Source: an uncultured cyanobacterium
GTDB taxonomy: Bacteria > Cyanobacteriota > Cyanobacteriia > Cyanobacteriales > CAWCAG01
DNA: 64,000 nucleotides
Direction: 5' to 3'
Assembly: GCA_963803805.1 (NCBI GenBank)
Contig: CAWDOD010000007.1
Span: 17,040-81,039 of the forward strand
Under the pieces are notes generated by a model. The model was not told the origin of the DNA. It made no database searches and was given only the letters and a program-made list of their open reading frames with translations. How positions within the stretch are numbered: position 1 is the first letter of the stretch; the number at the start of each line of letters is the position of its first letter. Position numbers and translations under genes: made by a program. Below are positions 1-64,000 of the stretch, piece after piece.

Positions 1-66
1 ATTTTCCTCAACTTTAATCCATTCAACCAAATCAATAGAGTCTACATCTAGATTAAGAAAGTCTAA

Positions 67-3000
67 ATGATGAGCAATACTACATTTCTTCCTAACTATC
101 AAATCACAGAGCAAATTTACAATGGTAATAGAACTGTAGTTTATCGGGGGATTTGTGCTGATTCCCAAAAGCCTGTAATCATTAAACTACTCAAAAAAGC
201 ATACCCTACCTTTGCTGAACTAGTACAATTTCGCAATCAGTATTTAATAACTAAGAATATTCAGATAGAGGGCATTGTCCAACCTATTGCTTTAGAAAGT
301 TGTGGTAATGGTTTGGCTTTAATAATGGAAGATGATGGCAGTATTTCTCTGAGTGAAGAATTGAAAAGTAGGGCAGATCAGAGGATTTCCCTGGAAGAAT
401 TTTTGACCATTGCTATCAAGCTAACTAAAATTCTCGAAGGACTATACCACAATCGTATTATTCACAAAGATATTAAACCGGCTAATATTCTGATTCATCC
501 CCAAACTAAGCAAGTTAAGTTAATTGATTTTCGTATCGCCACTTTACTACCAAAAGAACAACAAGAAATCCAAAATCCAAACGTCTTAGAGGGAACCCTT
601 GCTTACATTTCTCCCGAACAAACTGGCAGGATGAATCGAGGTATTGACTATCGCAGTGATTATTATTCATTGGGAGTAACTTTTTATCAACTACTAAGTG
701 GAAAATTACCATATGAGAGTGATGATGTTATGGAATTGGTGCATTGTCATATTGCAAAAACGGCTTTGCCGTTAGGGAGGAGTGAGGAGGGAGGAGGGAG
801 CAGTAAGATTCCTGGAGTGGTTGAGGATATTGTGATGAAGTTGATGGCGAAGAATGCTGAAGATCGCTATCAGAGTGCTTTGGGGTTGAAATATGATTTG
901 CAAAAGTGCTGGCAGCAGTGGCAGGAAACGGGTGACATTGAGCCTTTTGAATTGGGAGAGAGGGATATTGGCGATCGCTTCCTTGTCCCCGAAAAACTCT
1001 ACGGTAGGGAAACCGAAGTTGCCCAATTACTTGCTACATTTGAACGGGTTGCCGTTGGGAAGGTAGAAATAGCCCTGGTGGCAGGATTTTCTGGCATCGG
1101 TAAAACTGCTGTTGTTAATGAAGTTCACAAGCCCATTGTGCGGCAAAGAGGTTATTTCATTAAGGGGAAATTTGACCAATTCAACCGTAACACTCCCTTT
1201 TCTGCCTTTGTTCAAGCTTTTCGCGACTTGATGAATCAATTACTATCAGAAAGCGAAAGTCAGCTTGCACAGTGGAAAACCGAAATCCTTAATGCTTTGA
1301 GAGAAAACGCCCAAGTTATTGTTGAAGTTCTTCCTGAATTAGAAAGTATCATCGGAAAACAATCTCCCTGTGCTGAATTATCTGGAAGTGCGGCTCAAAA
1401 TCGCTTCAATTTACTCTTTAGCAAATTTATCCAAATCTTCACAACTGCTGCTCATCCTCTTGTGCTGTTTCTTGATGACTTGCAATGGGCAGACTCAGCA
1501 TCTCTTAGTCTCATGAAATTGTTGGTGGGAGAAACCGAAACAGGATATTTATTAGTATTGGGAGCCTATCGTAACAATGAAGTCTCCCCCACTCATCCCT
1601 TGATGTTAACCTTAGACGAGATCAAAAAAGATCAGGCAGTTGTTAACACGATCACCCTAGCACCTCTGAGTAAATTAGGATTAAATCATCTCGTTGCCGA
1701 CACCCTTGGTTGCAATCTTGAGTTGGCATCCCCCTTAACGCAACTAGTGTATCAAAAAACCCAAGGCAATCCCTTCTTTGCAACTCAATTGCTCAAATCT
1801 CTCCATGAAGGAAAATGGCTTTATTTTAACCCAAAATCAGGGCATTGGCAGTGTGAAATGGTGTCAGTAGGACAACTATCTTTAACAGAGGATGTTGTCG
1901 AGTTTATGGTGACTCAGTTACAGAAGTTACCCCTCCTAACTCAAGAATTATTGAAATTAGCCGCTTGCATTGGTAATCAGTTTGATCTAGAAACCTTGGG
2001 AATTATTTCTGAGCAATCCCCCACAGAAACAGCCACGAATTTGTGGAAAGCCCTGCAAGAAGGCTTAGTGTTGCCTACCAATGAAGTATACAAGTTCTAT
2101 CAATCTGAGGAAAATGCGAAAGTAATAGCGAATTTAGAGCATCGTGCAGCAAACTATAAGTTTCTGCACGACAGGGTTCAGCAAGCCGCTTATTCTCTCA
2201 TTCCAGAAGATCAAAAACAAACTACCCATTATCAAATTGGACGACTTTTCTTAGCTAAAATCTCTCCAGAAGAGCGAGGAAAACGGATTTTTGAGATAGT
2301 CAATCATTTGAATTTGGGCTTACCTTTAATCAAGGAAGTTGAAGAAAAGACTGAACTAGCCAACTTGAATTTAGCCGCAGCTTGCAAAGCCAAAGCCGCA
2401 ACTGCTTACCCTGCGGCTATCATCTATCTCAATACAGGAATTGAACTACTACCAGCAGATGTGTGGCAACACCACTACCAACTAGCCTTAGATTATCACA
2501 ATCTGATTGCAGAAGTGACTTTTTTGAATGGTAACTTTCTGGAAATGCACCAGTGGATTGACATTGTACAGCAACAAAGCAGAAGCTTATTAGATAAGGT
2601 CGAAGTTTACAAAACGCTGATTTCTGCCAAGATCGCCCAACAAAAGCTTTTAGAAGCCATTGAAGTGGGTTTACAAGCCCTTTCCCTGTTGGGTGTACAC
2701 TTACCAATCAAACCAACAGATGAAGATATTCAACAAGCACTGAAGAAAACAAATGCTCTAATTCCTGCCACCGGGATTTCCTCGCTATTTTCTTTGCCTT
2801 CTATTACTAACCCTAAGATTTTGGCGACGGTGCAAATCACCTCTACTTTAGCACCAGCAGCCTATATGGTAGGCTCTGGAGTATTTTTACTGATTGTGTT
2901 AGTAGAAATTCGTTTATCCATTAAGTATGGTAATTCTCCCATGTCTGCGGTTGCCTATGGTCACTATGGTATTGTCTTGTGTGGCATAATCAATGATATT

Positions 3001-6000
3001 GATGCTGGGTATCAATTCGGCAGACTTGCTCTGCACTCGGCAGAGCAAGGTCATGGCAAAACAATGAAGGCGAAAATTGCCTTTATTTTCGGGACGCTAA
3101 TTTCACCCTGGAAAAATCATCCTCAAGAAACACTTAAACTCCTGCAAACTTGCTATCAAGATGCTCTGGAAGCGGGAAGTCCAGAGATCGCCGCTTTTTG
3201 CCGCTACCATGATGCACAATCTTCCTATGCCATCGGGCAAGAATTATTTGTCTTAAAAAACAAGCTTGCTCTTTATAGCCAGCAAATTCGTCAAATCAAA
3301 CAAAAATTACACCTCAACTGGAATGAGCTATTGCGCCAAGTAGTTCTTAATCTCCAAGGAGCTTCTGACAATCCCTGTTGCTTAACCGGAGAGGCTATTA
3401 ATGAAGAACACCTTCTCGCCCAATACCAAAAAACTCAAAATGTCTTGGGTCTTTACAGCTTACACTTACATAAGCTTATTTTGTGCTATTTGTTTAACCG
3501 AGATGCTGATGCTTTAAACCATGCTCAAGCTGCCACTCAATATATCAGTGGAGGAACAGCACAGATTATAGTACCTCTGTTAGCCTTTTATAGCGCACTA
3601 ATACATTTGCGTGTCTGGTCTAATTTATCAGAAACTGAACAGGAGCATACACTTAAAAAAGTAATTGCTGAGCGGGAGAAGTTGCAAAGGTGGGCAGATC
3701 ATGCACCGATGAACTTTCAGCACAAAGTTGATTTAGTTGCGGCTGAGGAATATCGGGTTTTAGGCAATAAAATAGAAGCAATGGAAATGTATGATCACGC
3801 CATTGCTGGGGCTAAAGAAAACGCCTACATCCAAGACGAGGCCTTAGCTAACGAACTAGCTGCTAAATTCTACCTTAATTGGGGGAAAGAAACTATCGCC
3901 GAAGCTTATCTCACCAAAGCTTACTACTGCTATGTTCGCTGGGGAGCCAAAGCTAAAACTGACCACCTCGAACAAACCTATTCCCAATTGTTGCGTCCGA
4001 TTTTCCAGCAAACAGTACAAGTAATTAATCCCTTGGAAACTTTGGCAAACTTTGCTGTTACTACTGTTCCAGCTTCGGTACAAACCAATACTACTACCAA
4101 TATTGATACGGCCCTAGATTTTGCTACTCTCCTCAAAGCTTCTCAAAGCCTGTCCGGGACTATTCAAATCAATGAATTGCTCCATCAACTGAGCAAAATA
4201 ATTTTGCAACACTCCGGGGGCGATCGCTGTGCCTTAATTCTCCCTGATAGGGAGGAAAGTTGGCAAGTACGAACCATTGCAACACCAGAAAATACCGAAC
4301 TATGTGCCGATCCCATTGAGGGTAATAGCAACCTACCTGTTAAGTTGATTCAGTATGTCCGAAATACTCAAGAAGTGGTCGTAATTAACAATTGTCAAAC
4401 CGACTTGCCGGTTATAGACGAGTATCTTAGTCAGCAACAACCCAAAAGTGTCCTCTGTTTACCGATCCTCAATCAGAGTCATTTAATTGGCATTCTGTAT
4501 TTAAAAAACCGCCAGACTAGTGGTGTCTTTACCCAAGAGCGCATCCTCATCCTCAACTTCCTTTGCACCCAAGCTGCTATTTCCATTGAAAACGCTCGTC
4601 TCTATCAAGATTTAGAAAACTATTCCCAAAACCTAGAGCAAATAGTAAAAGAGCGCACTACTGCCCTCCAAGAAAGAGAAACTCGCCTGCGGCTGGCCTT
4701 GAGTGCAGCTAACCAAGGGTTTTTCGATATGAATATACATACTGATGAAGCTATTGTTAGCCCAGAATATGCTCTCATGCTGGGGTATGAGCCAACAACA
4801 TTCCAAGAAACAGTCACCGACTGGCGTAGCCGCTTGCATCCAGAGGATCAAAAACGAGTGAGTAAAGCCTATCAGGACTATGAAGCTGGCAAAACTCCCC
4901 AGTACGAAGTGGAATTTCGTCAGCGTAGTCAGCAGGGAGAGTGGAAATGGATTCTTGCTGTGGGGAAATTTATTGAGTGGGATGCAAACGGAAATCCCAC
5001 CAGGCTTTTAGGAACTCATACTGATATTAGCGATCGCAAACGAGCAGAAATAGACCTGCAAAATTTAATTGAAGGAACTGCTGCTACCATAGGACAGGAC
5101 TTTTTTCCTGCCTTAGTTAAGTATATTGCCGAAGCATTAAATGTTGACTACGCTGTGGTCACTGAACTAGCGAATGACAACCTCCATACTCTAGCCTTTT
5201 GGGGCAATAATTCTTTGCAACAGACTTTCTCCTATCGTCCGGTTAATACCCCCTGCGCCCTAGCCTTACAACATGGCAAGTTTTGTTGTGATCAGTTGAT
5301 TCAAGAACATTTCCCTGGGGATATAGACTTAGCAGCAATGGAGGTAGAGAGTTATTTGGGTATTGCCCTAGGAGATACCAATGGTAAATCAATTGGCAAC
5401 TTGTGTATCCTTAGCAAACAGCCTATCCAAAATCCTCAAAGAGCAGAACAAATCCTGCGCGTCTTTGCTGCACGGGCTGCGGCTGAATTGGAGCGTCAGC
5501 GGACGCAGACATCATTAGAGGAACTCAACCAAGCTTTAGAAACCAAGGTAGTGGAACTACAAGCAGCCAAAGAACAAGCAGATAGTGCTAATCGGGCTAA
5601 AAGTACTTTTCTGGCCAACATGAGTCACGAACTACGTACACCTCTCAACGGCATCCTTGGTTATACTCAAATATTGCAGCAGGAAAGTATCTTAGAAGGT
5701 AATCAACTTAAAGGCATTCAAACCATCCATCAATGTGGTAGCCATCTCCTTGACTTGATCAACGATATCCTTGACTTGAGTAAAATCGAAGCCCAAAAAA
5801 TGGAGTTACAGCCCAGGGAAATAAATTTCTCCATTTTCTTAAACACCATAGTGGAAATGTTTCGCCTCAAAGCCCAACAAAAAGGAATTGATTTTATCTA
5901 TCAAGAATTACAACAACTTCCTAGTGTTATCTATGGTGACGAAAAGCGGTTGCGTCAAGTAATTATTAATCTCCTTGGCAATGCTATCAAATTCACTCTA

Positions 6001-6993
6001 CGGGGAAAGGTAACATTTTCTGTGGAAGTTCTAGCCCAGGAAGGGAACAATCCCCGCCAATTATCTCCTACCACCCTGCGGTTCCAAGTGCAAGACACAG
6101 GAGTAGGCATGAGTTCAGAACAACTAGAAAAAATCTTCCTCGCCTTTGAACAAGTGGGAGAACATAACCAAAAGCAAGAGGGAACAGGTTTAGGGTTAGC
6201 AATTTCCCAAAAATTGGTGAGGATGATGGATACACAGATTAAAGTTAATAGTGAGTTAGGACAAGGAAGTACATTTTGGTTTGAGGTATCCTTACCTGGT
6301 GGTTGGCAACAAAATAATCAAAGGTTCAACACGAGACAAAAGCACCCGGTTGGTTATCAAGGTAGAACTCGTAAAATTCTTATTATTGATGATCGCCCAG
6401 AAACCCTCGATATTATCAGCAATGTTTTGCAGCCCCTCAACTTTGTCATAGTCACTGCTGAAAATGGGCAACAGGGCTTAGAAACTGCCCTGCAAGAAAC
6501 TCCTGATTTGATGATTAGCGATATTAAAATGCCTGTAATGGATGGTTGGGAAATGATTTCTCAACTCAGGGAGTATAAGCAATTTAAAAAATTACCGATT
6601 CTTGTCATATCCGCTAGTGCGATGCTCAGGGATTGTCATCAAACTCAAGAATACGGTGCCACCGACTTTTTGCCTAAACCATTGGTAATAGAAGATTTGC
6701 TGGGTAAAATAGGAAATTACCTGGAATTAGAATGGCTCTACCAACAACAAGCAGCAAGGGCAATGGACTCCCCAGAAGTTGTCACTACAGCAATGGCGAT
6801 TCCTCATGGGGAAATATTAGAAAAACTGGATAATTTGGCTAAAAGTGGGCTTTTGTTCGATCTCACAGAAGAACTTAATTTAATTGTGGCTAGCAATGAA
6901 CAATTCACTCCTTTCTGCCAAAAAATACAGAAATGGGTTGATAAGTTTGACAGCAAGAAGATTCAGGCATTTCTAAGTTCCTATATTTCTTGA
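67..6993 (+). CDS. HstK-type multidomain sensor: N-terminal Ser/Thr protein kinase, P-loop NTPase (GFSGIGKT), TPR-like helical region, GAF, PAS, HisKA, HATPase, receiver, plus a ~120-aa C-terminal tail
   Basis: 2308-aa ORF. Kinase subdomain motifs present: VIIK, HKDIKPANI, DFR (a DFG variant), SPEQ. GAF motif: [14 protein letters not shown] repeat ending in DISDRKRAE. H-box [10 protein letters not shown]-boxes in NLLGNAIKF and GTGLGLAIS. Receiver motifs ILIIDD and ISDIKMP. Confidence 0.85.
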   Translation: MMSNTTFLPNYQITEQIYNGNRTVVYRGICADSQKPVIIKLLKKAYPTFAELVQFRNQYLITKNIQIEGIVQPIALESCGNGLALIMEDDGSISLSEELKSRADQRISLEEFLTIAIKLTKILEGLYHNRIIHKDIKPANILIHPQTKQVKLIDFRIATLLPKEQQEIQNPNVLEGTLAYISPEQTGRMNRGIDYRSDYYSLGVTFYQLLSGKLPYESDDVMELVHCHIAKTALPLGRSEEGGGSSKIPGVVEDIVMKLMAKNAEDRYQSALGLKYDLQKCWQQWQETGDIEPFELGERDIGDRFLVPEKLYGRETEVAQLLATFERVAVGKVEIALVAGFSGIGKTAVVNEVHKPIVRQRGYFIKGKFDQFNRNTPFSAFVQAFRDLMNQLLSESESQLAQWKTEILNALRENAQVIVEVLPELESIIGKQSPCAELSGSAAQNRFNLLFSKFIQIFTTAAHPLVLFLDDLQWADSASLSLMKLLVGETETGYLLVLGAYRNNEVSPTHPLMLTLDEIKKDQAVVNTITLAPLSKLGLNHLVADTLGCNLELASPLTQLVYQKTQGNPFFATQLLKSLHEGKWLYFNPKSGHWQCEMVSVGQLSLTEDVVEFMVTQLQKLPLLTQELLKLAACIGNQFDLETLGIISEQSPTETATNLWKALQEGLVLPTNEVYKFYQSEENAKVIANLEHRAANYKFLHDRVQQAAYSLIPEDQKQTTHYQIGRLFLAKISPEERGKRIFEIVNHLNLGLPLIKEVEEKTELANLNLAAACKAKAATAYPAAIIYLNTGIELLPADVWQHHYQLALDYHNLIAEVTFLNGNFLEMHQWIDIVQQQSRSLLDKVEVYKTLISAKIAQQKLLEAIEVGLQALSLLGVHLPIKPTDEDIQQALKKTNALIPATGISSLFSLPSITNPKILATVQITSTLAPAAYMVGSGVFLLIVLVEIRLSIKYGNSPMSAVAYGHYGIVLCGIINDIDAGYQFGRLALHSAEQGHGKTMKAKIAFIFGTLISPWKNHPQETLKLLQTCYQDALEAGSPEIAAFCRYHDAQSSYAIGQELFVLKNKLALYSQQIRQIKQKLHLNWNELLRQVVLNLQGASDNPCCLTGEAINEEHLLAQYQKTQNVLGLYSLHLHKLILCYLFNRDADALNHAQAATQYISGGTAQIIVPLLAFYSALIHLRVWSNLSETEQEHTLKKVIAEREKLQRWADHAPMNFQHKVDLVAAEEYRVLGNKIEAMEMYDHAIAGAKENAYIQDEALANELAAKFYLNWGKETIAEAYLTKAYYCYVRWGAKAKTDHLEQTYSQLLRPIFQQTVQVINPLETLANFAVTTVPASVQTNTTTNIDTALDFATLLKASQSLSGTIQINELLHQLSKIILQHSGGDRCALILPDREESWQVRTIATPENTELCADPIEGNSNLPVKLIQYVRNTQEVVVINNCQTDLPVIDEYLSQQQPKSVLCLPILNQSHLIGILYLKNRQTSGVFTQERILILNFLCTQAAISIENARLYQDLENYSQNLEQIVKERTTALQERETRLRLALSAANQGFFDMNIHTDEAIVSPEYALMLGYEPTTFQETVTDWRSRLHPEDQKRVSKAYQDYEAGKTPQYEVEFRQRSQQGEWKWILAVGKFIEWDANGNPTRLLGTHTDISDRKRAEIDLQNLIEGTAATIGQDFFPALVKYIAEALNVDYAVVTELANDNLHTLAFWGNNSLQQTFSYRPVNTPCALALQHGKFCCDQLIQEHFPGDIDLAAMEVESYLGIALGDTNGKSIGNLCILSKQPIQNPQRAEQILRVFAARAAAELERQRTQTSLEELNQALETKVVELQAAKEQADSANRAKSTFLANMSHELRTPLNGILGYTQILQQESILEGNQLKGIQTIHQCGSHLLDLINDILDLSKIEAQKMELQPREINFSIFLNTIVEMFRLKAQQKGIDFIYQELQQLPSVIYGDEKRLRQVIINLLGNAIKFTLRGKVTFSVEVLAQEGNNPRQLSPTTLRFQVQDTGVGMSSEQLEKIFLAFEQVGEHNQKQEGTGLGLAISQKLVRMMDTQIKVNSELGQGSTFWFEVSLPGGWQQNNQRFNTRQKHPVGYQGRTRKILIIDDRPETLDIISNVLQPLNFVIVTAENGQQGLETALQETPDLMISDIKMPVMDGWEMISQLREYKQFKKLPILVISASAMLRDCHQTQEYGATDFLPKPLVIEDLLGKIGNYLELEWLYQQQAARAMDSPEVVTTAMAIPHGEILEKLDNLAKSGLLFDLTEELNLIVASNEQFTPFCQKIQKWVDKFDSKKIQAFLSSYIS

Positions 6994-7067
6994 TTCATAG
7001 TTGCAGAATAAAAAAAGTCTTTTAAAAAAGAGCCAATCCTCATTCAAAATCAACATATACTGACACC

Positions 7068-10000
7068 GTGCTAGATTTTACTACTATCCTCAAAGCCTCT
7101 CAAAGCCTTTCTAGGATTATTCAACTAGATGAATTACTGCACCAACTTACCAACATTATTTTGCAAAACTCTGGGGGCGATCGCTGCGCTTTGATACTCC
7201 CTGATAGTGAGGGAAATTGGCAAGTAAGAACTATTGCCACACCAGAAACCACAGAACTATGTTCAGATTTCCTCGAAGGTAATAGCAACCTACCTGTTAA
7301 GTTGATTCAGTATGTGAAAAATAGCCAAGAAGTTGTAGTAATTGATGATTGCCAAACGGATTTGCCCGTTATTGATGAGTATATCAATCAGCAACAACCC
7401 AAAAGTGTCCTCTGTTTACCGATTCTCAATCAAGGACATTTAATTGGCATTCTGTATTTAAAAAATCGCCGGACTAGTGGTGTCTTTACCCAAGAGCGCA
7501 TCCTCATCCTCAACTTCCTTTGCACCCAAGCTGCCATTTCCCTCGAAAACGCCCGACTCTACAACCTTGAGAAATTAAAAACCCAGCAGTTAAGTCAGCT
7601 TAATCGCCGTCTCTCCTTCACTCAATTCTCCGTAGATAATTCTGCTGATGGCATCTTCTGGCTTCGTGACGATGCAAGTTTCTTTTATGCTAACAAAGCG
7701 GCTTGTGCCATGTTGGAATATTCCTTAGAGGAAATAAAGACATTTTCTGTATTTGATATTAACCCTGATTTTCCCCGTGAAAAATGGCCAGAACATTGGC
7801 AAGCTGTTAAAAAACAAGGAAGTTTGAGCCTGGAGACTCGTCATCGAGCCAAAAGCGGACTTATTTATCCTGTGGAAATTACTGTCAATTACTTGGAATT
7901 TGAGGGACAAGAATATAATTTTTCGCGGGTACGAGATATTAGTGAACGCAAACAAATAGAAGCTGATCTGCAACTAACTGAAGCTAGGGCAACAGCAGCT
8001 TTTGAACAAGCTACTGTTGGCTTTGCTGAGACAGATATCCAAACTCAAAAGTTTACTCGTGTCAATACGCTCTTTTGCCAAATGCTTGGCTATACAAGAG
8101 AAGAATTAGTAGAGATGACTTTTATTGATATAACCCATCCCGAAGATGGTGCTGCTTCCTGCCAAGCTATAGAGCAACTCTATTCGGGTAAAGTTGATAG
8201 CTTTGCCTTGGAAAAACGGTATGTACGTAAAGATGGAACTTTCTTTTGGGGGGAAGTAACTGTCTACCTAGTCAAATTACAGGGAGAAAAAGCTATCTAC
8301 AGCTTAGGGCTAATTCAAGATATCAGCGAGCGCAAACGGTTAGAAGAAGAACAGAAAAAACTCAATACCATCTTAGAAGCTAGTTCAGACTACATTGGTA
8401 TTGCTAATTCTCAAGGAAAAATTCTTTGGTTCAATACTACTTTCAAACAACTGTTCCCAGAACTAAATGAACAGGAACTTTACCAGCGCCATATCACCAA
8501 TTTTCATCCTCAGTGGGCTAATGAAATAATTTTCAACCAGGGATTTCCCACAGCAGTTCAGCATGGTACTTGGTTAGGGGAAGCAGCAGTTCTAGACTCC
8601 GCAGGAAGGGAGATACCCGTTTCCCTATTGCTGATTGCCCACAAATTTCCTCAAGGAGAAGTGGAATATTTTTCTACCATTATGCGAAATATCAGCGATC
8701 GCAAACAGGCTGAGGAGGCACTGAAGCAAAATCAGATTCACTTAGAGGCCTTGTTAAATAACATCCCTCAAATGATCTGGCTAAAAGATGCTGAGAGTCG
8801 TTTTATCGCCATTAATACGCCCTTTGCAAAGGCTTGCGGTTGTCCAGTATCTGAGATTTTTGGTAAAACAGATTATGATGTTTGGCCCTCAGAAATGGCT
8901 CAGGGATTTCGCGATGATGATTTTCAAGTTCTTGCATCAGGACAGCGTAAGGTGGTGGAAGAACAGTTCCTCGAACCGAATGGAGAAGTAGGATGGCTAG
9001 AAACAACCAAAACCCCCTTTAAAAATGCCCAGGGTGAATTTGCCGGAACTGTTGGCATTGCTGCGGATATTAGCGATCGCAAAAAGGCGGAATTAGAGCG
9101 GGAACAATATTTAACTCAACTAGCTCAACTCAACAAAGAATTAGAACAAGCTAACCAGCAACTAGCAGACTATTCCCAAACTCTCGAAGCTAGAGTTGCC
9201 AAACGCACTGCGGAACTACAAGCAGCCAAAGAACAAGCAGATAGTGCTAATCGGGCTAAAAGTACTTTTCTGGCCAACATGAGTCATGAACTACGTACAC
9301 CTCTCAACGGCATCCTTGGTTATACTCAAATATTGCAGCAGGAAAGTACCTTAGAAAGTAAGCAACTTAAAGGCATTAAAACCATCCATCAATGTGGCAG
9401 CCATCTTCTTGACTTGATCAACGATATCCTTGACTTGAGTAAAATCGAAGCCCAAAAAATGGAGTTACAGCCCAGGGAAATAAATTTCTCCATTTTCTTA
9501 AACACCATAGTGGAAATGTTTTGCCTCAAAGCCCAACAAAAAGGAATTGATTTTATCTATCAAGAATTACAGCAAATTCCTAGTGTTATCTATGGTGACG
9601 AAAAGCGGCTACGTCAGATACTCATCAATCTCCTTGGCAATGCTATCAAATTCACTTCGCGGGGAAAGGTGATATTTTCTGTAGAAGTTCTAACCCAAGC
9701 AAGAGAAAACCTTACAGAATTAGCCCCTACCACTCTGCGGTTCCAAGTGCAAGACACAGGAGTAGGCATGAGTTCAGAACAACTAGAAAAAATTTTCCTC
9801 GCCTTTGAACAAGTGGGAGAAAATAGCCAAAAGCAAGAGGGAACAGGTTTAGGGTTAGCAATTTCCCAAAAATTGGTGAGGATGATGGATACGCAGATTA
9901 AAGTTAATAGTGAGTTAGGACAAGGAAGTACATTTTGGTTTGAGGTATCCTTACCTGGTGGTTGGCTACAGGAGAAACAACGAATAGAAATTAAACAGAG

Positions 10001-10652
10001 AGTAATTACGGGGTATGAAGGTAGAACTCGTAAAATTCTCATCATTGATGATCGCCCAGAAACCCTCGATATTATCAGCAATGTTTTGAAGCCCCTCAAC
10101 TTTGTCATAGTCACTGCTGAAAATGGGCAACAGGGCTTAGAAACTGCCCTGCAAGAAACTCCTGATTTGATGATTAGCGATATTAAAATGCCTGTAATGG
10201 ATGGTTGGGAAATGATTTCTCAACTCAGGGAGTATAAGCAATTTAAAAAATTACCGATTCTTGTCATATCCGCTAGTGCGATGCTCAGGGATTGTCATCA
10301 AACTCAAGAATACGGTGCCACCGACTTTTTGCCTAAACCATTGGTAATAGAAGATTTGCTGGGTAAAATAGGAAATTACCTGGAATTAGAATGGCTCTAC
10401 CAACAACAAGCAGCAAGGGCAATGGACTCCCCAGAAGTTGTCACTACAGCAATGGCGATTCCTCATGGGGAAATATTAGAAAAACTGGATAATTTGGCTA
10501 AAAGTGGGCTTTTGTTCGATTTCACAGAAGAACTTAATTTAATTGTGGCTAGCAATGAACAATTCACTCCTTTCTGCCAAAAAATACAGAAATGGATTGA
10601 TAAGTTTGACAGCAAGAAGATTCGGACATTTCTACATTCACAGCTTCCTTAG
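7068..10652 (+). CDS. Hybrid sensor histidine kinase: GAF, several PAS/PAC, HisKA, HATPase, receiver, and the same C-terminal tail as the upstream gene
   Basis: 1194-aa ORF. The GAF domain resembles the upstream gene at about 85-90%. Three DISERK/DISDRK PAC-end motifs. The last ~560 aa are near-identical at nucleotide level to 5560..6993. Confidence 0.85.
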
Positions 10653-10774
10653 TTGTGTTAAAGATACCCTAGGGAACTCTAAAAGTGGAAATTGAGCCAG
10701 GAAAGGAGCTAAGCTAGGACGAATTTGAACTGAATTTTCTCAAATTAGCTAAATCTGCGTCAATTCTTTCTCTG

Positions 10775-10805
10775 TTCCTTATTCCTTATTCCCTATTCCC
10801 TATCT
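10775..10805. repeat. STRR-like tandem heptamers (ttcctta / ttcccta)
   Basis: Four 7-nt units in intergenic DNA. Confidence 0.6.
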
Positions 10806-10814
10806 TTTGAATTC

Positions 10815-12404
10815 ATGAAAGACTTATTTGCCCGTGAAGCGATCGCTCAAATCCCTAAAATTCTTACCTTAATGGATTGCAACTGCCACAGCCCTACCTA
10901 TGGTTGCTTTGATTGCAATTTTTGGCAATATAAAATTATTGATTTTCCTAGTGGGATGTCTCAGGAGTTTGTTTGTGCCCCTCGCTTTAGCTTACCAAAC
11001 TCATGTAGAAAATAATCCTTTTTTCCAAGAAAAGGCCATTCCAATCTGGGTAGAAGCAGGTATTCTTTACGCTGCTAAAAGCAGCCACGCCGATGGTTCT
11101 TGTGATGACTATTTTCCTTTTGAAAGGGCTGGCGGGGCGGCAGCTTTTTCTTTGTTAGCTTGCCTAGAAAGCTATCAATTATTAGGATTAAAAAATGAGC
11201 AAGCTTTACAGTTTTTTGAACTTCGGGCTGATTGGTTAGCCCATCATCATGAAAGTGGTAGATTAACTAATCACCAAGCTTTAATTGTTTTATGTTTAGA
11301 GTTGCTTTCTCCTGTTTTAAATACTACTAAATGGGATCGGGCAAAGTAGAGCGTTTAGAGAAGGTTTTATCTTGGCAAAATCCTGAAGGTTGGTTCCAAG
11401 AATATGAAGGTTGTGATCCTGGCTATCATACTTTAACTATTTCTTGTTTAGCCAGAATTCACCAGCTACGCCCCGATCCTCGCTTGAAAGAAGCTTTAGT
11501 TAAAGCAGTTGATTTAGCGGCTCAATTTATCCATCCTGATGGTTCCTATGGAGGAGAATATACTAGTCGTAACACCTATAATTTCTTCCCCCATGGTTTT
11601 GAATTGGTGGGTAAATGGTATCGGTCAGCTTTAACTATTAATGATCAGTTTTTACAAGGTTTAGCTCAGGGTTTAGCTCCTTGTTATGCAGATGATCATA
11701 TTATTGGTCATCATACTTGGAATTATCTCTTAGCTTGGCAAGACTTTGTTTCTGAACGCCCAGCAATTAAACCAAGAAGTGAAGGGAGAATTTGGTATCC
11801 TAATGCCAAAATTTTAATCGATTGCCGTCGGGGTACAGAACTTTATTTAGCCTTGAATAAAGGAGGAGTATTTAAGTTTTTTCGTAATGGTAAATTAGTT
11901 ACTTCAGATACTCAATTTTCTCTCTTAGTTAATCAAGGTAGTAAGTTGAAAAATGCTGTTGCTCATTTGGTAGGCTCCTATGACATAAAAATTGAACCTG
12001 ATGATATTTCTATTCAAGGAGATTTAGGTTGGGCAAAACAAAAGCAAATGACTCCCCTTAATTTAATGATTTTGCGGGTAGTGATGTTAACCGTTGGGCG
12101 TTTCTTTCCTAATTTAATTCGTAAACTTTTACAAAAAGTGCTGATTACCGGTAAAAAAAGCGCTCCTTACCATTTTTCTCGGAAATTACGCTGGCAAGAT
12201 AGTTATTGGCAGGTTATAGATGAACTTAGTGGAGAATCTTGGGATGATTTAGAAAGTGTAGCCATTGGTGGTGATCAAACTTCTATTTATGTGGTTATGA
12301 GTCGTACTTATCAACAAGGACAACTTCAACCTTGGCAAGATTTTACCAAGGAAGTGAAACAACTTTCTGTTGGACAAAAGTTAAAAGTTGAGCGCAATAT
12401 TTGA
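10815..12404 (+). pseudogene. Single gene read across three overlapping ORFs (frame 0, then 1, then 0), with two compensating frameshifts. N-terminal Cys-rich motif (CNCHSPTYGCFDC) followed by alpha/alpha-toroid-like repeats (DGSCDDYFPF, QNPEGWF, DGSYGGEY); function unknown
   Basis: ORFs 10815..11015, 10900..11349 and 11331..12404 are contiguous in sense. Frame 0 is closed by TAA at 11328-30 just before the third ORF. The first shift lies in the CCCC run near 10978. The second lies in tgggatcggg near 11335. Confidence 0.5.
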
Positions 12405-12429
12405 TCAGGTAATAGGTAATAGGTAATGG

Positions 12430-13407
12430 GTGATTATGAATAAGAAGAGATTTATTTCTATAGTTGTTAGCGTGGCTATTTTGTGTATTATTTACTCAAA
12501 AATAGACTTGCCTCGCCTAATTGAAGTTTTCCAAAACTGTGACCCGGTTTGGATGGTTATTAGTTTAGGAATGGTTATTCCTTTAACCTTATTTACCTCT
12601 TGGCGTTTGCAACAATTAATGCCTGCGGGAAAAGGATTAGGGTTTCTAGAAGCTAATCGCTTAATTTTGGCAGCTAGTGTCCTTAACATGGTGCTTCCTT
12701 CTAAAATGGGAGATATTGCTAAAGCTTATTTTATGAAAGATAGAGGTCACTTAGAGGGAAGTTTAGCTTTATCTTTGGTAATTTTTGAGAAAGCTTGTGA
12801 TATGCTTTCTCTGTTATTGTGGTGTGTATTTGGTTTACTATTTTATGCGAACAAAGATACTTTATTTTGGTTAATGACTTGTGGGGTTGCTTTTGGTTTA
12901 GTTCTAGGAGTTATGCTCCTATCTTCTCAGAAATTTGCTCAATTATTCTTTATTTTAGCAATTAAGATAGCTCCCAAAAAAATCAAGCCCAAGCTAGAAA
13001 AAATGCAAGCATCATGGGTAGAAATGCACGACTATTTCTGGCGCGACAAAGTTCAACTAACTAAAATAACTGTTACTTCTATTTTTATTTGGTTCCTGCA
13101 TCTGTTGCAGATTTATTTCTTTACCTTAGCAATTCGCGCTGAGGTTCCTTTTCTTGTTAATCTCGCCCTCTCCCCTCTCTCAATTCTAGCCGGATTATTA
13201 CCCTTAACTTTCGCTGGTGTCGGAACCCGTGATGCGGCGATTATTTTATTTTATCAACCCTATATGAGCGAAGCAAAAGGTGCTGCATTAGGCTTACTTT
13301 GCACTTCTCGCTACTTCTTACCTGCAATCGGCGGTTTACCTTTCTTAGGACAGTTTTTAGCTACGGTGAAAAAGGTGAAAAAAGAGGAAGTGATAAGTAA
13401 TGGCTAA
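12430..13407 (+). CDS. Flippase-like / lysylphosphatidylglycerol-synthase TM-domain family (UPF0104) integral membrane protein
   Basis: 325 aa with about 8 hydrophobic helices. The motif PSKMGDIAKAYF is typical of the family. It lies immediately downstream of the disrupted gene. Confidence 0.55.
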   Translation: MIMNKKRFISIVVSVAILCIIYSKIDLPRLIEVFQNCDPVWMVISLGMVIPLTLFTSWRLQQLMPAGKGLGFLEANRLILAASVLNMVLPSKMGDIAKAYFMKDRGHLEGSLALSLVIFEKACDMLSLLLWCVFGLLFYANKDTLFWLMTCGVAFGLVLGVMLLSSQKFAQLFFILAIKIAPKKIKPKLEKMQASWVEMHDYFWRDKVQLTKITVTSIFIWFLHLLQIYFFTLAIRAEVPFLVNLALSPLSILAGLLPLTFAGVGTRDAAIILFYQPYMSEAKGAALGLLCTSRYFLPAIGGLPFLGQFLATVKKVKKEEVISNG

Positions 13408-13524
13408 TTGCTGGTTGCTATTTGCTAGTCGCTAAAATCTTAGACTATAAGAGGAAGTTCAAGACTTTGTAAAACTTCATTAACGAAGCTAGCAGTCAAC
13501 AAATCTAAGCAATGGCATAAACCC

Positions 13525-15420
13525 TTAATTTTCTGGGGTATAGGTAGTAGCTAGAGAGCCATCAGGTTTGTAGACTTCTACGCGAGTTTTAGATTCCTCG
13601 CTAATAGTTTCTAAAGCCTGTCCGAGGGTGAAGACATGATTACGCAAGTTAACTTCTGCTTGATAATCTTCTTTTGACTGAATCTTTTCGTTGTTTTGAT
13701 TAATCTTGCTTAAGTAAGCAGGGGTAAGGCGCACCTTAACGACATTCTTATTAAGAGTATAAAAACAAACTCTGGGGTTCCCGGCACAGGTTTTTTCTAA
13801 ATCTCCCCGCGCTTGTTCTACCCTCATCGCTGTAAGGAGTTGCTTTTCTGCATCCTCTAAAGATTTACTATAACTCTTAATTAAAGGTTGAGCTTGATAG
13901 TAGTAAAATGTGTCTTCAGGGACTTGCTTGACATAATTTAAAGCACTACGCCAGTTATAGGATGCCCTTGACCATTGGTCAATATTTTCTGCACTTTTAG
14001 CTAATTCAGCAAGACGCATTCCCTGTTTATAAGCATTAGCAGCAACTTGCTCTTTCATTTTATAATCCCTAGCTTGGGCTAATCTTGGTAAGAAGGCTCT
14101 AAGCTTTTCTTGGGCTGGTTCATAGGATGTTGTATGCTTGGGGATTTCTTTAAGCTTATTAACTGCTGTTTGCCAGGTGGCTTGGGCAAGCTGCCAATTT
14201 TCCAATGATTGAGAAATACCGTGACGGGCTTCGGCCGTTCTACCTGCTTCTTCTGCTACTCTAAGATCAACTTTAGCTTTTTTCTCTTCGCTTAAGCGCT
14301 GGTTAATGGTTTGTAGGTTGGTTTCATAAAGAGGGATTTTGCTTTGGGCTAACTCGTAAAAAGCACTTTGGGGAGGAATTTGTTTTAAAGAGGCGATCGC
14401 TTCTTCCCATAGTCGTTGGGCTTCTTGCCACTGAGCTTCTTGTAAAGGAGTATTTTGACTTTGGTAGGCTGCTTTAGCTGCGATTTGCAAAGCGTTTACC
14501 ACCTCTTCTAAGCCTACTGAAACTTCTTGGTAAGCTTGAAGATAATTTTGAGCTTCACCTCGATATTTAGACCAAAAAGGGATGGATTGGAGTAATTCAA
14601 TGGCCTTATCTAACTGTTGTTGGGCTTCAAGAATTGCTTTTCCTGATGGGGGTGCTTGTAAGGTGTTAGCAGACTCGTTGGCTAATTCTTGTGCTGCCCC
14701 GATTTCTGGGCATTCTCCTAGTACACAAGGGCGAGTGAGAACATAGACACTGGCGAAGAATACCGTTAAGCTAATACCTGCTCCAGTTAAGATAAGCGGT
14801 AGCCAAGATTTTGATTTGCCTTCAATTTCTTCCTCTTCTTCCTCTTCGACTTCCTCCTGTTCAGGTAAGTCTGCAAAGACATTAAAGTTTTCTTCTGGCT
14901 TTTCTCCTACCAAAAGAGATAAAGATTCCTGGGTTGCTTGGGTTTCTTCTTCTTGAGGTTGAGGGGAAATACCTTCAACCCCATCTTCCGGGAAAGCTTC
15001 TTCTACATCTTCATCCGTTGAGGCGATCGCTTCAAATTCAGATAAATCTTCTGGATAGTCTTGCTCTTGCTCTCCCATAAATTCCTGTGAGGGAATTTCT
15101 TCTGTAGCAGATGTAGCAGTTTCTAGCTCGAAAATGTGAAAAGCATAGGGCTGTTTTTGTCCTAGCACCCTCATATAGATAAGTACTCGACTACTACCTA
15201 AACAGTTCTGTTCTCGGACAGTTTGTTCTAAAACACTAAAAGTACGCTTTTGATAGGGCATCACTGATTCGGGATGCTCTACCAAAACAATTAAAGTTCC
15301 ATCCTTAAGCAGACAGCGTACCTGGAGAGGGGCAAGCTGTAAGGGTTCTGAATGTAGACGCTTCTGTAATAGAGCTTCTAAATCTTCTAATTTAATTGGC
15401 TTGAGCGCTGTTTCTACCAT
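13525..15420 (-). CDS. Hypothetical membrane-anchored protein: N-terminal globular domain, poly-acidic linker (EEEVEEEEEEEIE), one TM helix, then a helical domain with four W-x2-A-x2-W ... IP ... Y ... AQ repeats
   Basis: 631-aa ORF. The repeat units are visible in the translation (EAQWQEAQRLWEEAIASLKQIP, ENWQLAQATWQTAVNKLKEIP, DQWSRASYNWRSALNYVKQVP). Confidence 0.6.
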   Translation of the reverse strand: MVETALKPIKLEDLEALLQKRLHSEPLQLAPLQVRCLLKDGTLIVLVEHPESVMPYQKRTFSVLEQTVREQNCLGSSRVLIYMRVLGQKQPYAFHIFELETATSATEEIPSQEFMGEQEQDYPEDLSEFEAIASTDEDVEEAFPEDGVEGISPQPQEEETQATQESLSLLVGEKPEENFNVFADLPEQEEVEEEEEEEIEGKSKSWLPLILTGAGISLTVFFASVYVLTRPCVLGECPEIGAAQELANESANTLQAPPSGKAILEAQQQLDKAIELLQSIPFWSKYRGEAQNYLQAYQEVSVGLEEVVNALQIAAKAAYQSQNTPLQEAQWQEAQRLWEEAIASLKQIPPQSAFYELAQSKIPLYETNLQTINQRLSEEKKAKVDLRVAEEAGRTAEARHGISQSLENWQLAQATWQTAVNKLKEIPKHTTSYEPAQEKLRAFLPRLAQARDYKMKEQVAANAYKQGMRLAELAKSAENIDQWSRASYNWRSALNYVKQVPEDTFYYYQAQPLIKSYSKSLEDAEKQLLTAMRVEQARGDLEKTCAGNPRVCFYTLNKNVVKVRLTPAYLSKINQNNEKIQSKEDYQAEVNLRNHVFTLGQALETISEESKTRVEVYKPDGSLATTYTPEN

Positions 15421-16019
15421 AACAACAGCAAGTATAAAGTGTATAGAGTTAGTATATTGATCCTTGTTTAGGAAGTATAGTTGTTAATTGGGCTTTGCGA
15501 ACAGGTCATTAGGATGAAGTTTGCTTAACTTGCTTAGAAAAACCAGGAAATTGTCAATTTAAAGCCAGAAATCAATTTTTCCGAGTATAATTTATTTGTT
15601 TGCTCTGTGTATCTCTACTTTAAACCTTACGAGTTGAAACTAAAAAAGCTAATATATTCAGGGGAATATCCGGGATTTCTTGGGGTGCGTTGATAAATTA
15701 ATTGACAATATTCGTAACTTAATTGAGGCAATGAACCTAAAAACCAGGTTAAAAAACCGTGATTGCTTAATCTTACTACCCCAAAAAGTACTTTTGTTAT
15801 AAGCCTCAGCCATAAGTTGCGTGGCAATATGTTGCAGCTTAAGAACCTTTTTACTTCAATCACTGAAAGCCTTGTATAGCAAGCATTTTCACTATCTCCG
15901 ATCAGGTTTAATGTATTACACCCAATCTTTTATCCTTTAACCTTTCCCAAAATTAAACCATAACCGTTTAAACGGATTTGATACAGATTCCTTGTTTGTA
16001 AGCGAAAGAGAACCTTGAA

Positions 16020-18743
16020 GTGCTGATATCTCAAAAAAAGCTGCAAAAATTACCACCCTTACCTCTGCGAGTTTTACTGGTATTACCTTTTTTAGTTCAA
16101 ATTTGTGCCATTGTTGGTTTGACAGGATGGCTTTCTTTTCGCAATGGACAAAATGCGGTTAGTGATCTGGCAACGGAACTGCAAAAAGAAGTTCAATCTC
16201 AAGTAGAACATTATCTTGATGATTACTTAGCCCTACCTATACAAATTAATCACATTAATTTAGAAGCAGCTAAATTAGACTTGCTTAACTTAGAAGACTT
16301 TTCCCGTACCGGGCAGTACTTTTGGCAGCAAATGCAGGTGTTTGATGTCGGCTACATTAGTTATGCCACCCTGAAAGGAGAGTTTATTGGTATTGAACGG
16401 TTAGATAATGGGGAAGTTTTGATTAATGAAGTACCTTTATCTACCCAGGGGAAACTCTACGCTTACAAAACAGATGCAGAAGGGAATCGTACTCAACAAG
16501 TTAAAGTTACAACTGGTTATGATCCTCGCCTTGAAGCTTGGTATGCCGATGCTGTAGAAGCAGGCAAGCCTGTTTGGAGTGAGATTTATCAGTGGGAATA
16601 TAAACCGGAGGTTTTATCTATTTCTTCTAGCTATCCTGTTTATGATGAGAGGCAAAATCTTCAAGGAGTTATTGGCGTTGATTTAATTCTTTCTCAGATC
16701 AATGATTTTCTCAGTAATCTAGAGTTAGATCGTTCCGGGCAGACCTTTATTTTAGAACGCAATGGTTTATTGGTAGCTAGTTCAGCTACCGAAAAGTCTT
16801 TTGATTTGGTGGATGGTAAAGTAACCAGAAAGAAGGCTATTGATAGTCAAGATCTTATTGTTAATTCTACTGTTCAATATTTACAAAAACATTTTGGTCA
16901 ATTAGCCGCCATTAAAAAGCCAGCCAACTTAGTATTGTATGTTGATGAGCAACAACAATTTCTGCAAGTTCTTCCTTATCAAGATTCCTTTGGTTTAGAT
17001 TGGTTGGTGATTACAGTAATACCTGAATCAGATTTTGCAGATCAGGTGAATACTAATACCCGTACCACCATTTTGCTCTGTTTAGGAGCTTTAATTGTCG
17101 CTATTGTGATCAGCATTTTAACCTCTCGCTTGATCAGTAAACCGATCCGACAATTGAGCGGTGCTAGCAAAGCTATAGCTAATGGTAAATTGGATCAAAA
17201 AGTTGAGGTGGGTAGAGTTGATGAATTAGGTGTTTTAGCCGGTTCATTTAATAAAATGGCCCAGCAACTACACGATTCTTTCGCTGATTTAGCCAAAAAT
17301 AATGAAGATTTAGAAAAAAAGGTACAGTTAAGAACTACAGCATTAGAAAAATCTGAAGCTCTACAAAAACAATTAAACCAACAACTAGAAAAAAGAGTCC
17401 AGCAACGCACCTCAGAACTGGAAAAAGCCAAAAAGAGAATGCAATTTATGGCTTTGCATGATCCTTTAACTAATTTACCTAACCGGACTCTATTTTTAGA
17501 AAAGCTAGCAGATTGTATTTATAGCCAAAAAGAGTCAAATTATTTATTCGCTGTACTATTTTTAGACTGCGATCGCTTCAAAGTTATTAACGACTCTCTA
17601 GGACATTCAGCAGGGGATCAGTTATTAATTATCCTCACAAGTCGTTTAATTTCTTGTTTGCGCCCTGGAGATATTATCGCTCGTTTAGGGGGAGATGAGT
17701 TTGCTATCCTCTTAAATAAATTAGAAGGTATTGAAGAAGCGATCGCCGTTGCCCAAGCAATTCAAGAAACCACCAACCAACCTTGTCAACTTAACCACTA
17801 CCAGGTATTTATGAACTTCAGCATCGGTATTTGTCCTGGTTGGGAATATGAACAACCAGAACATTTATTGAGGGATGCTGATACAGCTATGTATGCTGCC
17901 AAAGCTTCTGGTAAAGGTGCTTTTAAGGTATTTGACAATGAGATGCACGCTAAGGCAGTAGATTTATTAAACTTAGAAACTGACTTACGGCAGGCGATAG
18001 AAAGGGAAGAGTTTTTAGTTTACTATCAACCAATTATTTGTCTTGACACAGGTAAGATACAAGCTTTTGAAGCCCTAGTACGCTGGCAGCATCCCCAACG
18101 GGGTTTCGTTTCTCCAGAACAGTTTATTCCCCTAGCAGAAGAAACTGGTTTGATTATTCCTTTAGGTATGTTGGTATTGAGGGAAGCCTGTCAGCAACTC
18201 CGGCAATGGCAAAAACTATTTTCACAAGAACACCCCCTTACCATGAGTGTAAATCTTTCGGTTAAACAGTTTTCTCAACCAGATTTATTAGGACAAATTG
18301 ATCAAGTCCTTAAAGAAACTGATTTAGATAGTCGTAGTTTGAAGCTAGAAATTACCGAAAGCGCGATTATGGGCAACCCAGAAGATGCCCTGGCTATCCT
18401 TAATCAAATTAAAGAACGTCAAATCCAGTTAAGTATTGATGATTTTGGTACAGGTTATTCTTCTTTTAGTTACTTACACCGCCTACCTTTCGACACCTTA
18501 AAAATTGATCGTTCTTTTGTCAGCCAACTAGATGAAGTGAAAAAACATCGAGAAATTGTTGAGGCAATTGCAACTTTAGCCCAAAAGTTAAAAATGCAAG
18601 TCATTGCTGAAGGAATAGAAACAGAACAACAATTAGCACATTTAAGAAGTTTAGGTTGCGATTTTGGTCAAGGTTGGTTTTTTTCTAAGCCTTTATCCCA
18701 AGAATCGGCTGAGAAGATGTTGTTGAATTCTCCTAAGTGGTAA
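16020..18743 (+). CDS. Membrane sensor diguanylate cyclase/phosphodiesterase: periplasmic Cache-like domain, HAMP, coiled coil, GGDEF, EAL
   Basis: 907 aa. Two TM segments flank a roughly 300-aa extracytoplasmic domain. RLGGDEFAIL (GGDEF) and EALVRW (EAL) motifs are present. Confidence 0.85.
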   Translation: MLISQKKLQKLPPLPLRVLLVLPFLVQICAIVGLTGWLSFRNGQNAVSDLATELQKEVQSQVEHYLDDYLALPIQINHINLEAAKLDLLNLEDFSRTGQYFWQQMQVFDVGYISYATLKGEFIGIERLDNGEVLINEVPLSTQGKLYAYKTDAEGNRTQQVKVTTGYDPRLEAWYADAVEAGKPVWSEIYQWEYKPEVLSISSSYPVYDERQNLQGVIGVDLILSQINDFLSNLELDRSGQTFILERNGLLVASSATEKSFDLVDGKVTRKKAIDSQDLIVNSTVQYLQKHFGQLAAIKKPANLVLYVDEQQQFLQVLPYQDSFGLDWLVITVIPESDFADQVNTNTRTTILLCLGALIVAIVISILTSRLISKPIRQLSGASKAIANGKLDQKVEVGRVDELGVLAGSFNKMAQQLHDSFADLAKNNEDLEKKVQLRTTALEKSEALQKQLNQQLEKRVQQRTSELEKAKKRMQFMALHDPLTNLPNRTLFLEKLADCIYSQKESNYLFAVLFLDCDRFKVINDSLGHSAGDQLLIILTSRLISCLRPGDIIARLGGDEFAILLNKLEGIEEAIAVAQAIQETTNQPCQLNHYQVFMNFSIGICPGWEYEQPEHLLRDADTAMYAAKASGKGAFKVFDNEMHAKAVDLLNLETDLRQAIEREEFLVYYQPIICLDTGKIQAFEALVRWQHPQRGFVSPEQFIPLAEETGLIIPLGMLVLREACQQLRQWQKLFSQEHPLTMSVNLSVKQFSQPDLLGQIDQVLKETDLDSRSLKLEITESAIMGNPEDALAILNQIKERQIQLSIDDFGTGYSSFSYLHRLPFDTLKIDRSFVSQLDEVKKHREIVEAIATLAQKLKMQVIAEGIETEQQLAHLRSLGCDFGQGWFFSKPLSQESAEKMLLNSPKW

Positions 18744-18765
18744 TGTGTATTAAATATTTCAAATA

Positions 18766-18822
18766 GCAACTAGCTTATCGCTTTTAGATAAGTCTTTTCT
18801 TGGTTCTCTCTTAGAAGATGTT
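18766..18822. repeat. Copy A of the ~50-nt dispersed hairpin-containing repeat
   Basis: Matches 27752..27812. Sits in the 5' region of the next + strand gene. Confidence 0.6.
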
Positions 18823-18862
18823 AGTCTAAATGCCAGTACGGTAAGCTAGGAGAAATTTAGCA

Positions 18863-19402
18863 TTGAGAACTAATATTCATATGTTCAAGCAACTTTTAAC
18901 TGGCACTGTAACTTTTACTCTTTTGATTACAGTTGGTATACCCAGTTTGGCCCAAAGTCCCGAAATTGTTGCCCAGAGTCAACTTAAGCAAGTATCTAAA
19001 GGAGAAGTTAGTCCTCAAGAAGTGCAGCAGTTTTCTAGCGCTATTGTTAAATTGCAACTAATTCAAAGACAATATAGAGGTGCAATAATTGGCGTTATTG
19101 AACAAGAAGGTTTTAGCCCAGAACGCTTTGTCGCAATTATACGCTCTGAACAAGAACAAAAACCTCTTAATCCGGAATTAACCAACGAAGAAAGACAAAA
19201 TTTGTCTGAAGCTATAACCCAAATTCAGGAAATACAGCAAAAGACTCAATTGTTGGAAGTACAAGTAGTTCAAGAAGAGGGTTTAGGTGTGGAACGCTTT
19301 GAAGAACTTATAGAAGCAGTTGAAGAAAGTTCTGAATTGCAAAGTCAAGTCAGACAAGAAGTTAAGAGGATTATCGAAAGTTTATCTGCGCCAACAGAAT
19401 AG
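18863..19402 (+). CDS. Secreted hypothetical protein with DUF4168-like helical repeats
   Basis: Signal-peptide-like N-terminus (LLITVGIPSLAQS). Repeated xxERF / E-rich helices. Confidence 0.5.
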   Translation: MRTNIHMFKQLLTGTVTFTLLITVGIPSLAQSPEIVAQSQLKQVSKGEVSPQEVQQFSSAIVKLQLIQRQYRGAIIGVIEQEGFSPERFVAIIRSEQEQKPLNPELTNEERQNLSEAITQIQEIQQKTQLLEVQVVQEEGLGVERFEELIEAVEESSELQSQVRQEVKRIIESLSAPTE

Positions 19403-19479
19403 CATCTTTTATATTTTGAGATCCTGCCTTAGTTTCAAGATATAACTAAGGTAGGATTACTTATTGCTGATTATTTGAA

Positions 19480-21516
19480 ATGTCCAATCGTCTTGCCCAA
19501 ACCGACAGCCTCTACCTACAAAAACACGCTGATAATCCTATTGATTGGTGGCCTTGGTGTGATGAGGCTTTAGAAACTGCTCAACAAGAGAATCGCCCGA
19601 TCTTCCTTTCTGTAGGTTATTCTAGCTGTCATTGGTGTACTGTTATGGAAGGAGAGGCCTTTTCAGATGCTGCGATCGCCGCTTATATGAATGCTAATTT
19701 TTTACCGATTAAAGTAGATCGTGAAGAAAGGCCGGACTTAGATAGTATTTATATGCAAGCGTTGCAAATGATGACAAGTCAGGGGGGTTGGCCTCTGAAT
19801 ATTTTTCTAACTCCTGATGAACGCATCCCTTTTTATGGCGGCACTTATTTCCCCGTAGAACCCCGTTATGGTCGTCCGGGCTTTTTGGAGGTATTACGCT
19901 CTATACGACGCTTTTATGACGTAGAGAAGGAAAAGCTGGCGGGGTTTAAGCAAGAAATCATGAAGGGGTTGCAGCAAGGAACTGTTATTGTTCCTAATCC
20001 CCCCGGTTCCTTAACCAAAGAACTATTGCAACAGGGTATTGAAAATAATACTCGCGTCATTAGTGGCCCTAATTATGCCCCTAATTTCCCCATGATGCCC
20101 TACACTCAACTGGCTTTGCAAGGAGGTTGGTTAACTTCTCAAGGAGAAGCCGTTACCCCGGCAGCTTTGAAAAGAGGTAGTGATTTGGCCAAGGGAGGGA
20201 TTTATGACCATGTGGGAGGAGGTTTTCATCGCTATACCGTAGATGCAACCTGGACAGTACCTCACTTTGAAAAGATGCTCTATGATAATGGACAGATTGT
20301 GGAATTTCTGGCTAATCTTTGGAGTGGGGGAGTACAAGAACCTGCTTTTAAAAGAGCGATTACCGGAACGGTGCAATGGCTGAAGCGGGAAATGACTGCC
20401 CCGGAAGGCTACTTTTATGCAGCCCAGGATGCTGATAATTTTGTAACCCCAGAAGAAGTGGAACCGGAGGAGGGGGCTTTTTATGTTTGGAGTCACGAAG
20501 AGTTACAGCAATTGCTAACCCCAGAGGAGCTTGCAGCCTTAGAAGCAAGATTTACGATTTCTGCCCCAGGTAACTTTGAAGGTAAAAATGTTTTGCAGCG
20601 TCGGGATGTAGCTGAATTTCCTGAAGAGGTAGAAGAGATTCTCACTAAGTTGTTTGCTGTACGATATGGTAAGAAGTTTGCATCAGAGGAAACTTTCACC
20701 CCGGCGAGGAATAATCAAGAAGCGAAAAGTAACAATTGGGCTGGTAGAATTCCTCCTGTCACTGATACGAAGATGATTGTAGCTTGGAATAGTTTAATGA
20801 TTTCTGGTTTGGCAAGAGCTTATGGTGTTTTTGGTGAACAGGAATATTTAGATTTAGCAGTTAGGGCAACTAACTTTATTCTGGAAAATCAGTGGCTGAG
20901 GGAACGCTTTCATCGTCTTAATTATGAAGGGAAAGTTGCGGTTTTGGCACAATCAGAAGATTATGCTTTGTTTATTAAAGCTTTGTTAGATTTGCAAGCA
21001 GTCTCTCCCCAGAATACAACTTGGTTAGACAAAGCGGTAGAAATACAAGAAGAATTTGATCACCTGCTTTGGTGTTTGGAAATGGGGGGATACTTCAATA
21101 CTGCACCGGATGGCAGCAAAGACTTACTGATCAAAGAACGTAGTTATTTAGATAACGCCACCCCCGCAGCTAATGGAGTTGCGATCGCTAATTTGATGCG
21201 TTTAGCTTTGTTAAAGGAAGATAAAGATTATCAAGATAGGGCAGAACAAGCTTTACAAGCATTTGCTAGTGTAATGAGTAAATCACCCACTGCTTGCCCC
21301 AGTTTATTTTCCGCTTTAGATTGGTTTTTTCATGGTGCTTTGATTCAAGCCAAAGCAGAACAACTTCAAACCTTTATTCCCCAGTACTTACCAACTTGTG
21401 CTTATCAAGTGGATGCTAATTTACCAGAAGAGATTTTTGGTTTAGTTTGTCGAGATTTTGTTTGCCTCAAGCCAGCAAAAAGTTGGCAGGAATTGAAGAA
21501 GCAAATTATTAATTAA
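19480..21516 (+). CDS. Thioredoxin-domain protein (DUF255 / YyaL-like) fused to an N-acylglucosamine-2-epimerase-like alpha/alpha-toroid
   Basis: 678 aa. The N-terminus WWPWCDEA ... GYSSCHWCTVME is the DUF255 signature. Confidence 0.8.
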   Translation: MSNRLAQTDSLYLQKHADNPIDWWPWCDEALETAQQENRPIFLSVGYSSCHWCTVMEGEAFSDAAIAAYMNANFLPIKVDREERPDLDSIYMQALQMMTSQGGWPLNIFLTPDERIPFYGGTYFPVEPRYGRPGFLEVLRSIRRFYDVEKEKLAGFKQEIMKGLQQGTVIVPNPPGSLTKELLQQGIENNTRVISGPNYAPNFPMMPYTQLALQGGWLTSQGEAVTPAALKRGSDLAKGGIYDHVGGGFHRYTVDATWTVPHFEKMLYDNGQIVEFLANLWSGGVQEPAFKRAITGTVQWLKREMTAPEGYFYAAQDADNFVTPEEVEPEEGAFYVWSHEELQQLLTPEELAALEARFTISAPGNFEGKNVLQRRDVAEFPEEVEEILTKLFAVRYGKKFASEETFTPARNNQEAKSNNWAGRIPPVTDTKMIVAWNSLMISGLARAYGVFGEQEYLDLAVRATNFILENQWLRERFHRLNYEGKVAVLAQSEDYALFIKALLDLQAVSPQNTTWLDKAVEIQEEFDHLLWCLEMGGYFNTAPDGSKDLLIKERSYLDNATPAANGVAIANLMRLALLKEDKDYQDRAEQALQAFASVMSKSPTACPSLFSALDWFFHGALIQAKAEQLQTFIPQYLPTCAYQVDANLPEEIFGLVCRDFVCLKPAKSWQELKKQIIN

Positions 21517-21793
21517 GCACCCATTAAACTTGTATATAAAAACATCGAAATATCATTTCCTAAAAGCAACTACTAAGTAAATAATCTTTCTCTTTCCTGA
21601 CAAATTAAATGCCAGCACTATTTAGCATTTTCTTAGTGCATATATTCTTTTGAAATCGAAAAATACTTAAACAAAAATACTAATACTTTCTATTTATATA
21701 TCTAAGCTTTAATACTGGACTTTACACAGATTTCGTGTATTTTTTGATATATTAAGTTAACCTCTAGTAAGTTTCCCTTACCAGAAAATACTA

Positions 21794-23467
21794 ATGCTCT
21801 TGGAAAATCGTTACCAAGTCCTCCGTGCTTTGGGTCAAGGGGGTTTTGGTGAAACATTTTTAGCTGAAGATACTCATTTGCCTTCGGGCCGCCGTTGTGT
21901 TATCAAACAGCTAAAACCAGTTAACAATGACCCTAAAATTTATCAGGTGATCAAAGATCGCTTTCAAAGAGAAGCTGTAATGCTTGAAGAATTGGGAGCT
22001 GCAAATCAGCAAATTCCCAGTTTATACGCTTATTTTGAAAGTGATAATCAATTTTATCTCGTACAAGAATATATTGAAGGCACTACCTTAAGCAACCATC
22101 TACAAACTCACGGAACCCTTAGTGAAAGTTCTCTTCGAGAAATTCTCGTCAATCTTTTGCCTGTTTTAGATTATATCCACAGTAAGCGTATTATTCATCG
22201 GGACATCAAACCAGACAACATTATTTTGCGTAATGGGGATAGATTACCAGTTTTAATTGACTTTGGTGCAGTCAAAGAAGCAATGGGAACTTTGGTTTCT
22301 CCTTCTGGCCATGCAAACAGTTCCATTGTCATTGGTACACCGGGTTTTATGTCCTCAGAACAAAATGCAGGCAGGCCAGTATTTTCCAGTGACTTGTATA
22401 GTTTAAGCTTAACAGCCATTTACGGCTTGACCGGTAAAACACCCCAAGATTTAGAAAGCGATCCTCAAACAGGAGAGGTGATTTGGCGCAAGTATGCACC
22501 GACAGTAAGCCCTAGCTTAGCAGGTATTTTAGACAAAGCACTCCAATTTCATCCGCGCGATCGCTACAACAGTGCTTCAGAAATGCTAGCAGCACTCCAA
22601 GGCAATTCTCAATTTCCCCCTACTATTATTCCTCCTCCCCAGCCCTCTAACAATTTTGCATCGACGGAAGTGTCTATGCCTCCCGGTAGCGGAGGATATC
22701 CCCAGCAACCACCAACTGTAGTTTCAACATCCCCCCAATACTATCCCTCACCACCAGCAAACCAGCCTCATGCTTCGGGTGAGTGGCAAAAGGCAGTGAT
22801 TACAGGAGGAGTAGTGGGCTTGTTTATTTTGGCAGCCAGTGTGATTGCTGTACCAAGGTTGACAGAAGAGCAAGAAACAGCAAGCGAAACTACAGAGTCT
22901 CCGGTGGAAACGGTTGTAGAAGAGGAAGAGACACCTAAGCAAAATGAAGAACAAGCTGGTGTTCCTAGTACTTCACAAGCTAACAAAGTTGTACCACCAT
23001 CAACACAACAACCTGCACCAACATCAGTTCCTACACAAGCAGTCACATCTTCTGCACCATCTATTTCTCAACAAGAGGCCGTTAACTTAGTAAATAGCTG
23101 GCTGCAAGCAAAGCGGGAACTTTTTTCTCCTCCCTACAACCGACAAGCTGGGGCAGCATTGCTAACAGGTAAAGCTTATCAAGACAACATCAGAAAAACT
23201 GACGGTACTGAAAGCTCTGTAGATTGGCTAGAAAACAATAATTCCTACTATGAATACGGTGTACAAAATATCGATAACGTCGAAAGATTTGTCGCTAATG
23301 GCGACAATGCAACGGTTGAAGTTTTAGTAACAGAAGAACGAACCTTGTATAACAGTCGGGGAAGCATTGATCCTAATAACACAGCTTTAGATACAAATTT
23401 AGTTCGCTATAGTTTGCAGTTTGATGGCAGCAGTTGGAAGATTTCTGATTACAAAGTAATTAATTAA
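21794..23467 (+). CDS. Ser/Thr protein kinase with Pro-rich linker, one TM helix and a C-terminal DUF4101-like domain
   Basis: Kinase motifs GQGGFGETF, VIK, HRDIKPDNI, DFGAVK and GTPGFMSSEQ. TM segment VITGGVVGLFILAASVIAV. The C-terminal domain resembles ARC6/kinase-associated DUF4101. Confidence 0.85.
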   Translation: MLLENRYQVLRALGQGGFGETFLAEDTHLPSGRRCVIKQLKPVNNDPKIYQVIKDRFQREAVMLEELGAANQQIPSLYAYFESDNQFYLVQEYIEGTTLSNHLQTHGTLSESSLREILVNLLPVLDYIHSKRIIHRDIKPDNIILRNGDRLPVLIDFGAVKEAMGTLVSPSGHANSSIVIGTPGFMSSEQNAGRPVFSSDLYSLSLTAIYGLTGKTPQDLESDPQTGEVIWRKYAPTVSPSLAGILDKALQFHPRDRYNSASEMLAALQGNSQFPPTIIPPPQPSNNFASTEVSMPPGSGGYPQQPPTVVSTSPQYYPSPPANQPHASGEWQKAVITGGVVGLFILAASVIAVPRLTEEQETASETTESPVETVVEEEETPKQNEEQAGVPSTSQANKVVPPSTQQPAPTSVPTQAVTSSAPSISQQEAVNLVNSWLQAKRELFSPPYNRQAGAALLTGKAYQDNIRKTDGTESSVDWLENNNSYYEYGVQNIDNVERFVANGDNATVEVLVTEERTLYNSRGSIDPNNTALDTNLVRYSLQFDGSSWKISDYKVIN

Positions 23468-23485
23468 CGCAAGGCTTAACTAGAT

Positions 23486-24679
23486 ATGAAATCTGAAAGA
23501 AGAAAATCATTCAGGAAAAAGCCAAGCCTATCTAAATTCAAGTTTCTGGCTACTGCTAGCTTGGTGGCAATTGTAGTTACAGGAATGGGATTGAAATTGC
23601 TTGCATTGCATAATTCATCACCAGAAACGGGCATTAATTCTCCTGTATCATCGCCTGAAAATACTCCCTCAGAAACTTTCCCTCTTACAGAAAGTTCGAC
23701 TTCTGCTACTTCATCTCAGATTGTAGTCTCTCCTTTCATTTACCAAGGGAAAGAACTGATTTACAACGTCACTCAACCCCCTAACTTTGAAAACAGTCAA
23801 AGATTAGAGGAAATAGTTCAGGAAATAGTTAATCTGAGTGCAGCTAGAAATTTACCAACAGATTCTCTATCAATTACTTTGATTGATATAAATTCTGGAG
23901 AATTTGCAGAATTTAATCAGTCTGTACCTCGATATCCTGCTAGCGTTGTTAAATTATTTTGGCTCACTGCTCTCTATAGTCAACTTGCATCTGGTATTGG
24001 GTTAGAAGATCAAGAATTAGAAAAAGAAATTTACCAGATGATGGAAAAATCAGATAATGAAGCAGCTAGTAAGATAGTTGATCGATTAACTGGTACAGAA
24101 TCAGGAGAATTTACCAGTGAGCAAGAATTTGTCAGTTGGCACGAAAAACGTTCATGGCTAAACCGTTTTTTTGCTCAAGCTGGCTATCAGGATATTTATA
24201 TTAGTCAGAAAACTTTTCCTATTCCTTATCTCAAATATGATAGTCCAGAAGGATTAGATCAGCAGATGCGAGGTGATGATTTACAAAATCCAATCCGCAA
24301 TCAAGTAACTACAGAACAAGTAAGCAGATTAATATATGAAATTGTTCAGGGAAAATCTGTTTCTCCTCAATACAGCGAAAAAATATTAACTATACTAAAA
24401 AAAGATTTACGTCCAGCCGCTTGGGAAAATATAGATACTAATATAGAATTTAACCCTATTAGAGCTTTTTTTGGAGAGTATTTACCTCCTGAAGAAGTAG
24501 AAATTTTCTCTAAGGCTGGATGGACTTCTAGAGGTAGACAGGAAGTAGCTTATGTTAAAAGTTTTGATGGAAATGTAGCTTATATATTGGCGATTTTTGC
24601 TGAAGATTCCGGCTATGCTACTGATTGGAAAGCTTTCCCTGGAATATCGAGGTTAGTTTATGACAGGATGTCAAAATAA
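23486..24679 (+). CDS. Class-A beta-lactamase-like serine hydrolase, secreted or lipid-anchored
   Basis: 397 aa. N-terminal TM/signal segment. SxxK motif (ASVVK). Gene is tightly spaced after the kinase. Confidence 0.6.
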   Translation: MKSERRKSFRKKPSLSKFKFLATASLVAIVVTGMGLKLLALHNSSPETGINSPVSSPENTPSETFPLTESSTSATSSQIVVSPFIYQGKELIYNVTQPPNFENSQRLEEIVQEIVNLSAARNLPTDSLSITLIDINSGEFAEFNQSVPRYPASVVKLFWLTALYSQLASGIGLEDQELEKEIYQMMEKSDNEAASKIVDRLTGTESGEFTSEQEFVSWHEKRSWLNRFFAQAGYQDIYISQKTFPIPYLKYDSPEGLDQQMRGDDLQNPIRNQVTTEQVSRLIYEIVQGKSVSPQYSEKILTILKKDLRPAAWENIDTNIEFNPIRAFFGEYLPPEEVEIFSKAGWTSRGRQEVAYVKSFDGNVAYILAIFAEDSGYATDWKAFPGISRLVYDRMSK

Positions 24680-24696
24680 ATGTAGCTTGAGGAATT

Positions 24697-25416
24697 TTAA
24701 ATCGTCTCTGGATCTATGTCTAATTCCCGTAGCTTAGCTGCGAATCTTTCTGCGCGGGTAGCTAACTCTTTTAAAGTAGGAACTAACTTCCCTTCCGTAG
24801 TGAAAAAACGTAACTGCTCGTTGTGAATCCCTAAATACAAACCTAACTGCTGACTCCACAGGCGCTCTTGGGTATCAGCTTCTAGAGGCTGATACTCTCC
24901 ATCTACTAAATGAAAGCCTGCCAATTCTAAGCTGTAGGGGTCAAACCAGAAATAATCTGGGGTGCGGAAGGTGTTTTCATAAAGTTGTTTTTTGAAGTCT
25001 TTATCTATATTCGCGGTACTAGAAGAAAGAATTTCCACAATCACATGGGGATATTGACCATTTTCTTCCCACACTACCCAGCTTTTTCTCGTTTTCCTTT
25101 CTGCTCCCAAAACCACGAAAAAGTCTGGGCCACGAAAGTCTTCTGATTTCTTCTGGTTAGGACTATAGTAAATGGTGAGATTACCAGCACTATAGAAATC
25201 GTTTCTATCTTTCCATAACCATTCGAGGCTTTGCAACAAGATAATTATTTGCCGTAGATGCAGTTCAGTTTCCAAGGGGGGTTCATTACTGTACAAGTCA
25301 CCAGGAGGAAAGATAACATCTTCTGGCTGTTCCCTCCAAGTTTCCCCAGGTGATGCCGGGATTGTATCTGCTTGCAGGCTATTTTGGTTAGAGGCAAGTT
25401 CTTTGGCAACAGACAT
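24697..25416 (-). CDS. Uma2-family (DUF820) PD-(D/E)xK endonuclease-like protein
   Basis: 239 aa. Characteristic cyanobacterial Uma2 layout ending in LRELDIDPE. Confidence 0.8.
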   Translation of the reverse strand: MSVAKELASNQNSLQADTIPASPGETWREQPEDVIFPPGDLYSNEPPLETELHLRQIIILLQSLEWLWKDRNDFYSAGNLTIYYSPNQKKSEDFRGPDFFVVLGAERKTRKSWVVWEENGQYPHVIVEILSSSTANIDKDFKKQLYENTFRTPDYFWFDPYSLELAGFHLVDGEYQPLEADTQERLWSQQLGLYLGIHNEQLRFFTTEGKLVPTLKELATRAERFAAKLRELDIDPETI

Positions 25417-25523
25417 AACTGCGGAGAGGAGTTTAAATGGTTATGTTTATTTTAGCGCTAGGATGGGAGAGAATATACTGTAGTTGGCACAATTAAGCTA
25501 CTCTTGACAGTACCCGTCAGCCC

Positions 25524-26939
25524 TTAATCCCTATTTTTCACCCAAATCTTAACTGTAGAATCCGCCCCACCACTAACAATTGTTTGACCATCAGGGCTAT
25601 AAGCAAGGGACATTACCTCATCACTATGACCTTTAAGAGTATACATTTCCTCACCTTTGTTAAGATCCCAAATTTTAATATACTTACTCCAGCTACCACT
25701 AATCAAATTCTTACCATCAGGAGAAAAAGCAACTGCCCCAACTCTATCTAAATGTCCTCGTAAAGTACAAATTTGTTCTCCAGTTTCTACTTTCCAAAGA
25801 TATATGTGACAATTAAAACCTCCTGTAGCTATAGTTTGACTATCAGGACTAATTGCTACAGATAATACCCCCGATTTACCCTTCACAGAACGAATCAACT
25901 TACCATTAGCCAATTTTCTAACTCTTAACGCTTTTTCCATACCACCTCCCACAAAGAAATTACCATTTGAACTAATAGCAACCGAAAGAACTTGTGCAGA
26001 ATAGCCTGTTAAATCATAAAGCTCTTTACCTGTATTAATTTGCCAAATTTTAATAGTTTTATCGGCCCCACCACTAATAATCTTTTTTCTATCGGGACTA
26101 ATCGCAACACTTAAGACTGTATCTCTATGTCCTCCTAACCAACTACCAAAAGTTTGAACTAATTTACCTGTACTTAACTGCCAAAGTTTAATGGTTTTAT
26201 CTGCACTACCACTAGCTAAAGTTTTGCCATCAGGATTAAAAACCACACAAGAAATTGCGGCGGAATGTCCTGTTAATGTCCGAATTTCTCGACCTGTATG
26301 CAATTGAAAAAGTTTAATTGTACCATCATAGCTACCACTAGCTAATATTCTACCATCAGGACTTATAGCAACAGAAGAAACTTTTCCTTTATGCTTTTTC
26401 AGTGTCTGGTTACATTGCCAAGGGGTATTACTATCTTGGGTATTAGTTGCTGTTGGTTGTTGATAGTAACTTTGTTGCAGATTTTGTTCTCGCTTAATTT
26501 TCTTCGCTGTTTCAAAGTCACTCTCTGCCCGTAAGGAATAGCCAACCCTTTCATAAATAAAACCGCGATATAAATAAGCCTTAATGTAATCTGGTTTTAA
26601 TCTAATGGCGTGGGTAAAATCATCAATAGCACGGTCAAATTTCTTCTTTTCATAGTTGGTTACTCCTCTGTTATAAAAAACTTCCCAAGGTTCACTGGGA
26701 GTAGAAACTTTAGTTTTAATTGTTCCCTGGCGATAAGGAGGTTTGTAAAATTTGAGCTTCTCGTAAGCTTCATTGATTAACTTAATTTTTTCTTCGGCTT
26801 CTTCTTTGAGATGAGGTTCTGTCGCAAATCGATCTGGATGCCAAGTTTTTGCCATTTGACGATAGGCTTGCTTAATATCTTTCTGGGAAGCACCAGGTTT
26901 TAACCCTAAAATCTCGTAATATTGATTTATAGTAGTCAT
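25524..26939 (-). CDS. J-domain (DnaJ) + TPR + WD40-repeat protein
   Basis: N-terminus YYEILGLKPGASQKDIKQAYRQMAKTWHPDR carries the HPD motif. TPR segment present. About 7 WD repeats (GH...WD/WQ). Confidence 0.8.
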   Translation of the reverse strand: MTTINQYYEILGLKPGASQKDIKQAYRQMAKTWHPDRFATEPHLKEEAEEKIKLINEAYEKLKFYKPPYRQGTIKTKVSTPSEPWEVFYNRGVTNYEKKKFDRAIDDFTHAIRLKPDYIKAYLYRGFIYERVGYSLRAESDFETAKKIKREQNLQQSYYQQPTATNTQDSNTPWQCNQTLKKHKGKVSSVAISPDGRILASGSYDGTIKLFQLHTGREIRTLTGHSAAISCVVFNPDGKTLASGSADKTIKLWQLSTGKLVQTFGSWLGGHRDTVLSVAISPDRKKIISGGADKTIKIWQINTGKELYDLTGYSAQVLSVAISSNGNFFVGGGMEKALRVRKLANGKLIRSVKGKSGVLSVAISPDSQTIATGGFNCHIYLWKVETGEQICTLRGHLDRVGAVAFSPDGKNLISGSWSKYIKIWDLNKGEEMYTLKGHSDEVMSLAYSPDGQTIVSGGADSTVKIWVKNRD

Positions 26940-26947
26940 CTACTAAT

Positions 26948-26980
26948 TAAGTAATAAGTGATAAGTAATAAGTGATAAGT
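26948..26980. repeat. STRR-like tandem heptamers (taagtaa / taagtga)
   Basis: About 4.5 units. Confidence 0.6.
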
Positions 26981-27165
26981 TTATTGAGCTTGAGTTAATA
27001 CCATTTTGCCAAAATAACGACGAAATTGCTCTTATGTTTAAGGGGTCTAAAATAGAGGATGGGATGATTTCGCCCTGTATTCTTGATTGGTTTTAAGATT
27101 CCCTTTTTAGTAGTAGAATATTATTGCTCCCAAAAAAATCTGTTTCTGTGTAACCTCAACAAGCT

Positions 27166-27516
27166 ATGCCTTTCATTAAAGTACAAACATCTGTTCCCAC
27201 TCCTGAAAAAAACACAGTAGAGAGTATGTTAAAAATCCTCTCTAATAAACTAGCAACTCATTTTAACAAATCAGAATCCTATGTAATGACAGCTTTTGAA
27301 CCAGAAATTGCTATGACTTTCGGTGGTACTACCGAACCAGTTTGTTTTATTGAAATCAAGAATATTGGTACAATGACTCCAGAACAAACTAAAGCAATGA
27401 GTGAAGATTTTTGTCAGGTAGTTAATGAAAAATTAGCAGTACCAAAAAATAGGATTTATCTAGAATTTGCTGATGCAAAAAGGCATTTATGGGGATGGAA
27501 TGGGACTACCTTTTAA
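27166..27516 (+). CDS. MIF / phenylpyruvate tautomerase family protein
   Basis: 116 aa starting MPFIKVQTSV (the Pro-1 catalytic residue follows Met). MIF fold length. Confidence 0.65.
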   Translation: MPFIKVQTSVPTPEKNTVESMLKILSNKLATHFNKSESYVMTAFEPEIAMTFGGTTEPVCFIEIKNIGTMTPEQTKAMSEDFCQVVNEKLAVPKNRIYLEFADAKRHLWGWNGTTF

Positions 27517-27751
27517 GTGATGATGAGGTATAAGCTGTCAGGAATTTAGATCACCTCACTTCTATAGGTGATCTCACCTCTTTTCTAGAGTAAACAACCC
27601 TAAAAAGTAGAAGTAAAGCATCTGCTTAATATACTGAATTTGCTCCACCTTCAATAACTTTGAGTAATTCCTCTACAATAAGTTGAATACTCACATCTTT
27701 AGAGAACTCCAATAAATAAAATATCCTCACCAAGTATAAGATTTTAGCAAC

Positions 27752-27812
27752 TAGCAACTAGCAACTAGCTTATCGCTTTTGGATAAGTTTTTTCTCAGTT
27801 CTCTCTTACTTT
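27752..27812. repeat. Copy B of a ~50-nt dispersed hairpin-containing repeat (agcaactagcttatcgctttt-gataagt ... ttctctctta), preceded by a (tagcaac)x3 heptamer array
   Basis: About 90% identical to 18766..18822. Central palindrome cttatc / gataag. Confidence 0.6.
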
Positions 27813-27937
27813 CTGCCCTTGCAGGTACAACCCAAGCAGAACAAGATACTATATAAATCTCTGTAGGGATCGCATTAAAGTTGCAAACGGTTTATTTTAT
27901 GCTCCCTACTCCCTTAACCCAACAAGCAATACAAATG

Positions 27938-28095
27938 CCTGACGGCTTAAATGTGATATTATAACTCCCGTCGGTTCTAACGGGGAGCAGTCGTTAGAGG
28001 TAAGGGGGAAAGTTCGGTGTAAACCCGGCACTGTCCCGCAACTGTGAAGAAACTAGGTAGATAAGGTTTCTAAGTCAGAATGCCCGCCGATTGTT
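27938..28095 (+). ncRNA. Cobalamin (B12) riboswitch
   Basis: Core AGGGGGAAAGTTCGGTGTAAACCCGGCACTGTCCCGCAACTGTGA matches the B12-box consensus (GGTG..AA.CC ... GCCACTG..CCCGCAACTGT). 3' element AGTCAGAATGCCCGCC. Lies upstream of hupE/ureJ-cobW. Confidence 0.7.
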
Positions 28096-28303
28096 ACAGC
28101 TTAAAATCAAGATTCATCTGCGAGGTACGGATGTTACAACAAGTAAATCAATCTTACGAGAAAAATCTTAAGCTCAGATACAGATTTTCCTCAAGTAATT
28201 CCTAAATTGCTGGTTAGTGAACTTGTTTAGCCATAAACGAAACTTTGTAAAAATGAATTAAAACAGTTGCTGTAACAAGAAACAACTGTCTCTTTTATTA
28301 AGT

Positions 28304-29011
28304 ATGGAGATGTCCAATCTCTATTACTTATCAACGACCAATTTATTTACTAAAAATATGAACAAACAAACAAAATTTCCTGGGCTAACTCAACTTTCAC
28401 CTTTAGTTATCGCCACAATCTTATTAGCATTATTCAACTGTCTATTAATAGCTAATCCTGCCGCAGCACACCATCCCTTTGGTGGTACAACTCCCACCAA
28501 TTTATCACAAGGATTTCTTTCTGGTTTAGGGCATCCAGTTATTGGTATAGACCACTTTATTTTTACCGTTGCTATTGGCTTATTAGCTGCTTTAAGAAAA
28601 CCCCAAGGTATATTCATTGCCGTTGCTTTTATCTTAGCTACTCTAGGGGGAACAGGACTACATTTAATGGGTTTAGATTTGCCTTTTCCTGAAACAGCGA
28701 TCGCCACTTCTGTTTTAGTTATTGGCTTGATGTTGGGATTAAAAAACAATCTCAATTTAATCGCTATAGTAGTTGCCGCAGCATTAGGGGGAATATTCCA
28801 CGGTTACGCCTACGGAGAAGCCATTGTTGGGGCAGAAATGACTCCTTTAATTGCTTACTTAACAGGCTTTGCTTCCATTCAATTAGTAGTAGCCTTAACC
28901 GCCTACCAAATCAGTACAATCATGTTCAATAAATTTGCTGAACAATTTGAATTGTATTTGCGCTTTGCTGGCTTTACTATCTTAGGTATGGGAACAGCTT
29001 TTCTCTTTTAA
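28304..29011 (+). CDS. hupE: HupE/UreJ-family metal (cobalt/nickel) transporter
   Basis: Signal peptide, then HHPFGG. About 6 TM helices with conserved His (GHPVIGIDHF, FHGYAYGEA). The true start is probably the internal Met near 28358. Confidence 0.75.
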   Translation: MEMSNLYYLSTTNLFTKNMNKQTKFPGLTQLSPLVIATILLALFNCLLIANPAAAHHPFGGTTPTNLSQGFLSGLGHPVIGIDHFIFTVAIGLLAALRKPQGIFIAVAFILATLGGTGLHLMGLDLPFPETAIATSVLVIGLMLGLKNNLNLIAIVVAAALGGIFHGYAYGEAIVGAEMTPLIAYLTGFASIQLVVALTAYQISTIMFNKFAEQFELYLRFAGFTILGMGTAFLF

Positions 29012-29069
29012 TTATTACCTAAATATAACTCTTCACAATTGATTAATTTTCAATTACCAAAATATTCCT

Positions 29070-30104
29070 ATGCACAAAATTCCTGTCACAGTTGTAACCG
29101 GCTTTCTCGGCGCTGGTAAAACCACCTTAGTACGTCATTTATTACAAAACAATCAAGGACGAAAAATAGCCGTTCTAGTTAACGAATTTGGTGAAGTTGG
29201 TATAGATGGGGACTTGTTGCGTTCCTGTCAAATTTGCGACGATGAATCTGAACCAGAAAATAATATTGTCGAACTTACCAACGGCTGCCTTTGCTGTACT
29301 GTTCAAGAAGAATTTTATCCTACTATGCAAGAACTATTAAAAAGGCAGGATAAAATTGATTGCTTGCTAGTAGAAACGTCGGGTTTAGCCCTTCCTAAAC
29401 CTTTAATTAAAGCCTTCCGGTGGCCAGAAATTCGTAATGGTGCAACAGTGGATGGGGTAGTTACTGTGGTTGATTGTCAGGCACTGGCAGAAGGGACTTT
29501 GGTAGGGGATTTAGAAGCCCTGGAAGCCCAGCGAAAAGAAGATCCTAACCTAGACCACGAAACTCCTATTGAAGAACTGTTTGAAGACCAGCTAGCTTGT
29601 GCAGATTTGGTATTGCTAACCAAGGTGGATCAGGTGGATGAGGCAAGCAGAATTAAGGTTGAAAAATGGTTGCAACAAGAATTACCCAAGGGAGTTAAAA
29701 TCGTCCCTTGCAACCAGGGAGAAGTTAGTCCAGAAGTCTTACTTGGTTTCAATGCTGCGGTGGAAGATAATCTCGAAACTCGCCCTAGTCACCATGACAC
29801 TGAAGAAGATCATGAACATGATGAGGAAATTAATTCAGTACAGTTAGTTTTAGAAAAAAGTTTTGAACCAAAAACCTTGATTAGTAAATTAAAAACCTTG
29901 GTACAAGCAGAGGAAATTTATCGGGTTAAGGGTTTTGTAGATGTTCCCAACAAACCTATGCGTTTGGTATTACAAGGAGTAGGAAATCGCTTCGATTCGT
30001 TTTATGATCGACCTTGGGAAACTAAAGAACTTCGTCAAACTAGGTTAGTAGTAATTGGTCGCAACCTTAACCAGGGGAAAATAGAACAAGCTATCCTTAA
30101 TTAA
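29070..30104 (+). CDS. cobW: CobW-family (COG0523) GTPase metallochaperone with His/Asp/Glu-rich linker
   Basis: P-loop GFLGAGKTT. GCLCCT metal-binding motif. Linker HHDTEEDHEHDEE. Position downstream of the B12 riboswitch. Confidence 0.8.
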   Translation: MHKIPVTVVTGFLGAGKTTLVRHLLQNNQGRKIAVLVNEFGEVGIDGDLLRSCQICDDESEPENNIVELTNGCLCCTVQEEFYPTMQELLKRQDKIDCLLVETSGLALPKPLIKAFRWPEIRNGATVDGVVTVVDCQALAEGTLVGDLEALEAQRKEDPNLDHETPIEELFEDQLACADLVLLTKVDQVDEASRIKVEKWLQQELPKGVKIVPCNQGEVSPEVLLGFNAAVEDNLETRPSHHDTEEDHEHDEEINSVQLVLEKSFEPKTLISKLKTLVQAEEIYRVKGFVDVPNKPMRLVLQGVGNRFDSFYDRPWETKELRQTRLVVIGRNLNQGKIEQAILN

Positions 30105-30111
30105 GGAAAAA

Positions 30112-30183
30112 GCCGATGGAGGGATTTGAACCCACGACCCATCGCTTACGAAGCGATCGCTCTACCACTGAGCTACATCGGCA
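30112..30183 (-). tRNA. tRNA-Thr (anticodon CGU), canonical, CCA not encoded
   Basis: Folded by hand: acceptor GCCGATG/CATCGGC, D GCTC/GAGC, anticodon stem ATCGC/GCGAT with loop TTCGTAA, T arm GTGGG-TTCAAAT-CCCTC. 72 nt. Confidence 0.85.
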
Positions 30184-30220
30184 TTGCCAATTAATTATTA
30201 TAACCTATATTCAGTTGTCA

Positions 30221-30253
30221 CCATTAGCAATTAGCTATTAGCAACTAGCAATG
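30221..30253. repeat. STRR-like tandem heptamers (attagca family)
   Basis: Units ccattagc-aattagc-tattagc-aactagc upstream of the ABC ATPase gene. Confidence 0.55.
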
Positions 30254-31054
30254 AATCAAGATAGCTATAGATTGCGGGCGGAAAAATTAGTTCTGGGTTA
30301 CGATAACACGGTAATTATTAAAGAACTTGATCTGGCTATTCCTAACAGCAAAATCACTGTTTTGGTGGGGGCTAATGGTTGTGGGAAATCTACTTTATTA
30401 AGAGGGATGGCACGTTTGCTTAAACCTCGTAGTGGTGTGGTTTATCTTGATGGAGAAGATATTAACCAACTACCGACTAAAGAAGTAGCACGAAACCTCG
30501 CTATGTTGCCCCAAAATCCTCTTACTCCAGAAGGATTAACCGTACAAAATTTGGTTTCTCAAGGACGTTTTCCCTATCATAATTGGTGGCAACAATGGTC
30601 AAAGGAAGATGAAGAAAAAGTTGAAGCTGCCTTAGAAATTACGAAAATGATTGAGTTGCGATCGCGCAACTTAGATACCCTTTCAGGAGGACAAAGGCAA
30701 AGGGCTTGGATCGCTATGACTTTAGCCCAAGATACAGATATTATCCTTTTAGATGAGCCAACAACTTTCTTGGATTTAGCTTATCAAATGGAAATCTTAG
30801 ATTTACTTTGGGAATCACATAAAACTCAAGGCAGAACTATTGTGATGGTACTCCATGATCTTAATCAAGCTTGTCGCTATGGAGATTATTTAGTTGCGAT
30901 TAAAGGAGGCAAGATTTATGCCAAAGGTAAGCCGGATCAAGTAATGACAAAAACAATGGTTAAGGAAGTTTTTGGAATTAAGAGTAAAATTATTATTAAT
31001 CCTATTACAAAAACCCCCTTATGCTTACCAATTGGGGAAAGGGAAAACTCATAG
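30251..31054 (+). CDS. ABC transporter ATP-binding protein, FecE/FepC/BtuD-like; orphan, with no adjacent permease or substrate-binding gene
   Basis: Walker A GANGCGKST. Signature LSGGQRQR. Walker B ILLDEPT. H-loop LHDL. Confidence 0.8.
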   Translation: MNQDSYRLRAEKLVLGYDNTVIIKELDLAIPNSKITVLVGANGCGKSTLLRGMARLLKPRSGVVYLDGEDINQLPTKEVARNLAMLPQNPLTPEGLTVQNLVSQGRFPYHNWWQQWSKEDEEKVEAALEITKMIELRSRNLDTLSGGQRQRAWIAMTLAQDTDIILLDEPTTFLDLAYQMEILDLLWESHKTQGRTIVMVLHDLNQACRYGDYLVAIKGGKIYAKGKPDQVMTKTMVKEVFGIKSKIIINPITKTPLCLPIGERENS

Positions 31055-31235
31055 AATAAACTTACAACATACCTGAAATAAAAGGAGATTTATTAATCCT
31101 AAAAATGTTAGTTATCAACATTGAAGCTTTTAAAAAAAAGAGTTTCGTATAATGCTGCTAAAACTTACACCAATCAACTTCAAAAAAGTCTTGCTGATTT
31201 ACTGACTTGGTTAGATAATAATTGACTAATTGAAC

Positions 31236-32777
31236 TCACTCCTGTTTGATGCGGATTAAGTCTGTCAAAATGCTATCCAAACTGCCATTAACTTGAATTT
31301 TATCAATCTTCTCAGCAATTCTTTCTAAAACTTCTAACTCCTTCAAACGTAACGCCACAGGATTATTTTCCATAACCTTCGCTGTGTTTAACATACTGCG
31401 AGTTGCGGCAGTTTCTTCTCGGCGGCGAATTACGTTAGCTTGAGCTGATTTTTCCGCTTCAACAACTTGGGACAAAATATTTTTAATTTCCCCAGGAAGG
31501 ATAATATCTTTCACACCCACAGAATCAACTTTAATGCCATACTCAGCAGTTTTTTCTTTAATGTAACTGGCGATCACATTATCGATTTGTCCTTTATCTT
31601 CTAACAAAGAATCCAACGTTTTCTCCCCAACCGCAGCCCGTAGTGCAAATTGTAATTCCTTGTACAAATAACCCTTAATATCAGATAAATGATTCTTGGC
31701 TGTGAGGGGATCAATAATGCGAAAACCTGCCATTAAATTCAAGCGTAAAGGCACTTTATCCTGAGAAAGAATATCCTGTCCAGAAACTTCTAGGGTTTGC
31801 TGACGCAGATCAAAAACTTCTGTTTGCCAACTACGCCCAAAATTCCACCAGGCATGAATACCTGCTGGCAATGTCTCGTGAAATTCTTTATTAATATACA
31901 ACAAGCCGATATGTTGGGGAGGAATTTCACAAATATGTAAAGATGGATAGCTTAATTTAACAGTTTCCGGCAACCCAGATACCAACTCTGTCACTAAGTG
32001 GGGTGGTAACTTAGCCTCGTTGCTAATGTCAATTTCTTCCACTTTAACCCCTTGCCAAAAGAGTTTGCGACTACAAGGAGGTAAAATACTAATCACTTTA
32101 TTGCGATCGCGGACAATAGCTACATCATCCGTTGCTAATTCTACAATCTCACAATAAGCTGCCACAAAATCGGGATGTTTTTCAATTAACAACTCCTCAA
32201 GGGGAAATGTCGGATTCGGTAGCATCCTACTCATGGTTTGCACAACAACATTGCGATCAAAACTCCAAAAGCTGTACTCACCAGGTTCCAAAGGTTTAAC
32301 AAAATCATTCTGTACAAACAGCAAGCCAATTTGGTATTCAGCAATGAGAACTTTCTTCAAGCCATTTACTACCACTCCACGAAGTCTCTGTACGAATGAT
32401 GCTGGTAATTCTAAGCTTTCATCTAAATTGAAAAGATAGGATTCAACCTCAATAAAACCACGCCAAAACGCCACCAATTGGTTAGGGGCAACACTCAGCC
32501 ACCAATTTTGTCCCAAACGTACTAAGGCAGCTTGATTAAAACTTGTCCTAACTACTAACAAATGATCTTGTAATGCCGCAAAGTGGTTCCGCAGCAGCAA
32601 TTCCAGGTTCTCAATCTCAGCTTCAGGTTCATTGAGATCATAAACTCTAACTTGCCAATGCCAACCGAAATAACGGTAAGTCCCCGGTTGCAAAATCTGC
32701 TTGAAATCGCTGCGATGATACAAAATCCCCATTTCATTGGGTTTGATATAAAATGTTTTCCACATAGAGAGTGTCAA
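31236..32777 (-). CDS. SPFH/Band-7 domain protein with two extra N-terminal partial SPFH N-lobe repeats
   Basis: C-terminal ~220 aa align to the SPFH consensus (FDLRQQ ... GIKVDSVGVKDIILPGEIKNIL). Repeats: EMGILYHRSDFKQILQPGTYRYF / QIGLLFVQNDFVKPLEPGEYSFW / QHIGLLYINKEFHETLPAGIHAWW. Confidence 0.7.
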   Translation of the reverse strand: MTLSMWKTFYIKPNEMGILYHRSDFKQILQPGTYRYFGWHWQVRVYDLNEPEAEIENLELLLRNHFAALQDHLLVVRTSFNQAALVRLGQNWWLSVAPNQLVAFWRGFIEVESYLFNLDESLELPASFVQRLRGVVVNGLKKVLIAEYQIGLLFVQNDFVKPLEPGEYSFWSFDRNVVVQTMSRMLPNPTFPLEELLIEKHPDFVAAYCEIVELATDDVAIVRDRNKVISILPPCSRKLFWQGVKVEEIDISNEAKLPPHLVTELVSGLPETVKLSYPSLHICEIPPQHIGLLYINKEFHETLPAGIHAWWNFGRSWQTEVFDLRQQTLEVSGQDILSQDKVPLRLNLMAGFRIIDPLTAKNHLSDIKGYLYKELQFALRAAVGEKTLDSLLEDKGQIDNVIASYIKEKTAEYGIKVDSVGVKDIILPGEIKNILSQVVEAEKSAQANVIRRREETAATRSMLNTAKVMENNPVALRLKELEVLERIAEKIDKIQVNGSLDSILTDLIRIKQE

Positions 32778-33189
32778 TTAAATATTGACGGCTAAGGGGG
32801 TAAGGGGCAAAAGGTATTACTTATTACTTCTCCCCATCTCCGTAAGTCCTATAAATTTGTTTTTTGTAGTATCCATAATACAGAAGATTTTTAAACTCTG
32901 CAAGCAGGTGGGTTGCAGTTCAGTTGCGGGCTAATGGTTCTCCTTAACTGGATTAAGAATGTCTTACAGGAGGCTTTGCCAAAATTACCCTTGGGCATTT
33001 CTGACAAAAACGTACTACATTCAAATATGCCGTTCCTTAAACCTTGCTGACATCCTTCTTAGGGGAATACAGAAGGCAAACGAAGGGACATACTCAAGTT
33101 AAGGAGGGGGGCATTAACACTGGCTTCTTCCCTGTTGTAACTCCTACCCACGAAGCAATAGAAAGTTACAAGCACCTACATTGCAGAGT

Positions 33190-33265
33190 TTACTAAACAT
33201 AACGGACTCGAACCGTCTGAGGATTTCTCCCGTACCAGATTTTGAGCTAAACGCTCCCTTGACCA
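33190..33265 (-). other. tRNA-like remnant (T-arm GACGG-TTCGAGT-CCGTT present, no pairing acceptor stem)
   Basis: Minus-strand sequence carries a consensus T-arm, but the flanks cannot form a 7-bp acceptor helix. Confidence 0.25.
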
Positions 33266-33298
33266 CAACAAGGCGCCTATTAACCCTGGCAGGGGTGT

Positions 33299-33372
33299 TT
33301 AAAAGTACAGGAATTGAACCTGTTACCGATCGATTATGAGTCGATTGCTCTAACCAAATGAGCTAACTTTTT
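33299..33372 (-). tRNA. Atypical tRNA-like gene, anticodon CAU (Met/Ile-type), A/T-only acceptor stem with A1·A72 mismatch, no encoded CCA
   Basis: Minus-strand fold: AAAAAGT TA GCTC ATTTGGTTA GAGC A ATCGA CTCATAA TCGAT CGGTA ACAGG TTCAATT CCTGT ACTTTTA A. D, anticodon and T arms are all perfect. Confidence 0.5.
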
Positions 33373-33374
33373 GG

Positions 33375-33448
33375 TGTTTGATGTAGGAGTCGAACCTACC
33401 CTCGCCGATAGAGACATCGGCTGCTCTCACCAACTGAGCTAATCAAAC
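33375..33448 (-). tRNA. Atypical tRNA-like gene with an 8-nt anticodon loop (or a 6-bp stem with 6-nt loop), 2 nt downstream of the CAU tRNA-like gene
   Basis: Minus-strand fold: GTTTGAT TA GCTC AGTTGGTGA GAGC A GCCGA TGTCTCTA TCGGC GAGG GTAGG TTCGACT CCTAC ATCAAAC A. Acceptor and T arms are perfect. The anticodon loop is non-canonical. Confidence 0.5.
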
Positions 33449-33673
33449 GGTGAAACTAGCGACAATTGCAACTGCGGTATACGCTCAAGCCAAAGGTTGG
33501 CGCACCCGTTGGGCATACGGAACCCAAACGATAGCACTGCAACGTACTACTACCTCACTACTTAATATAACACGAGATAAAATTACTTGATTTAAGTTTT
33601 TTTACTGATAGCAATTCTATTGGTTTACTGTATAAAACATTACGCCCTCACCAGCACCTAAAAAATACTGTCC

Positions 33674-34852
33674 TTAATCAAGCAACTGTTGTAGCCTTTG
33701 GCTAAAAGCCTCGTAATTAAATTTAGCTAAAGATTGCGATCGCAACCACTCACCGTTACAGCGTTGATCATTTCCCCGCAATATTTCTAAACAAGCCTGT
33801 ACCACTGCTTCTGGATTTCTATGGGGGACTTGCCAACCTAAATGCCCATCTTGTAATGGATCTGCTGAACCATCACTATCTCCAGAAAGTACAGGAATAC
33901 CACAAGCCATGGCTTCTAGATAAACAATACCAAACCCTTCTTGAGAAGGCATAATATAGGCATCAGCAACTCGATAATGTTCTACTAGTTCTTCAATAGG
34001 AACAAAACCAGCAAAAATCACTTGCTCCGCCACCCCTAAATCTTCAGCTAACTTAGCTAATCTAGGCTGATCATCCCCCCGTCCAATCACTAAATATTTT
34101 ACTTGAGGAAATTCTGTAATAATTTTGGGTAAGGCTCGGATGGTAACGTCAACGCCTTTATAAATATCTCCAGACCATAACCTCGCTACAGTCATTAGTA
34201 CTTTACTATTTTCTAAACCATATCTGGCAATTAGCCTGGGAGATTTTACTCCTGGGGTAAAAACTTCCCCATCAATAGCACAGTAGAGAAACTTAACTTG
34301 TTGGGGATTAATATCATTAGCTTCACAGAGGCGATCGCGGCTATAACGGCTAATTGTCCAAATTTCGGCCGCTTCTTGCAAAGCACGTTTTTGATTAGGG
34401 GGCAGAGGTTCCCAAACCTCCTTACCGTAGGTCAAAACTGTATAGGGAATACCTTTAAACTTGCATAATAACTGTATCAAAGGTGCAAGATTAATATGAC
34501 CACAGAAAACTCTTCGAGGCTTATTTCGCCACAGGAAAGTAACTAAGGAGGCCATCAAATTGAACCGCGATCGCCAAGGAGTTGCCCCCTTGAGATAATG
34601 AAACTTCATCCTACTCCCTTCCCAAGGATTATTATCCCCAGAACTGTCCCTTAGTAAGAATATTTCCCCTTGTCGAGAAGGAGTTAAAGCCAGATAAGCT
34701 TGTAAAATATCTTTAACGTAGGATTGAATCCCCCCTTCCTGAGAGAAAATCTCTAGGAAAACGAAAGCATCATCTACTGTAGCTTTAACTTTTTTAGTCA
34801 CATCATTCTTGACAATCTGAAGATTTACGGTAGAAGAACTATTTTTGAGCAT
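33674..34852 (-). CDS. Glycosyltransferase family 4 (GT-B fold)
   Basis: 392 aa. The C-terminal motif EGFGIVYLEAMACGIPV is typical of GT4. Confidence 0.8.
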   Translation of the reverse strand: MLKNSSSTVNLQIVKNDVTKKVKATVDDAFVFLEIFSQEGGIQSYVKDILQAYLALTPSRQGEIFLLRDSSGDNNPWEGSRMKFHYLKGATPWRSRFNLMASLVTFLWRNKPRRVFCGHINLAPLIQLLCKFKGIPYTVLTYGKEVWEPLPPNQKRALQEAAEIWTISRYSRDRLCEANDINPQQVKFLYCAIDGEVFTPGVKSPRLIARYGLENSKVLMTVARLWSGDIYKGVDVTIRALPKIITEFPQVKYLVIGRGDDQPRLAKLAEDLGVAEQVIFAGFVPIEELVEHYRVADAYIMPSQEGFGIVYLEAMACGIPVLSGDSDGSADPLQDGHLGWQVPHRNPEAVVQACLEILRGNDQRCNGEWLRSQSLAKFNYEAFSQRLQQLLD

Positions 34853-35831
34853 TTACGGGTTGAACTGAGCCTGTTTTCAAGCGTTCTAAATCTTTGAGAA
34901 CCATCTTTTCTATAAGAGCTTCAAAACTAACTTGGGGTTCCCAATGCAGATTTCGTTTTGCTTTAGTGGGGTTAGCAACTAACTGAAAATGTTCGTCTGG
35001 TCGCAAAAACTTAGGATTAATTACTACATAGTCTTCCCAATGCAAATCTAAACATTGAAAGGCTGCTGTTACTAAATCTTTCACGCTGTGGAGTTTTCCT
35101 GTCCCGATCACATAATCTTCTGGTTCATTGGCTTGCAACATACGCCACATCGCATCCACATGATCCCCCGCATAACCCCAATCTCTTTTTGCTTCTAAGC
35201 TACCCATTTCTAAGTTGCTACTCAGCCCTAACTTAATAGCAGCCGCAGTTAGGGTGACTTTCCGTGTCACAAAGGCAGGAGGACGTAAAGGAGATTCGTG
35301 ATTAAATAAAATACCGCTACAGGCGAATAAACCATACCTCTGGCGGTGATGTACCATCGTCCAGTGGGCATGGACTTTGGCTGCGGCGTAGGGGTTCTTA
35401 GGACGCATGGGGGTGTCTTCGTCTTGAGGCGAACAGTCTATATCACCAAACATCTCCGAACTACTTGCTTGATAAAATCTGCTCGGAATACCAACTTGCC
35501 GAACTGCATCGAGGAGCCGGGTGGCAGTACCTGTGATTAAGTCTAGGGTTCCCAAGGGATCATTCCAAGAAGCAGGAACAAAACTAGGGGCAGCTAAGTT
35601 ATAAATCTCGTCAGGGCGTAGTTGTTCTACCACACAGCATAAAGCTTGAGCATCAGTTAAGTTAACAGCACAAACTTCTATTTTGCTAGCCATTTTCCCC
35701 AATTTGGCGATGCTTTCTTGCCTTTGGGGAGGGATCAAACCTGCTACCCGATAGCCTTTATCCAAAAGCAAACGACTGAGATAGTAACCGTCTTGACCAG
35801 TAATTCCAGTAACTAATGCTGTTTTTGTCAT
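34839..35831 (-). CDS. gmd: GDP-mannose 4,6-dehydratase family (short form)
   Basis: N-terminus ALVTGITGQDGYYLSRLLLDKGY. SDR catalytic YAAAK. The stop overlaps the GT4 start (operon). Confidence 0.7.
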   Translation of the reverse strand: MTKTALVTGITGQDGYYLSRLLLDKGYRVAGLIPPQRQESIAKLGKMASKIEVCAVNLTDAQALCCVVEQLRPDEIYNLAAPSFVPASWNDPLGTLDLITGTATRLLDAVRQVGIPSRFYQASSSEMFGDIDCSPQDEDTPMRPKNPYAAAKVHAHWTMVHHRQRYGLFACSGILFNHESPLRPPAFVTRKVTLTAAAIKLGLSSNLEMGSLEAKRDWGYAGDHVDAMWRMLQANEPEDYVIGTGKLHSVKDLVTAAFQCLDLHWEDYVVINPKFLRPDEHFQLVANPTKAKRNLHWEPQVSFEALIEKMVLKDLERLKTGSVQPVNAQK

Positions 35832-36006
35832 GATATAAGAAAGGGAGCAGGGAGCAGTTAGAAATAAATTATGGACGAGAAGTCCCTCGCCCCTACTGTT
35901 ATAACATCAGTACTTGATATCCTCCCTGTCCTATTCGCGTAGCGTTGCTGCACCTCTTTGGAACGGGGATATTCCCTTCCCTATCTAACCCAACAAAAAA
36001 AAAGTA

Positions 36007-36810
<804 letters not shown>

Positions 36811-36812
36811 CT

Positions 36813-37130
36813 ATGGCTGTTAAAAAAAAGTTTTCTAGTTTCCAGGAACTTCTTTCTGGCTCTGACGTACCAGTATTAGTAGATTTTTACGCAACTTGGT
36901 GTGGTCAATGCCAAATGATGGCTCCTATTTTAGAAGAAGTTAGTACTCAATTGAAAGGTCGCCTACAAGTTGTCAAGATTGATACAGAAAAATATCCTCG
37001 CTTAGCATCTCAGTATCAAGTGTATGCTCTACCTACTCTAGTTTTGTTTCAAGGGGGCCAACCCGCAGATCGCATTGAAGGAGTTTTATCTACACCGCAG
37101 TTAATTCAGCGCTTGCAAAGTTTCATTTAA
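36813..37130 (+). CDS. Thioredoxin-family protein with a non-canonical WCGQC active site
   Basis: 105 aa. Thioredoxin fold length. The motif is CGQC rather than CGPC. Confidence 0.7.
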   Translation: MAVKKKFSSFQELLSGSDVPVLVDFYATWCGQCQMMAPILEEVSTQLKGRLQVVKIDTEKYPRLASQYQVYALPTLVLFQGGQPADRIEGVLSTPQLIQRLQSFI

Positions 37131-37138
37131 AGGACTTA

Positions 37139-37882
37139 TTATTCTCCTTCGGTCGGCTCAGAAGTTTCTTCTGGGGAAGAACCATCATTATTATTGGCTT
37201 CTTTTGCCTGTTTTTCTTGAGCGCGTCTTTCCTTTTGTTTGCGGTCTGCTTTTAAAGCATCCTCAATAGCAGCTTGTACCTGGGTCATTTTATCTAGGTT
37301 GCCCCGATACAGATCCAAATCTTTGAGCATTTTTTCAGCAGGCAGATTTAAAGCTTCGCCAACTTTTTGCAGGAATTCATCTCGCTGCTTTTGTTCTTTG
37401 AGCAACTCTGGGTTTCCTTGTTCAAGGAGAGTATACAAACCAATGGCAAACAGACGACTATATTTGAATTGGGAGTTTTGGGCTATTTCTTGAATTTGGT
37501 TATGTATATCCTGGATGCCATCTACCGGGGTAGGAGAACTTAGCCAAGTTATTAAATCCTGGCCAGACATTTTATCGCTCAGAGTTTTCAAACTTGTAGC
37601 ATCTTGCCGATACTTTTCAGGGTCATCCCCTACCGATTGACAAAGAGCTTTAAAAATAGACTCTTTACCACTTTCTGGTTGATAACCTTCCATAAAACGG
37701 TCAAAGGAAGTAACAACGCCTAAAGCATAAATAGGGTTATAACGAAAGTCAACATTGACTGAGAGCAAATGCATTTCCACCATCAACTCTTCTACTACTC
37801 GCCTATAAATAGAGTTAATAGGGCGAGTATGAATGGTATAGAATTTTCGCTTGGTATCTGAGAGAGTGCGAACTTTATCCAC
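37139..37882 (-). CDS. thf1: Thf1/Psb29 photosystem II biogenesis protein
   Basis: N-terminus RTLSDTKRKFYTIHTRPINSIYRRVVEELMVEMHLL matches cyanobacterial Thf1. Acidic C-terminal tail. Confidence 0.85.
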   Translation of the reverse strand: MDKVRTLSDTKRKFYTIHTRPINSIYRRVVEELMVEMHLLSVNVDFRYNPIYALGVVTSFDRFMEGYQPESGKESIFKALCQSVGDDPEKYRQDATSLKTLSDKMSGQDLITWLSSPTPVDGIQDIHNQIQEIAQNSQFKYSRLFAIGLYTLLEQGNPELLKEQKQRDEFLQKVGEALNLPAEKMLKDLDLYRGNLDKMTQVQAAIEDALKADRKQKERRAQEKQAKEANNNDGSSPEETSEPTEGE

Positions 37883-38029
37883 AAAGCAGATTATAAAGAA
37901 AAGATGATCCCATTGTCCCGCTTATGGAGACGTTTGCCAAGGGGAAGACCATTTATGCTAATGGCTAATGGCTGTTTAAGCTTGGTGAGATTTGCTCTAT
38001 TCCTATGATCTATCGCTTATTAAAAATAT

Positions 38030-38641
38030 ATGACTTCTAAACTTTCTACTCTAGGTCGCTACTTAGCTGGAGAATTTGATAACCGCCAACAAGCCTTGGC
38101 TAATCCCGCTTGGTTTGTACATTTACGCCTCTGGAAAAGACCAGTATCTCTATTTACTGAAGATAGTCTTACTCTTTTTGCTGAACAAGTTAATCTGCTT
38201 AATCCAGACAAACCATATCGTCCTCGAATTTTACGCTTAAGACAGAATGATAATCCTGCCACCCTGGAAGTTCAATACTATATGTTAAAAGATATTAATA
38301 AGTTTCTTGGAGGGGGAAGTAATCCTGAGTTACTAAAAAAAATCACCCCAGAAGAAATAGAATTTTTACCTGGTTGTAGCCTAATGGTACAAACAGAAAT
38401 AACCAACTCAGATAACTATAAATTTATTACCACTAATCCCACAGATAGCCCTTGCAGCTTTACCTATGAAGGAAAAACCTATTGTATTTCCCTCGGTTTT
38501 AGGGCAACCCTAAATGAATTAGAAATTTATGATAAAGGAATAGACCCCCAAACTGGCAAAGCAACTTGGGGGGCATTAATGGAACCTTTTCGCTTTCAAA
38601 AACGCCAGGATTTCTCTTTTGAGTTACCGGATACATTTTAG
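38030..38641 (+). CDS. cpcT: CpcT/CpeT-family phycobilin lyase
   Basis: N-terminus LAGEFDNRQQALANPAWFVHLRLW is the DUF1001/CpcT signature. 203 aa. Confidence 0.75.
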   Translation: MTSKLSTLGRYLAGEFDNRQQALANPAWFVHLRLWKRPVSLFTEDSLTLFAEQVNLLNPDKPYRPRILRLRQNDNPATLEVQYYMLKDINKFLGGGSNPELLKKITPEEIEFLPGCSLMVQTEITNSDNYKFITTNPTDSPCSFTYEGKTYCISLGFRATLNELEIYDKGIDPQTGKATWGALMEPFRFQKRQDFSFELPDTF

Positions 38642-38655
38642 GAAGGGATGTACTG

Positions 38656-38684
38656 CTATTAGCCATTAGCTATTAGCCATTAGC
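38656..38684. repeat. STRR-like tandem heptamers (ttagcca / ttagcta)
   Basis: Four units between convergent genes. Confidence 0.55.
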
Positions 38685-38697
38685 TTTTAAGTATTAG

Positions 38698-39063
38698 TTA
38701 TTTTTTTGTCGGTACTGTATTAATAGCTTCTTCCTCAGTTTCAAAAATATCAAATACTGAATCCATCATGGTCACCTCAAACACCAATTTAGCTTCGGGA
38801 TGAACACTACAGATCCTAAAACTACCCTTAACCCTGTCAGCATCCCTCATCCCTGCGACGAGGGAAGTTAAACCAGAACTATCAATAAAGTTAACTTGAC
38901 TAAGATTAACAACTACATGAGGGCTGAATTTATTAATACACTCTTGCAACTTCAGACGGAACTGCCAAGCCGTTGTTATATCTAGACGACCGCTTGGTGC
39001 CAGTACGATGACAGTTGTACCATCTTCGGTTGTGTGACTTTTCTGCTCGATTTGAATCACCAA
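38698..39063 (-). CDS. STAS-domain anti-sigma-factor antagonist-like protein
   Basis: 121 aa. DSSGL motif with a conserved Ser. Confidence 0.7.
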   Translation of the reverse strand: MVIQIEQKSHTTEDGTTVIVLAPSGRLDITTAWQFRLKLQECINKFSPHVVVNLSQVNFIDSSGLTSLVAGMRDADRVKGSFRICSVHPEAKLVFEVTMMDSVFDIFETEEEAINTVPTKK

Positions 39064-39267
39064 TACCTCCTAACAACAGTAACTCTTTAAGTTCTATATT
39101 CAGAACAATTGAGAGTTACTTTTCTCGACGACGATTGAACCTTTGATCTCCTTCTGACAATAACCCCCTGAATTTAAACTCCATCAGTTTGGAGAAGTTA
39201 AGGGTTAGAGCCATCACCCTGGCACGTCAATCGCTTATTGTACTTTGTATTTTAACCTAGAACATTT

Positions 39268-40314
39268 TTATGTAGATGGTGTCCAATTAACCCATTCCTG
39301 GGGTTTAAGAAAGGTATTATATAATTCCGCTTCTGGAGTGTTCGGTTCAGGATGATAATTATATTCCCAACGTACTAAGGGTGGTAAAGACATCAAAATT
39401 GATTCTGTACGTCCATTTGTTTGTAAGCCAAAGATAGTCCCTCTGTCATAAACTAAGTTGAATTCTACGTAGCGACCCCGGCGATAGAGTTGAAAATCAC
39501 GTTCCCTTTCACCATATTCTTTTCCTTGGCGCTTTTCGATGATCGGTACGTAGGCCGGTAAGAAAGCTTGGCCACAATCTTGAACGAACTTAAATAAATC
39601 TTCCCAACTACGCTGGGAAACTTCCCCTATTTGCTTGCTTTGTTCTGCTGCGTTACCGTCTAGATTTGGCCCCCGATATAATTCTCCTAAACCATCTTGA
39701 TAGTCAAAAAATAATCCTCCTACTCCTCTGGTTTCTTGGCGGTGCTTGAGATAAAAATATTCATCGCACCAGGGTTTAAAAACTTGATAATAGGCAGAAT
39801 TATGGCGATCGCAGGCTGCTTTTAAAGTACGATGGAAATGAGCAACATCTTCTGGGAAAGGATAGTAAGGGGTTAAATCCACTCCTCCACCAAACCACCA
39901 AACTGGCCCAGCTTCAAAATAGCGGTAGTTAAGGTGAACCGTCGGAACATAAGGGTTGTGAGGATGCAAAACCATCGAGGTTCCAGTGGCATAAAAACCA
40001 TGCCCTTCTGCCTCTGGACGCTGTTTTAAGATGGAGGGAGGCAAGTTTTCACCCCAAACTTCAGAAAAGTTTACTCCCCCTTGCTCTAGGACATTTGCCT
40101 GTCTGATGACGCGAGAACGGCCACCGCCTCCTTCTTCTCTTGTCCAACTATCTTCAGCAAATTTGCCCCCACCATCAACTTCTTCAAGTTTGTTACAAAT
40201 TTGATCTTGAAGTTGCTGCATAAACTGGCTAACTCTTTTTTGGGAATTAGCTGGTGGTGTAGAAGCGCTAGATGGGGGGGTAGGAGTTTTAATATCTGTT
40301 TGAATAGCTGTCAT
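39268..40314 (-). CDS. hemF: Oxygen-dependent coproporphyrinogen-III oxidase
   Basis: 348 aa. Conserved blocks [41 protein letters not shown]. Confidence 0.85.
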
Positions 40315-40676
40315 AGTTTCAATTCAACATACTGCAAGAGAAAAAGACTAGGGGAGGTGGGTATCTTCAAAAGCTAAATTTTGAGGTAGGAGAGTTTTCT
40401 AGCTATTAACTAGCTTGGTAGAATTAAACAGAAGATTCCAGCCGAGATAAGAGTTACTGAAACTCTTCAAGCCCCCTTTTTCCTTAATTTGTTTACAATT
40501 CCATACCTCTGTTGAGAAGTTTAGCATCCGCAGGGTCTGATCCCAATGCTGTTGTGTCACAGTTTTTTCTATAGAGTTACAAATTATTCTGAACTATTCT
40601 TGAGCAAGAAACCAATCTTCCTATGCTTCTTCATACAATATATGACTTGTCTGAGTCTCACTAGGGGAGGGGTGTT

Positions 40677-41159
40677 GTGATTCTCAATTTTTCTTTCGGT
40701 TTTTTTAAGCCTCAAGATAAGAGTGGTAATAAATTTTTGCTTTACAAGACTTATCGAGTTGTAAGTAAGGCGCCAGTAGATGCTTTGTGGCAAAAGATAG
40801 TTAATTTAGCTGATGTATCCTGGCATCCTTTGATTAACCATAGCAACGCTCCTTGGGGCTTAGTTGCTAAACCAGGTATTATTTATCAGGTAGTTACTCG
40901 CTTTACCCCTATTCCCATCAGAGTTTTTGTTGAAAGTGTTTGTCCCAGGCAATTTCTCAGTTTCCGAATTTTGGCTATTCCTGGTATTGAACAGCGCATT
41001 ACCTACCAAATAGAATCAACTCTTTGCGGTACTTATATTTCTTATTCAGTCACTTTACGGGGCTGGTTATCTCCTTTACTTTGGTGGATAATTAAACCTT
41101 ATACTGCTCGTGTTGTTTCTGAATTAGCTAATTCAGTGGAGAAGTTGGTTGAGTGGTAA
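40677..41159 (+). CDS. SRPBCC (Bet v1-like / polyketide-cyclase) superfamily protein; start uncertain
   Basis: About 140-aa core with the W..I.N pattern typical of the fold. Weak identification. Confidence 0.45.
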   Translation: MILNFSFGFFKPQDKSGNKFLLYKTYRVVSKAPVDALWQKIVNLADVSWHPLINHSNAPWGLVAKPGIIYQVVTRFTPIPIRVFVESVCPRQFLSFRILAIPGIEQRITYQIESTLCGTYISYSVTLRGWLSPLLWWIIKPYTARVVSELANSVEKLVEW

Positions 41160-41310
41160 GCTGATGTGCATTTAAACTGTGTATTACTCAACTAGGAAAT
41201 AAGCCCTAAAACCATTCCTCCATCTCCCTATCCCCCTATCTCCCCATCAAACCTAATAAGTAAATTAAATGCCTGGCAGCTTAATATCCCTTGATGGCAA
41301 AAGTATTTTT

Positions 41311-42363
41311 TTACTCTTGGTTAGAGTTGTGCCGAAGTCCTTTTGATCTCCCTAAGAGTCTTTGTAGTTTATCTTTTTGGGATAGGGACTCAGTGTTAGT
41401 TTTATCTGCTTCTAGTAATGCTTGTAACTTTTGGACAAAACCTTGTTCACGAGAGTGAATAGCGTAGGCCATTTGGAGAAAAATTTTGGCCAATTGCCCT
41501 AATTCATCGTAGCGTTTAGCTATTTTACTAAGCTTTTCTAAATCAACTTCATCTCCTACTTTTTCAGGAGCAGAAGAGTCTTCGCGAGTTACCATTTGTT
41601 GCGCTAAACTAGCCATGGGTTTTAATGGTTCGACTACAGTTCGCTTCAGCAAGCTATTAATAACTAACAAAACTATGATAAAAATGACCATGAAATTTGC
41701 TAAAGCTACTAAACCATTTCTTCTTGCTAAGGCAAAGATATCACTAGCTGGAATATAGATAGTTTGTGCGCCGATAATTTCGTTGAGTTTCCAACCAAAA
41801 CCGTTTTCTGAGCCATAGGTTTTAATTAAACTTGCTGGTGCTTGTTCTGGAGTATTGTGGCAAGCCAAGCAATTTGCCATAGTGATTTTTAAAGGACGAG
41901 CTATGTAAAAGAGGTTCTCTTGTTTTGAAGGACGGAATCCATATAATTCCTTCAGTTCTGAATCTTGGCGAAAATTCTCCACTAATCTAGCTTCAAATTT
42001 ATCGGCTTTATCTCGTAAATTAGTGGGATTTAAAGTTGCGTCTTTATAAAGATAATTAAGGTATTCTTCTTTTTGACGAAATTCCTCAAATACCTGTCTG
42101 ACGTTGTAACTAGGAATAACTTCGGGAATAAATTCCGAACTATTTTCTAAGCGAGGCGTGATTAGAGGGCTAACCTGAGCGCTGTAATAAGTTCTTAAAG
42201 CACTCATACTATCCATAAGTAGAATAGCCTGTTCTTTAACTATTTTTTGGGCTGCTAGATCCTGCATATGATTTAATACACCATAACTCAGGCTAGTTCC
42301 TACAATAAAAATAAACCCTAAGATCAAAGTAAATTTGACTCCTAGTTTTAATTTTTTTAGCAT
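41311..42363 (-). CDS. Membrane-anchored DUF3365 (Tll0287-like) c-type-heme sensor-like protein
   Basis: N-terminal TM helix. CLACH heme-binding motif within a DUF3365-like segment. Second TM helix followed by a helical C-terminus. Confidence 0.6.
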   Translation of the reverse strand: MLKKLKLGVKFTLILGFIFIVGTSLSYGVLNHMQDLAAQKIVKEQAILLMDSMSALRTYYSAQVSPLITPRLENSSEFIPEVIPSYNVRQVFEEFRQKEEYLNYLYKDATLNPTNLRDKADKFEARLVENFRQDSELKELYGFRPSKQENLFYIARPLKITMANCLACHNTPEQAPASLIKTYGSENGFGWKLNEIIGAQTIYIPASDIFALARRNGLVALANFMVIFIIVLLVINSLLKRTVVEPLKPMASLAQQMVTREDSSAPEKVGDEVDLEKLSKIAKRYDELGQLAKIFLQMAYAIHSREQGFVQKLQALLEADKTNTESLSQKDKLQRLLGRSKGLRHNSNQE

Positions 42364-42459
42364 TATTCACTTTCCTATACATAGACATTCTAAGATAAGC
42401 TTTCCTTAACTTATATACAAAATTAAAAAACCATAGAGAAGAAACAGGGAAGAAAAGTA

Positions 42460-43362
42460 ATGACTTCTTCAACTAATTTTTATAATTGGCACAGTTTTCC
42501 TTGTGCTTATGAATTCCATAAGCCCACAGCCATTACTCAAAATGAACCGCCTCTACTTTTACTCCACCCTATCGGTGTAGGTTTGTCCCGCCTTTTTTGG
42601 CAGCGTTTTTGTCATGGTTGGCTCAAAAATGGTTTAGGAAATCCCCTTTATAACCCTGACTTACTTGGTTGCGGCGATAGTGCTATGCCTCCTTTAGCTT
42701 ACTATCCTGAAGATTGGGCAGAACAATTAATTTATTTTCTCCAAAATATAGTTAAAACTCCTGCTATACTCCTTTGTCAAGGAGCTTTATTACCTGTAGT
42801 GATCGCTTTGGTGGAGAAACAACCGGAGTTAATTAAAGCACTGATATTTTCAGGCCCCCCAGCTTGGAGATTAATTAGCGAGGATAAGCAATCTCCTCAA
42901 CAGCGCATCCTTTGGAACTTATTTGCTTCTCCTCTGGGCAATGTCTTTTACCGCTATGCCCGTCGTCGCCAGTTTTTGCAATCATTTTCGGTACGCCAAC
43001 TTTTTGCCGAACCAGGGGCAGTAGATGAAGAATGGTTAACTACTTTAAAAGAAGGTTCTCAAAATCTTTCTAGTCGCTATGCAGTTTTTTCTTTCCTCTC
43101 AGGATTTTGGCGACAGGATTATTCTCAATCAATTGCCACGATTAACCAACCAACTTTAGTAGTTATGGGAAAACAAGCTTCTAGTATTAGCCGAGAAGGA
43201 TTTACCGAAACTCCGCCGCAACGTTTAGACACTTATCTTAAACATTTTCCTAATAGCGAGGGTAAACAAATATCAGGGCGCAATGTACTCCCCTATGAAT
43301 CAACCTCAGAATTTGTCAAAGTCGTTAGTGAATTTGTCGATTCAATAAACCAAATAAATTGA
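42460..43362 (+). CDS. Alpha/beta-hydrolase-fold protein
   Basis: 300 aa. HPIGVG and GPPAW blocks typical of the fold. No clear GxSxG nucleophile. Confidence 0.55.
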   Translation: MTSSTNFYNWHSFPCAYEFHKPTAITQNEPPLLLLHPIGVGLSRLFWQRFCHGWLKNGLGNPLYNPDLLGCGDSAMPPLAYYPEDWAEQLIYFLQNIVKTPAILLCQGALLPVVIALVEKQPELIKALIFSGPPAWRLISEDKQSPQQRILWNLFASPLGNVFYRYARRRQFLQSFSVRQLFAEPGAVDEEWLTTLKEGSQNLSSRYAVFSFLSGFWRQDYSQSIATINQPTLVVMGKQASSISREGFTETPPQRLDTYLKHFPNSEGKQISGRNVLPYESTSEFVKVVSEFVDSINQIN

Positions 43363-43627
43363 TTCTTAAGGAATTATTTTTATCTATATCTAAAAAATTT
43401 GCTTAAATAAATAAACTACGCTGCAATGGGCGTGCCAATTCTCTCTTTACTCTTGACTTAAGCAACTATTACAGAAGGATCAAGGTGAGAAAGTTGAATC
43501 GAGGAGTTAAGGGGAAGAAAATATTCCTAATTGGTTACACTTCATACCTTAACTAAACTGATAAAACTCAGCGCGTAAATAACCATATTCTTGTCAGCAT
43601 CTCAACTATGCCAGGGGCAACAACATC

Positions 43628-44248
43628 ATGATTTTCAGAAAGAGTTTCTCAGTTATTGCTATTATAACCACCTTAGTTACCTTGGTAACATCAATTACAA
43701 CCCCAGTTCAAGCAGCTATTTTTAGTTTGGATTTTAAGTTTACAGATTTCAATACTGGAGAGTTAGTTAAAGGTAGTTTTCTGTTTAATAATTCCGTGAT
43801 TCCTATGGTAGCTAGCTTTGGTAGCTTATATCAAAAAGCAAGCCCATCTTTTGAAATATTTGTAGGGGACAAAATTTTCACTGGTTCTAATAATTCCATG
43901 GTAGTAGCAGACAACTTTGAGAATGCTTTTGGCGTTGTTACAGATGTAGTTCTTTTCGATGATTTTGAAGATTTTGATTTTAATAGTCCAGAAAATCATC
44001 AATCTTTAGCACTTTTTGACTATAGCCAAGATACTTGGGGAGCGGAGACTTCACCTCCACAAATTCGCTCTACCGGATTAGTTTTGCTTAATTTAGCACC
44101 AGATGTCACTGTTTTTTCTCCTAATGCTTTAACCTCTATTAAAGAGTTAGCAGACTATCCTCCTAATACCTCTGTCCCAGAACCTAATTCAATATTGGGG
44201 CTGATTGCTCTGGCAACTTTCAGTACCATAGTAAAGAAGCAGCATTAA
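43628..44248 (+). CDS. PEP-CTERM sorting-signal protein
   Basis: Signal peptide. C-terminal [17 protein letters not shown] ... KKQ motif. Confidence 0.7.
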
Positions 44249-45465
44249 ATTCGTTGTTTACTATACCAAGCATCCAAAGCCATTTGGTGAATAGTAAGCC
44301 AAGGTTGATTATTAATCCTAGCTAGTTGAGTGCAATCTTCATATTCTGGTTGGACATTGAATATCTTTTTCTCTCCACCAACTTCTTGGCTAGCCACCTT
44401 AACTCTAACTACACCGTAAGCTGTCGTTACTTGTTCGATTTCTCTGAACAAAATACTTCTTTCCTGAGTGCGGCAGCGAATACCTAAAGTGGTGGTTTCT
44501 CTGAACAAAACCCCTTCACAAGCAACTACTTTTTCAGGATGACAAATAACTGTTAAAAGAATGCCGGGGCGAGACTTTTTCATGCCAATTCCTTGACTAA
44601 AAACATCAACAGCCCCCACTTTCAATAATTCCTCAAAGACATAACCAATAACTTGGGGATTTAGATCATCAATTTGGGTTTCTAAAACAGAAATAAGTTC
44701 TGTTTTTGGTGATATTGCAATATCACCAAGCCAAAGACGCAGTAAATTAGGTAAAGGTAATTGAGCAGTCCCTGCCCCCAATCCCACTTTCTCTAATTTC
44801 ATCTTTGGGGGAGAACCAAAGTCCTCGGCCAAAGCGACGGCGATCGCTGCCCCTGTAGGAGTTACTAGCTCTTTATTAATGCCATTACTATAAATTGGTA
44901 CTTGGCGAATTTCCCAAAGCTTCAAGACCGCAGGAACAGGTACAGGAAGCAATCCGTGGGCAGCCTTGATATTTCCTCCTCCGGTGGGTAAAGCAGAACA
45001 ATATAACTTTTCAATTCCTAACCAATCTAAACCTAAGCAAGTACCAACAATATCTACCAAGGCATCTACAGCCCCCACTTCATGGAAATGTACCTTTTCC
45101 GGTGTAGTTCCATGAACCGCAGATTCTGCCTCTGCTAAGCTACGAAATACTCGCAAACTCCAAGCTGTCACCTGTGATGGTAAGTTGGCCCGGTGAATTA
45201 TCTCTTCAATTTCTGGTAAATGTCTAGCAGAATGCTCATGGTGATGGTTGCTTGAAGATTCATTCAGTAAATCTACATGAACTTTTGTACCAATTTGCCC
45301 ATTATGCTTAACCTTCTCTGCCCTCAGTTGATATTCTCCTTTAATGCCCAAACCCTGCAACTGTTCAACCAAATAATGTAAAGGTACGCCAACATCAACC
45401 AAAGCACCCAAACACATATCCCCAGCAATTCCTGTCGGACATTCCAAATAAGCGATTCTAGTCAT
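44245..45465 (-). CDS. larC: LarC-family (DUF111) nickel-pincer cofactor nickel insertion protein
   Basis: N-terminus [25 protein letters not shown]. 406 aa. Confidence 0.8.
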
Positions 45466-45602
45466 TGATAACCATAGGTTGTGAACATCTTAATAACTAA
45501 TAACTGTTCGGCTTGCCGTTGCCATTAGGCATCATTGAGCATTGATTATTGATAACTGAACCCTAAGTAGTAACATCTAGATAAAAGAACCTCTAGTAAA
45601 TT

Positions 45603-46244
45603 ATGGCTATCTACTACTCTATTCATCCGGATAATCCACAAAAACATCGAATAGAGGAAATAAGAAAGGCTTTGGGAGACGGTGCGATTATGCTTTATCC
45701 CACCGACACCGTTTATGCCATCGGGTGTGACTTGAATATCAAGTCAGCCGTAAAACGGGTTAGGCATCTTAAACAACTATCTAATGATAAGCCTCTGACG
45801 TTCCTATGTTCGTCATTGTCTAATATCTCCCAATATGCTTGGGTTACAGATCAAGCCTACCGAATTATGAAACATTTGATTCCTGGCCCTTATACTTTCG
45901 TTTTACCAGCAACTAAGTTGGTTCCGCGTCTAGTAATGAACCCCAAACGTAAAACCACAGGAATTAGAGTTCCTAACCAAACAACTTGTCAAACCCTCTT
46001 ACAAGCTTTAGGAAATCCAATTATTTCTACTTCAGCACATTTACCTGATGGGGAAGGAGATTTTCCAACCCTAGGAATTGAACAAACTAAGTTATTTGAT
46101 GCCCTCGATAAGTCAGTAGACATTGTCATTGATGATGGTTCAGAAACAGGTTCTCAGGTTTCTACTATTTTAGACTTAACCCAAGAGGAACCCATAATAG
46201 TTCGCCAAGGTCTTGGCTGGGAAGAGATTATGAACTGGATCTAG
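45603..46244 (+). CDS. tsaC: L-threonylcarbamoyladenylate synthase (YrdC/TsaC type)
   Basis: 213 aa. YPTDTVYAIGCD and ISTSAH blocks. Confidence 0.8.
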   Translation: MAIYYSIHPDNPQKHRIEEIRKALGDGAIMLYPTDTVYAIGCDLNIKSAVKRVRHLKQLSNDKPLTFLCSSLSNISQYAWVTDQAYRIMKHLIPGPYTFVLPATKLVPRLVMNPKRKTTGIRVPNQTTCQTLLQALGNPIISTSAHLPDGEGDFPTLGIEQTKLFDALDKSVDIVIDDGSETGSQVSTILDLTQEEPIIVRQGLGWEEIMNWI

Positions 46245-46638
46245 AATTTCGCTGATTATTTTCCTACTCAAGCTGGCTCTTACAATTAAATTCCCCTCTC
46301 TCTACAAAAGCGAAGAGGATGACTTCGTACAGCCTGGTTTAAATTTGACCAGTTCGTCAATTGTCTCCTTAAACTGCTTTTTTACCAGTGTTCATACTCA
46401 AAGAATACTGCCAGTTTTTCTGTGGGCGTAATCCTTATGCTATGTAGTTTACAGCTCCTGTAGCTAAGGAGCAATTTGCCATGTTCAATTCCGGAGTTGA
46501 CTGCCAAGTATGAGTTGTGACACAACTTGCCACCAGCAAATAGATATTGCGTTTTACATTCAATGTATAGACATCAGTTGAGAGCCAACCACAACTGATC
46601 ACCAAAACTAAAATTCTTGATATTTAGGGACAGATACC

Positions 46639-47844
46639 ATGAAAGTGCAAACTGCTGAGGTTAACCAGTTTACCGACAATAACCAATTCTATCCGGAAGT
46701 AAACCAAAGTAATGAACAAGAATCTTTGAATCAACTTATTCAAGAAGAGTTACGTTCCCAAGTGAACTCTAGTTCTTCGGTTCAAGAAGTTGCTACTCGC
46801 ATTACTCTAGAAGTTACTAGGGTCTGCAACAAAAGTAAGCGTATTCAAAAGTCTGGTGAAGTTCGCAACTGGCAACTATCTTTAGGTCGCCACCGCATTA
46901 GTAAGTGTATGACTTACTACCAATTGGGTTCTAAACAAGGGAGGGCTGAACTTCATAGTAACTTGAGTGTTATGGTCTATCGCCATATTGCCCCGGCAAA
47001 AGCTCAATTAGGATTCTCCGGTCGCTACAATTTAATTGAGGATTTTTTACAAGATTTTTATGCTGAGTCCCTCAAAGCATTCCGACGGGAGAATGAGGTT
47101 GCTGAAGATTATCAGCCTCGTACCAAGTTGCAATTAGCAGAGTATATGGCTTTTACGGAGCAATATGCAAAACGCCGCATCACTTTGCCCAATGGTTACA
47201 GCCAACAATTAATTATTTTAAGGGCCCAAAGCTTCGCTCGTCGTCAACCTTCAGAAACATCAGTAGATATTGAACAAGCTATTGAATTTCCTAAAGGTGA
47301 AGATGCCCAAGGGAGACATTCTTCCCATGTGGTACATGAGGTACGGGCAAAAATGGTTTCAGAAAATCCTGATCCCTGGAAATCTGCAACTCGCGATCGC
47401 TTAGTTAATGCTTTGTTTGAGTACCTCGAATCTAACGGTCATTCTGACTGTGCTAATTATTTAGCTTTGAAACTCCAAGATCTTCCTGCTTCAGAAATTG
47501 ATGAAATTCTTGGTCTTTCTCCCCGCGAAAGAGATTATTTACAGCAACGTTTTAAGTATCATGTTGAGAAGTTCTCCCGTTCTTCTCACTGGGAATTAGT
47601 TCACCAATGGTTAGAAGCTGATTTAGAGCAAAAGCTCGGTTTAACCAACAAAGAGTGGCAATTATTCTATGATAAGCTCTCTTCTGAACAGCGCTTACTT
47701 TTAGGACTTAAGGAACTCAAGAAAGACGATGAGGAGATTGCGTTAGCTTTAGGTTGTACCCTCAAAAAAGCTCAAAAGCGCTGGACTAAAGTACTAGAAA
47801 TTGCTTGGAAAATTCGCAATAGCAATGAGGCCAATGGTAATTAG
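46639..47844 (+). CDS. Protein of unknown function with sigma-70 region-4-like helices near the C-terminus; possibly HetZ-like
   Basis: 401-aa ORF with a 390-bp leader. HTH-like segments EIDEILGLSPRERDYLQQRF and EIALALGCTLKKAQKRW. The size matches my recollection of Anabaena HetZ (unverified). No HetR palindrome was seen upstream. Confidence 0.5.
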   Translation: MKVQTAEVNQFTDNNQFYPEVNQSNEQESLNQLIQEELRSQVNSSSSVQEVATRITLEVTRVCNKSKRIQKSGEVRNWQLSLGRHRISKCMTYYQLGSKQGRAELHSNLSVMVYRHIAPAKAQLGFSGRYNLIEDFLQDFYAESLKAFRRENEVAEDYQPRTKLQLAEYMAFTEQYAKRRITLPNGYSQQLIILRAQSFARRQPSETSVDIEQAIEFPKGEDAQGRHSSHVVHEVRAKMVSENPDPWKSATRDRLVNALFEYLESNGHSDCANYLALKLQDLPASEIDEILGLSPRERDYLQQRFKYHVEKFSRSSHWELVHQWLEADLEQKLGLTNKEWQLFYDKLSSEQRLLLGLKELKKDDEEIALALGCTLKKAQKRWTKVLEIAWKIRNSNEANGN

Positions 47845-48185
47845 TGATTGAGATGGTTACAGGTTGAAAGAAACTGAAGTTAAAGGTTGTTGGCTATTTC
47901 CTCAACTCGAAATAATCCGTTAACTACTAATTGGCAACTTGTAACCCTTCTCACTATTTTTAATTAAGTAAAAATAAGTTATCTCAATAATTAGAAATTC
48001 AAACTTAAAAATAAATTCATTAATTGCTTTTATCTTCTTGAAATGATCTATACTCCAAAGCTTCGATTTAGCCTACAGTAACCCTAGGCGAACCCCACTT
48101 CTCACTCCTTGCTTATTATTTTGTTAAGGTGAATAGAAGCGACAAAAGATAATTCTCTCGTCGATTTCTTAAGACTCAAATAATT

Positions 48186-48893
48186 ATGGTAACTAGAACC
48201 CCTGTTTCTGTTTCAAACTGCCCAAAGGAACAGAATATCGAGACTTTGAAAAAAGTTTGGCAAAATATTAAAGTCGATAGCTGTCCCCATGTTTACAACT
48301 TCCATATGCACACTCTCCATTCCGATGGCAAATTAGCTCCAGAAAAGTTAATGGAACAAGCTTGTCATGCAGGGCTTAAGGGTATGGCTATTACTGATCA
48401 TCATACGGTTGATGGGTATAAAATCGCTCAAAGTTGGTTGAACCAACTTGAACAAAAGCAAGTTTATGATTCTCTACCCCACTTGTGGACCGGAGTTGAG
48501 ATAACCTCAGAATTGTTGGGAACAGAAGTACATATTTTAGGCTATGGTTTTAATCCCGAAGATCCTCAACTAAAAGGTGATTATTTCCAAGGAAGTGGCC
48601 CTTTAGGTAAGCTCAAATTAGCGAAAAAAGTTATCTCTGCTTTACAAGAAGCCGGAGGTTTAGCTGTATTAGCCCATCCTTTTCGCTACCAGGTTGGAGG
48701 CGAAGAGTTAATCCCGGCGGCGGCTGAAGTAGGTATTGATGGGATAGAAACTTATTATGCCTATCGTGCCACAAATCCCTGGCAGCCAAGTCCTCAACAA
48801 ACAGCAGATACTGAACTTCTCACTGAACAGTACAATTTGTTGAGGACTTGTGGAACGGATACCCACGGTTACAATTTGATGTTGCGAATTTAA
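48186..48893 (+). CDS. PHP-domain metal-dependent phosphoesterase
   Basis: HMHTLHSDGK and AITDHHT motifs. 235 aa. Confidence 0.7.
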   Translation: MVTRTPVSVSNCPKEQNIETLKKVWQNIKVDSCPHVYNFHMHTLHSDGKLAPEKLMEQACHAGLKGMAITDHHTVDGYKIAQSWLNQLEQKQVYDSLPHLWTGVEITSELLGTEVHILGYGFNPEDPQLKGDYFQGSGPLGKLKLAKKVISALQEAGGLAVLAHPFRYQVGGEELIPAAAEVGIDGIETYYAYRATNPWQPSPQQTADTELLTEQYNLLRTCGTDTHGYNLMLRI

Positions 48894-49145
48894 AGGATAT
48901 TAAAAGGCAAAATTCATCAAAATAATTACCCCCAAACTCATCCCTAGTAACAGCAAAGCAAGACTTATTGATTCACCTAAATGTCTTGGTGTTTGAACAG
49001 TCTTCATATTCATTTCCTCATTAATTATTAGGTTTTCTTATATATCTACAAAGATAGCAATAGTAAGATAATAAAAATGAGAAAAAGAGACGATTCTTAG
49101 TTTAACTTGTTGTAAGTTAATATAGCCAAGCTAGTTTACTTAGTT

Positions 49146-49856
49146 TTAATTGGTTAAACCATGTTTGAGGGCATAGCGAACTAACTCTGTACGACTATTA
49201 GTTCCGGTTTTGCCAAACAGACGACTAACATACTTTTCTACATTACGAACACTAGTTTCTAATCGGCGAGCAATTTCTTTATTCATTAATCCTTCTGCTA
49301 CTAAGTCTAAAACGCTTTGTTCCCTTGGAGTTAGTTCAATTTTTATTAAAGGAGGCGTAGTCGTAAGTCCAGGATTATTGCCTAATATACTCTTAATTTC
49401 TGCTAACTGTTGATTTATTTGCAGTAATTCCGAACTGCCTTCTGCTTCTGAAGTTGCACTCTTTCTTTGCAATAAATTCCTAACAATAGCTTCTAATTCT
49501 TCAGGATCGAAAGGTTTAGGTAAATAAGCATCACAACCTGCTTGATAACCTTGAATGCGATCAGAAGTCATGCCTCTAGCAGTTAGAAAGATTACTGGCA
49601 AAGCAGCAAAGCGAGGATCTTCCCTTAACTTTTGCAGAAATTGATAGCCATCAACTTTAGGCATCATAATATCAGAGATGACTAAATCAGGAGTCTCTTT
49701 TTCTAATAAATCCCAAGCTTCATCAGCATTACTAGCAGCTTGAACCGCAAATTCTTCACTATCTTCTAAATAAGCTTGTACTGATTCGCGAATGCCTGGT
49801 TCATCATCTACTAGCAGTAGTTTTTTTGGCTCTTGTTCTTGCTCTGTTGTAGACAT
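49146..49856 (-). CDS. NarL/FixJ-family response regulator (REC + LuxR HTH)
   Basis: LLLVDDEPGIRE, DIMMPKVDG, and C-terminal LTPREQSVLDLVAEGLMNKEIA. Confidence 0.85.
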   Translation of the reverse strand: MSTTEQEQEPKKLLLVDDEPGIRESVQAYLEDSEEFAVQAASNADEAWDLLEKETPDLVISDIMMPKVDGYQFLQKLREDPRFAALPVIFLTARGMTSDRIQGYQAGCDAYLPKPFDPEELEAIVRNLLQRKSATSEAEGSSELLQINQQLAEIKSILGNNPGLTTTPPLIKIELTPREQSVLDLVAEGLMNKEIARRLETSVRNVEKYVSRLFGKTGTNSRTELVRYALKHGLTN

Positions 49857-50044
49857 TTGTAGTTCTTTGTTGACTTTGCTCTATTGGCGAAGCTTAGCAG
49901 CAATAGTTAATTGTACAAGCAAAGGTCAATCAATTTCCCATACAAGTTAAGGGTTAAGGGTAAAATCTTCACCCTTAACTCTTTTTCGTCAATGTTATTT
50001 ACTAATCCCTATTAATCTGTAACTCTTTTCTGTAGTTTAAGCAT

Positions 50045-50422
50045 TTAACAATAAACACTTATATCCTCACCACATTCGTCTGCTAGATAACAGAGGGCGC
50101 GGAAACGCAAGGCAACTACTTCTTCATACAGGGGATTGAGTTTACACAGAGGGGGGATTCGTATCCAAGTACGGCCAAACATTTGCACTTCTCTAGCAAA
50201 AGGGCAATAAGCTGGTATATTCTTGCAGAGGCGATGGGCAAGACTAGGTTCTTTAATTTCAATGCCGTTTAACCAGCTACGTAAAGGACTTAGAGGTCTG
50301 AATTTACTCTTATTGGTAGAGGAGTTTAACTTTAACTTTACAAAATGTTTCCAGATGATCCCGTAGAAGTTTTGTGGTGTATGATTATTGACATTCATCA
50401 TTTTTCCGAAACTGCTCTCCAA
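50045..50422 (-). CDS. Small protein resembling the Mo-dependent-nitrogenase C-terminal domain family; weak call
   Basis: 125 aa with the RPLSPLRSW ... CPFAR ... C pattern. Identification is from memory of the family consensus only. Confidence 0.35.
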   Translation of the reverse strand: MESSFGKMMNVNNHTPQNFYGIIWKHFVKLKLNSSTNKSKFRPLSPLRSWLNGIEIKEPSLAHRLCKNIPAYCPFAREVQMFGRTWIRIPPLCKLNPLYEEVVALRFRALCYLADECGEDISVYC

Positions 50423-51003
50423 TAGTGGGCAGGACTGCTTGGTGTGTTTTTTAGCTACAGCTACTTAATTTAGTTTTCCCAAATCTTAGGAAAGACATCT
50501 TATGGGCTATCTACAGGAATTAGGAGTGAAATGGCCAGAGCAAATAGCGAAAATGTCTCTCAGCTTCGGTTTAAAGAGCTACTCCTGAATTCTGAACTCA
50601 TTTTTCTTCGACGCATCCCTAATACAATTAGTTTCCTACTCAATCAAAGCAAGATAGGTAAATAGTGGCAGTTATTTTGCTGAGACTGATAAGTTAACTT
50701 TATGACTTTCATTTAGCTAAATTATATCTACCTCAAACACAAGGAATCGTAACATAGGTAACAGAATAGCCTTTTTCATGCAAATGGCGGATGAAATTTG
50801 TGCGTTAAGGGGATGAAGGAAAATTTTTAAAATCAAAGAATTTTTCCTTTTTGTCAAATCTCTCAAAGCTTTGCTATATTTGGCTTTGAGGTGGATAAAA
50901 ACCGGCAAATCGGTTATAATAGTTGTATACATACCACTCCAGAAATAGGTAAGATAAACACGCCTCAATAGCGCTGCAAATAAGCATTTAACGAATAGCA
51001 AAT

Positions 51004-52722
51004 ATGTCCGAACGACCCCAACAGCAACCGCCAAGCACATCAACTTTAGAAGAAATTCGCACCACGCGCTTAGCCAAAGTTGAACAGCTTAAAGAGGCAG
51101 GATTAGTTCCCTATGCTTACCGATGGCGCTCTTCTGCTACTGCTACCCAATTACAGGAGAAATATAAGGATCTGTCTAACGGTGAGGAAGTAGAAGCCCA
51201 AGTAGCCATCGCTGGCAGAATTATTGCCCGTCGAGTGTTTGGTAAACTAGCCTTCTTCAACCTTCAAGATGAAACAGGTACTATTCAGCTTTACTTGGAT
51301 AAAAAGCGCATTCAAGCTGAAATGTCTAATATCGCTAACCCCTTTAATCTCTTAAAAAAGCTCACTGACGTAGGAGACATTATTGGTGTTACTGGCACGA
51401 TTAAGCGTACTGAAAAAGGGGAACTTTCAGTATATGTTAGGGAGTACACTATGCTCACCAAATCCTTACTACCCTTACCAGACAAGTGGCACGGGCTAAC
51501 GGACACAGAAAAACGCTATCGCCAGCGTTATGTAGATTTAATCGTTAACCCACAAGTGCGAGAAACCTTCCGCCGTCGGGCTAAAATTACCGCAGCAATT
51601 CGCCGCTATTTAGAACAAAAAGGCTTTTTGGAAGTAGAAACCCCTGTATTGCAGGGAGAAGCGGGAGGGGCAGATGCCCGCCCCTTCGTTACTTACCACA
51701 ACACCTTAGAAATGGAGTTGTACCTACGCATTGCTACAGAATTACACCTCAAACGGTTAATTGTGGGCGGCTTTGAAAAAGTTTTTGAAATGGGTAGAAT
51801 TTTCCGTAACGAAGGAATTTCCACCCGCCACAACCCAGAATTTACATCCATCGAACTCTATCAGGCTTACGCTGACTACAACGATATGATGGAGTTAACA
51901 GAAGATTTAATTTGTATCGTTGCCCAAGAAGTTTTGGGAACTTTAGAAATTAGTTATCAAGGTACAACCATTAATTTGCAAAAGCCTTGGCAACGGGTAA
52001 CAATGCAGGATTTGGTTAAGGAAAAAACGGACTTAAACTTCAGTGAATTTAAGGATTTTGCTACAGCAAAAATAGCCGCCCAAAAGGTTGGTATTGAAAT
52101 TCCTCATGACTGTCAAACTCTGGGCAAATTGCTTAATGAAGCTTTTGAACAAAAAGTAGAAGCAACTTTAGTTCAACCAACTTTTGTAATGGACTTCCCA
52201 GTAGAAATTTCTCCTTTAGCTAAGCCCCACCGCTCCCAAACTGGTTTAGTAGAAAGGTTTGAACTTTATGCTACAGGTAGGGAACTAGCTAACAGTTTCT
52301 CTGAATTAACTGATCCTCTAGATCAGCGTCAAAGGTTAGAAGCACAAGCTGCTAAAAAGGCTGCCGGAGACTTGGAGGCACAGGGTGTAGATGAGGATTT
52401 CCTCGCTGCCCTAGAATATGGAATGCCTCCTACAGGAGGATTAGGTATTGGTATTGATCGTTTAGTCATGCTGTTAACTGACGCAGCAAGTATTCGAGAT
52501 GTAATTGCTTTTCCTTTACTCAAAAATACTAGTGCAGTAATTAGTTCTTTTGACTACGATACCGAAAAAAAAATCCTCAAAATTGAGTTCAACAACGACA
52601 GTAGTTATAAATACCACGACGTACCAGAAAATATCTACCAAGGTTTGAAAAATACCCCTTCTTTGGGATTGTATTTTAATACCCATATCCGAGATAAATT
52701 CGGCTGCGATCGCCTGGTATGA
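51004..52722 (+). CDS. lysS: Lysyl-tRNA synthetase, class II, with a ~70-aa C-terminal extension
   Basis: Class II motifs [14 protein letters not shown]. Anticodon-binding OB-fold at the N-terminus. Confidence 0.9.
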
Positions 52723-52809
52723 TTTAAAAATAAAAATACCGTAATCCCTTACTAAATCAAGCCTTGATTTAGTAAGGGATCTTATTTTGTTATCACCTGA
52801 TGAACTTTG

Positions 52810-53355
52810 CTAATCCTTATTTAAATTGGACTGCGGCTCAAAGTTGGATGCTAAGTTTTTTAGTAAACCGTTGACTTGTTGTAGTAATTCCCCACCAGAA
52901 CTTGTCGCAATGGGCTTTCCTAAACTAGGACGATCCATACTAAGAGCGATCGCCTCACTTACTTGCTGGCTAATTAATTCTTGAAGTTCTTCTTTAGCTC
53001 GTTGACGCTGATATTCAGCTCCTTCTTCGGTAGTAGCATAAAGGGGAACTAAGCGATTTAAAGCATAAGCCGCAATATCTCCCACATCTAGAACTTGATC
53101 GCTAGTAGCTTCAATTTCAGCAACGCGGGTTATAGCTTCACTCAAAACTAGTTCTTCCATCACGTTAATGAATTGCTTGCGAGGCACTGCGACTACATCA
53201 CCGGTTAACAGCGAACCCATGAGTCTATCTAGTGCCATATATTCTTCAATGGACAGCGCAGAGGCTGTATCGCAGATTCTGCCTACTTCTGCTTCCATAG
53301 TAGGGGTAAGATATCCATCTTTTAAAGCTTGCTCTACGATTTTTTCTATACTCAT
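52810..53355 (-). CDS. ComFB-family protein
   Basis: INVMEELVLSEAITR and DIAAYALNRLVPLYATTEEG are ComFB signatures. Confidence 0.6.
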   Translation of the reverse strand: MSIEKIVEQALKDGYLTPTMEAEVGRICDTASALSIEEYMALDRLMGSLLTGDVVAVPRKQFINVMEELVLSEAITRVAEIEATSDQVLDVGDIAAYALNRLVPLYATTEEGAEYQRQRAKEELQELISQQVSEAIALSMDRPSLGKPIATSSGGELLQQVNGLLKNLASNFEPQSNLNKD

Positions 53356-53644
53356 AGTGTCACAGTACTTGGCAGCATCAATACTAGATAGTTCTAGAAT
53401 TTTATTTTCACAAAAGAACTAATAAACTCGGAAAAATCAACAGAAATTCAAGATACTTGGAGTAAGCTAGCTCACTAACAACATAAGTATTTTTACTATC
53501 GTTGCTGTGGGTTTTGCCTTTTATCCTCGCTCTGAATTGTACCCTTTATAGATAGATGTATCATACCGCTAACAAATTTAGCTTACTCCTGTTTTGAATA
53601 GACTAAAGTAAAGGTAAACTTTATTCTTTAGTTATACCCAAATT

Positions 53645-54499
53645 TTACTCAATTCCCGCGAATCTCCAAGGTACAGGATCTACGGCTAAACCATGAATGT
53701 ATAGACCCCAATGAAGGTGAGGACCTGTAGAAGCACCTGTACTACCTACAGTGCCAATTCTTTGTCCTGCTTGTACAAAATCACCTTCCTGTACTTCTAT
53801 GGTGTGTAAATGCAAAAATGCGCTTAGTACTCCTTGCCCATGATCCATACCGACGGTGTTACCATTAACCCGAAACCCGGCTGACTCTCTCCCCACAAGG
53901 GCTACTTTTCCTGCTGCCGGAGCAACTACCACAGAACCAGTAGCAGCAGCATAGTCTACCCCACGATGGTAATAATCTTTGGCTAATACTCCATTGTAAT
54001 AGCGGCGAACACCAAAGACGCTGGAAACGCTTCCGGAACTTGGGCGCAAAAAAGGCCCATTCCAGAATTTTTTCGGACTCACAATAGTTTTAAAATCTGC
54101 AATTCTGTCAAGTTCAATTTGGGTTGCCCCATTACCTCCTCCTTTTACCCTAATACTCTGAGTCGGAAAATTGCGCCCTCCCAAACCGACAGCAAGATTA
54201 CTAACTTCACCATCACCACTGACTTTAATTTCTAATCTTCCTGGTTGATCTAAAGGGGTAGTGGGAATCAAAGTGCGGTAACGATTGCTACCAAGGGGGA
54301 AGACAGGGTAATTTTTACTTTTAGAACTTACCTGGGGTTGAGAGTTAGGTGAGGTGGTTGTGACAACCACAGAAATAGTTTCTCCTAGTTTAGGATTGTC
54401 AGGCTTAACTTGTACCTGTAAAGCTTGTGCTGGAGCTATTCCTGTTAAAATTGTGGTCACAACACCTGAGGTTAAAGCTACTGTTTGAAATTTGAGCAT
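53645..54499 (-). CDS. M23-family peptidoglycan metalloendopeptidase, secreted
   Basis: Signal peptide. HRGVDYAA and GPHLHWGLY motifs. Confidence 0.8.
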   Translation of the reverse strand: MLKFQTVALTSGVVTTILTGIAPAQALQVQVKPDNPKLGETISVVVTTTSPNSQPQVSSKSKNYPVFPLGSNRYRTLIPTTPLDQPGRLEIKVSGDGEVSNLAVGLGGRNFPTQSIRVKGGGNGATQIELDRIADFKTIVSPKKFWNGPFLRPSSGSVSSVFGVRRYYNGVLAKDYYHRGVDYAAATGSVVVAPAAGKVALVGRESAGFRVNGNTVGMDHGQGVLSAFLHLHTIEVQEGDFVQAGQRIGTVGSTGASTGPHLHWGLYIHGLAVDPVPWRFAGIE

Positions 54500-54522
54500 T
54501 CGTTGATAATTAATAACTAAAA

Positions 54523-54735
54523 TTATCCTTTAGGCTGAAGATAAGCGATCGCTTGCCGCCAAACTATAGTAGATTGTTCGTTTTCATCAGACAAACAAAG
54601 ACATTGACTATCTTGCCAAACTAGTTTACCTGCCATGACATCGTTAGTAATAAGTTTGATTTCTACTGGTTGTTGTTCTTTAATGAAACCCTGAACCTTA
54701 CGAATACTAGGCAAGCCAGTGTCAAATTGTTCCAT
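54523..54735 (-). CDS. hfq: Cyanobacterial-type Hfq (Sm-fold)
   Basis: 70 aa. FDTGLPSIRKVQGFIKEQQPVEIKLITND ... STIVWRQAIAYLQP aligns closely to Synechocystis Ssr3341. Confidence 0.8.
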   Translation of the reverse strand: MEQFDTGLPSIRKVQGFIKEQQPVEIKLITNDVMAGKLVWQDSQCLCLSDENEQSTIVWRQAIAYLQPKG

Positions 54736-54816
54736 AACTAAGAAGTTCTAATAATTAAAACTGGTTGTAAAAAGCATCAAATTCAGCTTACCCTTTTTTG
54801 TTAAGGAGAGATTACC

Positions 54817-55671
54817 GTGACAAGACAATTTACTAAATATCATGGCTTAGGTAACGATTTTATCTTAATAGATAACCGACAAAATCCAGAGCCAGTTATT
54901 ACCCCCTCTCAAGCAATGCAGATGTGCGATCGCCACTTTGGTATTGGTGCTGATGGAGTGATTTTCGCCCTCCCAGGGCAAGATGGTACTGATTATGCTA
55001 TGCGGATTTATAATTCCGATGGCTCAGAACCAGAAATGTGCGGTAATGGAATTCGTTGTTTGGCTAAATTTATTGCCACCTTAGAAGGCGGTAAAAAAGA
55101 AGAGGCTGGAACATCTTATCGTATCCATACCTTAGCCGGGGTAATGATCCCCACCATTGAAGCAAATGGTGAAGTAACTGTAGATATGGGTTTACCTCAA
55201 TTAATGGCAGGGGAAATTCCAACGACAATTTGCCCAGGGGATCACAAAGTAATTGACCAAAAATTAGCTGTTGCTGGTCATAACTGGTCAGTTACCTGTG
55301 TTGGTATGGGCAACCCTCACTGTATAACCTTCGTTGAAGATACTCAAGCCATTCCCCTTGAAAAGATTGGACCTCAATTTGAGCATCATGCTGCCTTTCC
55401 CCAACGTACCAATACAGAATTCATCCAAATTATCAAGTCAGACTATCTCAAAATGCGAGTTTGGGAAAGAGGGGCTGGGATCACCTTAGCTTGTGGTACA
55501 GGAGCTTGTGCTAGCGTAGTAGCTGGAGTCCTTAATCATAAATGTGATCGCCTTTGTACTGTAGAACTTCCGGGTGGTTGTTTAAGAATTCATTGGTCAG
55601 AGTTGGATCAAAGAGTTTACATGAGTGGGCCAGCTACCAAAGTATTTGTCGGTAATTATCTTATAGACTAG
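54817..55671 (+). CDS. dapF: Diaminopimelate epimerase
   Basis: [15 protein letters not shown]. Catalytic Cys motifs CGNGIRC and ACGTGACAS. Confidence 0.9.
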
Positions 55672-55739
55672 CCAAACCATGAGAAACTATAAAACATGAG
55701 TGGCAACCAACTTTTAACCAGTAGCAAGGGAGAATGTGA

Positions 55740-56885
55740 GTGAGCGGAGGCGTATACCTCATTCAGGAGGAAGACCAACTGGTTGAAATGGCTGAAAAAC
55801 CCTATGACTCCGAAGCTTTATTGCAAGAACTCCTGGAGAGCAATCCTGGTTTACTAGCCGTAAACCGTAGAGAAGGAGCAGCTTTGAAGCCCTGGCTTTT
55901 AGTTAGGCGTAATGTAACTAACACCACCGAAGATACAATATCGGAGCGCTGGTCACTTAATCATCTCTTTCTTGACCAGCAAGCTACTCCTACCTTGGTG
56001 GAAGTCAAAAGTAGCGACGATTCTGGTGTTCGTAGGGCAGCCATTGGCCAAATGCTTGATTATGCTGCTAATGCCTCGGTTTATTGGCCCGTTGAATCAA
56101 TTTTGACCCAATTTGAAGCTAACTGCCGGGATCAAAATCGTGACCCCGAAGATGTCTTTGAATCTTTTCTGGGTATCAACGCTGATGAAGAAAAATTTTG
56201 GCAACAGGTCAAAACCAACTTTCAAGCGGGTAAAGTTCGCCTCATTTTTGTCGCCGATCATATTTCTGCTGAGTTACAGCGAGTGGTGGAATTTCTTAAT
56301 AAGCAAATGGACCCGGCTGAAATTCTTGCCCTAGAAATCAAGCAGTATGCTAGCCAAAATAACGACCTCAAAACCTTAGTTTGTAAAGTTATTGGTCAAA
56401 CCGCAGAAGCACAGCAAAGAAAGACCAGAACAACCCTTGACCGCAGACAGTGGGACGAAAATTCTTTCTTCGCAGAATACGAAATTCGCTATGGTAAGGA
56501 TGAGGCGGATATTGCCAAGAAAATTTACCTCTGGGCCATTAACCAAGAGCCAAATATGGTCGTACAATGGGTGACGGGAGATGCCTATGGTGGATTTGCC
56601 GTGAAGCTTACTTGCCCAGGTAAAAAAGAGAGCAAACTGTTTTTTGTGGGCATTGATGGGGCTTTAGAAATCTCCTCTGATGCCTATGCGGATTTGCCAC
56701 CTTTTGATCATCAAAATGAGTGGTTAGAGTTAAGAAATCAACTTAGTTCTATTGGTTTAGCCTTGCCCACTGAACCTAGTCAAAGAAGATTACCTAACTT
56801 TTTGTTATCCACATTGCCAGAAGGAGAAAATCTTACTCAAGTATTGACGACATTTGACTGGGTGGTTAATAGAGTTAACTGCTGA
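55740..56885 (+). CDS. Hypothetical protein with a PD-(D/E)xK nuclease-like motif (FLDQQ ... LVEVKSSD) in the N-terminal third
   Basis: 381-aa ORF, GTG start. The true start may be the downstream ATG (MAEKPYD). The motif was assigned by eye only. Confidence 0.5.
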   Translation: MSGGVYLIQEEDQLVEMAEKPYDSEALLQELLESNPGLLAVNRREGAALKPWLLVRRNVTNTTEDTISERWSLNHLFLDQQATPTLVEVKSSDDSGVRRAAIGQMLDYAANASVYWPVESILTQFEANCRDQNRDPEDVFESFLGINADEEKFWQQVKTNFQAGKVRLIFVADHISAELQRVVEFLNKQMDPAEILALEIKQYASQNNDLKTLVCKVIGQTAEAQQRKTRTTLDRRQWDENSFFAEYEIRYGKDEADIAKKIYLWAINQEPNMVVQWVTGDAYGGFAVKLTCPGKKESKLFFVGIDGALEISSDAYADLPPFDHQNEWLELRNQLSSIGLALPTEPSQRRLPNFLLSTLPEGENLTQVLTTFDWVVNRVNC

Positions 56886-58703
56886 ACAAAAAAAGAGTAA
56901 ATCAATGGTGCTTGATAATCGTCATAAGTTCTCCTTTCGTATTGGGATTGCCATCACCTTAATCTTTTGTAGCTTCACCTTAATTACCTGTAAAAAGCAA
57001 CCTGAACAAATGAAAGTATCAACGGAAAAACTTCTTAGTGATCCTTTCTTGCAACTACCACAACAAGATTCAGTACGAGTAGTCTGGTTTACTGAATTTG
57101 AGGGTTCCCGCCACTATGTTAGTTATGGAGAAGATACTCAAAAGCAGGTAGAGGCTACCACAACAAAGCTAACTTATTTGCAAGAAGATCAAAAATCATT
57201 TGTTGGGGAGCAAACAGAAGAAGAGAAGATTTATCAAAAACCCCAAAAGCGAGATATTTGGCGGCATGAAGCAGAAGTTATAGAATTAGAACCCAATATT
57301 TCTCAACCTTACTCCGTTACTAGTGTAGATGCAGAAGGAGGGGCCGTTAGCAGCGAAACCTTTACCCTCGCCCCCAAACCTCAACCGGGAACTCCTCTCA
57401 AAATTCTTCTTACCTCAGATCATCAATCAAAACCAATGGTCGCTGCTAACTTAGAAAAAGTAGAACAAACCGTCGGTAAAGTTGATGGTATTTTTTTTGC
57501 TGGAGATTTGGTTAATATTCCTGATCGGGCTTCTGAGTGGTTTGATGACAATCGTGGAGGAGCCTTTTTCCGGCCCTCCAAGGACGGGCTAGTTATGAGT
57601 TGACTACCAGTGGCGCTAAAATTCGCTATCAAGGGGGGCAATTATTACAAAACGCTCCTTTATATACAGCCATTGGCAATCATGAGGTTATGGGGCGTAG
57701 GGATGCTGAAGTAGGCTTAAATGAGCAATTCGAGGCTACCTTACCTCGTTTCATTGCTGAGAAAACTTATTTACGGCAAAAGGCAAAAGTTAATCCTCAA
57801 GATGATTCTCAAATCAAAGCCAATTGGATGGAAGCTAATTCTTTCAACACCGAAACTTACCAAGAACTTTTCAGCTTACCAACTAGTAAACCAGGAAAAG
57901 AAAAATATTATGCTGTCACTTTCGGCGATGTCCGTTTAGTTGTGTTATACGCCACGAGAATTTGGAGAGTACCTGGTTTAAACCCGAAAAAGAAAGGTAA
58001 ATACCGAGAGGTTGAACAAGATTTGTCTAGTCCTAAGCAATGGGGTTATGGTCAACATATCTTTGAAGCAATTCAAAAAGGTTCCAATCAATATCAATGG
58101 TTAGAGTCGGAGTTACAAAGTCCTGAATTTACCCAGGCTAAATACAAAATAGTTATGTTTCACCATCCTCCCCATAGTTTAGGGGAAAATGTTGTTCCTG
58201 CTTTTACAGATCCTGTACAAATAGTTGAGCAAAACAAAGCCGAAGAAGTTATGGGGGTACGCTACGAATATCCCCAGAAACAAGACCATTTACTGCGGGA
58301 TATTGTACCTTTATTAGAAGAAGCTGGGGTGCAACTTGTTCATTATGGCCATTCCCATTTATGGAATCGTTTTGTTAGTCCCCAGGGAATGCACTTTTTA
58401 GAAACTTCTAACGTGGGTAACAGTTATGGAGCTTATTTGGGTGATAATAAGCGTAAAATCCCTGAAGGTTATCAAGAAAACTATGCCGCTACTGGTGATC
58501 CTGGTGGCTTGGAAGCTGTAGTTCCTAATCTTGCTCCTTTAAAAGATGAGACGGGGAAGGCTTTGCCTTATATTGCTAGTAATGAGATTACAGTTTTTAG
58601 TATCTTAGATACGGGGGAAGGTACAATAACTAGCTACTATTTTGATACTCGTAAACCAGAATCAGAAGTTGTTAAGTTTGATCAGTTTCTTCTCTCAAAT
58701 TGA
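56854..58703 (+). pseudogene. Calcineurin-like / purple-acid-phosphatase-like metallophosphoesterase, split by a frameshift between 57546 and 57600
   Basis: Motifs I-II (TSDHQ, FAGDLVN) lie in ORF 56854..57603. Motif III (GNHE) lies in ORF 57600..58703 in another frame. The T5 run at 57566-70 is a candidate indel site. N-terminal TM segment. Confidence 0.6.
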
Positions 58704-58800
58704 TGAGTAAATTTATATTCTTAATAGTTGGGGTAGTTATGCCGGAGTAGAAATTCCCTCTATTCCCTACTTCCTACTCCCCTTAAAAAATGACTGCCGA

Positions 58801-59895
58801 ATGACTGCCGATCGTCTTCTTTCTAGTTATAATTATTTTCTGCCAAAAGAACTAATTGCTCAAACACCGATTGTTCCTAGAGATAGTTCTCGTTTACTGG
58901 TAGTTGATTCTCCGACAACTCACCACCATAGCCACTTCAAAAATCTAACGGACTGGTTACGCCCTGGGGATCTTTTGGTTCTCAATAATACCCGTGTAAT
59001 TCCTGCTCGTCTTTATGGTAACAAGTCTACAGGCGCTCCGGTAGAAGTCTTGTTATTGAAAGAAGAAGCAGATAATATTTGGCTGAGTTTGGTTAAACCA
59101 GGCAAGCGTTTCAAATTGGGAACGGAAATTATTTTTACTCCTCAACAGGACAATGGGGAAAATCTATTTTTAAAGGCAAAAGTAATTGATCGCGATGCTA
59201 CTACAGGAGGAAGAAAGTTACAGTTTTATTTTCCTTCTCAATACAATTTCTCAGAAATTCTCCCTAAATTTGGCCATCTACCTTTACCTCCTTATATCAC
59301 CTCCGGAGCATCGCAACCAGGTCAATATCAAACAGTTTATGCTCAACAACCAGGGGCAGTGGCAGCCCCCACTGCCGGTTTACACTTCACTAAAGAGCTT
59401 TTAGAGAATTTAAGGACTGTAGGCATCCAACAAGCTTATCTAACTCTGCACGTCGGCGTAGGGACATTTCGTCCGGTGGAAGTTGAAGATATTACTAGCC
59501 ACAAAATGCACCAAGAATGGCTAGAAATTCCCCCAACTACCATAGAAACAATTAAAGAAACTAAAGCCCGTGGTGGTCGAATTATTGCTGTAGGGACGAC
59601 GGTGGTACGAGCATTAGAAGGTGCTGCTGCGGAGGCTGATAATAGCCTAATAGAGCCTTTTTGTGGTCAAACAGACTTATTTATTTATCCAGGCTATTCT
59701 TTCAAGGTAGTAGAGGGTTTAATTACTAACTTCCACTTACCAGGTTCTAGTTTATTGATGTTAGTAGCGGCTTTAATAGGACGCGAACACTTATTCACTT
59801 TATATGAGGGAGCGATGACCGAGCAATATCGCTTCTATTCTTTTGGTGATGCTATGTTGATTTTACCTGAAGCAGCCTTGAAATCAAAGACTTAG
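58801..59895 (+). CDS. queA: S-adenosylmethionine:tRNA ribosyltransferase-isomerase
   Basis: YNYFLPKELIAQTPIVPRDSSRLLVV, GLHFT, GTTVVRALE blocks. Confidence 0.9.
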   Translation: MTADRLLSSYNYFLPKELIAQTPIVPRDSSRLLVVDSPTTHHHSHFKNLTDWLRPGDLLVLNNTRVIPARLYGNKSTGAPVEVLLLKEEADNIWLSLVKPGKRFKLGTEIIFTPQQDNGENLFLKAKVIDRDATTGGRKLQFYFPSQYNFSEILPKFGHLPLPPYITSGASQPGQYQTVYAQQPGAVAAPTAGLHFTKELLENLRTVGIQQAYLTLHVGVGTFRPVEVEDITSHKMHQEWLEIPPTTIETIKETKARGGRIIAVGTTVVRALEGAAAEADNSLIEPFCGQTDLFIYPGYSFKVVEGLITNFHLPGSSLLMLVAALIGREHLFTLYEGAMTEQYRFYSFGDAMLILPEAALKSKT

Positions 59896-59965
59896 AAAGT
59901 GAAAAGTGCTTAAAAAACCGACTATTATAATCTTTAAATATTAACGATTATAAGTATTTGGTTTT

Positions 59966-61648
59966 ATGTTTTCAGGGAAGGCAAAGGCTCTTTTAATCCA
60001 GGCTACATTTTTCTTTCTTACTCTTTTTTTAGGAGCAGTTCAAGCTTGGAATCACCGTTACAGCTTATCTACAGGAGATGCGGTTTCTTACTTAGATATT
60101 GGTGATGCTTATTGGCGAGGTGATTGGTCAGCGGCTATTAACGATTATTTTAGTCCCCTTTATTGTTGGATTTTGGGCTTTTTTATTAAAGTAATCAATC
60201 CGGGAATCTACTGGGAATTCTTGACCGTAAAAATCACCAATTTGTTTATTCTTTTGTGTGGTTTCTTGACCTTTAGCTTTTGTCTAAAAGAATTCATCCA
60301 TTACTACGAATTTAGAATTAAGCAAAATCAAACAGAGAAATATTTACAAATCCCTCAAGAGATTTGGTTAATATCAGGATATAGCTTGTTTATTTGGTCA
60401 GCTTTACAATGGATTGGCGTTGACAACGACACTCCTGATCTTTGTGTGGCGACGATAACTTATTTAGCGGCCGGTTTAATTTTAAGAATTTATACTCGCT
60501 CAGATAGTTGGTACAATTTCATCTTCTTGGGAGTAGTTTTAGGAATTGGCTATTTAGCAAAAGCAATTATGTTTCCTATGGCCTTAATTTTCCTGGGAAC
60601 TTGCTTTTTCTGTGTTGGGAGTGTGCATCGCCCTTGGGGAAGAATTCTTGTGGCTAGTCTCGTTTTTCTGCTTGTGGCGGGGCCTTTCATTTTTGCCATC
60701 TCCCAAAAATCCGGTAGTTTTACCTTTGGTAGTGCAGGGAAACTCAACTACGCTTGGAACATAAGTCACAATATTGGGAACCATCATTGGCAAGGAGAAC
60801 CACCTGGTAGTGGAACCCCAGAACACCCTACTAGAGTGATTTTTACTGAACCCACAGTTTATGAATTCGCCACACCAATCGCCGGAACCTATCCTCCTTG
60901 GCATGATCCCTCCTACTGGAATAGCGGTTTGCAACCCAGATCTAATCTTCGCCGCCAAATGGCTGAGGTTGCTAGTCATACTTGGGAGTGTTATCAAATT
61001 TTTGGTAAATACTTGCTTTTTGGCTACTTAATCTTCCTTATTGCCAGTGGTGACTTTTGGCTTCAGGGACGAGAATTGCTAAAAAACTGGCCACTATACA
61101 TTCCTGCCTGTGCAGGGTTAGGAGCGTTACTTTTAGTTCATATTAGACCAAGATTGATAGCTAGTTTTGTCGTACTTTTATTTGCCGCTTTTTTTGGTAG
61201 TTTACGCTTAGCTAACAATCAACAAGTAAAAAAATTTGTTATTGGCATTACTCTAGGAGTTTGCTTATTGACCCTTAGCAGTTTGAGCAATATTTCTGAT
61301 ATTGCTGGAGAACCTATTCATTGGAAAATAGCTCAAGGTTTAGAAAAACTAGGAGTTACAAATGGAGAACAAATTGCTATTTTAGGGAAATATGGAGATG
61401 GTAGTTCCTATTATTGGGCTAGATTAGCAAAGGTAAAGATAGTTGCGGAAATTCCAGAAATTGCTAGTTTTTGGAGTGCAGATGTCACCACCAGGGAACA
61501 AATCTATCAAGATGTAAAAGATGTAGGAGCAAAGTTAATTGTTCAAGAAGTTGGTACAAAACCTTCTGAAGATAGTAACTGGCAACAAATCAGTAACACT
61601 AACTGCTACCTCCATTTCTTAACCAAACTCAAAGACCCCGAATCATGA
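59966..61648 (+). CDS. Polytopic membrane protein, GT-C-fold glycosyltransferase-like
   Basis: 560 aa. More than 10 predicted TM helices. The stop overlaps the start of the following GT2 gene (ATGA). Confidence 0.55.
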   Translation: MFSGKAKALLIQATFFFLTLFLGAVQAWNHRYSLSTGDAVSYLDIGDAYWRGDWSAAINDYFSPLYCWILGFFIKVINPGIYWEFLTVKITNLFILLCGFLTFSFCLKEFIHYYEFRIKQNQTEKYLQIPQEIWLISGYSLFIWSALQWIGVDNDTPDLCVATITYLAAGLILRIYTRSDSWYNFIFLGVVLGIGYLAKAIMFPMALIFLGTCFFCVGSVHRPWGRILVASLVFLLVAGPFIFAISQKSGSFTFGSAGKLNYAWNISHNIGNHHWQGEPPGSGTPEHPTRVIFTEPTVYEFATPIAGTYPPWHDPSYWNSGLQPRSNLRRQMAEVASHTWECYQIFGKYLLFGYLIFLIASGDFWLQGRELLKNWPLYIPACAGLGALLLVHIRPRLIASFVVLLFAAFFGSLRLANNQQVKKFVIGITLGVCLLTLSSLSNISDIAGEPIHWKIAQGLEKLGVTNGEQIAILGKYGDGSSYYWARLAKVKIVAEIPEIASFWSADVTTREQIYQDVKDVGAKLIVQEVGTKPSEDSNWQQISNTNCYLHFLTKLKDPES

Positions 61649-62604
61649 CCAAACTGATTATTCAAATTCCTTGCTACAACGAGGAAGCAACTCTGGGACT
61701 TACTCTTTCAGAATTACCTCGCCAAGTTCCAGGGGTGGATATTGTAGAGTGGTTAATTATCAATGATGGTAGCGTAGACCAGACTGTGGAGGTTGCTACA
61801 GACAACGGTGTAGACCATGTTGTTAGCTTTACCCACAATCAAGGTTTAGCCAAAGGATTTATGGCAGGCATAGAAGCTTGCCTTAAAGAAGGTGCAGATA
61901 TTATTGTTAATACCGATGCTGATAACCAATACTGTGCTGCTGATATTCCTAAGTTAGTTGAACCAATCCTGAGAGGGGAGGCGGATATAGTTATTGGGGC
62001 AAGACCGATACAAAGTATTAAACATTTTTCCCCCATCAAAAAATTCTTACAAAAACTAGGCAGTTGGGCAGTTAGGGTTGCGAGTAATACTAAAGTAGCC
62101 GATGCACCAAGTGGTTTCCGCGCCATCAGTCGCAAAGCAGCCTTGGAGTTAAATGTTTTTAATGAATATACCTACACCTTAGAAACCATTATTCAAGCTG
62201 GACAAAAAGGTATGGCAGTGGTTTCAGTACCGATTCGGACTAATGGTTTCTTGCGGCCTTCCCGCCTGGTGAAAAGCATTTTCGCCTATGTTAGGCGTTC
62301 TTTGTTCACCATTATTAGGATATTTTTAACCTATCGACCTCTACAGTTTTTTACCCTCCTAGCTAGCTTTCCCGCTTTTTTAAGTTTTCTACTTTGTCTA
62401 CGTTGGTTAATGCTGTTTATATTCGTAGATGGCACTAGAGGCAGAGTCCCTAGCTTGCTATTAGCAGCCGTTTTAATTCTCGTTGCCTTTCAACTATTAT
62501 TATTTGGTTTTATCGCCGACTTAATGGCTGTTAATCGTAAGATGCTCGAAGATGTGCAACTCAGGTTACGAAAAGCAGAAATAGATCGAAGTCAGAAGAG
62601 GTGA
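61645..62604 (+). CDS. GT2 polyprenyl-phosphate glycosyltransferase (DPM1 / ArnC / GtrB-like) with two C-terminal TM helices
   Basis: IPCYNEE, DGSVD, TDADNQY motifs. C-terminal hydrophobic pair. Confidence 0.8.
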   Translation: MTKLIIQIPCYNEEATLGLTLSELPRQVPGVDIVEWLIINDGSVDQTVEVATDNGVDHVVSFTHNQGLAKGFMAGIEACLKEGADIIVNTDADNQYCAADIPKLVEPILRGEADIVIGARPIQSIKHFSPIKKFLQKLGSWAVRVASNTKVADAPSGFRAISRKAALELNVFNEYTYTLETIIQAGQKGMAVVSVPIRTNGFLRPSRLVKSIFAYVRRSLFTIIRIFLTYRPLQFFTLLASFPAFLSFLLCLRWLMLFIFVDGTRGRVPSLLLAAVLILVAFQLLLFGFIADLMAVNRKMLEDVQLRLRKAEIDRSQKR

Positions 62605-62633
62605 TAATTGCTAATTGCTAGTTGCTAATTGCT
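62604..62633. repeat. STRR-like tandem heptamers (aattgct / agttgct)
   Basis: Four units after the GT2 stop. Confidence 0.55.
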
Positions 62634-62703
62634 AAAAAAATTATAGCCCCATCATTTTTAGTAAACAATCGCTTCCTACTCCCTGCTCCCTATTCTACCT
62701 AAT

Positions 62704-64000
62704 ATGAACGAAACAAAAATCAGCAACCGAGACTTATCTAAAATGTTATTAGCTCTTGGTGTTGGCATCACCCTGATTTACTTAGCTTTCCTTAAACCAG
62801 GAATTTGGGGTCATGATGGTAATGATATGCTCCAAGTTTCCATCTCCTTGATCACTAAAGGAAGTTTTGCTTTACCAGATGGTTTGGGGGTGCAGGGGGC
62901 AGATGGACAATATTATTCTGTCCGCTATCCTTTGCTTTCTATTGTCGCTATACCTTTTACGGCGGTTGGTTTGGTTTTGGCTTCTGTTTTAGGCTTACCT
63001 GTTAATTATGTTGCTGGGGTTTGCGTCCTTGTTTTATCGGTGTTGTTAACGGCGGGGTGTGCAGTCTTTGTTGCCTTAATTGCTTTGCGGTTAGGAAGCA
63101 AGCCTAAATTAGCTTACCTGGCTGCATTAAGTTATGCTTTTGGCACTGTAGCTTTAGTTTATTCACGAGAATTTTTTGCTGAACCTCTGCTTAGCTTCTT
63201 AACAGCGGCTAGCCTCTACTTAATTCTTGGTCAAAAAGTGCGATCGCAACTTAGCGCCAGTTTAATTGGTGGATTGGCTATTACTGCTAAACCGGCTGCG
63301 GTGGTTATTGGCCCACCACTATCTATTTATTTATTTGCGAAAAAACGTCCTTGGTATTTAATTCTTGCTCCTTTAGTTAGTACAGCCATGGGCATGGGAT
63401 TGTATTTCAGTTACAACTATCTCCGCTTTGGGGACTGGTTTTCTTCTGGGCAAGATGGTGGCCGCTTTGGCCCTGCTGGCTTTGGGCCACGGCTATTTGG
63501 TCAATTATTCGGTTTTGGGGCAGGAGGGGGGCTAATTTGGTACTGCCCGCCGGTAATTTTGGCTGTAGTTGGTTTTTATCAAGCAGTTAAGCACAAGAAA
63601 ACCTTAGAAGCTTTAGTGGTTGTGGCTGTATTTTGCGGCTTTTGGTTGCTTCATGGTTTCTGGCGCTTTGAAGGTTGGAGTTGGGGGCCTCGCTTTATTG
63701 TCCCTACTTTACCGGGATTAATGGCTTTAGCCGCTTTAGCAGGGCATCGTTGGAAAAAAACTCTATTAGCGCTTACCTTAATCGGTTTTTTAGCTAGCGC
63801 CCCTAGTTTAGTCTCCTTTTACCAACGCCACTACGCTGAAGCATCAGATGCGGGGATAATTCAAGAAGCTTTAGAATTGTGGATTCCTCCAGCGCAATCT
63901 CCTTTGATTCAGTCCTGGGGTGCAGGTTATCGTCAAGTACAGGCGGGATTGAACAGCGATGTAGCTAATGTTCTCAAAGATGCTGGTGCGCCACCTGCAC
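62704..64000 (+). CDS. ArnT/PMT-like (GT-C) membrane glycosyltransferase, 3'-truncated by the window end
   Basis: Open frame from ATG 62704 to the window end. Multiple TM helices. Confidence 0.5.
   Translation, partial: MNETKISNRDLSKMLLALGVGITLIYLAFLKPGIWGHDGNDMLQVSISLITKGSFALPDGLGVQGADGQYYSVRYPLLSIVAIPFTAVGLVLASVLGLPVNYVAGVCVLVLSVLLTAGCAVFVALIALRLGSKPKLAYLAALSYAFGTVALVYSREFFAEPLLSFLTAASLYLILGQKVRSQLSASLIGGLAITAKPAAVVIGPPLSIYLFAKKRPWYLILAPLVSTAMGMGLYFSYNYLRFGDWFSSGQDGGRFGPAGFGPRLFGQLFGFGAGGGLIWYCPPVILAVVGFYQAVKHKKTLEALVVVAVFCGFWLLHGFWRFEGWSWGPRFIVPTLPGLMALAALAGHRWKKTLLALTLIGFLASAPSLVSFYQRHYAEASDAGIIQEALELWIPPAQSPLIQSWGAGYRQVQAGLNSDVANVLKDAGAPPA

Follow-up and report, generated by a model that had tools for sequence, protein, structure and literature searches.

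Dual kinases of the HstK/Alr2258 family (cbSTKIII) occur in filamentous cyanobacteria, where tandem duplicates and co-transcription have been described (PMC2176072). Domain shuffling in this family takes the form of gain or loss of PAS domains and of extra GAF domains (PMC2176072). The adjacent genes Alr0709 and Alr0710 (Pkn40/Pkn41) of Anabaena PCC 7120 are co-transcribed and about 75% similar, and gene conversion between them goes unmentioned (PMC2176072). We analyzed two neighboring kinase genes, A and B, in a window (the whole stretch of DNA under study) of 64,000 nt from an uncultured cyanobacterium. As in the cbSTKIII family, gene A combines an N-terminal Ser/Thr kinase, GAF domains and a C-terminal His kinase. 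Unlike in Alr0709/Alr0710, gene B is a truncated version without the Ser/Thr kinase (STK) and STAND parts, and in the outputs of the two genes near-identical segments alternate with old ones.

The classic case of concerted evolution between bacterial paralogues is tufA/tufB. Interlocus gene conversion and concerted evolution between paralogues in bacteria have been surveyed (PMC6053082). A and B resemble such cases in that the paralogues are in part closer to each other than to their orthologue, and in that mosaic tracts occur together with divergent edges and islands. They differ from the known bacterial cases in that one module of a multidomain signaling protein is affected while the remaining domains are non-homologous. 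A search of the literature returned no specific account of gene conversion among histidine-kinase paralogues.

Domain layout of genes A and B

The first-pass annotation had begun the first gene at 4090; gene A in fact spans 67..6993 (Table 1). Its Pkinase profile match (E 2e-32, aa 11-269) covers the K, HKD and DF(R) motifs, and the Ser/Thr kinase motifs VIIK, HKDIKPANI, DFR and SPE are present. The following region matches the STAND NTPases (AAA_16 E 9e-43, nSTAND6 E 1.6e-8), with GFSGIGKT as Walker A and FLDDLQW as Walker B. Further profile matches are to GAF (E 1e-24, two stretches), HisKA (2e-21) and HATPase_c (6e-26). With an N-terminal STK domain, C-terminal HisKA and HATPase_c domains and at least one GAF domain between them, gene A is predicted to encode a dual Ser/Thr-His kinase of the cyanobacterial HstK/cbSTKIII family.

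The GTG start codon of gene B coincides exactly with the left edge of its homology to A. Gene B has no STK domain and therefore itself falls outside cbSTKIII/HstK; from its domains it is a predicted N-terminally truncated GAF-PAS4 hybrid histidine kinase from HstK/cbSTKIII stock. A protein in a public collection (P0001, on a 275,716-nt contig) is identical to the 1194-aa product of gene B.

Table 1. Features of the A/B locus, with positions in the window and identities for A versus B.
Feature	Position	Strand	Remarks
Gene A	67..6993	+	2308 aa; catalytic motifs found
A Pkinase	97-873	+	
A AAA_16/STAND NTPase	994-1557	+	helical region next
Block 1 (GAF1 of A)	4111..4600 vs 7068-7557	+	offset 2957; 85.6% over 4111-4590
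Block 1, 5' part	4111-4420	+	81.6% identical, dS 0.79
Block 1, 3' part	4421-4577	+	94.3% identical, dS 0.20
A GAF1	4171-4587	+	
A PAS_3	4756-5019	+	
PAS-end motif	5023..5061	+	39 nt, encodes DISDRK, contains HIP1 (GCGATCGC)
A GAF2	5098-5490	+	E 4e-9
Block 2 (HisKA, HATPase, REC, tail)	5553..6975 vs 9212-10634	+	offset 3659, no indels, 94.4%
Putative conversion tracts 1, 2, 3	5553-5949, 6076-6307, 6359-6975	+	inside block 2
A HisKA	5596-5793	+	
A HATPase_c	5935-6294	+	
Divergent island 1	5950..6075 vs 9609-9734	+	HATPase_c loop after N-box; 76.2%, dS 0.70
Divergent island 2	6308..6358 vs 9967-10017	+	HATPase-REC linker; 45.1%, dS saturated
A REC	6376-6708	+	
Longest perfect run	6431..6861 = 10090-10520	+	431 nt; most of REC and early tail
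A tail	6709-6990	+	
A/B spacer	6994..7067	+	74 nt, A/T-rich
Gene B	7068(GTG)..10652	+	1194 aa
B GAF	7125-7544	+	
B four PAS	about 7605-7955, 7965-8339, 8355-8708, 8730-9086	+	
PAS-end motif copies	7935-7973, 8319-8357, 8688-8726, 9066-9104	+	
B HisKA	9255-9452	+	
B HATPase_c	9594-9953	+	
B REC	10035-10367	+	
B tail	10368-10649	+	

The spacer between the genes has no homology to the sequence 3' of the B stop codon. It contains neither a terminator nor a convincing promoter, so A and B are likely to be co-transcribed. Two minus-strand ORFs antisense to B (7725..7973 and 9614..10114) have no counterpart in A and were set aside as spurious. Rfam and tandem-repeat scans inside the locus gave no matches. 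The host DNA is rich in HIP1 and has a GC content of 39.8%. In the neighboring gene (10814-12404), 369 nt separate a +1 from a −1 indel and the frame between them remains open, which suggests indel errors in the assembly.

Mosaic identity between A and B

Homology between A and B falls into exactly two ungapped blocks, and both ORFs are present, in agreement with the initial reading of the locus as tandem paralogous hybrid kinases with patchy identity. That reading put the GAF domains at 85-90% identity with perfect runs interspersed; we measured 85.5-85.6%, with perfect runs of 38, 36, 29 and 63 nt. Within block 1 the density of differences changes between the 5' and 3' parts (Fisher P = 1.2e-4). 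Block 2 consists of three tracts that are 97.5-98.9% identical, separated by two divergent islands. The HisKA-HATPase region had been estimated at more than 95% identity; positions 5560-6360 are only 91.0% identical because both islands lie within them, and outside the islands identity is 97.5-98.3%. Few differences had been reported for the receiver and tail, and 7 in 617 nt (6359-6975) were counted. The last 18 nt ahead of the stop codons are just 50% identical.

An identity scan along both genes showed that divergence is not uniform, with identical tracts alternating with islands. Tracts differ at 21/1246 nt and islands at 58/177 nt (Fisher P = 3e-39), and dS along the output block runs 0.052, 0.70, 0.044, saturated and 0.016. 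The longest perfect run compares with a maximum of 218 nt in 20,000 permutations, and the longest run without a synonymous change covers 182 codons (P = 1.6e-4 for the output block, 1e-5 for both blocks).

Near-identical repeats could also arise in assembly or polishing, through collapse or duplication of a repeat or through multi-mapped reads that erased real differences, and the indels in the 10814-12404 gene do point to assembly errors next to the locus. We consider such an artefact very improbable: both ORFs are intact with 79 in-frame differences, neither the flanks nor the sensor parts are repeated, and the edges of homology match domain linkers and the start codon of B. Polishing would erase small differences at most, so the tracts would be highly similar regardless.

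A single-copy relative as outgroup

The closest relative available is one 2884-aa gene at the same locus in Spirulinaceae MAGs (P0125/P0126; L017, L018, L001); three MAGs of this species are 99.9% identical to one another. Comparison of orthologous loci thus yielded a single-copy relative with conserved downstream genes: a 529-aa gene of unknown function and an LPG_synthase_TM gene, about 90% identical at the nucleotide level to those downstream of the A/B locus. The 2884-aa gene shares its N-terminus, GAF1, output module and tail with the A/B locus. We used it as outgroup X, so that the comparison rests on one genome with the pair and one close outgroup species. Scanning genome and metagenome contigs with B gave no match closer than this species, and a protein search with B returned B itself at 100% and a next full-length match at 46% identity. 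A second genome with the A+B pair was not found in genome contigs, metagenome contigs or the protein collection.

Across the tracts, A and B are closer to each other than either is to X, synonymous sites included. Site counts (AB/AX/BX) are 63/5/3, 32/1/3 and 128/4/2 for the three tracts. Island 1 is a three-way star in which all sequences are equidistant (11/13/15), in island 2 B joins the outgroup and A is the odd one out (4/5/17), and in the 5' GAF B is again nearer the outgroup (19/17/33). Adjacent segments are thus phylogenetically discordant, with significant permutation and Fisher tests. Values of dS in the tracts are about 0.5-1.2 for A-X and B-X versus 0.016-0.05 for A-B.

These values show that synonymous sites in the tracts are free to change, and purifying selection alone is therefore insufficient to explain the identity. 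Selection for an identical protein output without recombination would suit the receiver and tail, whose proteins differ at 5/204 residues, yet protein-level selection does not freeze synonymous sites, and the 182 codons without a synonymous change have dS of about 0.5-1.2 to the relative; we rejected this selection-only reading, whose probability is close to nil.

Very recent duplication from the GAF to the end of the gene, followed by rapid domain shuffling, had been offered as an alternative in which near-identity reflects youth. In keeping with this history, identity is 94.4% across the output modules and 98.9% across the receiver and tail, and the HstK/cbSTKIII family undergoes frequent domain indels at linker motifs (PMC2176072). 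However, it predicts uniformly low dS, whereas dS reaches 0.79 in the 5' GAF and 0.70 in island 1 and is saturated in island 2, and in none of these three segments is A most closely related to B. Divergence in the unconverted parts matches that of the orthologue in the other species, and we regard a very recent duplication as very improbable.

We consider it probable instead that A and B arose by an old tandem duplication and that their shared output was later homogenized by interlocus gene conversion, a reading that rests on segmental dS and outgroup site patterns. Because the unconverted segments are equidistant or place B nearer X, the duplication would go back roughly to the split from the lineage of the 2884-aa gene, a date made less sharp because dS between the kinase and its counterpart in the relative is about 0.8, more than double the 0.34 of the adjacent 529-aa gene. 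After the split, conversion would have overwritten about 1.25 kb of transmitter, receiver and tail in one copy from the other, together with some 160 nt in the 3' GAF, presumably by homologous recombination of the RecA type between repeats spaced 3.66 kb apart. Two short, fast-evolving segments, the HATPase surface loop and the HATPase-REC linker, would have been spared and kept their old divergence, as would the edges of homology in the 5' GAF and the final 18 nt before the stop codon. The outlier position of A in island 2 and the 5' GAF might stem from sequence contributed by a third paralogue at another site in the genome.

Conversion had been described as ongoing in the first-pass annotation. 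The conversion itself is borne out by segmental dS and outgroup sites; that it is ongoing is not, as differences of 1.1-2.5% have already built up in the tracts, and the tract data would also fit a single episode with patchy repair. A single recent replacement of the module, either through patchy mismatch repair of one long heteroduplex or as one swap, is possible but on balance unlikely. The three tracts are similar in residual divergence (2.5%, 1.7% and 1.1%; tract 1 versus tract 3 not significant, P = 0.085), as one event would leave them, while the 3' GAF tract is more diverged (5.7%, dS 0.20) and suggests at least one separate, older event.

We also attempted to decide whether the single gene or the pair is ancestral. 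Several events are needed either way, and the site patterns are ambiguous, since island 1 is a star and island 2 and the 5' GAF group B with X.

Sensor arrays

Between GAF and HisKA the sensor content of A and B is unrelated, as first described: PAS_3 and a second GAF in A versus four PAS domains in B. The second GAF of A had been overlooked. The 2884-aa relative carries homologues of PAS1 and PAS4 of B and of PAS_3 and GAF2 of A, with A-type and B-type sensors in series in one gene. It has an additional GAF_2 and PAS_3 and lacks PAS2 and PAS3 of B. The sensor sets of A and B do differ, but not by simple divergence; they are non-overlapping subsets of the contiguous series of the relative. Indels of PAS domains in A or B versus the relative break within the 39-nt PAS-end motif, and domain breakpoints in general sit in conserved linker or PAS-end motifs, including the signaling-helix linker. 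In-frame domain gains or losses at these conserved motifs would account for the unlike sensor parts and may have produced the complementary subsets in A and B.

Taken together, these patterns allow a more speculative reading, which we offer with considerable reserve. A giant multi-sensor dual kinase, resembling the 2884-aa gene of the relative, may have been split by partial tandem duplication into two kinases that are co-transcribed. Selected conversion might then keep the receiver and the uncharacterized 4-helix tail identical, leaving both sensors in contact with one shared downstream partner, and the complementary sensor halves might represent subfunctionalization through reciprocal domain loss at recombinogenic linker motifs.

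The shared output module

The H-box SHELRTP, the N, G1 and G2 boxes and the receiver DD, D and K (FLPKP) are intact, with the same sequence in A and B, giving both genes the H-box His, the ATP-binding boxes and the receiver acidic pocket, Asp and Lys of a hybrid histidine kinase. Response_reg matches have E values of 6e-24 and 2e-24. By motif, A and B are predicted hybrid histidine kinases. They would be two differently gated kinases that route phosphate through near-identical receivers and tails, and their outputs presumably reach the same downstream partner.

The tail, first put at 120 aa, measures about 94 aa. It had no match in Pfam even at E <=10 and none among PDB sequences. Its structure model is a 4-helix unit (pLDDT about 85-90), and a Foldseek search of the model against the PDB found nothing at E 0.001 (YojN HPt, E 6.2). 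The invariant residues of the tail are P, G and I, and a conserved His is absent. We rejected an HPt domain, which has no profile or fold match and no conserved phosphorylatable His here, and any other known domain, for which Pfam, PDB sequences and Foldseek give no support.

A similar arrangement occurs in the cyanobacterial MAG GCA_964451245.1 (L019; P0010), where a tandem trio of HK-REC-tail genes carries PAS, GAF or CHASE sensors. Like A and B, the trio places a common output-plus-tail module behind unlike sensors, and one of its members is a stand-alone GAF-HK-REC-tail gene that resembles B without its PAS domains. Unlike in A and B, the outputs are just 72-75% identical at the nucleotide level with no homogenization, so homogenization is not general in such arrays.

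Implications for sensor kinase evolution

Tandem duplication, domain shuffling and conversion between paralogues have all been published before. The locus clearly illustrates a known process; it is neither a new kind of system nor evidence of a new mechanism or protein family. Its value is as a clean case, found in nature, of concerted evolution at the level of a module within a bacterial signaling protein, in which transmitter, receiver and tail appear to be homogenized between neighbors while the sensor arrays are non-homologous. The locus also shows the sites at which PAS/GAF arrays gain and lose domains, namely the DISDRK PAS-end motif with HIP1 and the signaling-helix linker. If selection maintains the identity of the output, the pair would represent a wiring of many sensors to one output, the opposite of the insulation that usually follows duplication of two-component paralogues.

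Architecture of the tandem kinase genes

Genes A and B are same-strand open reading frames separated by a 74-nt spacer. No terminator and no convincing promoter were found in this spacer, so the two genes are likely co-transcribed, judging from its sequence. The first-pass annotation began gene A at 4090 and missed its second GAF domain; the true start is at 67, ~4 kb further upstream. A carries a full set of intact motifs (kinase, ATPase, H-box, N/G1/G2 and receiver), and the H-box, N/G1/G2 and receiver motifs of B are intact and the same as in A. In the Ser/Thr kinase domain of A (~aa 153, nt ~523-540), DFR replaces the usual DFG/DFS Mg-binding motif (IDFRIA as compared to IDFGIA/IDFSIA in relatives). 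A public protein collection holds an entry identical to B, encoded on a 275,716-nt contig.

A qualifies as one of the cyanobacterial cbSTKIII "dual protein kinases" (HstK family), in which tandem co-transcribed duplicates (Alr0709/Alr0710, ~75% similar) and domain shuffling, with PAS and GAF domains gained and lost, have been reported (PMC2176072). With a GC content of 39.8% and 30 HIP1 octamers, the window looks cyanobacterial. Elsewhere it contains a cobalamin riboswitch upstream of ORF 28304..29011 and short intergenic heptanucleotide tandem repeats that resemble the STRR sequences of cyanobacteria.

Features of the tandem kinase locus and of the surrounding window. A–B dS was calculated segment by segment (Nei-Gojobori); site patterns are counts of A=B≠X / A=X≠B / B=X≠A with X, the single kinase gene of Spirulinaceae MAGs, as outgroup.
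Feature	Position	Strand	A–B identity	A–B dS	Site pattern	Details
Gene A	67..6993	+				2308 aa
A Pkinase	aa 11-269					Pfam
A AAA_16/nSTAND	aa 310-497					Pfam
A GAF (GAF1)	aa 1369-1507					Pfam
A PAS_3	aa 1564-1651					Pfam
A second GAF	aa 1678-1808					E 4e-9
A HisKA	aa 1844-1909					Pfam
A HATPase_c	aa 1957-2076					Pfam
A Response_reg	aa 2104-2214					Pfam; ~94 residues C-terminal of receiver
Gene B	7068(GTG)..10652	+				1194 aa; GAF, four PAS, HisKA, HATPase_c, REC, A-like tail (Pfam)
Block 1	4111-4600 (A), 7068-7557 (B)		85.6% (4111-4590)
5' GAF				0.79	19/17/33
3' GAF				0.20	23/5/4
Block 2	5553-6975 (A), 9212-10634 (B)		94.4%			offset 3659, fully in register
Tract 1	5553-5949		97.5%	0.052	63/5/3
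Island 1	5950-6075		76.2%	0.70	11/13/15
Tract 2	6076-6307		98.3%	0.044	32/1/3
Island 2	6308-6358		45.1%	saturated	4/5/17
Tract 3	6359-6975		98.9%	0.016 (receiver + tail)	128/4/2
C-terminal tail	6709-6990 (A), 10368-10649 (B)
PAS-end motif	5023-5061, 7935-7973, 8319-8357, 8688-8726, 9066-9104
dCache-HAMP-GGDEF-EAL protein	16020-18743
Ser/Thr kinase, ARC6-like IMS domain	21794-23467
WD40 protein	25524-26939	-
Heptanucleotide repeats	26948-26980, 27745-27769, 38655-38702, 62605-62635
Cobalamin riboswitch	27955-28105	+				Rfam RF00174, 46 bits
REC-GerE response regulator	49146-49856	-
Class II tRNA synthetase, C-terminal KTSC domain	51004-52722

Identity between A and B is a mosaic

Comparison of A with B by BLASTN and MAFFT identified exactly two homologous blocks. 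Outside these blocks neither method found a further stretch of A that resembles B, and the sequences past the two stop codons are unrelated. Block 1 starts at the start codon of B, and block 2 ends 18 nt short of the stop codon in both genes. Position-by-position identity is strongly uneven, as the first-pass annotation had described; its other details were accurate, except that the HisKA-HATPase region, put at more than 95% identity, measures 91.0% because both diverged islands fall there, and that the tail is 94 rather than 120 aa long. The differences cluster in the islands as compared to the near-identical tracts (Fisher P = 3e-39), and tract 3 includes a perfect 431-nt run (6431-6861), against a permutation maximum of 218. 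Counting synonymous changes only, the longest change-free run spans 182 codons (P = 1.6e-4 within block 2 and 1e-5 over the two blocks combined). In block 1, identity is 81.6% in the 5' 310 nt and 94.3% in the next 157 nt (P = 1.2e-4). The clustering is not due to chance.

An assembly collapse or duplication artefact is an unlikely source of the second copy, given the two intact ORFs, 79 in-frame differences between A and B, flanks that are unique, and breakpoints that coincide with domain linkers. Polishing could have wiped out a few real differences within the tracts.

Probable gene conversion of the output module

With X as outgroup, nearly all derived states in the tracts are common to A and B. 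In the islands and the 5' GAF, the A–B distance is no smaller than the distance to X, a gene of another species. Synonymous divergence from X within the tracts is ~0.5-1.2, showing that synonymous sites there are free to change, which excludes purifying selection alone as the cause of the identity. A uniformly young duplication is excluded by the islands and 5' GAF, where A and B are also too diverged for the very recent duplication that the first-pass annotation offered as an alternative. The tract and island site patterns together with dS are what interlocus gene conversion on top of an old duplication typically leaves behind. Gene conversion of the output module (HisKA, HATPase_c, REC and tail) between old tandem paralogues, the other origin that annotation proposed, is thus well supported and in our judgment probable. 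Its description as ongoing goes further than the data: the three output tracts are alike in residual divergence (1.1-2.5%, extremes P = 0.085), and they could equally stem from a single episode with patchy repair or from several. The GAF tract appears to predate the output tracts.

Gene conversion needs flanking homology, and heteroduplex extension is blocked by mismatches. The outer edges of homology, still diverged as predicted, would have lacked that flanking homology, and the most diverged internal patches would have been left unconverted because mismatches stop extension. Island 1 is a surface loop C-terminal of the ATPase-domain N-box and island 2 is the ATPase-receiver linker; both are also the least conserved segments relative to X.

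A single-gene relative and sensor shuffling

Scanning a single genome from each species yielded one close locus (L001), and cluster and contig look-ups added two more MAGs labelled Spirulinaceae cyanobacterium (L017, L018); the three are 99.9% identical among themselves. X is one uninterrupted 2884-aa gene (P0125/P0126), with one frameshift in the L001 copy, and encodes in order STK, AAA_16, GAF1, PAS, PAS_4, PAS_3, GAF_2, PAS_3, GAF, HisKA, HATPase, REC and tail. By BLAST, A corresponds to X[1-1517] + X[1796-1942] + X[2229-2884], and B to X[1352-1647] + two PAS not in X + X[1639-1814] + X[2405-2884]. From these correspondences, the sensors of A and B are non-overlapping subsets of the series present in one X polypeptide, with only GAF1 and the output in common. 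The breakpoints relative to X fall in conserved motifs. PAS-domain indels in A or B are broken at a 39-nt PAS-end motif that encodes DISDRK, contains the HIP1 GCGATCGC core and occurs at every PAS boundary. The second breakpoint site is the signalling-helix linker, through which GAF1 is joined straight to HisKA in the more basal family members P0010, P0014 and P0019.

The first-pass annotation proposed looking for a single-copy ancestor in related genomes; X is a single-copy relative but need not be the ancestor. An X-like giant gene may have undergone partial tandem duplication and reciprocal domain losses. Alternatively, a canonical N-GAF-linker-output gene and a truncated GAF-linker-output copy may each have acquired a different sensor insert, X being a secondary recombinant or a collapsed form; free-standing truncated copies of this type do occur, such as P0010. 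Either route requires multiple steps. In island 2 and the 5' GAF, the (B,X) signal mildly favours a duplication that predates the split, with X collapsed later; the topology of island 1 is a star.

The same two genes, encoding a 529-aa protein of unknown function and LPG_synthase_TM, lie downstream of X and of the window kinases (10799-13383 and L017 18810-21393, ~90% nt identical). The kinase genes are ~80% identical to X, with a dS of ~0.75-0.9 (about 0.8), over twice the value for the neighbouring 529-aa gene (0.34). Possible reasons for this gap are unequal synonymous rates, later exchange of the flanks across lineages, or sequence contributed by unseen paralogues. In the window (10814-12404), the counterpart of this 529-aa gene, which is intact in the relative, has gained a T near 10976 and is missing a G near 11345; the 369 nt separating the two indels can still be read through in the relative's frame. 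The two changes either are frameshifts that offset each other or reflect indel errors, which the assembly may therefore contain.

Another single long family member (6477-15175 of an ERZ25072724 contig) has many frameshifts in a low-coverage (4.78x) assembly. It carries the A-type GAF2 twice along with B-type PAS domains, arranged in another order, and so shows rampant sensor shuffling.

The C-terminal tail

The tail has no Pfam match at E ≤10 and no sequence match in PDB. A confident AlphaFold model predicts a small four-helix unit joined to the receiver by a ~16-residue disordered linker. Foldseek against PDB returned nothing at E 0.001 or better; an HPt domain appeared at E 6.2, and with no conserved His across the family we rejected this assignment. 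The tail is conserved across the dual-kinase family in two sequence flavours, and is typical of that family rather than peculiar to this locus.

Tandem arrays in the family

Tandem hybrid kinases with the same HK-REC-tail output also occur in MAG GCA_964451245.1 (CAYVGU010000066.1, 1-8552; the locus that contains P0010), where three tandem genes with PAS, GAF or CHASE sensors are followed by a fourth REC/HK gene. Unlike those of A and B, their outputs are 72-75% nt identical and not homogenised. Tandem arrays with swapped sensors are thus a recurring feature of the family, and homogenised outputs are specific to the A/B locus. Concerted evolution of bacterial paralogues via gene conversion is established (survey PMC6053082). 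Our literature search found no paper on gene conversion among histidine-kinase paralogues, an absence that proves little. Both the processes and the family are already known, and this locus adds a well-resolved new example of them. As a candidate extension, it may represent a multi-sensor kinase that was partitioned reciprocally, with the shared output held identical by selection.

Follow-up and report, generated by a model that had tools for sequence, protein, structure and literature searches.

What is the role of a gene that folds into a complete tRNA cloverleaf with an 8-nt loop in place of an ordinary anticodon loop? The question is raised by a stretch of 64,000 nt from an uncultured cyanobacterium (the window, in whose numbering positions are given unless a locus is named), where two tRNA-shaped genes, A and B, belong to a unit whose direct neighbours are the genes for a GT4 glycosyltransferase and a slipin. 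By best hits, the organism falls near Spirulinaceae and Lusitaniella.

Two cloverleaves in a gene-free gap

The genes occupy a gap of 896 bp (32778-33673) which, as the initial annotation had it, is gene-free, with no ORF longer than 52 aa. The same annotation described aberrant, tightly packed and co-oriented tRNA-like genes, and ARAGORN and the sequence bear this out:

33372..33448, minus strand: tRNA-like A, found by ARAGORN and RF00005 (52.6 bits), a full cloverleaf with the 8-nt loop UGUCUCUA at the anticodon position
33299..33372, minus strand: tRNA-like B, found by RF00005 (61.9 bits), a tRNA-Met-like body with the loop CUCAUAA

The spans first given for these two minus-strand cloverleaves, 33375-33448 and 33299-33372, were exact, ARAGORN and Rfam RF00005 agreeing on them, and both bit scores clear the RF00005 gathering score of 29. 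ARAGORN reads 33299-33372 as tRNA-Met(CAU) and 33372-33448 as 'tRNA-???' with a two-base anticodon. The Infernal alignment shows both features that had been ascribed to B, the A1·A72 mismatch and an acceptor stem rich in A/U; this stem has a single G-C pair, and B is 35% G+C. As had been proposed for A, the GCCGA/UCGGC segments around UGUCUCUA can be read in two ways, the loop having 8 nt if the stem is taken as 5 bp and 6 nt if it is taken as 6 bp. The statement that A is CCA-less has to be withdrawn: A-C-C-A is encoded directly after A (33375-33372), thus the CCA counts as encoded, and ARAGORN includes it. The last A of this CCA is also nucleotide 1 of B. The genes of the cluster are probably co-transcribed. 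Elsewhere in the window, the tRNA-Thr (anticodon CGU) is canonical as described, its coordinates being corrected by one base to 30111-30182 (ARAGORN, Rfam).

An RNA unit conserved upstream of slipin

Seven lineages were compared, namely the window and the loci L091, L092, L099, L103, L111 and L093. The A and B pair lies upstream of slipin in 7/7 of the cyanobacterial lineages fetched, including Chroococcidiopsis PCC 7203 and Anabaena PCC 7120; L093, of the Anabaena 7120 type, carries it in modified form. What is conserved is a unit of ~0.7 kb consisting of a structured leader, A, B, linker hairpins, an optional third tRNA-like element (C) and a domain of ~300 nt. Homologous units at one locus in 7/7 lineages, with compensatory base changes, are more than chance would give.

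At the 4-fold degenerate sites of slipin the mean identity is 0.38, i.e., silent sites are saturated. Against this, identity across the lineages is 0.78 for the body of A, 0.83 for B, 0.73 for the leader, 0.66 for the domain and 0.34 for the A loop. Over leader, A, B and linker, 96.7% of the paired positions are kept as pairs, with 15 compensatory pairs compared with 1-6 in slid controls. As judged from these alignments, purifying selection acts on all parts of the unit at the level of RNA structure.

Module identity tracks slipin identity (r = 0.63-0.68), and by this comparison of loci the unit is chromosomal and vertically inherited together with slipin, being neither patchy nor plasmid-borne. 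On the upstream side only the GMD-GT pair is syntenic, and gene order breaks at the gap relative to the upstream gene. No tRNA was found within 6 kb of homologues of the upstream glycosyltransferase (80 genome loci plus seven closer loci); a linkage of the pair to that gene was therefore rejected, the pair being absent from all 87 glycosyltransferase-centred loci. The pair and the ~300-nt domain were not found on phage or plasmid sequences by BLAST, pattern and plasmid searches. BLAST returned only generic tRNA-Met/tRNA-Lys similarity, the junction pattern was absent from viral contigs and the domain from plasmids, and a phage or plasmid origin was rejected. The exact pattern of A's 8-nt loop in tRNA context had no match in viral sequences and one in metagenomes, where it falls in an unrelated, truncated half-tRNA of a phage-like contig.

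These data bear on a reading in which the genes are decaying tRNA pseudogenes, or phage or plasmid debris, without function, and the 8-nt loop is a recent lesion or a base-calling error. The A/U-rich acceptor stems and the 35% G+C of B, as in many phage tRNAs, would suit such decay, as would the degenerate look of element C and the break in gene order at the gap. We find it hardly credible, and it is already contradicted by bodies that are 78-83% identical although silent sites are saturated, by stems that stay paired through compensatory changes, and by the fact that no phage or plasmid searched carries the pair or the domain. A base-call error behind the loop of A, which the initial annotation had allowed for, does not fit either, since every orthologue has its own, different non-canonical loop. 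A sequencing error or single-base lesion as its source was likewise rejected: orthologous A loops, of 5-9 nt, are non-canonical in every genome, and the 8-nt loop is no one-off.

Conserved bodies, changing anticodon loops

A has orthologues in all seven loci. Its acceptor stem GUUUGAU/AUCAAAC is invariant among them in all seven pairs, G1-C72 included, and its loop is different in length and sequence in every genome. None of the loops is canonical, and in 6/6 genomes where A keeps an anticodon arm there is no U33/purine-37 frame; for the window's A, no single-base deletion yields one. With the loop at 0.34 identity and silent sites at 0.38, the alignment shows an anticodon loop that evolves neutrally, its length changing as well as its sequence. 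ARAGORN accordingly reads A as ??, gaat, GAU, UUG, GUC or GUA, depending on the genome. A kissing-loop partner was sought for the variable loop of A, and the best complements fell at different alignment columns in each genome, none covarying. The acceptor strand of A was also considered for pairing with the slipin start region through UAUAUCAAAC at 32741-32750 (repeat D11); the match is not kept in L091 and is therefore a coincidence.

The core of B shares 85-90% identity with numerous tRNA-Met genes of bacteria and phages (BLAST), and on one unchanged body ARAGORN reads CAU, GUU or UAU across genomes. The loop carries CAU in four genomes, GUU in Anabaena and the non-canonical UGUAUCG in two (L099, L111). 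In the window it is a canonical 7-nt loop, CUCAUAA, that meets the U33/purine-37 rule. Because of this fully canonical CAU loop and A73, the window's B could be chargeable by MetRS and decoding would be possible. Position 1-72, which is paired in the elongator tRNAs that EF-Tu accepts, is mismatched in B at all loci examined (A·A, C·A, C·U or C·C).

Taken together, the neutral loop of A, the switching loop of B and the absence of a 1-72 pair in B show, at the level of comparative sequence evidence, that A and B are not ordinary decoding tRNAs. This has a practical side: standard tools call these genes tRNA-Met, Asn, Ile, Gln, Asp or Tyr, and tRNA gene inventories are thereby distorted. More generally, a tRNA body that has been under very long selection while its anticodon was released points to a tRNA function beyond decoding.

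The same evidence weighs on the proposal that the cluster is a miniature or remnant of a cryptic tRNA operon of the kind found on the delta plasmid of Anabaena PCC 7120 (the L-array), supplying extra decoding tRNAs, perhaps with an 8-nt-loop frameshifter, under translational stress. The units are tightly packed and co-oriented; the B loop is canonical not only as CUCAUAA in four genomes but also as CUGUUAA in Anabaena; CCA-like tails follow A in the window and B in five relatives; and the orthologous Anabaena region is co-regulated with the L-array, as discussed below. Against these points, no specific similarity links the cluster to the 24 delta-plasmid tRNAs: at best 51/74 positions match, a figure comparable to the 47-48/74 for the tRNA-Thr in the window. 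Homology with the array was rejected, and nhmmer profiles of A and B find the delta-plasmid tRNAs (L090) only at the generic tRNA level (E 3e-9 or weaker). Moreover, there are two or three units here, not 20-40; the cluster is chromosomal and co-inherited with slipin; the 'anticodon' of A is different in every genome and without a frame that a single-base deletion could restore here; and B lacks the 1-72 pair everywhere. We regard a remnant array as quite improbable, and a role of the cluster as spare decoding tRNAs is unlikely because the anticodon loops are not maintained.

Leader, linker, element C and the ~300-nt domain

The remaining parts of the conserved unit are as follows:

33449..33553, minus strand: structured 5' leader, two hairpins (33506-33531 and 33479-33505) enclosed by an outer stem that is weaker (RNAalifold, 6-7 genomes)
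33256..33298, minus strand: conserved linker of two small hairpins (RNAalifold), the second with four compensatory pairs
33190..33255, minus strand: element C, a reduced third tRNA-like unit with a D-arm remnant, the 33220-33231 hairpin and a T-arm-like hairpin
32893..33191, minus strand: structured RNA domain of ~300 nt, whose closing helix of 19 bp contains a perfect inverted repeat of 12 nt

The leader was found by nhmmer in 7/7 loci, and its two hairpins are 97-100% paired with two compensatory pairs each. Element C had been credited with a consensus T-arm only. The T-arm-like hairpin (33201-33217) is there; TAGCTCA is also kept, together with a D-arm remnant, GAGC-GUUUA-GCUC, and the hairpin GGGA-GAAA-UCC at 33220-33231. 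RF00005 gives no match over 33190-33265 even at E ≤ 10. Nevertheless, the counterpart in L103 (2348-2423 of that locus) is a full third cloverleaf scoring 45.2 bits, and because element C aligns with it, C is, on alignment grounds, not a random fragment. The reduced form also occurs in L091 and L099, and C is absent in L092, L111 and L093.

The domain folds as a single sequence at -106.3 kcal/mol (z = -5.45). In the seven-genome alignment, its 94 pairs are 92.1% paired, compared with 36-42% when the partners are slid, and 32 of them are compensatory, compared with 3-12 in slid controls; 0/500 shuffles reach this. A search of Rfam for the leader, element C and the domain found no matching family. 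With strong covariation support and no Rfam counterpart, the domain is a candidate new RNA family.

Predicted promoters, TrcR-type boxes and the slipin gene

Three features frame the unit on its two sides:

33544..33572, minus strand: predicted promoter of the RNA unit, an extended -10 element TG-n-TATATT (33572-33564) followed by GTAGTGA and GTAGTAGTAC repeats
32865..32882, no strand assigned: composite TrcR-type box, TGTATTAT-gg-ATACTACA on the minus strand, between domain and slipin
31236..32765, minus strand: slipin (SPFH/Band 7) gene, from the ORF list, with homologues carrying PF01145 and an N-terminus conserved in seven loci

The predicted promoter forms the 5' edge of cross-species conservation (alignment A7) and would place the transcription start at ~33556-33558; a simple promoter scan did not call it. 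In layout it is similar to the promoter of the trn array and to the half-site of TrcR, TGTATTAC. The window reads TGTTATAT-taa-GTAGTGA-gg-TAGTAGTAC where the trn promoter has TGTAGTAT-ata-TGTAGTGA; the motifs are short and AT-rich, and in the Anabaena module promoter the first box is a poor match. The composite box holds one of only two exact TGTAGTAT copies in the 64 kb, with TGTATTAT 2 nt away; its 8-mers match the published TrcR motifs TGTAGTAT and ATACTACACTTGTATTAC (PMC10272220). It is kept at this position in all loci and probably marks, as far as its motifs tell, the slipin promoter/operator. Copies of TGTAGTAT with at most one mismatch are not enriched across the window (46 found, 48.8 expected). 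Tandem TrcR-type boxes at 21090-21105 fall inside coding sequence. A tblastn search of the window with the RHH genes that adjoin the module in L099 found no TrcR-like RHH gene.

Slipin, whose homology-supported start is the ATG at 32765 (MWKTFYIK...), is the invariable, co-oriented downstream neighbour of the RNA unit. This position suggests another explanation, in which the unit as a whole acts in cis as a long 5' leader on the slipin mRNA. The cloverleaves and the ~300-nt domain would then control slipin expression, for instance through stabilisation that depends on processing or by detecting a factor that binds tRNA. In keeping with it, the unit always lies immediately upstream of slipin in the same orientation, and no strong, convincing intrinsic terminator was found between the two. 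The conserved promoter/operator-like TrcR box that separates domain and slipin in all loci argues the other way, as do the unrelated inserts of 300-400 nt at this place in L099 and L103. In Anabaena, furthermore, the domain and slipin (alr0740) are separated by a whole additional gene, alr0739, and TrcR binds an 'alr0739 promoter' fragment (PMC10272220), which implies a separate start for the mRNA. We consider it unlikely that the unit is a leader of this sort.

Published work on Anabaena PCC 7120 connects the locus with a regulon. Deletion of trcR derepresses alr0739 72-fold and the slipin orthologue alr0740 42-fold, and TrcR also silences the delta-plasmid trn array (PMC10272220). In a microarray study, the most changed feature of all was the probe 'alr0738_igFwd, intergenic' (log2FC -2.41), and rtcB, the L-array, all8564, alr0739 and alr0740 changed along with it (PMC9938897 Suppl. 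Table 2). The alr0738_igFwd interval is the module site in L093; the probe lies somewhere within 678 nt, and its signal may partly be that of the alr0739 5' UTR. The region that changed most was thus labelled only 'intergenic' in that dataset.

Proposed stress-linked tRNA mimics

The structured RNA locus around A and B is hitherto undescribed. The explanation that we favour, and hold to be rather likely, is that A and B are conserved tRNA mimics within a vertically inherited noncoding RNA unit of ~0.7 kb upstream of slipin, and that this unit is linked to stress. The unit would have a promoter of its own, of the extended -10 type and ~110 nt upstream of A, and would be kept silent by TrcR, a ribbon-helix-helix repressor. 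Inhibition of translation would then switch it on, and with it slipin, rtcB and, in genomes that have one, the long tRNA array. The cloverleaves appear to retain the parts that tRNA-handling enzymes read, namely the acceptor/T-arm stack and the D/T elbow, and because these are what is retained, we consider processing signals and mimics their most likely role. As built-in RNase P/RNase Z cleavage signals they would let one precursor give rise to the leader, the tRNA-like RNAs and the ~300-nt domain. Once freed, the tRNA-like RNAs may have a second use, as mimics that do not decode, or as decoys, for stress factors that bind tRNA, and we infer a function as stress-induced tRNA mimics, processing signals or both.

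More tentatively, the locus may define a new class of cyanobacterial noncoding RNA: a TrcR-controlled precursor, induced by translational stress, in which non-decoding mimics with an invariant acceptor stem and free, UGU-enriched anticodon loops are fused to a new structured RNA of ~300 nt. Here, the mimics might be decoys or cofactors for stress enzymes that target tRNAs, such as anticodon nucleases, RtcB or Tgt-like readers, and the domain might have an activity of its own, linked to slipin. We put this forward as a possible extension, itself rather doubtful, of the favoured reading. With the unit, the cyanobacterial response to translational stress (TrcR, rtcB, the cryptic tRNA array and slipin) would gain an RNA component. 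These hypotheses can be tested in culturable carriers of the locus, Anabaena PCC 7120 and Chroococcidiopsis PCC 7203, of which Anabaena is also genetically tractable.

Comparison with known systems

The L-array of Anabaena (Nostoc) PCC 7120 resembles the cluster in several respects. First, both have co-oriented tRNA-shaped genes 0-9 nt apart, presumably on one precursor. Second, the predicted promoter of the unit may carry repeats near its -10 region that are similar to the TGTAGTAT-type ones of the array. Third, the orthologous interval of Anabaena and slipin co-vary with the array and rtcB, and TrcR represses the slipin operon too. It is in this indirect sense that the connection with translational stress in Anabaena made by the initial annotation stands; its other half does not, the cluster being neither of the array type nor a remnant of it. 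The array traits described there were borne out only in part: at least 9 of the 24 delta-plasmid tRNAs called by ARAGORN encode CCA, and among the same 24 ARAGORN flagged no four-base anticodon. Arrays of this class have some 20 to 43 tRNA genes covering most isotypes, 24-26 on the delta plasmid (24 by ARAGORN), and the window falls short of the class with two cloverleaves and one reduced unit, and at most three in any relative. Whereas such arrays are mobile or plasmid-borne, patchy in distribution and linked to an HNH endonuclease, the unit is chromosomal, syntenic with slipin in 7/7 lineages and flanked by the GT4 and slipin genes. In vivo, 23/26 array tRNAs are aminoacylated (PMC8421152, PMC10272220), whereas the anticodon loops of the window's cluster are unconstrained. 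Finally, the array lacks the structured leader and the ~300-nt RNA domain that flank the cluster.

A second relative in kind are the YrlA, or bacterial Y RNA-like, tRNA mimics of rsr-yrlBA-rtcBA operons (Rfam RF02553), reportedly described by Chen et al. in 2014. Common to both are a noncoding RNA, a tRNA-like module that does not decode and a stress regulon that contains the RNA ligase RtcB. The differences are that RF02553 scores 19.2 bits here against a gathering score of 69 (E = 0.64), covering no more than A's T-arm and B's D-arm; that A and B are full cloverleaves, anticodon arm included; that the partner RNA domain is unrelated; and that no Ro60/Rsr gene is among the immediate neighbours of the unit.

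GOLLD and ROOL are large, ornate bacterial RNAs, often located beside tRNA genes, in prophages of Firmicutes or rumen bacteria. They share with our unit a large and highly structured noncoding RNA directly beside tRNA-shaped genes. The window's domain differs from them in having no Rfam match to either, in being shorter (~300 nt) and in its chromosomal location in cyanobacteria.

Two further systems concern the proposed processing. In the eukaryotic MALAT1-mascRNA a tRNA-like structure serves as a processing signal, and the E. coli thrU-tyrU-glyT-thrT-tufB operon joins tRNAs, which are ordinary decoders, to an mRNA. The latter is a precedent for tRNA genes that are co-transcribed with a downstream gene. 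Both illustrate that embedded cloverleaves can recruit RNase P/Z and define the ends of neighbouring RNAs, as we predict by analogy for the unit in the window.

A conserved RNA module upstream of slipin

Between the flanking ORFs lies a gap of 896 bp (32778–33673) without any ORF above 52 aa, which bears out the gene-free gap of the initial annotation. The two minus-strand cloverleaves described there were recovered by ARAGORN, which calls tRNA-like B (33299–33372) a tRNA-Met(CAU) and assigns tRNA-like A (33372–33448) no defined type and an ‘anticodon’ of 2 bases, and by the Rfam model RF00005, which scores them at 61.9 and 52.6 bits, respectively, against a gathering score of 29. The Infernal alignment agrees with the proposed A1·A72 mismatch of B and 8-nt loop of A, marking the former and showing the latter as over-long (anticodon arm GCCGA-UGUCUCUA-UCGGC). 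The suggestion that neither unit encodes CCA, however, fails for A, which is directly followed by A-C-C-A (33375–33372), the final base of the CCA being nucleotide 1 of B. A third element was thought to keep only a T-arm; the region 33190–33265 indeed has a T-arm-like hairpin and no tRNA match even at E ≤ 10, but it also contains TAGCTCA. The window’s tRNA-Thr(CGU) is canonical as described (72.3 bits with RF00005), albeit at 30111–30182 and not 30112–30183. Elsewhere in the window, a cobalamin riboswitch (27955–28105, plus strand; RF00174, 46.3 bits) stands upstream of genes for a HupE/UreJ-like membrane protein (28304–29011) and a CobW-type GTPase (29070–30104).

The upstream GT4 glycosyltransferase gene, the RNA features and the downstream slipin gene (SPFH/Band 7) all lie on the minus strand. 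Linkage to the glycosyltransferase was rejected: no tRNA occurs within 6 kb of it in 80 genome loci (64–70% identity) or in the closest relatives (Spirulinaceae MAGs, 84–88% identity), and the genes downstream of it differ. Best hits alone place the source organism near Spirulinaceae and Lusitaniella. The same RNA arrangement is found directly upstream of slipin, co-oriented, in every fetched slipin locus. The sample comprises seven lineages: the window, two metagenomic loci (L091 and L092, slipin identity 78–80%), a MAG (L099), a 778-kb contig (L103, AJLN01000116), the chromosome of Chroococcidiopsis thermalis PCC 7203 (L111) and, with the module in modified form, a genome of the Anabaena/Nostoc PCC 7120 type (L093). 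Because the genes further upstream differ in each genome while slipin is constant, the conserved unit is ‘RNA module + slipin’. Its layout was derived from alignments of 5–7 genomes.

Layout of the module (window coordinates)
33572–33564, minus: extended −10 (TG-n-TATATT) of a promoter-like block that marks the 5′ edge of conservation
33553–33449, minus: structured leader, two well-supported hairpins
33448–33375, minus: tRNA-like A
33372–33299, minus: tRNA-like B
33298–33256, minus: linker, two small hairpins
33255–33190, minus: element C
33191–32893, minus: ~300-nt domain, closed by a 19-bp helix with a perfect 12-nt inverted repeat
32882–32865, minus: composite box, TGTATTAT-gg-ATACTACA
32765, minus: slipin start ATG, homology-supported

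The slipin start at ATG 32765 (MWKTFYIK), as opposed to the mechanical ORF start at TTG 32777, is conserved in all slipin homologues and in a 509-aa database protein. Many database homologues are called at 528 aa because the call runs on upstream into the conserved RNA.

The window, L091 and L099 share one reduced form of element C; L103 has a full cloverleaf in its place (ARAGORN; RF00005 45.2 bits), and the element is missing from L092, L111 and L093. In Anabaena (L093), A is only a long hairpin that retains GUUUGAU/AUCAAAC, and slipin is separated from the domain by an additional gene, alr0739 (order: all0737 NTRC, alr0738, module, alr0739, alr0740). Between domain and slipin, L099 has an insertion of three to four tandem ~83-nt repeats (AAAAATTCGGTAGGTAGGGGCGGGTTTTACC..., about 2620–2950), and the corresponding stretch of L103 holds an insert of unrelated sequence. 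Just upstream of the L099 module are two paralogous small ribbon-helix-helix (RHH, ParG-like) genes (433–660 and 1002–1217), of which no homologue was found in the window. In PCC 7203 alone, a ParE toxin gene is followed by a 347-aa reverse transcriptase gene (RVT_1; L111 1170–2213), the end of which lies 178 nt upstream of A and about 80 nt upstream of the conserved leader.

Selection on RNA structure

The neutral yardstick was the four-fold degenerate sites of the adjacent slipin gene, which are saturated (window versus others, 0.29–0.35).

Mean pairwise identity
Slipin four-fold degenerate sites: 0.38
Body of A: 0.78
B: 0.83
Leader: 0.73
~300-nt domain: 0.66
Anticodon loop of A: 0.34

Across leader, A, B and linker, 96.7% of cells are paired, versus 32–43% with slid partners, and 15 pairs are compensatory, versus 1–6 in the slid controls. 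For the 94 pairs of the ~300-nt domain, the figures are 92.1% versus 36–42% and 32 versus 3–12 compensatory pairs, a count reached by 0/500 shuffles; its single-sequence fold is −106.3 kcal/mol (z = −5.45). These pair counts confirm that selection acts on the RNA structure of the module. Domain and leader identity correlates with slipin identity (r = 0.63–0.68), a pattern that fits vertical co-inheritance of module and slipin.

Anticodon loops and decoding

The loops of A are different in each genome (UGUCUCUA, UAGAAUCG, (U)GAGAUCU(A), AUUUGAU, AAGUCAU and (C)UGUAU(G)); all of them lack the U33/purine-37 frame, and the ARAGORN readings are ‘??’, ‘gaat’, Ile, Gln, Asp and Tyr. Around them, the anticodon stem is retained with changing sequence (GCCGA/UCGGC, UCCGA/UCGGA, GCCGA/UCGGU, CCUGC/GCGGG) and all 7/7 acceptor-stem pairs are invariant in 7/7 genomes, with a variable discriminator base. 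B bears three loops on a single body: four genomes have CUCAUAA, Anabaena has CUGUUAA, with the gene annotated as tRNA-Asn, and two have the non-canonical UGUAUCG. No genome pairs position 1-72 of B (A·A, C·A, C·U, C·C).

An unpaired 1-72 keeps the bacterial initiator tRNA away from EF-Tu, and AsnRS requires G73, which the Anabaena copy of B lacks. To judge from these alignments, A and B are not ordinary decoders, and the loop of A is simply unconstrained. The 8-nt loop is therefore not an error, given an A loop that differs in every genome, nor does it serve for frameshifting.

Two side observations concern these loops. The standard-tool tRNA-Asn(GUU) at L093 1906–1981 is the orthologue of B (same body, C1·U72 mismatch, no G73), and its status as a housekeeping tRNA-Asn deserves checking. 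UGU occurs in 6/14 anticodon-position loops of A, B and C (window, L099, L103, L111, L093), in events that are not independent, with about 7–9% expected per random loop; the six are window A UGUCUCUA, UGUAUCG twice, CUGUAUG, CUGUUAA and UGUAUA. Both tRNA-guanine transglycosylase and colicin-E5-type anticodon nucleases recognise the motif U33-G34-U35.

A possible link to TrcR

In Anabaena PCC 7120, deletion of TrcR derepresses alr0740, the slipin orthologue, 42-fold and alr0739 72-fold; TrcR binds the alr0739 promoter and also keeps rtcB, rsgA and the plasmid trn array silent, and its sites resemble TGTAGTAT and overlap the −10 box (PMC10272220). TrcR is an RHH protein, as are the two ParG-like products of L099. 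A pair of tandem repeats covering the −10 box and start site is enough for chloramphenicol induction (PMC8421152). In an erythromycin-grown strain, alr0739/alr0740, rtcB, all8564 and the L-array change together, and of all features the probe ‘alr0738_igFwd, intergenic’ shows the largest change (log2FC −2.41; PMC9938897 Supplementary Table 2). The forward-strand alr0738–alr0739 interval is exactly the site of the module in L093; as the probe position is not given, this sole piece of transcript evidence is indirect.

The 64 kb hold two exact copies of TGTAGTAT. One lies between domain and slipin, paired with TGTATTAT 2 nt away; the other (77–84, minus), located antisense right where a 2308-aa ORF (67–6993) begins, is probably due to chance. 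The module promoter region reads TGTTATAT-taa-GTAGTGA-gg-TAGTAGTAC, and the trn promoter TGTAGTAT-ata-TGTAGTGA. Such motif matches are suggestive only.

Discussion

What the alignments show is a noncoding unit of several domains that is conserved and structured and carries non-decoding tRNA mimics. We propose that it is transcribed from its own promoter, would be repressed by TrcR and may be induced under translational stress. The most likely role of the cloverleaves, which seem to retain only the parts read by tRNA-processing enzymes, would be to target the precursor for cutting by RNase P/Z, to last as tRNA decoys, or both. The array tRNAs have themselves been speculated to act as sponges for toxin RNases (PMC8421152).

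Leader, element C and domain are without a match in Rfam, and text searches of the literature found no published description of the module; the TrcR study, by its own account, left long noncoding RNAs out of its analysis (PMC10272220). The ~300-nt RNA has a fair chance of representing a new family.

The initial annotation had likened the cluster to the cryptic, CCA-less tRNA operon of the Anabaena delta plasmid. That array has 24 tRNAs by ARAGORN, spaced 1–123 nt apart (mostly < 10 nt), of which at least nine encode CCA. The best identity of A or B to any of them is 51/74 positions, no better than to the window’s tRNA-Thr; the window cluster has no homology to the array, and its membership was rejected. 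Both tRNA-like ncRNAs and stress-linked tRNA operons are kinds already known, and we rate the module as a variant among them.
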